This document shows positions 1-35,205 of a stretch of DNA of 35,205 bases, piece by piece. The stretch's first letter is position 1; every line of letters begins with the position of its first letter. Location of the stretch: positions 1 to 35,205 of the forward strand of contig RBNJ01000259.1 of NCBI GenBank assembly GCA_003990765.1, read 5' to 3'. The position numbers and the translations under genes were made by a program. Source of the stretch: Jimgerdemannia flammicorona (taxonomy: Eukaryota). The notes beneath the pieces were generated by a model that did not search any database, was not told where the DNA came from, and worked only from the letters and a program-made list of their open reading frames with translations.

Positions 1-110
1 TTTTTTTATAGTCACTCAGACTTTGCTATTTATTATTAATCTATCACATATAATTACATTATTCCCTCACACTACTCAATATCTCTAGAGAGCCTTCTCC
101 ATACTTTTAT
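1..110 (-). mobile_element. 3' end of LINE copy B (poly(A) tail, 3' UTR, last codons of ORF2), separated from the rest of B by insertion of copy A
   Basis: Minus strand reads AATAAATAGCAAAGTCTGAGTGACTATAAAAAAA, the same terminal motif as copies A, C and F. 97-110 (CTCCATACTTTTAT) matches 4208-4221 (CCCCACACTCTTAT) except for three C/T differences. Confidence 0.75.
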
Positions 111-186
111 TTTTTTTATAGTCTCTTGGACTCCTTTCTTTATTAATATGTCCATCTATCTTATATATCATATATTGAGCCTATCT

Positions 187-3100
187 CTATCTAATCTCTC
201 TAGGGGGCCCCCTTCCCTCCACCCCTTCATGATTAAAGATCACTAGGCCATTAACCATCACTACTTGCCCCCTACTTTGCTTACAGATTCCTTCTACCAA
301 ATGGTGATAATACCCACTCTGGAGACTCTAACTCACCCATCACTTTGTCAGTAAATCTCCCACCAACCCCTCCCATTATAACAGCTTCCTCTGCAGACCC
401 AGCTGTTGCTCCTCCTCAAAAACAAAGAGCCAATGTCCAGTCAGCCCTACCTATATAGCTAAAACCCACTCTACAGTGAGTCACTCATTGTCTATACCTC
501 TTACCAACTTAGTTCTCAAATTATCTCATTGATCTCTCTCCTTAACCAATCTCCTTCTAACCTTCAACTATTTACCAACTACTAATCAAAAGTCTCCCAG
601 AACCTCACACTCACTCAGCCAATGTTCTGGTATCTGTACAAATCCCCCAACTTGTCTCACATTATAATACTCCTCATATTCTAATTGTCTACCGTCTACC
701 AGATATCTAGTATAGAAATTCAACATGATATTCCTTGTAGCATCCACCACCATACTACCCAGAACTTGAGAGGGAGCCACCTATACACCTCAGCACTCTA
801 TGACTAGACTCCTGCTTAGTCCTACTCTTTATCAATTTTTACTACTTGCTAACTATTAGGCTAAAGATCCTGACCCAATCCCCTCTGATACTCCACTCCA
901 TCACTAATATCAAACTCAATAAGTAGAGCACCCTTCAATAGTAGTCTGTTCTACCTCTATATAGCTAGCCTCCACAGTATCTCTCCTTTATTGCTCTGCC
1001 AGCACAAACCTATATGGTGGGCTCCATTAGCTACTCTCTACCAGAAGCCTTTATATCTTAACTGATAGCTTTTACCCAGATTCACCAGAGACAGCAAATC
1101 CCCTGAGAACCCTCTTGAGGAGAATCTCATCTCCCACATCTTCTATATCAGTGGCACTCATCTCTCTCCCTGCAGTTCAATAGTCTACTTCAGCCACTAA
1201 GCTCTTAGACAGTATAGCTACTTAGGAAAATCTACCAGTCTAAGCCCCTCTCCAAATCACCAGTATTGAAAGGGTATCCCAACTGATCTGAGACTGCCTC
1301 CCAGCCTAAATCTAATCCTTAGCCAGCTTCATCAGTCTCTTCACAATCCAAGCTAGAAAGTCCAAGTAATATACAATATACCATAGCTTAGGGAATCAGT
1401 AAATATTCAGAATTGACACCCAGCCTGCCAGGGAGATGTGTTGACCTCTCCAACTTTAAAGAGCCTCTCCCTAGATAGCCACCCTCCTCTTTCACTATAC
1501 TTACAGTAAGACAGATCCATAGACTGAGAGGAAGATGTCTAGGTACTGCATGGTCTCTCCTGTAGAGACAATTGTTTCAATGACATCTCCTCCCACTAGC
1601 CCATTTCCCAACACCATTGTCTCATACTTATATCAGTTGAGTTTCACCCCAGAATATGCCTCAAACCATTCCACTGTTTTCTTAAGTACCTCAATATCCA
1701 CTACTGACCCAAGTCCAACTACTATATCATCTGCAAAGGCCCCCACCCTCTACACTATATTATAGATAGAGAGCCCTGCCATCTTCTATCAAATTCTATC
1801 CATCAAAGGCTCTAAAGAAAGGGTATATAAAATAGAGGACAGTGGATCTCCCTAAGGAACTCTTCTCTCTAAGGGAAATGCTAGACTCTGATAACCATTA
1901 TACATCAGTGCTACCCTACTGCCCTCCAACAGATTCAATATAGAAACTCAAAATCATGATGGAATACCAATTCTGTCTAGCACCTTATCCAGCCACACCT
2001 GCCAAATACAGTCATAGGCCTTCTCCTGGTTCAGAAATACTAGCCTCCCATCCAATCCACTAGTCTAGATCTCTTTAATGATATTATGGACCCAAGCTAT
2101 CCTATTACTGATAAGTCTGCCTCTAACAAAGCCCCACTACTTCTCCTCCAGCACCTATTGGACAACTTTCTGTAGTCTCACTATGATCACTTTCATAACC
2201 ATCTTCTAGTTTATGTCCAGAAGCATGATTAGTCACTAGTTCTTCCAGTCCTCTCTCCTTCTCTTGTCCTTATACAGTAGGGCCACCAGCCTCAGATCCT
2301 GCCCTACAACCCACTCACTATTTAGAAGAATAAGATTACATAGGGCTACTATTTCTCCTAATACTCCAGGGACTCTCACCATCTTCTTCCAAAAGTCCCA
2401 AGATAGTCCATCCTCTCCTGGTGCTATTCCAAGCTTACTTGTCACAAGTACTCTCTGGATCTCCTCCTTCTTAACTGGTAGGATCAAATCCCCCAGGCTC
2501 TTGACCTGTGACAGTTCCCAATCCTCCAGAGTGTCTCCAATTATCTCTGCATTAGCACCCCTCTCCTCCTTGCTTCACAGACCCCTCTACCTCTTCTTCA
2601 GCAATCCTAAGATCTATTATATACTATGTACCATTTCCTCCTCTACATCAAGGACTCCATCCCATCACTGCCATACCCTTTTTGCTCAAAGTAGTCTTGA
2701 CAAGTACCTAGTAGGCCTTTCACCCTTCTTAAGTCTCTGCTACCTCAGCCTAGCTGCCATTCCTTTTATATACATCTCCTCCTCCTCTCTTAACATCTGT
2801 TATAATTCTACCACCTCCATCCTAGCTCTCACCAACCTCCAATCATCCACCTCTCCAGAGTTTATTACATCTGCCTATTCTATCTATAATCTAACTAACT
2901 GATTTGAAGCACACCTCACCCTTTTTCTTCTCTACCTCTCAGAATTCCTTCCAGTATCCCCCCAGTAGACCCTTGCAGCCTCTTTTAACCTTATCCACTG
3001 AATATCTACTGGTACACCCTCTTGGATCTAGCTTGCAATCTTTCCCTGGATGTCCTCCACTCATGAGTCCCATAATACCTTCTCAGTTAGCAGAGAGGAG

Positions 3101-3813
3101 TTAAGGTGCTAATGTCTGGATTCATCTCCACTCCCCCCAAACCAAGGGCACCACTCTATCTCCAGAGACTGCCAAACATCCATACCCCAGCATTTAGCTG
3201 TCAGGATCCAGTCAATCCTTATTCCTAAGCTATTCACTTAGTATGTATAGATCCTCTTTTCTCCCCACTTTGTTCTGTCCATATCTTCCAAAGAGCTAAG
3301 GTTCTCTACCTCCTCCTATATGTCCAGGCCACCACTCCTTCCACTAGCACTCCTTCCTCCATCAGTTCTATCTAACTGAGAGTTTCATACCATATTAAAG
3401 TCACTATTCAGAATATCTACCCTATCCTCCAAGAAAGTATCCTCCTCTAAGAGCTCCTTAATCCAAGCAATTCTCTCATCCCTAGCTATTAGACAGTAGT
3501 AAGAACCAACTCTCACTGGCTCTCACCCAGGTTGATGCTATTCCCCCCATACCAAATGGTCTCTCTAGTTCCTGATTCCTCCAAGATTCTCTTTACTACT
3601 CTATACCAAAATCACTACTTTGCCAATCCAAGCTACAGCACCTCTCCATTCTCTAGTCTACTCTACTTAATCCACATCATTCTCATACCATACATCTTAT
3701 AGTAGAAAGAGATCAGTCTCTAATCCCTTAAGCTAAGTGAAAATGTTCTTATACTGCCCAGAACTCTATAGTCTATTTACATTAAGAGAGAAAATATTGG
3801 TTGTACTGTTCAT
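187..3813 (-). pseudogene. ORF2 of LINE A (APE endonuclease, reverse transcriptase, CCHC finger), many premature stops
   Basis: Starts MNSTTNIFSLNVN at 3813. Contains APGEDGLSWDFWKKM, LVFLNQEKAYD, GDPLSSILYTLSLEPL, VGAFADD and PEHWLSECEVL, and ends GPPREIR* at about 187. Confidence 0.88.
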
Positions 3814-3851
3814 TGGGAATAATGTTTAGAAGAAAGGTCTCTATACTTCCA

Positions 3852-4207
3852 CTACTGCTCCACCTCCATCTACTCCTGTGCCAAGTCCAAGATATATTCT
3901 GCAGCCTGCTCTTTCTCCTCAACTCTCCTTGCCTCTAATCCCCCCAGGAGCTCATTCAGTTCCCCCTCCTCTCTCTTCTCAAAATCCTCATGATACTCCT
4001 GGCAGGCATCCTGTCAGAGCTGCAGACCATGATACTCTGTTCAACAGTAGGTCACTTACTCATCTGCCACTATAGCCAGCTCAGTCTTTCTCTCTTCATT
4101 AATCTCATATCCCTCCTTCTCCAGAAAAACTGTAAGTACTTCTGCCTTCAATACCTCTACCACTCCATCATTATGCAGGACCCTCACCCATTGCTCATCA
4201 CTCATCA
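3852..4207 (-). pseudogene. C-terminal fragment of LINE A ORF1
   Basis: Homologous to the 31173-31646 ORF (VMSDEQW..., LELWQDACQEYHEDFEK); stop at 3852-3854. Confidence 0.8.
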
Positions 4208-4494
4208 CCCCACACTCTTATGCTTGAAAGCCACCCTGCCACCCACTACTCCAACTCTCCTCTCACTCTGCCTATAGATTTTCTCCACTAAATAGTACTG
4301 CTGACCCCCCTGCAGACTCCATCCCAACCACCAGCCTATCAAGATGTTCTCCATCAACTCTTCTTATCTTACCAATCACTTCCCCAAACTCAAATACTTT
4401 CCTTCCTTAAACACAAACTACCAGTGACCTCTAGTCCTACCTATACTACTAATATCTATCCCAAAGTCAGCCACTTCCTCCCCATCCCTCCTAC
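4208..4494 (-). mobile_element. LINE copy B, ORF2 C-terminal segment between copy A and the hAT element
   Basis: Minus strand encodes GMGRKWLTLG-like sequence homologous to GIGKEWLTLGW of copy E and continues seamlessly at 10871 after the hAT TSD. Confidence 0.8.
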
Positions 4495-4509
4495 TAGTGC
4501 TCCAAACGA
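4495..4509 (+). repeat. Left terminal inverted repeat of hAT element
   Basis: 13/15 match to the reverse complement of 10856-10870. Both mismatches are CG>CA, implying ancestral TAGTGCTCCGAACGA. Confidence 0.92.
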
Positions 4510-4517
4510 ATGGAGTT

Positions 4518-4712
4518 GATCTGGATGAGATTTGATTCAGATTCATCATGTGATAGATTCGAATCAACTTGGATTAGTCTTGTGATCTGATCTGGATTGA
4601 TCCATCTAGATGATCCATCCAGATGATCCATCTGGATTGACCCATCCAGATGATCTATCCAGATTGATCCATCCAGATTGACCCATCTGGATTGATCCAT
4701 CCAGATTGAAAT
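4518..4712. repeat. Left subterminal repeats of hAT (CCATCCAGATTG / CCATCTGGATTG units)
   Basis: About 10 short imperfect 13-14 bp units directly inside the TIR; CA/TG variants imply ancestral CCATCCGGAT. Confidence 0.85.
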
Positions 4713-4910
4713 CTTTAGTGATGTCACTCTTTCTTTTGTTCATTTTGCTCTTGTTTTTTTTTTTCTGCTACACTTTGGTGACATCACCCTTTCCTTTGTT
4801 CCCTCTCTTTTCTTTGTTCTTTTTCTTTATTCTTTCCTGCTGCATCACGAGCAAACAAAACAGCAGCCCTTAATTCGTATATTGGTCCAGTCTACTCATT
4901 TTTCACCCTG

Positions 4911-6949
4911 CAATAATTGTCAAAAGAGGGAGTATTCGAGGTGGAAATGCACTCTCTACTGAAAATGTTAGATTCTTTCTCATATGGATAGCATACAAGC
5001 TGCTCATCGAGAGCCAAAGAGGTGACGGTGGTGGTGGTGGTGATAGCGATGGCGGGGATGAGGGAGAATTCTGGTAACAACTCACGGCAGCCCTTCAGAC
5101 CTCGGAATTCACAGACCTTACAGCTATATACATGGCAGCCTTTTTGGAGCAGCCGATAGTAGATGTAGGTTGCTCACTCGGCTGCTACTTGTTTACTTGT
5201 GTTTATTTAAACTTCCCCAGCATGACCCAATTCACCTTGTGCTTTTCTTAGAGTCTACAGCTCTATGGTGAGATCTGCCAACTTTATTCACAACATCTGG
5301 TCAAGATGAAGAAAGGCTGGCAGACGTTGCAGGGTATGCCTTTGGTGGCTGAGCTATTGAGTTAATGTATCATGTGGTGGAGGTCTCAAAAGAAACAGAA
5401 GCAAGCCTTCATGAGCAATTCTTGTGCAACTCATGTAACTTGTCAGCATGCAACTCATCAGCATGCAGCTCACTCACTCACACTCTTTTTCTGAAATACC
5501 CATCTCCGTGTTTTATTTAATTTCATTTTTACGTGGTCTCCCTCTAAAAAACACCCACACTTGCATGCAACCCACATGCAACCCATCTGCACACAACCTG
5601 CCCACCCACACACAACCTGCCCACATGCAACCTGCCCACATGCAACCCATCTACATACTTATCTCGGTCCCTCAGATTAGGGCTCAGTTCCATTGGAAAG
5701 GAGAGTTCAAAGTTACCCAAGTTCAACTATGTCTGGTGTCTGATCAAATAGAGAAATTCGAGGGCAAGATGTTCAGCATGAGCAGTACCAGCATTGTCAT
5801 CAAGGCTTGGGGGTCTATATTCGAATCAGAGCCAATCATACTCAACCAAGGGGTCCATTGGTCAGCAGGAGTAACCAATGATGAAGAGAACCATATCTTT
5901 ATTAATGAATGCAAGAGGTGGTTATGATAGTGGTAAGGAATCTCTATGGTGACAAGCTTCACCACCACATCAACAAGATTTGTGAGGATTGCATCAAATA
6001 TTGGGTTGCAGGAAAGAGGGGGCGAAAAAAGCAAGGAGAGGGGGTTTGGATGGGAATTGGGTACATATACTGCAATACTGGCAAAGGGTGGGTTCTGGAG
6101 TTCCAAAATCCCCTGCACTCATCTCCCTTTTTTTTTAACCCCTCCCCAGATAAATCACACTCTTTGCTGATATACTCTTTTTGATACAATTCCAGGGATA
6201 CACAAGATTCTATACTCCTACCAGAACTTTAGAAGTGCCATCGAAGAGTAAACTGCATGCAAGCATGACACAGCCTGTGCAGCGATGGCAGCTATGATCT
6301 GGGGTTCTTTGAGCAGATTGATAGAGCATATGGCAGGCCAGCTTGGTGGTGATATCGGCACGGCTGTATGTACATTCTTAGCACAATTTAGCATGCTGTA
6401 TGAGGTGAGGAGCTCTGCTTTTTTGGGGTGCTGCAGCCCAGGGGGTTTCTGTGGTCCAGGGGGTTTCTGCCCCCCTGAATGCAAAAAGGACTGACTGGTT
6501 GCCATCCATTTTGGCAGGTTTCCAAGCCGGGGCTCCCAGGGCTGAACCAAGGGCAGGTATCTACCAGCACAGCCTGGCAGTATGAGATCCTGGGCCAAGG
6601 GTTCACCCAACTGTACACTCACATCACATCAGGATATGTCGGGCGCAACCTTTCTCTGCCCATACACACAGACAACAACATCACCCTGATAATGTTTTAC
6701 ATTCCGGAAAGGAAGGGCCCAATCTGGGAGGATAGCAGCAGAGTCTGGTATGACCTTACCTATGGTTTCAGAGTCCCATTTGTGGCCAACATGGCCATCC
6801 TATTCCAACCACATGACCACTATGGCACTATCGCCTTCAAGGAGAGCTCGGACACAATAGTTGTTGTACTCACAATGGATGACAGGCTCATCAAGGCCTG
6901 AGACTGGTAGGTGGAGCAGTTTTTGTGAGGGTTAGGCAATCTTTCGTAA
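4911..6949 (+). pseudogene. Spliced cargo gene of the hAT element; C-terminal putative TET/JBP-like 2OG-Fe(II) dioxygenase domain
   Basis: Frame-preserving introns at 5165-5220 (GT-AG), 5401-5675 (GC-AG), about 6088-6195 and 6405-6517 (GT-AG with CTGAC branch). Last exon: YTHITSGYVGRNLSLPIHTDNNITLIMFYIP...YDLTYGFRVPFVANMAILFQPHDHYGT. HxD at 6665-6673, distal His at 6818-6823. Internal stops are all explicable as C>T/G>A. Start and true stop (6901 or 6949) are uncertain. Confidence 0.6.
5557..5652. repeat. Short tandem repeats (CACATGCAACCTGCC-like) inside a predicted intron of the cargo gene
   Basis: Several imperfect 11-15 bp units, e.g. CCCACATGCAACCTG repeated at about 5620-5650. Confidence 0.7.
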
Positions 6950-7195
6950 GGGTTAGGCAGCCATTTTGTGTGGGTTGGGCAGTCTTATGTGGGGGGGTTG
7001 GGCTAGGCACCTCTTATGTAGCACTAGCTTAGCCGTTATGCAGGGCCCTACTGGCCCCTCAGCTCTGCTCTGTAGTGCTGCCAGTGCAGCGCTGTGGCAC
7101 AGGGCCAGAGTGCTCATGGGACCTGAACCGGTGACTTCGACCACTGGAAATGCCCTCCGACTGCCAGAAGCACCCTCTACCCCAGACTCCTTGGT

Positions 7196-7680
7196 GGCTT
7201 GGGGCTGCCCCTATGCCACTGGTGGAGGGCCGCAAATTTTGCATACTCCCTCCACCTGCCCCACCTATCCCAGACACTTGTGGCTTGGGGCAGCCCCTTG
7301 CTGCCAGCAGAGGGCCACAAATTTTTGCGTGCTCCCTCCATCGACCCCGTGCCTGCCAACCAATCCCACCCACTGACCCGGGTACTGACAGCTTGGGGCT
7401 GCTCCTCACTGCTGGCGGAGGGCCACAAATTTTGCACACTCCCTCTGCCTACCCCCCCAACCCAGATACTTGCAGCTTGGGGCTGCCCCTTGCTGCCAGC
7501 AGAGGGCCACAAATTTTGTGCACTCCCTCCACTGACCTGCCCACTGACCTGCCCACCGACCTGCCCACCGATCCGCCCACCGATCCACCCACCGACCCGC
7601 CCATTGACCCAGGCACTGGCAGCTTGGGGCTGCCCCTTGCTGCTGGCTGAGGACTGCAAATATTGCATGCTCCCTCTGCC
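7196..7680. repeat. Array of five ~57-bp GC-rich palindromic units with variable C-rich spacers
   Basis: GCTTGGGGCTGCCCC...GAGGGCCACAAATTTTG...CTCCCTC begins at about 7197, 7283, 7391, 7475 and 7622. A 12-bp CCACYGACCYGC tandem expands the fourth spacer (about 7529-7610). Confidence 0.9.
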
Positions 7681-7789
7681 ACCACTGCCAACCCTGCCCC
7701 ACTTTGGCTGCAAACTCTGGGCTGAGTCCTCAGGTTTTTTTTTCCTTTTTTATTATTTTGAAAGGTATTAAATATTCCACAAGGCCAAC

Positions 7790-10384
7790 CAACTTATCCA
7801 TGGACCTGCCAAATTTTAGCAGCCCGAGCCCCACTAAGACTTCAGACACATACATGCCCAGATTGTCTCAGCATTCAGTGCACACCTCTTTGGGGCAATG
7901 AGGTCCACCCCACCTGAGAACACCCGCTCGATGAGAGTACTAGAGGCAGGAATCACCAGATAGTCCCAAGCCATACCACACAGGCTGGGGAAGTCTGTTT
8001 GATACAGCTGCATGCCCCAGTGGGTAGAGTAGTGGTTAGATTGGTGGGTTAAATTGGCCCAATGCTTGCCTGACAACCCACCTTCCACCAGTTGAGCACC
8101 TCTGTGTCCTCCAGCAGGACCACGCAGTCGCTGGTAAGGTAAATGGTAAGTTCATCTATTGACGGCAGCTCTTCCACTGATGGCTCCCTCTTCCTCTTTC
8201 TACCAAAGTAAATGTGGATCCCTCGACATATTTGTCTGGACTTCAGCCAGAACCTTTCAGCGGTGTGTAGTTTTTCTGATACACTTCAATTACAGCCTGC
8301 TTGGTTCTCTCAATGAAGTGCTGCTCCCAGCCCTGATCTTTATGATATTGTAGCTTTAAGCATGGGTCCAGCACTGTTTGAAGAAAAGGAGAGTGAGTTT
8401 TTGTGGAGTTTTCTCTATTTTGGAAGGGGCAACAGCCACATACCAACATCGACATACCTATACTGATTGAGTATATGGTGGTATCTGTTTGGAAGTAGTA
8501 TTTTCTAAGCTTACTTAGAGCAACCTCTATGGTGTCTCTCTGATCCGGGCTTAACCGTAAATCACCGCAACCCTCCAGCCTATTCTCGAGCTTGTCCTCT
8601 AGCCAGTCAATCAGAAGGTTGTATACTGGTATTGCAGAGCTTATTGTTGGGGTCGTTTGTTTGACTATATCGTTCATACAATCATCGAAACACTGGCAGT
8701 TATATGTGGTGAGGTGTTGCATTGTGCAGAGGCAGACAAAACGAGTGTGGAGCCAGGGCAATTACCACTTACTTCCAAAACTCTGACAATATTCCTAAGT
8801 ACATCCCACTTGCTTTCATCTAGAGCCTCGGCCCATATTTCCTTGTCGGCAGCCATTGTTGAATCTATTGGCTTTTTTTTTTTTTAAAAAATAAATCTTC
8901 TATCATCCAAAACAGTTGCTTCAGCTGACTGAAGAAAAAAAGGATACATACCACAGCAAACTCCAGCGCATACTGGATCATTGCAAATGTTGAGTTCCAA
9001 TGCATACAGACATCCAATATAAGCTCTTTCGGGGCTAAACTGATTGCCCTATACTGCACAGTAAATTTGTCTTATCATTGTGGAGACGATCAGACCAACA
9101 CAACCAGTTTGCACAGCTTGGAAATTATACTCAGGGCCCCTCCTCTCTCGGATGTTTTGTCTATGTGCATAAGATAGTCCTGATTAGCGAGGTTCAGTAC
9201 GTGGGCCTGGCATCACACACAGTAGCTTTCTGCACTGAAGGCCATGTTTTCCTGTTTGAGGCTAGCTGCTAAACTTGGAAAAATGTTGAGTTATTTGTGG
9301 CATTGTCTATTGTAATGGCCAAAATCTGTATTTGAAATATTTGGTTAACAAATTTATGTGAAAATAAGTAACCAATAAAATCTGGTTTGGTTTAGGACCT
9401 CCCTCAAAATGCCAACCTGATGGCAAGCCCCCCTTTTTTACCTTGGTGGTGATCTCAAGCTCCTGGATACAACTAATAAAAGCATCTGTGATGTTGTCTC
9501 TAGAATGAGGGCTAGTAAGTTTGATGAAGTCAAGGGTGAGAGATTTAAGCTACCAATCGAGGTCAATCCAATAACCAGTAATGCCCAGAAATGAAATTGC
9601 ATTGGGGGATATCCATGTGTCGATCGTAAATAAAATTTTGCCTGCCGAATTCTGCTTATTGAATGTGAGGTTAAATTGGTGAGCTCTTTTATATAATTCA
9701 GCTTGCAAAGGTCATGGTGCTGCCCTTATTTTACCTGAAGTGTCTGGCGGAGATTGTCATGCTCCTTCTTATAGGCCTCCAGGACATCTTTGTGAATAGT
9801 ATCAGCACTTGGCAAATATAAATCATACTTGAGGAGGCCAAAGATGCTATGCAATTGATCACTCTTGATAGTTGTGAATAGCTGGTCTGTGCACACAATC
9901 CAGCAAATGAGCTGATTTCGAAATTCTGCTGAAGAGTATGGCTAAATATTTTTGATTAAATGGCATTGTTGGTACAGAAATGGTCAGGCAATTGGATAAA
10001 CATACCTACCACAGCTTGGATGTCAATTTTATTTGTCTCCATGTTCTTTTTGATTTTGTCAGAGTGCTTGTCTTTTATGTGTCGATTCATGTTCAAAGTT
10101 GTACCCCCAAGTATTTTGAACTTCTGGCTGGTGCAGTTTATGGGGGTGGATGAAACAATATCATGTGTGTGTCAAAACAATATCATGTGTGTGTCAAAAC
10201 AAAGTGTCAATAGGTGCATCTTAATTTTTTATCTGCAATAATTACAAACAACATTATCTCCTATCTTAGCACAATGTTGCCAGATTTCGGAGCAAGGATT
10301 GCATGGAAGGTGTGGAACTATCAGGGATGTTTGACTTGAAGCATCATCAGTACTGTGAACTGTTGAAGACTGATCTGTCGACAT
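7790..10384 (-). pseudogene. hAT transposase (BED zinc finger, DDE RNase H-like core, hATC dimerisation domain), intron-containing and disrupted
   Basis: SEIWQHCAKIGDNVVCNYC / GGTTLNMNRHIKDKH (BED); FTIDTWISPNAISFLGITGYWID; ILAITIDNATNN; ELILDVCMHWNSTFAMI; VLDPCLKLQY; VLNWWK|LYQTDFPSLCGMAWDYLVIPASSTLIERVFSGG...CMCLKS. Ends are approximate. Confidence 0.93.
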
Positions 10385-10463
10385 GTGTGTTTGCATGTTT
10401 GCATGTGCATGTGTATGTGTGTGTGTGTTGTGTTGTGGACACATCCAGCATATGAGTCATGTG

Positions 10464-10850
10464 GAGGATTTGGATTGGAGGATTTGGTTGAAGGATTCAG
10501 ATGAGGATTCAGATTGAAGGATTCGAATTGGAGGATTCGAATTGGAGAATTCAAATTGGAGGATTCAAATTGGAGGATTTGAATTAAGTGATTCAGATTG
10601 AGTGATTCAGATTGGGGTGGTTTGGATGGATGATTCGGATGGGTGATTTGGATGGGGTGATTTGGATGGGGCGATTCGGATTGAGTGATTCAGATTGAGT
10701 GATTCGGATTGGGGTGGTTCGGATGGGTGATTTGGATGGGGCGATTTGGATGGGGCAATTCGGATTAAATCTGAGTTGATTCAGATGGCTTTGGATTTGA
10801 GATTCGAATCAAACTGTTATGTGACAAATCGAATCCGGATTTGATTCGAA
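10464..10850. repeat. Right subterminal repeats of hAT (GATTCGGATTG / GATTCAGATTG / TTTGGATGGG units)
   Basis: More than 20 short imperfect units upstream of the transposase start, related in inverted orientation to the left subterminal motif. Confidence 0.88.
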
Positions 10851-10855
10851 TTGAC

Positions 10856-10870
10856 TTGTTCGGAGCACTA
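10856..10870 (-). repeat. Right terminal inverted repeat of hAT element
   Basis: TTGTTCGGAGCACTA, followed directly by the TSD copy CCTTCTAC. Confidence 0.92.
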
Positions 10871-13800
10871 CCTTCTACTAATCTATCTCTCAGATTCTCC
10901 CATCAACCCCAATCTCTATCCCCTCTATATATAGTACCCAACTTATTCCCAACTACTAACCAAAAGTCTCCAAGTACCTCACACTTCTCTAGCCAATGTT
11001 TTGATATCTGTACAAACCCCCCTTCCTGTCCTATATTAAGCACTTCTCACAATCAAAGTCCCCTCTCTCTACAAGGTGGCCTGAGCAAAAGTTAAGTATA
11101 ATATTCCTCTACAGTATGTACTACTAAACCACTCAGTACTTGGGTGGCAACTATTGTCTTATCACTACACTCTAGGCCCAGATTCTATTCCAGTCCCACT
11201 CCTCTCCAATTCTGGCCATCTGCCAGCTACTAGGCTATATATTCTATCCTATCTCCCTCTGGTACTCTATCTCATTACCAATATCAAAGTCTATGAGAGG
11301 GGTACCCCTCAGCAATACTCAATCTCATCTTTATATTACTGGACCCCAAGGTACTGCTCCTTTATCTCTCTGTCAGCGAATCTCAATATGGTGAGCCCCA
11401 TCTACTACTCTCTATTAGAAGCTCTTATATCTCATTCACTCCCTATTAGGAAGCCCAACTAAGGACAGCAAATCTCCAGTCACTTCTCTTAGTGAGCACT
11501 GTATCTCCCAGACAATCTTTATCAAGGAAACTCAACTACCCCCCCTCAGTTCTACTGCTCTCTTCAGCCACTATGCTTACAGATAATGTAGCCTCTTTGG
11601 GAATAAGGCCCCCTCTAGCCACTAGTAATGATAAGATTTCCCAGCTAATCTGACTCCTCTACTTAGCCCAGATCTAATTTTTTATCAGCTTCAATAGCCT
11701 CTTTACCACCCAGACTGAAAAGTTCAGATGATATATCAGATACTACAACTTTGGTAGTTAGTAAACATTCAAAATAGTAATGTGCTCCACCAAAGATATG
11801 TGTCAGCCTCCCCAATCTCTCAGAACCTCCCCCTAGATAGCTACTCATTGCTCTCACCAAGTATGTATCAGAACTGACTCATATACAGAGAGATAAATAC
11901 CCAAGTATCTCACTGCCTCTCTAGCAGGGATAATTGTTCCAATGACATTCCCTCCCACCAGACCATTATCTAATACTATTATTTCACACTTATACTAGTT
12001 ACGTTTAGCCCCAGAGTATGTCTCATACTACTCCACTATTTCCTGGAGTTCCTTGATATCAGCAATCAACCCCAGACCAACTACCATATTATCTGCAAAG
12101 GCTCCAACCTTCCAAACAATGCCAAAGATAGAGAGCCCCCCTATCTTCCACCAAATCTTATCCATCAATAGCTCTAAGGATAGAGTATATAAAATCAGAG
12201 ACAGGGGGAGTCTTCCTGGAATATGCTCCTCTCTAGGGAGAATACCACCCCTCTATGTCTATTGTATATAAGCACTACTTAACTCCTTTTCAGTAGGCTG
12301 ATCATTATCACTTGAAACTGCTGAGAGATATCAATCCTGTCCAGAACCTCCATCAGCCAGACTCACTGCACACAGTCATAGACTTTTTCTTGATCCAAGA
12401 AGACCAGCCTCCCATCTAGCCCACAGGCTCAAGCCCCTTCAATAATGCCATGCACCCAGGCTATACTATCTCTTATGAGCTGACTCCCTACAAACCCTTG
12501 CTACTCCTCACCCAAAACTTGCTGGGCCACCTTCTGCAGCCTTGTCACCACTACCTTTATGAGCAACTTCCTATCCATGTCCAGAAGCATGATGGGCCAC
12601 CAATTCTTCCAGTTCTCTCTTCTACTCTTATCCTTGTAAAGTAGTACCACTAGCCCCAGATCTTACTCCCCCACTCACCTCCCTGACTGTAGTACTAAAT
12701 CACATATCACTATCATCTCTCTCAGTACCCCAGATACTTCCAGCATCTTCTTCCAAAAGTCTCAGGGCAGCCCATTCTCACCAGATGCTGTACCTAGTAT
12801 AGTTATGGCAAGAATCTGACAAATCTCCTCCTTCTGAACTGGCATTACCAAACCATCCAGCCCATCCACTTATAGTGAGTGTCAATTCTCCAAAGTATGC
12901 ACAATAGTAGCAGCCATTGTCCCATCCTCTTCCTCACTCCACAAACCACTCCACCTCTTCTTGAGCAAGCTCAGAATGTCCTGTGTACTATGTACCAGTA
13001 GTCCATCTGAATTCAGCACCTCCTCCCACCTCTGCCTCACCCTCCTTGCCTGCAGGATCCTCAAAAGGTGTTTAGATGGCCTCTCTCCCTCCTCAAGTCC
13101 CTGCCAGTATAATCAGGTAGCCAAACTCTGTATCTGTATCTCCTCCTCTTCTCTCAACACCTGTTGTAGCTCATTAACCACTATCCTAGCCTAGCTCAAC
13201 TGCCAGTCCTCTACCCCCTCCAGAGCCAAAAAATCAGCCCAATTCTTCAAAAGTCAAGCCAGTCTAGCAGAAGCCCAGTTCACTCTCCTTCTCCTCTATC
13301 TGTCTATTATATCTCTTGCCTCTCTCCAATAAACCCTAGCAGCCCCCTTCAATCTTACCCACTGAATACTGATTGTGACCCCCTCTTGTACTCAACTCTC
13401 TACTCTCTGCTGAATGTCCTCTGCCCACTTGTCCCACAATGTCTTCTCAGCTAACAAAGAGGAATTTAGGCATCAATGTCCAGGCCCATCTTCACTTCTC
13501 CCAAAATGTCCCTATCCCAACAGCCCCCAATGATCAGACTACAGACACTACTCAGCCTCTAGTGACTTCCAAACATCCAGCCCTCAACAATCTACTGTTA
13601 GCACCCCAGTTGATCCTTATCTCCAGACCATTCACCTAGTGTATATATACTTGTCTGTCTCCCCAGAATCTCCTTCCAGTATCTACCAGAGAGTCCAGTC
13701 TTTCCACATTACCAGGCTCCTACTTCTACCCTCAGCACCCCTCCCTCTATCAGTCCTATCTATCTATACATCCCTGATCATATTAAAGTCCTCTTCAAGA

Positions 13801-14631
13801 ATATTCACTCCAGCCTCTGTGAGGACCCCACTTTCTCTAAGATCCTCTACTCACTCCATCTGCTCACCCTGCACAGTAGGGCAGTAGCATGAATTCATGG
13901 TAACTAGCTCTCAACTAGGTCAACACCACTCTCCCTACACTAGCTGGTCCCCCCAGCCCTCTATATTCTGTATCTCTCCTTTGCCTCTCTGAATCAAAAT
14001 TCCAACCTTGCCCTTCCACACTACCACACCTCTCCATTCCCTTGTCCACTCCATTCTATCCAAGTCATCCTCACATCTGACACCCTGTAATAAAAAGAGA
14101 TCAGTCTCCAATCCCTTCATCAAAGTAAAAATATTCTATCTCTGCACCAATCCCTACAATCTATTCATATTCATAGAGAAAATATTTGTTGTACTATTTA
14201 TAAGAGATAATATTAAGTGTTATACTCTTCCTCTACAAATCCACATCCATTCTTTTCTATACTAAGTTCAAGTTATTTTCTGCAGCCAATCTCTTCTCTT
14301 CAGCTATCTTAGCCTCCAATCCAACCAGAAGTTCAGCCATTGCACCATTCTTCTTTTTCTCAAAGTCCTCTTAATACTCCAGGCAGACCTTCTGCCAGAG
14401 CTGTAATCTATAATGCTCTGCCCAACAGAAGGCAGCCCTCTCACCAGCAACAACTGCCAGCTCAGCCTCCCTCTCCTTATTAATCTCATATCCTTCTTTC
14501 TCTAGGTAAATTGCAAATATCTCCACCTTTAGCACCTCCACCACTCTATCACTATATAGAATCTTTATCCAATACTCATCACTCATTACTCTCAGATCTA
14601 CTTTGCCCAACTCTTTAGCCATGAAGTTGTT
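10871..14631 (-). mobile_element. LINE copy B, main part: degenerate ORF2 (start at about 14201) and ORF1 C-terminus (14233-14631)
   Basis: Contains VGAFADNMVVGLG, LVFLDQEKVYD, INSTTNIFSMN and NNFMAKELGKVDLRVMSDE, collinear with copy E. Confidence 0.88.
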
Positions 14632-14708
14632 TTTTTTTTTTATAGTCACTTGGACTTCTCTTTATTATCTCAATCTATAATAATAATACAATATCAATCC
14701 ACACCCCC

Positions 14709-17700
14709 TCAGTCGATACCCCTCAGATCCCCTTCTCTACTTTCCCACTCTCTCTATCAGATGATAACTCAGTCACCCACCATCCAAACCCTTTCTCCAC
14801 TTTTCTGGCAAATACTATTCACCAAACTCTGGCAGCTCTCCCCATCTGATCCCCACTCTCTCCACCAGCCATTCAAAATATCCAGTAATAATCATTTCCA
14901 ACATACCACTCTAACCCCAACCCCAACCTGTTGGCTCTCCTTGAATACATGTAGCCAATATCTGGCCAACCTAATCCAAATAGCCAAAGCCCAACCCAGG
15001 GTCAGCTATTCATCTCCTACCCCTCCTACCAGCCTTTGGCATAGCTCTCCCCATCTCCCCCCTTCCCCTCCCACCAAGGCTTACAGTCCTAACTGGTCTG
15101 CAATGTGGTGCCAAAACTCCCCTAAAACATCACACTTGCTAAGCCAATGTTCAGGTATTTGTACCACTCCCCCTTCCTGCCCATTTCCAGACATTCCTTA
15201 CACTCAAATGTATCTTCTGTCACCAAGTGTCCAGACTGATAATTCAACATCACATTCTACCTTAAAAACTGCCACTACACTACTCAGAACTTGGGGGGAA
15301 GCTACCACATCACCTGCTTGCTCTAAGGCCAAAGACCATTCTAGTCTCACTCCTCACCAATCCCCACCCTCTGCTACACTTCCAGCCACAGATCCCCCCC
15401 TAAGCCCCACAAATACTCCAATCCATCACTAAGCTGGAAATCCTCCACCAAAGTACCTCCCAGCAGTAGCCTATCTCATCTTCACATCTATGGGCCCCAA
15501 TATTCCTCTCCCTCATCACTCTGCCACCGAAGTTCAATTCACTTAGCACCATCTACCACTCCCTACCAAAAGCCCTTATACCACATCCTCTTGCTCTCAT
15601 CCAGGGCCACCATTGCAAGCAGATTGCCAGATGCTCCTTGGGGGAGAATACTGAGCCTCCCACACCCACTGCATGAGTGGTACCCACTCCTGGTCCCTTA
15701 ACTTACTCACCCTCTTCAGCCACCATGTTCTCAAGCAATGAAGGCATTTGGTAAAGTCCACCAAGCCTAGTCTGCCTCTGTCCACAAGTAGGGTCAGAAC
15801 CTCCCATCCTATCTGACTTTGCTGCCCAGTACAGATCCACAATCTTGTCATCTTCAGAAGTTGCCTGATCACCCATGTTGAGAAGTCCAGATGATACCCC
15901 ACATACCATAGCTTTGGCAGCCAATATATATTCAGCACCATCACTCTTCCTGCCAAGGATATATACTGACCATCCTACCATAGAAGCACATCACCTCATA
16001 TTAGAAGTTACTGTTCCCACTAAGCCTGGGGCAGGAGAGACCCATATACTAAGAAGTATATCTCCAGGTAACAAACAGGATTCCCTGCTGATACCACCAT
16101 TCCAATCATATCACTACCAACTATTCCACTACCTAGCACCAGAGTCTCATATTTATGCCAATTGAGTCTAGCACTGGAACCCCTCTCATACCATTCTATA
16201 GTCCACCTTAATTCCTCCACATCTGCCAATGAACTCAGGCTAACTACTATATCATCAGCAAAGGCCCCCACTTTCCAATTAATCTCCAGAATGTCCAAAC
16301 CCCTAATTTGATGCCTAATCCTATCCAATAGGAGCTCTAAGGAAAGGACATATAAGATGGGTAACAAAGGATCACCTTGTGGCATCCCCTGACCAAGTGG
16401 AAAGGACACACCCCTATGTCTATTGACTACCAATGCTGCCTAACTGTTTTCCAAAAGACCAATCAATGACCTCCTAAACCCTGGAGGAATACCCACCCAT
16501 TTCAGCACCCCCTCTAACCAGGTCCTCCTCACTCTGTCATATGCCTTCTCCTGATCCAGAAATACTAATCTGCCATCAACCCTGGTAGCCTGGGTCCCTT
16601 CAATCACTCCATAGACCCAGGTCATCCCATCTCAGATCAACCAACCACCAACAAACCTCTTTGCTCGACTCTCAGTACTTGCTGAGCAATTACCTACAGT
16701 CTAGTCACCAAGACCTTTGTCACTAGCTTGCAGTCTATGTTGAGGAGCATGATTGGTTACCAGTTCTTCCAATCTTCTCTTCTTCCCTTATCCTTAAAGA
16801 GCAAGGAGACCAGCCCAAGGTGCTGGCCTCCAATTCAAGATCCAGACTGAAGAATCTCATTGTACATCACTGTTAACTCCTCCAATACTACCTCTACCCT
16901 GGCCATCTTTTTTCAAAAATCTCAGAGAAGCCTATCCTCTCTTGAAGCTGTCCTCTTGTTTGTCGAAGCCAGAACCTTACAAATTTCCTCCCCCCTCACT
17001 GGGTCCCCCAGAGTCCCCAGGCCCATTACTGGGTCTGAATGCCAGTCTTCCAACTGCCTTTCAATATTTGAGGCATCTGCACTCCCATCTTCCTCACTCT
17101 ATAGATCCTCCCAGTAGGATCTAAGCAATCCCAGAATTACCAAAGTCCCCACCACCATCTCTCTATCCTTATCCAAGAGATCATCCCACTACTGTTTAGT
17201 TCTCTGTACTCATAGTATATATGATAAAAACCTTGTGGGTCATTCTCCCTCCTCCAACCCTTACCACCTCAGCCTCACCACCATCCCCCTCAGCTTAACC
17301 TCTTTCTCCAATAATATCACTTCCTTAAGCTCTTTAACTTCCTTTCGAATCCACACAATATGCCAGTCAGCTATCTCCCAATCCTCTAATACCTCTGCCT
17401 ATCTCCCCAGGAGTGCTGCCATTCTCTGTGAAGCCCAAAGTACTCTCTGCTACTGCTGAATGCTCCTTCCTTTCCCTGCCTCTCCTGAGCACTTAATTTC
17501 AACCTCTGCTAGTGATCTCCAATTATCTGGCCCTGCTTCCACCACCTAACAATTTTCCCAATAATCTCCACCTCCCAGTCTGCCCATAAAGCACTGTCCT
17601 CCAATAAAGAGGAATTCAGTCACCAATGTCCAGGCCCATCCCCATTTCCCCCAAACCTTTCCCCCCCTAGCAGCCCCCAGTGGTCTGACCATGAGCACTA

Positions 17701-18362
17701 AATCACCTCCAGCATAGTCCAGACATCTGCTCCCCAGCACTCTGCCATCAATATCCAGTCAATCCTGGAACCCAGCCCTGCCACCCAGTAAGTATAAATT
17801 TGATGCTCTCTCTAGAACTATCACTCTGAATCAACCAAAGAACCCAACCTCTCCATCTCTATCCAATCATCCAATCTGCTACTTTTGCTCCTCATTCCTC
17901 TCTCCTGCTATCAGTCCTGTCCATCACATTATCTCTGACCATATTGAAATCCCCCCCCAGGCAGTCAATCCCTGCCTCACCCATAACACTGACCTCTCTC
18001 AAATTTCTGATCCAATCTATCCTTTCCCCCCTCTCTGCTGGACAATAATATGATCCAACTGTCAAAGGACTACATCCAGGCCTCTTCTACACTCTCTATA
18101 CCAACTGACTCCCCCAATGTCCAATGTCACCAATGTCCCCCATCCCCTTTTGAATTAGGATACCCACCTACCCAAACCACACTGCTGCCCCCCCCCACTC
18201 TCTAGTCCAACCCTGTAAGTCCACATCTACCTTATAGCACACATTCTGCAGTAAGAAGAGATCTGCATCCAATCTCTTGAGCTAACCAAATATAAACCTT
18301 CACTGAGCTGCCCCCCTCAACCTATTCACATTCAAAGAGAATATTCTAGTTATACTATTCAT
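14709..18362 (-). pseudogene. ORF2 of LINE C (endonuclease, RT, C-terminal finger)
   Basis: MNSITRIFSLNVNRL start; RLVFLDQEKAYDRV; GMPQGDPLLPILYVLSLE; KVGAFADD; VLNIYWLPKLWY; many stops. Confidence 0.9.
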
Positions 18363-18393
18363 ATTGAATAATGTTTGAATTTGAGAACCCAGC

Positions 18394-20313
18394 CTAGTAT
18401 TCCATGCTCATCTCATCTCCAGCCAGATCCAATCACTGCTCTGCTTTTAGATCACCTTCCACTACAGTCTGAGTATCTAATGTCTCCAAGATCTCCTGAT
18501 ATTCTATCCTATCCACAACCTCTATCTCAGCCTGATAATCTGCACAGACTGCTCTCTACTTCTCTAAGCCCTTTCTTGAATTCTATAAGTATACCGCTTG
18601 ATTATTCACAATCTCTCAAAGTTTCTCCTCCTGCTGATCAGCTACTTGATACTCAACCAATTCCAAGAGTACTGCTAGAATCTCATTCCTAACCTTCCTC
18701 AGTATCTCCTCACCATGAAGAATCTCCTCCCAATGCCTATCTTCCATAACCCAGAAGTTCTCTCCCCCTAACTACTCTGCTGCCATCCCCTCTAGCATCT
18801 TCCACAGCCACTTCTCCTCATCCACTGCCTTAGCAATACTCTGGGTGACCCTCTCAACCTCCATTACTGGATCCACCAGAGCACTCCTCCTCACTGATTC
18901 ATCCCACTCCTCTTCAGACACATCCAGCAATTCCTCCTCACCCCCAGCCCCACCTGGCATGCTATACTGAGGTTGTCCTCTCTTGCTCATTTCCACATCT
19001 GCCTCCATGCCCCCCTGTCCCTCCTTACTCAGTCCCCCCTAAGACCCACCTTGGGCCATCCTGTACTCTCCAGCCCAGGCACTCTCCTACAGTCCTGCAT
19101 CACCTTTTCCTATACCACTATCAGCCCCACCATCTCCCAACTTCTTTAGCAGCTCCTTCTGGATTTGCCTTCCCTACATCTTCTCCCAGATAGTCCAGTC
19201 CATCCTGATCCTCTTGCCATCCACCACTTCCATCACCATCTTGGCATCATACTCCTTCTAAGCCAATCTCCTTCTCTCAACTGCTCCTGCCAGATTCTCA
19301 AGAGCCTCCAGCAAATCCTCCTCCTCTTCTTGCATCCCTTTCACCCACAAGACCTTGCACTCCACCTGACCCCACTTGAGAGTTGCTAGCCAGTCTCTTG
19401 TCTTCCCTATATTCTCCTTTCCAGCCAGCCTCATCTGAATGTTGATGTCTCCAGTCTAGAACTTGGTACCCTCCCAGACTCTGAACCCAATGTCCACTAT
19501 GTCCCCATACTCCTTGACCACTTCCACAATTAACTCTCTGGCCCTCTCCCTCAACACTATAGGAAGATTCAGCACTGTCAACTGCACCACTCAGGGGTCT
19601 CAGCACATGCACCTGGTCATAAGAACTACTACTTCACCCACTATTATCCCCTTCTCCATAGCTGCTAACAATGACTCCTCTTTCTCAAACCCGACCTCAA
19701 TCCCTTCCTTCTCCTTCAAGAACTTCACCAATACTGCCCTTTTCATCTCCTGCACCACCAGCCCCAAGATCATCCTTATGGTCACTGCCAAGCCCTAGAA
19801 ATATAGTGTGATAGTGAATTCTGACCTTGATTTCTTGAGTAATGGCACCACTACCAAATCCATTACACCATCTGCCAGGTCTCCAGGCCTCATGCCCCCC
19901 CTCTGTTCTAAACTGCCAACCACTGTCACATCTGGATTTTTTTCCAGATCTCCAGTTACAGCTCTATCAGTAGTCACATCTCCAGCCCCTACTCCCCCCC
20001 CTCTCCTATTGTCCAACCCTCCCAAGGGGGCCCCTTTCTGTCCCCCAACAGTAGCCATTGAAGACTTCTCTAGGTTCAGCCAACTATCTAGCCCAGATGC
20101 CATTCTCCCCATCTTGACCTTATCCACAAAGGTCATCCTCTCCTCTCCTCATTGCCTCAATCCTCCTCTTCTCCTGCCACCAGCACCACAGCCCACTATA
20201 GAAGACCCCAGCATTTCCAAACCATCACTGCTCTTCCTCTCTACATGCTGCCAGTCAAAGGCACTACTGTTCCCCTGGCCAACATGCTCACTAGTATGAT
20301 CATTGCTATCTAT
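18394..20313 (-). pseudogene. ORF1 of LINE C
   Basis: Fragments 19795-20136, 19600-19791 and 18772-19008 are homologous to ORF1 of copy E (DLEKNPDVT, GDLADGV, VKFLKEKEGIEVGFE). Confidence 0.85.
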
Positions 20314-20411
20314 ATTATTAGTTGCCTTCTATCAAAAATATTGCAGAAAGTGTTATTGAAGTCTTGTATCACCTGAATGTTACTGGTGAAAGATGTAGCC
20401 ATGAAGTTGTT

Positions 20412-21397
20412 CATCTTCTGGCACACCCATAGCAGATTTCCCACTTCCTTCCCCCCTGGGGTCACTGGTCTTCCTGTACCCAGCATTGAGGTATCTGCTC
20501 CTATACTCACCCCTTCTCTGGAACATCCACCAGTTCATCCTCACTAACTGCTACCACCTGTCCCCCTTTCACTATCTCAGGTACTCCAAAGTATACTCAC
20601 TAGGCACCATGTATTGGTACATCCTCCACTATCTGACCCCTTATAACTAGACCCCACCTAATAAGAGAGAGAGTATCCTCTCAGACTTTGAATATATTAT
20701 TGACATATAAGTCATTACTCAGTATCTTCCCTGCCTCATTCAGACCCTTATCCACATCCCCTCTATTCTTACTGGTCCAAATACTTGCTTAGGTACCCCC
20801 AGACCCCTCAACTCTACCAGCATCCTTCACTGTCCTTTCTTCCAGACCTGCCAACAACTCTCTCTGCCTCTTGTACCCTTGAGACCTCTCTCACAGTCTC
20901 TTCTCAATATGGACTCATTTCCCATCCATAATATCTAAATGCATTGACTCTATATATATCTTCTAAGCCTTTACCCTCTACTCTACAGCTCTACTCATCT
21001 TCTCCAACACCTCTAACAAATCCTCCTCCCCCTTCTCATTCCCCTTTACCCTCATCACCTTGTACATGAAGGCCCCCTACATCATTACTATTGACCAATC
21101 ATGAGTCTTCCTAGTAGTCTCTCTCTCTGCTAGCTAAAGCTAAACATTAACATCTCCTGTCCTAAATGAGATTCCTTTTTAGACTTAAAAGCCAACATCA
21201 ATCACCTTGCCATACTCAGTCCATTCTTCTCCTCATCTCCATAGCAGTCACTATGGGCACTTCTTTCACCAGAAGTTGCACTACTCTGGGGTCCTATCTC
21301 AAGTATCATGTCATTGGAACATATACCTCCCCAATAGCAAACTCTGCCCTCAGGACTACTTCCAATGGCTCAGCCTCCTTAAAGCCCACCTCTACCC
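20412..21397 (-). mobile_element. LINE copy B, 5' part of ORF1; 5'-truncated where it abuts the Gypsy remnant
   Basis: GRPVTPGGKEVGNLLWVCQKMNNFMA joins NNFMAKELG at 14631 across copy C; homology stops at GVEVGFKEAEPLE (about 21397). Confidence 0.85.
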
Positions 21398-21623
21398 AGT
21401 ACTTTTATTAGTTTGTCTATCTTAATCTATTTATAGCAAAGTGTCTATTTGTTATATCAATAGTTAGCAATACTGAAGATAATAAAAGTAGAAAGTTTTA
21501 GAACTTCTAACTCTCTTTATTCTATCTTTATTATCTATTCTATCTCTTCTTTCTATTAGACTCTCTTTTCTTTAAATACCAACTAATTATGACTTTCTAG
21601 CATTATTTCTATTATCCTCCTCT
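21398..21623 (-). repeat. Possible polypurine tract (21615-21623) and truncated 3' LTR
   Basis: Minus strand AGAGGAGGA then TAATAG (TG>TA decay assumed), TATTTAAA and AATAAA motifs. No second LTR is in the window to confirm. Confidence 0.35.
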
Positions 21624-22191
21624 AGATATAGCTCTCTTATATCTATAATAAATTATATCTATAATATACTATAAATAGTGATTATATAACCTAGTAATAA
21701 TATTAAAAATAAGCAATATATAGATAAGATAAATAAAATAAGATACTATAATATAGCAGATGCTTAATCTTTAAAGTATGTCAGATTTCTGTATCTTGAA
21801 ACTTGACTTATTCTGACTCTCATAGAGTCCTCAGAGTTGTGAGGTTGGGTGAGTTTGAAGTATATCTGCCTGTAGGCTTACTAGTTCCTTTGCTTTCTCT
21901 TTGCTTTGAACTATTTTGATCTGAGGTTTATTCACTCTAAGATGCTGGGTTATTTATACAAGTTTTGCTATCTTATAAGATAGCTAAGTTATGAGTCATT
22001 TTGCAAGTATTGAATCTTTTAACATCTGCTAGGATTGTGCTGATTGCAAACATTCTAACATCTTCTAAATCTTTGCAAATATTAAAGTTTCTGTACTTTG
22101 CAGAATATAACTGCTATTTATAAGGCTAAGCTATTTTGGGAATCAGATTCAGATACTATGATCAAATGTCTAATTCCTCTAATTCATATTA

Positions 22192-22716
22192 CTAATTTGG
22201 ATCAGCCATCACATCTTTCTTCTGAATAGGTGATTCATCTCTGGAGCATCCTATTCACTTGAATTCCCAGGCTTCTACAATTTGTATTTCCTTGTACTGT
22301 GTGATTTGTATCATCATGTTCTTCCAATGTTGTCTCTTGACATATCTGAAGTCTCCTGAGATTACTTCCTGGAAATGGGCTAAGGCTGACTTGTCATCCT
22401 TGAATAACTTGTACACTCTTTTTGTGATTGTAATTTGAGTGTAGAAGAGCTGACATTCCTTGATCCAGTCTTCTTTTCCTATCTTCAGTTTTGAATTCAG
22501 TAGCTATCCCAACTTGAAGTATTCCTGGAACTCAGTTCGGTTCTGATAGACCTTGAAATATGAGATTCATGATAAGTGTGTTTGCACTATACTCTGGATA
22601 CTGTCAAAGGATTCCTCTATCATTGGTGGCTTGGTGGAACATCACTGTCTTTCTATAGCTTGCTAGGCAGCACTAGTAATATTGAGGGTAGCAGCATTAC
22701 TTTGTTGACTGGTCAT
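22192..22716 (-). pseudogene. Extra ORF (~175 codons) immediately 3' of Gypsy pol, unknown function
   Basis: MTSQQSNAATLNITSAA*QAIERQ*CSTKPPMIEESFDSIQSIVQTHLS*ISYFKVYQNRTEFQEYFKLG*LL...KRVYKLFKDDKSALAHFQEV...; ATG overlaps the last 20 nt of pol; internal stops are all TAG/TGA. Confidence 0.55.
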
Positions 22717-24047
22717 GATACTTCTTGAGTTAGTTTCAGTGAATAGTAGTAAGGATGATTGTGCCTGAGAGTTTTTGTAGCCAAAAGGTGGTCCCTTTTA
22801 TATCTTGTACAAAGTAAGGTCCTTCTCACTTAGGCTCCAGTTTTTATGACCATGAAGCTTCTACCATGTTCCAATACATCAGGACTTTGTCTCCTATCTT
22901 GATAATCTCCAGGAGTTTATAAATCTTTTCCATATTATTCCACTATAGTGTCTGTGTCTTGTTTATATGTATAATCCTCAGCCTTCTTCCTGATTTGGTG
23001 TAGTTTCTATATCTCCAAGTCCATGTATTTCCATATAGTATCTCTATTGGATGATAGAGTTCCTTGAGAACTTTCTTCTCCAAATAGCATTTCTCAAGAG
23101 GTAAAGTGGGTACTTTGTGATCAGATATCCCAGAAGCAGATAATGCTATTGGCAGATAGTGATCCCAGTTTTTGTAGTTATTGCAGATCTTTGTATTAAC
23201 ATTCTTAAGAGTCTTGTTGGTCCTTTCTGCTTGTCCATTTCCTTGAGAATGATAGGCTGTGGTCTGAATATACTGGATCTTATACTTCTTGTAGAGAACC
23301 TTAAAGAACTGGTTCACAAATTCTGTCTCTCTGTCTGTGGTTACCTATATTGGGGTCTTGAATCAGCAGATGATTTCTTTGTAAAAGAAATTAGTGATTG
23401 ACTGTACATTGGCTTCTTTGTGGGGTCCTGCCTCTATTTATTTTGTGAAGAGGTCTACAATGACAATGATATATCAGTTTCCAGTCAGAGTCAAGAGTAG
23501 AGAGTCAATTACATTCATTACAATATGGACAAATAGTGCTGGTTCTATATATACTAATTCTGAGGCTTGATTTCATTGGTCTTGTTTCTGTTTCTGATAT
23601 TTGTCACAGGTCTTGACAAATTGTCTGATATCTTCCTCTATTCCTGGCCACCATATTGTTCTTCTTGCTTTATTGTATGTATTGATTCCTCCTAGATAGC
23701 TAAGTTTATGTACTGATTTCATTGCTTGCTCCTTCTTATATTCTGGTATGACTAGTAGTTTTCCTTTCTTCAGTGTTTCTCTATCAGTTTCGAATTGTTT
23801 CCATGTTCTGTTGATAATTATTTGTGTCCATTCTTTTAGATATTGGGGTATCTTTCACTATCCCAGGTATGTGATGATTCCATAGTAGAGCTTTTTATTT
23901 ATTATTGATTTATTGGTTGGGGGTCCTTCAGAGTATCTGTGAGAGAGTATCTATATTAGCATTGGTTCTTTCTGGGTGGTGCACAATGGTTACATCATAG
24001 GCTTGCAACTTCATGATCTATCTGGCATAGATTTCCTTAGATTGCCG
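22697..24047 (-). pseudogene. Gypsy pol fragment: RNase H C-terminus, integrase zinc-binding region, DDE core, GPY/F motif
   Basis: YAR*IMKLQAYDVTIVHHP; WWPGIEEDIRQFVKTCDKYQ; YIIVIVDLFTK; VTTDRETEFVN; TTAYHSQGNGQAERTNKTLK; KLEPK*EGPYFV; stop at 22697-22699. Confidence 0.92.
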
Positions 24048-24128
24048 ACCTTTCTCCTGTACAATTCACATTACACCAACTTCAAGCAATGGTTTTTCAA
24101 CACAACTCAGAGAAAAGGTATTATAAAA

Positions 24129-25064
24129 ATGTCATCAAGCAAGAGTTCTGATGGGTGTGCTGGGTCGGGTGGACTAGGGGCTTTCAGCTAGCAGAATGTG
24201 GGGAGGGGTTATGGCCTGGGGTTGGAGGATCAAAGGGTGGCAAGGACTCTGGAGGTGGACCAGTGTCTGGTAGCCATGGGGGAAGGCCTGGCCCCCAAGC
24301 TTTGCAGATAAGGTGAAGGGGAGTGGGTGGCCAGCTGGATCTAGGACTGGTGCTGCTGAAGGGAAGGGCAAGATAAGCCTAGAGAGGGAGGGAGGTACTC
24401 CAGTGGGGGATGCAAGCATAGGTGCTAGAGATACTGTGGCTGGAGATGGAACTGCTGATGGAAGTGTGATGGGGAATCAGGAAAAAAAAAAGAGATATAA
24501 TGGCTGATAGCAGAGTGGGGTAGAGGTTCCTGATATGGAAGGGGGATCTGGTCAATGGTGTAACAGAGCTGATGGTTGCATCATTACTCAGAAAATTGAT
24601 CTTAGAGTTTGTGGTGACACTGTGCTTCCAAGGCTTAGCAGTAATGGCAAGAATGGTCTTGGGGCTTATCCTGAAGCAGGTAGCTGGGGCTGCATTGATA
24701 AAGTTCCTGAAGGGTCTAGAGGGGATTGAGGTGGGCTTTGAGGAGGTGGGCCCCCTGGAAGAGGCTCTGAAGACTAGAGTGGCAGTTGGGGAGGTGGTGG
24801 TCCCCATGGTGCACTGTCTGAGGTGGGACCCCAGAGTGGTGCAGCTGATAGTGAAGGGGGTGCCTATAGTGACAAAGGAGGAGACTAGGAGGAGGGTGGA
24901 GGAGGTGATGGTAGAGTATAGCAACATAGTGGATATCAGATTCTAGGTATGGGAGGGGACCTCCATCAGGATAGGTGATGTGGATATGAGGATTAGACTG
25001 GCTGGAAGGGAGGCCATAAGGAAGACGAGTGACTGGCCCTTGGTATTGATGTAAGAGACTTTTG

Positions 25065-25122
<58 letters not shown>

Positions 25123-26340
25123 TTTTTTTTTTTTTATAGTCACTCAGACTTTCCTTTATTACTGCTATTAATACAACCATCTAAACCCCTATAAACACAC
25201 AATGTCCACCTCTATCTGATCCCCCTAGGGGGCTCTCCACCCCTCCATAGAGAGGGCTTTTGTCTGTAAAGTGTCAAGGGTAAGAGGGAGTGAAGAGGAG
25301 GAAGATGACTTGTTGGAGGCTCTGGAGGAGTTGAGTGGTGCTGTTGAGAGGAGGGCAAAGACTTGGAAATTGTATGTGAAGTCAATACATCTGGAGATTG
25401 TTGATGAGAAGCATATTTGCACTGACAAGAGACAGTGAGAGAGGACTCAAGAGTACAGAAGGCAGAGGGAGTTGTTGGCAAGCATAGAAGGAGGGGTTAA
25501 GATGATGACTGGGGGCCCTGCGAAGTCTGGGGGAGTGGCGGCGAGTGACTGGACTAGCCAGGGAGGAGGTGATAGGAAGAAGGGCCTAGAAGAAGCTGAG
25601 AAGGTACCACTCAAGAACCTGTTTGCTGATGATACTTTCAAGGTCTGGGACCTAGTTGTAGATGACACTCCCCCTCTAATCAGAAGGGGTCCAGCTGTGA
25701 GAAGTCAGGTGGCAGAGGATGAGCAGATGTGGGGTGCTCAGAAGGTGCATTTTGGGGTTTCTGATGTGGCAAAGGGTGGACAGGTAGTGGCTATTGGTGA
25801 GGACAAGCTGGTGGATGTCCTGAGGAGAGATGGGATGAGACTGCCAGTGTAGGGGCTGATACCATGATACTGGATACAGGAAGGCTGGGGATGTCAGGAG
25901 GGAAGGAGGTGGAGAACCTGCTATAGATGAGCAAGATGATAGATAACCTCGTAGCTGAGGAGTTAGGGGAAGTGGACCTGCAAGTAATGAGTGAGGAGCA
26001 CTGGATAGGGATTCTGTGGAGAGAGGGAGTGGTGGGGGCACTGAAGGCAGAGATTCTTGTGATTTTTCTGGAGGAGGAGGGCTATGAGATTAATAAGGAG
26101 AGGGAGGCTGAGCTTATAGTTGTTGCTGGTGAGCAGGCTGTCTACTGTTGGGCTGAGCAGCATGGTTTGTAGCTCTGGCAGAAGGCATGTCTGGAATATC
26201 ATGAGGACTTCGAGAAAAAGGAGAATGGGGCAATAGCTGAACTTCTGGAAGGGTTGGAAGCATAGGCTGCTGAGGAGAAGGTGCTGGCTGCTAAACATAA
26301 CTTGGACTTGGCACAGGAGGAGTTGAATGCAGATTTGTAG
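24129..26340 (+). pseudogene. ORF1 of LINE D, split by copy F
   Basis: MSSSKSSDG start; WDPRVVQLIVKGVP; EELGEVDLQVMSEEHW; stop at 26338-26340. Confidence 0.85.
25068..25250 (-). mobile_element. LINE copy F: ~115-bp 3' end plus ~69-nt poly(A), extreme 5' truncation, antisense in ORF1 of D
   Basis: Poly(T) at 25067-25135 then ATAGTCACTCAGACTTTCCTTTATT. Degenerate ~15-bp TSD AAGAGACTTTTGTCT (25053-25067) / AGAGGGCTTTTGTCT (25251-25265). Confidence 0.88.
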
Positions 26341-26371
26341 AGGCTATGATTGATAATTAACATTATTCCTA

Positions 26372-29300
26372 ATAAATAGTACAACAAATATTTTCTCTCT
26401 AAATGTGAATGGATTGCAGGGTACTGGGCAGCATAAGAACATTTTTACTTGGCTTAAGAGTCTGAAGGCTGATCTATTCTTATTTCAGGATGTATGATGT
26501 GAGGGTGAGGAGGATCAAGTGGAGTGAACTAGAGAATAGGGAGGAGCTACAGCTTGGATTGGCAAAGTGGTGATTCTGGTGAGGAAGAGTAGATGAGATT
26601 TGGGTGGAATCAGAAGCTGGGGTGGCCACTTAGTCTGAGGTGAATGGTATAGACTGGGGTGAAAATCTGTTAAGGTTGGCTCCTGCTACTGCCCTGCAAT
26701 TAGGGGTGAGTGGATTGAGTGGATTAAGGATCTTTTTGAGGAGGGCATTCTCTTGGAGGAGGGCATCAATATTCTGGGAGGTGACTTTAATATGGTGTGG
26801 GATCCATAGCTAGATAGAACTGATGGCAGGAGGAGTGTGGGTGGGAGGAGTGGTGGTCTGGATAAGTGAGAGGAGACAGAGACCTTAGCTCCTTAGGGGA
26901 TATGGAGAGGACATGGTGGGGTGACAGGAGGGTCTATACACACTGGGTGAATGGGCTAGGTATGAGAATTGACTGGATTCTGATAGCTGAATATTGGAGA
27001 GTTGATGTTTGGAATACTCTAGAGGTGGAGTAGTGCCCATGATCTGATCACTGGGGGCTGTTGGGGCAGGGACAGTTTGGGGGGAGTAGAGATGGACCCA
27101 GACATTGGTGCCTTCTCTCCTCTCTGCTGGATGAGAAGGGGTTGTGGGACCCATGAGTAGAGGAAATCCAGGAGAAGATCATCTTCTGGATATATGAGGG
27201 TTCATCTGTGGGGGACTGCTGGATGTGGCTGAAGGAGACTGTGAGGGTATATTGGGGAGAAGCTGGTAGAGAGGCTGGGAGACAGAGAGGAAAGTGAGTG
27301 AGATGTGCTTCTAATAGGCTGATTAGATTGCAGATAAAATAGACTGATTTGTTTTCTTTTGAAGGAGTGGAGGATTGGAGGTTAGTGAGGACAAAATTGG
27401 AGGTGGTGGAGTTATAACAGATATTAAGAGAAGAGAAGGAGATCTGTTTGAAAGAAATGGCTACCAGATTGCAGTGGCAGGGGCTTGAGGAGAGTGAGAG
27501 GCCTACAAGGTACTTGTCTAGGCTTCTTCAAGTAAGGAGGGTGTGAAATCAATGAGATGGGGTCTTTGATGCTGAGGGGGACATAGTGTGTGGCATGCAA
27601 CAGATCTTGGGGGTATTGAAGGAGTGATGGAGGGAGCTGTAGAGTGAGGAGGAAGGGGGTGCAGATGGATAGGCAATTGGCGATACACTGCAGGAGTGGA
27701 TTCTACTGCAAGTAGAGAGGCTTGGTGACTTGATTGAACTAGTCCAAGAGGGGGAAATCAAGAGTGTCCTTGTGGCAACCAAGCTTGGGACAGTGCTAGG
27801 AGAAGATGGATTACCTTGGGACTTCTGGAAGAAGATGGCAAAGGTCTCTGGAGTATTGGGTGAGATGGCTGCTCTCTGTGACCATGTTCTTCTAAATGGT
27901 GAGTGGGTTGGAGAGCAGGACTTGGGGCTGGTGGCCTTATTGTATAAAGATAAGAGGAGAAGAGAGAACTGAAAGAACTGGAGACCAATTATGCTTCTAG
28001 ATATGGACAGGAAGATGGTGACTAAGGTGATGGTCGCAAGGCTACAGAAAGTGGCCTGACAGGTGCTGGGTGAGGAGCAGTGGGGCTTTGTTAGAGGCAG
28101 ACTAATAAGGGATGGGATGGCATGGGTGCATGGTATCATTGAAGGAGTCCAGGCTTGTGGACTGGATAGTAGATTGGTCTTTTTGGACCAGGAGAAGGCC
28201 TATGACTGTGTATGGCAGGTTTGGCTGGGCAAGGTACTGGATTGAATTGGTGTTCCCCCATGATTTTAGGCTTCTATATTGAATCTGTTGGAGGGCAGTC
28301 AGGCAGCACTGATATGTAATAATTACTGAGGTCTGGTGTTTCCATTGGGAAGAGGAGTTCCTCAGGGGGACTCTCTGTCCTCTATTCTTTATACCCTTTC
28401 ATTAGAACCTTTGATGGATAGGATTTACCAGAAGGTGGCAGGACTCTCTATATATGATATAGTGTGGAAGGTGGGGGCCTTTGCTGATGATATGGTAGTT
28501 GAACTTGGTTCTGTGGTAGATGTTGAGGTGCTTAAGGAGATAGTGGAATGGTATGAGGCACACTTTGGGGTGAAGCTCAACTGGCATAAGTGTGAGACAA
28601 TGGTACTAGAGAATGGGCTAGTAGGTGGGGATATCATTGGAACAATTGTCCCTACTGGTGAGGTAGTGTGGTATCTGGGCATCTTCCTTTCTGTATATGG
28701 ATCTGTCTTACCATGAGTGTGGTGGGAGAGCAGAGTGACCATTTGGGAAGAAGCCCTTTGAGGGTAGGGGGGCTGCCATATATCTCTGGCAGGGTGAGTG
28801 TCAATTCTGAATGTCTACTGATTCTCTAAGCTATGGTACATGGCATATCACCTAGACTTCCTAGCTTGGGTGGTGAAGAGGCTGACAAAGATAGCTAGAG
28901 ATTGGATTTGGACAGAGAGGAGGTCCCACATCAGTTGGGATACTCTTGTGACACTAGTGGTTAGGGGAGGTTTGGGCCTTGTGGATTTCCCTAAGAGGTT
29001 ACACTACCTGCATACCTGGTGGTTGAAGAGAGCTATTGAACTGCAGGGAGGGGATTGGGTGCCACTGTTGTAGAAAGTGTGAGAGATGAGATCCTCTCCT
29101 CAAGGGTCCTCAGGAGATTTGCTCACTTTGGTGGAGCTGAATGGAAGTTGACAGATGTGGTTTAAGGACTTTTGGTAGAGGGTGGTGGATGGAGCATACA
29201 GAATTGGCCTGTGCTGGTGAGATAATAAGGGAGAGGTAATATGGGGTCCTGATATATGGCAATGGGACAGACTTCTTCTGGGGATACTCTGCTTGCTGAG

Positions 29301-29540
29301 TTTGATATTGAAGATAGAGTGGAGTGTCAGCAGAGTCTTGACCAGGATCTTTGGCTGAGTGGCTGGTAGATAGCAAGGATTGGCAAGGAGTGGGACTGAG
29401 TAGGTGTCTGGTCATGGAGTGCTGAGGTGCAGAGGTGGCTTTCTCCCAAGTTCTGGGTAGTATGATGGAGAATACTGTGGAGGAATGTCATGTTGAATTT
29501 CCATGCCAGGTATCTGGTAGAAGGTGGCCAATTAGACGGC
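26372..29540 (+). pseudogene. ORF2 of LINE D, 3' end displaced by copy E
   Basis: INSTTNIFSLNVNGL; ILGGDFNMV; GEDGLPWDFWKKM; RLVFLDQEKAYD; RGVPQGDSLSSILY; VGAFADD. Confidence 0.9.
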
Positions 29541-29621
29541 ATCTCTTTCCAGTACCATTCAGGTTACACAACCTTTGGAAGGCACTTTCGACAATGTTTT
29601 CAGCAAAAAAAAACTAACAAC

Positions 29622-31646
29622 ATGGCAACTGACAGACAACCTGAGGTGCGTACTGGGCAGGGCGGCCCTAGCACTTTCGACTGGCAGCAGGTGGGGAGGG
29701 GGCCAGGCCTGGGGGGTGGTATGAGGGACCTGCTGGTGGGTGGACATGGAAGGGGTGGAGGAGGTGGTGGAGGATCAGGATCTGGGAGGGCAAGCTTCAC
29801 GGAGATGGTGAAGGGGAGGCAGTAGGCGTCGGGGCTGGAGGGCTGGCTGAAGAAGGGCAAGGGGACCGAGAAGGAGATGGTGCTGGGGGGTGCGGCCCTT
29901 GGAAGGGGGGGCGGTGGAGCTGCGGGAGTAGTGGCTGGGGGGGGTGTGACTGCTGATGGTATTGGGACTGTTGATCTGGAAAAAAATCCAGATGTGACGG
30001 CTGATGGCGAGGCTGAGTGGCTGAGGCTTAGAAGGCAAGGGGACTTGGCAGATGGTGTAACAGGTCTGGCGGTGGCTCTGTTACTCAAGAAATCAATTTC
30101 GGCATTCGCGGTCACACTATGCTTCCGGGGCCTAGCAGTGATAGCAAAAATGGTGCTAGGGCTCATCACTAAGCAGGTGGCAGGTGCAGCATCTGTGAAG
30201 TTTTTGAAGGGACTGGAAGGAGTGGAGGTGGGTTTTGAGGAGGCGGCACCACTGGAGGAGGCGCTGAAGATTGGATTGGTAGTTGGGGAGGTATGTGTTC
30301 CTATGGCGCAGTGCTTGAAGTGGGACCCCAGGGTAGTCCAACTGCTAGTGAAAGGAGTGCCGACGGTGACAGCAATGGAGACAAGGAAGAGAATTGAGGA
30401 TTTCATGGCGGAATATGGCGAGGTGATCGATATCGGGTTCAGGGTCTGGGAGGGAACCTCACTCAGGACTAGTGACATGGATGTGAGAATTCGGCTGGCT
30501 GGGAAGGAAGCCACTGGGAAGGCAAGGGATTGGCCTTCAGCGATGGTCTGGGGAGCGATCCTGTGTAAGGTGACAAGGGTGAAGGGGAGTGAGGAAGAGG
30601 AGGAGGATTTACTGGAAGCACTCGAAGAGCTTGGGGGGGCTGTGGAGAGGCGAGCGAAGGCTTGGGAGGCTTTTGAAGAGGCGACACACTTGGAGGTGGT
30701 GGATGGAAAGCAGATTCGAGTGACCAAGGAGCAGTGGGAAAGGGCTCAGGGGCACAAGAGGCAGAAGGAGTTGTTGGCCAAGCTGGATAGCAGACCACTG
30801 GGGGAGGCGAGCAAGGTGAAGGGCACAGGGAGAGCTGGAGTGAGTGTCTGGGCTGGCGAGGGGGAGGGGAAGGACAAGAAGGAGGTGGGGGAGGACAAGA
30901 AGAAGGTGGGGAAGGACCTGTATGTGGACAGTATACTAGAGGTGTGGGAGGAGGACTGGGTGGGTTCCCCTACCCCTACCCCTCTCATCAGGTGTGGCCC
31001 AGCTTCCCAGAATAGGGTGGTGGAAGATGTGCCAATGTGAGGGGCCCAGCGGGTGCAATTCGGAGTTCCAGAGGTGGCGTATGGGGGATAGGTGGAGGCG
31101 GATGGCGAGGAGGAACTGGTGGATGTCCCAGAAGTATGAGATGAGTCTGCAAGTGCTGGAGCTGACACCATAATGTTGGATGGAGGGAGGCCAGTGACTC
31201 CAGGGGGGAAAGAGGTGGGGAACTTGCTTTGGATGTGCCGGATGATGAATAACCTGGCAGCGGAAGAGTTGGGGGAAGTGGACTTGCGAGTGATGAGTGA
31301 TGAGCACTGGGCGGGAATACTGCAGGGGGATGGCGTGATGAAGGCATTGAAGGCAGAAATTCTTGCAGTGTACCTGGAGGAGGAAGGATATGAGGTGGAT
31401 AAGGAGAGGGAGGAGGAGATGGCAGTTGTTGCTGGAGAAAGGGCTGAATACTGCTGGAACAAGCAACATGAACTACAGCTCTGGCAGGAAGCATGCATTG
31501 AATACCAAGAGGAGTTTGAGGAGAAGGCCGATGGTGAGATGAATGAACTACTGGCTGGATTGGAGGCTCAGAGGGCTGAAGAGGAGGAGGTGGCTGCGGA
31601 ACATAATTTGGACAGGGCACAGGAGGAGATGAGCATGGAGCAGTAG
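29622..31646 (+). pseudogene. ORF1 of LINE E (~674 codons; Gly-rich N-terminus, RRM-like domain, acidic helical C-terminus)
   Basis: Single frame with four in-frame stops (29823, 31038, 31089, 31137), each explicable as CAG/CGA>TAG/TGA. RRM-like VQLLVKGVP...FMAEYGEVIDIGFRVWEGTSLRTSDMDVRIRL. Confidence 0.85.
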
Positions 31647-31679
31647 AGACAGATTGACGACATCACATATATCATCAAT

Positions 31680-34600
31680 ATGAACAGTACAACAAACATT
31701 TTCTCTTTGAATGTGAATGGGTTATGGGGCACTTCTTGATGTAGGAACATTTTTACTTGGATGAAGGGATTGGAGGCCAATCTCTTCCTCTTGCAGGATA
31801 TCTGGTGCGAAGATGACTCTGATAGGTTAGAATGGACGAAGGAATGGGGAGGTGCAGCAATTTGGAGGGGCAAGGTTGGAATCTTGATTAGGAGAGGCAG
31901 AGGGGAGATACAGAATGTGCAGTGCTAGGGGGAGAGACTGATCTGGGGAGAGTGGATTTGGGTAGGCTGGGAACCAGTTATGGTTGGTTCTTGCTACTGC
32001 CCTGTGGTACAGGGTGAGAGGGTCAATTGGGTGAAGGGACTACAGGAGAGTGGATTACTTGCAGAGGCCGGGGTGGATGTGCTAGGGAGAGATTTCAATA
32101 TGGTTAGAGATATACTGATGGATAGATCAGATGGAGGACGAGGTGCTGAGGGCAGGAGTGGAGAACTGGTGGCATGGGAGGAAGTCGAGAGGCTGAGTGC
32201 GCTATTGGATGCTGGAAGGGAGTGCTGGGGGAGTAGGAGGGTCTATACACATTGGGCAGGGGGTCTGGGGACTAGGATCGATTGGATTTTGACGGCTTGC
32301 TGCTGGGGACTAGATGTTTGGAAATCATTGGAGGTGGAATGGTGTCCATAGTCGGATCACTGGGGGCTTTTGGGACAGGGGTGCTTTGGGGGAAGTGGGG
32401 ATGGGCCTGGACATTGGCGCCTCAATTCCTCTTTGTTAGATGATAAGACCCGGTGGGATGAGTGTGCTAACAACATTCAGCTGAGGGTAGAGACCTGGAG
32501 GCAGGAAGGGGCTGCAGTTGGGACTCGGTGGATGAGGATGAAGGAAATGGCCAGGATTTACTGGAAGGAGGCTGGCAAGGAGGCCGGGAAGCAGCGAAAA
32601 CAAAAGGTGCGCTGGGCCTCTGCTCGATTGACGAGGCTCCTGGAGGAGTGGGCATGGCTGACGATGTTGGAGGGAGAAGAAGATTGGAGATTACTGAGGG
32701 TGAAAATGGAGGTTGGGGAACTTCAACAGGTGCTGCGGGAAGAAGAAGAGGCAAGGGTACAAAGCTTGGCAGCACGGCTTCGTTGGCAGGATCTGGAGGA
32801 AGGAGAGAGACCTTCCAAGCTTCTTTCAAGGGCCCTTAGGGCGAGGCGGGTCCAGCAACAGTGGGAAGGGGTCTTGGACTCTGATGGTGTACTGGTGCAT
32901 GGTGTACAGGACATTCTTGGATCGCTGAAGGAGAGATAGAGTGGATTGTGGAGTGAGGAGGAAGGTGGGGCAGATGCCACTACAATTGAACGTACATTGG
33001 AGGATTGGCACCCACCATAAGTTAAAGGGCTAGGGGACCTGGTGATGCCTGTACAGGAGGGTGAGATCCACCAGGTTCTTGCCATGACAACATCCAGTAT
33101 GGCACCTGGGGAGGATGGGCTGCCCTAGGACTTTTGGAAGCGAATGGTTGAAGTCCCAGGGGTGATGGGAGAGATGACAGCATTGTGTGACCTTATTCTA
33201 CAGACAGGTAGATGGGTGAGAGAGCAGGACCTTGGGCTGGTGACACTGCTCTACAAAAACAAAGGAGGGTGGGAGGATTGGAAGAACTGGTGGCCAATAA
33301 TGCTACTAGATATGGACAGAAAGTTGGTAACCAAGGTGGTGGTGGCAAGACTACAGAAGGTGGCCCAGCAAGTCATGGGTGTGGAGCAGAGGGGATTTGT
33401 GAGTGGTCGGCTCATCAGGGATAGCACCGCCTGGGTGCATGGCATCATCGAAGGGGTGAGAGCATGTGGGCTAGATGGGCGTCTAGTTTTCTTGGACCAG
33501 GAGAAGGCTTACAACCGGGTGCGGAGAGTCTGGCTGGAGAAAGTTCTGGATAGAATGGGGGTACCGCATCAATTCTGGTTGACAATGGTCAGCCTACTGG
33601 AAGGGAGTAGGGCTGCACTCATGTGTAATGGACATAGAGGGGTAGTGTTCCCCTTGGGAAGGGGCGTGCCCCAGGGGGACCCACTGTCCCCCATTTTGTA
33701 TGCTCTTTCCCTGGAACCACTTATGGACCAGATTAGGCAGAGGATAGTGGGGCTCTCTGTCTTTGGCATAGGATGGAAGGTTGGGGCCTTTGCTGATGAC
33801 ATGGTGGTGGGCTTGGGTTTGATTGCTGATGTTGAGGAGCTCAAGAGGACTGTGGAGTGGTATGAGGAGCATTCTGGAGCTAAGCTGAATTGGCATAAGT
33901 GTGAGACAATGGTGCTTGGTAATGGCCTGGTGGGAGGGGAGGTTATAGGAACAATTGTCCCCACCAGTGAAGCAGTACAGTACTTAGGTATCTACTTGTT
34001 AGTCTATGGGTCAGTTCTGCCCAAGCTTTGGTGGGAGCAGAGGATTGGAATCTGGGAGGAGGCTCTGCGGAGTTGGGGGGGTAGACATTTTTCTCTAGCA
34101 GGGTGGGTCTCGGTTTTGAATGTCTACTGGCTGCCAAAGTTGTGGTATCTGGCATATCATCTGGACTTCCCAGCCTGGATAGTGAAGAGATTGATGAAGG
34201 CAGCAAAAGGATGGATTTGGGCTGGCAGGCGGGGTCAGATTAGTTGGGAAACCTTGTCCCTACCAGTGGTGAGAGGCGGTCTTGGGCTGGTTGACTTCCC
34301 AAAACAGTTACACTGCTTGAGAGCATGGTGGCTGAAGAGGGCGGTGGAGTTGAGAGGAGGTGGATGGGTTCCTCTGTTACAAAAGATATGGGAGAGGCAG
34401 ATATCGCCAAGGGGCTCAACCGGTGATCTCCTCTCCTTGATTGGGCTTCAGAACACTGCCCAACTATAATATAAAGGATTTTGGTGGGGAATTGCAGAAG
34501 GAGCACACTGCATTGGTATTCGTTGGTAAGGGAATGAAGGTGAGGAGGATTGGGACCCAGCGATGTAGAGATGGGACTGTATACTGCTGGGTGGTGCTCC

Positions 34601-35205
34601 TTTGGCTGAGTTTGACATTGGTGATGGAATGGAATGCCAAAGGGGACCAGGCCAGGATCTGTGGCCTAGCGGTTGGCAAGGAGTTGGAATTGGTGAAGAG
34701 TGGAACTGGCATAGTGTTTGGACCTGGAGTACTACGGTGAGAGCATGGCTGCCACCAAAGTACTGGGTGGTCTGGTGGCGCATGCTGTGGAGGAATGTTA
34801 TGCTCAATTTTCACTCAGGGCACCTGGTTGTAGGGGGTTGCTTCGACTGTGAGGAGTGCCATAATGTAGGGCAGGAGGGGAGTTATGTACAGATGCCAGA
34901 ACATTGGCTAGGAGAGTGTGAGGTGTTGGGGGATTTTTGGCGGACAATTGGGGATCGCTTAGGGGTACGGGGTAGGAGTGGTGGAGTACAGGGGCGATGG
35001 GAGGACCTGAGGGTTAGATTGGTAGGGGGGATAGGGAAGGAGTGGCTCACTTTAGGTTGGGCTTTGGCTATTTGGGTGGGGTTGGCCAGTCATTGGCTAT
35101 TTGTCTTTGAGGATGGGAGGAGGCAGAGCTTGGGGGACCAGCTGCTGTGATGGCATAGGCTTATGGAAGACACCTTAACAGGCCGGTGGCTGGGTTGGGG
35201 GATGC
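31680..35205 (+). pseudogene. ORF2 of LINE E (APE endonuclease, RT, CCHC finger)
   Basis: MNSTTNIFSLNVNGL; FLLQD; LGRDFN; TRIDWIL; SDH; WRLNSSLL; APGEDGLP; LDQEKAYNRV; RGVPQGDPLSPILY; FADD; KLNWHKC; YLGI; GGLGL; CEEC...EHWLGEC. Confidence 0.95.

Follow-up and report, generated by a model that had tools for sequence, protein, structure and literature searches.

To our knowledge, classical hAT elements encode a transposase alone, and in this they differ from the element described here. TET/JBP genes associated with KDZ and Plavaka transposons, reportedly first described in 2014 by Iyer and colleagues, are found in Basidiomycota and include CcTET of Coprinopsis cinerea; like the putative dioxygenase gene considered below, they are multi-copy and tied to DNA transposons. 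Their carriers, however, belong to another transposase superfamily, and the AG-type proteins are recognisable as TET/JBP, whereas the cargo of the present element is without a Pfam match. In vitro, CcTET acts as an oxidising enzyme on 5mC and on 6mA as well (summarised in section 3.4 of PMC12730594). TET/JBP-encoding hAT transposons have been described in rusts (TET+ hAT7, Puccinia), with the same anti-methylation role proposed as is considered here (Kojima 2025, Biology 14:1741, PMC12730594). The linkage of such a gene to a hAT element, of which a first-pass annotation of the present sequence had known no description, was therefore already in print, together with the anti-silencing idea. A further group of transposon-borne proteins, the PE type, resembles the cargo studied here in being very divergent and barely or not detectable by sequence profiles; its HHpred match to CMD1 has an E value of 1.4 (PMC12730594).

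The window analysed is a stretch of 35,205 nucleotides from Jimgerdemannia flammicorona (contig RBNJ01000259.1), in which positions 4495-10870 are a decayed, non-autonomous member of a high-copy family of Ac-like hAT DNA transposons that duplicate 8 bp of their target. The proposal that this segment is a hAT element with a second, spliced and convergent gene was confirmed, and its parts are arranged as follows.

4487-4494: left target-site duplication CCTCCTAC, identical to 10871-10878 at 7 of 8 bases
4495-4507, plus strand: left terminal inverted repeat TAGTGCTCCAAAC, pairing with the reverse complement of 10858-10870 at 12 of 13 bases
4595-4709: left subterminal repeats, about 8 copies of the 14-nt unit GATTGATCCATCCA
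5676-6087, plus strand: cargo exon, N-terminal part to the KRGRKKQGEG...GIGY block (tblastn, tblastx with locus L001, reading frames)
6088-6195, plus strand: intron inside a Gly codon, placed by eye, at the same position as in L001
6196-6404, plus strand: cargo middle exon, interrupted in frame by a TAA (6249-6251) (tblastn with residues 167-227 of the relative P0005, E 0.008)
6405-6517, plus strand: GT..AG intron of phase 0, at the same position as in L001
6518-6934, plus strand: cargo last exon, with HxD at 6665-6673
6957-7771: GC-rich (60%), repeat-bearing spacer between the convergent genes
7834-10456, minus strand: hAT transposase gene of several exons (Pfam PF05699)
10462-10765: right subterminal repeats, made up of 14-nt units such as GGATTCGGAT/GATTCAGAT
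10858-10870, minus strand: right terminal inverted repeat, TAGTGCTCCGAAC on this strand, 12 of 13 bases; contig depth falls after bin 10669-10915
10871-10878: right target-site duplication CCTTCTAC, 7 of 8 bases identical to 4487-4494

The 8-bp duplication, the short inverted ends starting with TAG, the subterminal repeats and a C-terminal dimerisation domain are shared with Ac/Tam3-like autonomous hAT elements. The flanks of the element agree solely as 8-mers and mismatch when taken as 7-mers, in contrast to the 7-bp target duplications of TET+ hAT7 (PMC12730594). Within the window, the terminal repeat pattern at up to two mismatches occurs in two places, both of them ends of the element; because two or more matches were also obtained in 28 of 100 shuffled sequences, the pattern alone is weak proof of the ends. 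The extent claimed in the first-pass annotation is also borne out by steps in the depth of contigs from four soil-metagenome runs (two studies) that were aligned to the window. Of the 2274 contigs aligned from run X1, 280 were at least 99% identical to the window, 667 fell between 95 and 99%, 930 between 90 and 95%, and 397 below 90%. Contig depth in this run, a summed figure rather than a copy number, was 84-365 in all bins within the element, with a jump to 153-365 at bin 4494, and stood at 8-14 in two bins of the left flank and at 6 and 42 in two bins of the right flank; at the right end, depth fell from 283 to a value of 6 on reaching bin 10916. The similarity of contigs to the window stops at 4495 in run X2 and at 4493 in run X3, and contig joints show that the number of repeat units in the spacer differs between metagenome copies. 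A search for an empty insertion site within the window gave none, the two flanks matching parts of the other LINE-like copies that are not adjacent.

The minus-strand ORF at 7834-8151 matches the C-terminal Dimer_Tnp_hAT domain (PF05699) with a score of 38.2 bits, above the cut-off of 21.4, and an E value of 1.3e-9. Other hAT motifs (such as FTIDTWIS, AITIDNATNN, CQAHVLNL and ERVFS) can be read by eye in minus-strand ORFs, in exons that gave no Pfam match, be it to a BED zinc finger, an RNase-H-like DDE core or another domain. An in-frame TAG lies at 9550-9552, inside ...GYWIDLDW*LKSL.... The likeness to TET+ hAT7 is that of a hAT element encoding, besides its transposase, a TET/JBP-type (here putative) dioxygenase, and of a fungus-like host genome in which methylated repeats are mutated (PMC12730594). 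The architecture, however, is different: the hAT7 cargo lies upstream of the transposase and in the same orientation in the three families described, whereas the two genes of the window element converge. Moreover, the start of the hAT7-1_PGr consensus, the sole hAT7 start displayed in the parts of the paper at hand, is unlike that of the window element, and no entry starts with TAGTGCTCC in the text of Table S1 and Data S1 examined (PMC12730594).

The cargo gene of the transposon family has at least three exons and a product of about 370 aa. In the window, the exon at 5676-6087 is broken by a frameshift near 5907-5909, downstream of which residues 111-161 of P0005 align with 5915-6067 (tblastn, E 1.9e-5). 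An extra 5' exon, tentatively placed by eye, probably lies near 5280-5332. For the phase of the first intron to fit, one of the Gs at 6086-6088 has to be counted as an insertion. For the middle exon, a frame reading GYTRFYTP... was rejected, as it is without usable splice sites and loses the match to relatives. In the last exon, a TGA (6899-6901) and a TAG (6908-6910) occupy positions that are Trp in the closest relative. The peptides TSGYVGRNLSLPIHTDNN and YDLTYGFRVPFVANMAILFQPHDHYGT, given for the last exon in the first-pass annotation, are present as quoted in the plus-strand frame 6479-6901.

A homologue search of 1.84 billion representatives gave four matches, at 73, 47, 33 and 27% identity, one of which is the full-length protein of 374 aa (P0005) with which the window cargo is collinear over three exons. 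In a metagenome scan, 23 stretches fitted the search pattern and two were confirmed; these two loci, L001 and L002, carry a homologue whose introns lie at the same two places as those of the window cargo. A scan of viral contigs for the cargo found 30 stretches fitting the pattern and confirmed none, while three word-indexed homologue searches added only P0020. One of these, a profile search, missed known relatives and is therefore no evidence of absence. A homologue with the same introns occurs in a genome of 34% GC, adjoining an end similar to that of the window element; no transposase was found on the 3.7 kb seen there. A left element end was sought in L001 and L002 and not found, the contigs possibly being too short.

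In an alignment of seven relatives with the window copy, all eight rows have the first His and seven have the Asp; seven also have the distal His, which is missing only from the window. H-x-D or H-x-N occupies the HxD position in all eight. Across relatives that are only 27-47% identical, the columns of HxD and of the distal His belong to the best kept. A candidate 2-oxoglutarate-binding Arg near the C-terminus is not kept in the branch of L001 and P0004. The first-pass annotation had counted 51-52 residues between HxD and a distal His; the HxD...H arrangement is kept in relatives, and in the window His53 and His104 are indeed 51 residues apart, but the conserved column is 105, which holds His in 7 of 7 aligned relatives and Tyr (TAT, 6821-6823) in the window. 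The H-G-T pattern attributed to the window is found in the closest relative, which has HDLHGT as against HDHYGT in the window; because the conserved-His column is Tyr, the window reads H-Y-G-T and its triad is broken.

The window copy is dead. Both genes contain in-frame stops, and the cargo has three of these in addition to one frameshift and one lost His, so that neither protein can be made and the activity envisaged in the earlier annotation is not to be sought in this copy. The change of His to Tyr is a single C-to-T, and both changes of Trp to stop are G-to-A; the window cargo was thus inactivated in part by C-to-T/G-to-A transitions of the kind that erodes CpG.

The cargo is likely to be a TET/JBP-like dioxygenase, judging from its language-model neighbours, its conserved triad and its by-eye collinearity with PE-type proteins. 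No related Pfam match, including Tet_JBP (PF12851) and 2OG-FeII_Oxy_6 (PF20515), was obtained at E of 1 or below with four window cargo exons and four relatives, or at E of 10 or below with P0005, P0020 and six L001 ORFs. PHROGs and NCBIfam likewise gave no related match for eight proteins (E of 10 or below), and sequence searches of the PDB with an exon query and a family-profile query gave no matches at the same threshold. AlphaFold2 models had a mean pLDDT of 35.5 (P0005, 8 rows) and 36.2 (P0020, 12 rows including exon fragments), too low for use. In the ESM-Atlas, the nearest cluster to P0005 (0.96, 209 of 256 features) is from Basidiomycota and bears PF20515, 2OG-FeII_Oxy_6, on 15% of its members; a cluster with Tet_JBP on 16% of members ranks 11th (0.91). 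The window last exon alone resembles clusters of 2OG-FeII_Oxy_3 (0.92). Recognition values were 2153 and 2142, against the 2300 reached by most known families, and the Atlas scores are for this reason weak evidence. As for the TET/JBP assignment made in the first-pass annotation, Atlas neighbours and the PE-type resemblance speak for it, but neither a profile nor a PDB match was found and the structure models were unusable.

The nearest described kin of the cargo would be the transposon-borne TET/JBP-like enzymes of fungi, and the PE type appears closest. In the portion of Table S1 of PMC12730594 at hand, five blocks are collinear by eye between PE-type proteins and the cargo family, including an ungapped GG..F...G......N......HG[TS]. 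The correspondence, which is ungapped, by eye and without a statistic, runs from GG-F-[FY]....[HY]G[VIF]..... over N/D..... to HG[TS]; P0005 shares 12 of 32 residues of this stretch with a PE sequence from Pezizales, and the two groups agree in the SAG and GLS..T..RL blocks as well. PU-type sequences in the same portion of the table look by eye less like the cargo, and the hAT7 cargo is of PU type, in contrast to the PE-like appearance of the window cargo. Two differences from the PE type are evident, as its hallmark is HxE rather than the HxD of the cargo family, and no hAT carrier is reported for it in PMC12730594.

It is possible, though we consider it unlikely, that the cargo belongs to a different branch of the 2OG-Fe(II) oxygenases, for instance as an AlkB-like repair enzyme or as a hydroxylase of proteins or small molecules, that its substrate is not methylated DNA bases, and that the transposon keeps it for a reason other than methylation. 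A spacing of about 50 residues in HxD...H is generic to the 2OG-Fe(II) superfamily, the nearest Atlas clusters of the last exon bear 2OG-FeII_Oxy_3 and not Tet_JBP, and Pfam matched neither Tet_JBP nor 2OG-FeII_Oxy_6. Against this, the best Atlas clusters of the full-length relative are fungal and the Pfam families named for them are precisely those two, and the C-terminal half of the cargo is collinear by eye with the PE-type proteins in the part of the table available, which predicted structure puts beside CMD1, NgTET and CcTET (PMC12730594). Furthermore, the transposon-cargo 2OG oxygenases reported in that paper are TET/JBP only.

Less probable still is an accessory transposon protein outside the superfamily, with another fold and with the His, Asp and His in some other role. 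Such a protein would fit the empty profile and PDB searches, the failure of AlphaFold2 to give a usable fold, and the low Atlas recognition values, but two independent Atlas queries both fall in the 2OG-Fe(II) clan, and the HxD and the distal His stand among the best-kept columns of such diverged relatives.

The cargo gene is part of the transposon family. As the earlier annotation had supposed, it is not limited to the window copy, since its coverage by metagenome contigs is close to that of the transposase: in run X1, 13-17 contigs lie over cargo sites 6545 and 6562, and 12-22 over transposase sites 8672, 9573, 9632 and 10007. Among the soil-metagenome contigs listed, none joins cargo and transposase in another copy. 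That a host gene fragment was captured once and has since decayed neutrally, as the stops, frameshift and lost His of the window cargo might suggest, is very improbable, because many diverged contigs cover the cargo in all four runs of both studies at a depth like that of the rest of the element, the transposase of the window copy is equally broken so that decay concerns the copy as a whole, and a homologue with the same introns stands beside a similar element end in the genome of 34% GC.

The reading we favour, and hold to be rather probable, is that of a decayed hAT copy from a family whose cargo is a divergent Fe(II)/2-oxoglutarate TET/JBP-like dioxygenase, presumably with a double-stranded beta-helix fold, that counters methylation. 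In active copies the enzyme would oxidise 5-methylcytosine or another modified DNA base. Such oxidation may blunt the CpG methylation and deamination that visibly act on the repeats of the host genome, and blunted methylation would favour the expression and survival of the element. The cytosine erosion of repeats noted in the first-pass annotation is borne out: CpG observed/expected is 0.01-0.02 in the retroelements on either side, and within the element it is 0.29, with TpG and CpA at 1.37 and 1.44.

Since the phenomenon has been published for fungi, hAT elements included, no new category is opened by this locus. What is new is the combination of a hAT lineage with 8-bp target duplications, a putative HxD dioxygenase clade invisible to Pfam, and a relative with similar ends in a genome of 34% GC. 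A bolder proposal, which we advance only tentatively and regard as somewhat doubtful, is that the cargo forms a clade of its own, the fourth among transposon-borne TET/JBP-like dioxygenases, with HxD and invisible to Pfam, that moved with one hAT lineage among distant soil fungi, from a host of 46% GC to one of 34% GC and possibly beyond the three fungal classes with known elements of this sort, the second host keeping a derivative in which the dioxygenase gene lies close to an end like that of the window element.

A transposon-borne enzyme of the DNA-demethylation type would be a direct counter to host silencing based on methylation, and the present element would widen the picture by adding a canonical hAT lineage with 8-bp target duplications as a carrier. 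Because the enzyme clade is missed by standard domain searches, genome annotation probably lists too few cases of such cargo. There is also a hint that this enzyme and this hAT lineage were paired long ago and occur together across very different genomes. The window itself displays the arms race, with flanking retroelements depleted of CpG, an element that is less so, and a cargo gene that has itself been hit by such transitions.

The stretch 4495-10870 is a hAT element with a canonical 8-bp duplication, and the anatomy proposed in the first-pass annotation, terminal inverted repeats bounded by a target duplication, is confirmed. The terminal repeats (TAGTGCTCCAAAC against the reverse complement of TAGTGCTCCGAAC) are equal at 12 of 13 bases and the flanking 8-mers (CCTCCTAC and CCTTCTAC) at 7 of 8, and arrays of a 14-nt subterminal repeat lie at both ends. 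Taken alone, the terminal-repeat pattern is weak evidence for the ends: the window contains it 2 times, and at least as many occurrences were obtained in 28 of 100 shuffles. The ends are, however, borne out by data from outside the window. Logan contigs from four soil-metagenome runs of two studies (X1 to X4) were aligned to window positions 4000-11400, yielding 2274 contigs in X1 (280, 667, 930 and 397 at 99 % identity or more, 95-99 %, 90-95 % and under 90 %, respectively) and 119, 187, and 39 in X2, X3, and X4. Depth in X1, which is a sum over contigs rather than a copy number, rises from 8-14 in the left flank to 84-365 across all bins between 4494 and 10915 and then falls to 6 in the following bin, and similarity to the window is lost exactly at 4495 in X2 contigs and at 4493 in X3 contigs. 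A hAT dimerisation domain was found in the minus-strand ORF 7834-8151 (38.2 bits, cut-off 21.4), the sole match above cut-off among 13 ORFs scanned, with the usual hAT motifs seen by eye in the ORFs upstream of it.

Convergent with the transposase, on the plus strand, lies a cargo gene that is a genuine spliced gene family, because a full-length relative is collinear with it over three exons and because two metagenome loci carry introns at equal places. A search with the protein of its last exon (6509-6898) among 1.84 billion representatives, with an E limit of 0.001, returned 4 proteins with identities of 73, 47, 33, and 27 %, for none of which a name or Pfam domain was found. The most distant, P0005, is full-length (374 aa) and collinear with window exons 5915-6067, 6195-6404, and 6533-6814. 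Of 23 stretches that matched a pattern in a metagenome scan, 2 were confirmed, the loci L001 and L002, both of 34 % GC and 99 % identical over 2717 nt. The first shared intron lies within the Gly codon preceding [MI]H, where the phase fits only if one G of the window's GGG run is an insertion, and the second, in phase 0, precedes ..P.LP.L[DN]. Tandem 15-nt repeats (CATGCAACTCATCAG and CCCACATGCAACCTG) at 5432-5650 probably belong to its first intron or its 5' region.

The cargo gene also belongs to the repeat. Contigs covering its last exon are present in all four runs, and in X1 there are 13-17 distinct contigs on cargo sites 6545 and 6562 versus 12-22 at four transposase sites, contradicting the possibility, raised at first pass, of a cargo confined to this copy. 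Among the contigs listed from the four runs, none links cargo to transposase in another copy, and among the joints listed none skips the cargo.

This copy is dead and inactive. The transposase has an in-frame TAG at 9550-9552, within ...GYWIDLDW*LKSL..., and the cargo gene carries the following changes:

near 5907-5909, plus strand, frame change
6249-6251, plus strand, in-frame TAA
6821-6823, plus strand, TAT (Tyr), aligned with His in each of the 7 other rows
6899-6901, plus strand, TGA, where the closest relative has W
6908-6910, plus strand, TAG, where the closest relative has W

Of the HxD motif and distal His first read in this exon, the HxD is kept; the His taken at first pass for the distal one (residue 104) is specific to this copy and adjoins the conserved column, which here holds Tyr. 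Nearly every difference between this copy and the metagenome contigs is a transition: X1 has 219 A>G, 246 T>C, 155 C>T, and 143 G>A changes, with 2-13 in each transversion class. Sequence context was counted at 32 of the 40 best-supported sites listed, those with A or T as the window base and mainly G or C in the remaining depth; the 8 sites of a different kind (5718, 7705, 7847, 8164, 8672, 9246, 9368, and 9390) were omitted. As read in the window, 12 of the 32 are CpG and 16 CpA. For CpG, the element has an observed/expected ratio of 0.29, compared with 0.01-0.02 for the retroelement remains on either side.

The cargo product is probably a TET/JBP-like dioxygenase, a reading that we hold to be somewhat better than even and short of firm. 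Across 8 aligned rows the His of HxD is invariant, and the Asp and the distal His are each conserved in 7; an upstream RG[KR] block is common to the window gene, P0005, a further relative (P0020), and L001. Pfam gave no match at E up to 1 for four window exons or the four relatives, and, with the limit raised to E 10, nothing but unrelated rows below threshold for P0005, P0020, and six L001 ORFs. PHROGs and NCBIfam gave no relevant match for the family's proteins, a PDB sequence search matched neither the exon nor the family profile, and two AlphaFold2 models had pLDDT of 35.5 and 36.2, too low for use. In the ESM Atlas the clusters nearest P0005 are fungal: the first is from Basidiomycota (0.96, 209 of 256 features; PF20515 2OG-FeII_Oxy_6 on 15 % of members), the third from Mucoromycota (0.95), and that at rank 11 (0.91) has Tet_JBP on 16 % of members. 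The last exon falls near 2OG-FeII_Oxy_3 clusters (0.92). These placements are leads, because recognition of both queries (2142 and 2153) is under 2300, the tool's own flag. Together with the soil metagenomes in which the element occurs, the Atlas neighbours point to a soil fungus as host. We consider a 2OG oxygenase of another branch unlikely; that the protein lies outside the oxygenases altogether is still more improbable.

A link to the TET/JBP-like reading is the PE type of transposon-borne TET/JBP-like proteins defined in Kojima 2025 (PMC12730594), a type that was recognised only via HHpred (E 1.4 to CMD1) and through the resemblance of its predicted structure to CMD1, NgTET, and CcTET. 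Five blocks of the PE sequences in its Table S1 align with the cargo family, by eye and without a statistic; in the ungapped block from GG to HG[TS], one Pezizales PE sequence and P0005 are equal, again by eye, at 12 of 32 residues. The PE hallmark HxE is absent, because the cargo family has HxD.

At its end L001 carries arrayed GATTTGA-type repeats and then TTGACTCGTTGGAAGC, which agrees with the window's right end TTGACTTGTTCGGAGC, equally oriented, at 13 of 16 bases; such a match arises anywhere in 5 of 200 L001 shuffles. This hints, short of proof, that this hAT lineage and the enzyme are paired in a genome of a very different kind as well. No similarity of L001 to the window transposase was found, and no left element end was seen in L001 or L002; in the 34 % GC genome the enzyme may sit in a transposase-less derivative. 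L002, about 1 % different, has two in-frame stops in the cargo homologue. Downstream of the dioxygenase-like gene, in the L001 1957-3500 region, ORFs 2320-2601 and 2661-2945 (93-94 aa) have no Pfam match and do not resemble the window element; they are part of the L001/L002 repeat, because they are common to both as far as L002 reaches.

Between the convergent genes, the GC-rich spacer 6957-7771 (60 %) contains repeat units with GGGCCACAAATTTTG...CTCCCTCC and a 12-mer array, CCACCGACCCGC; unit number varies among metagenome copies, with joints that either leave out 100-165 bases or step back by 160-264. Outside the element, 1-4494, 10871-21000, and 24000-35205 are LINE-like retroelement remains (RVT_1 in ORF 33129-34469, 105 bits) in which CpG has nearly vanished, with observed/expected of 0.01-0.02 in older copies and 0.19 in a more intact one. 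Their strand asymmetry is extreme: antisense stretches have a GC skew of about -0.4 to -0.55 and sense stretches one of +0.35 to +0.5. The sense strand is poor in C, the copy that retains long open frames included, which looks to exceed symmetric CpG decay. An AT-rich block (21000-24000, GC 0.34-0.37) contains minus-strand ORF 22943-23344, which resembles a retroelement integrase core (...TAYHSQGNGQAERTNKTLK...) and has no Pfam match at E up to 0.01.

The hAT linkage and the anti-silencing role put forward at first pass are already in print, because the same paper (PMC12730594) reports twenty TET+ hAT families across six Puccinia species, named hAT7 because of their 7-bp duplications, and puts forward a role for enzymes of this kind in countering methylation-based silencing and C-to-T hypermutation. 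In our literature search a JBP-type dioxygenase on a fungal hAT transposon was found only there, and no paper was found on PF20515 or 2OG-FeII_Oxy_6. The hAT7 cargo are PU-type enzymes and, in the three families described, dioxygenase and transposase point the same way, with the dioxygenase upstream. The window element, in contrast, has an 8-bp duplication, convergent genes, ends that begin none of the supplement entries listed, and an enzyme of PE-like look but with HxD. The cargo is a real family gene, probably for a TET/JBP-like dioxygenase, and what is new here is this particular combination of features, together with an enzyme clade overlooked by domain searches.
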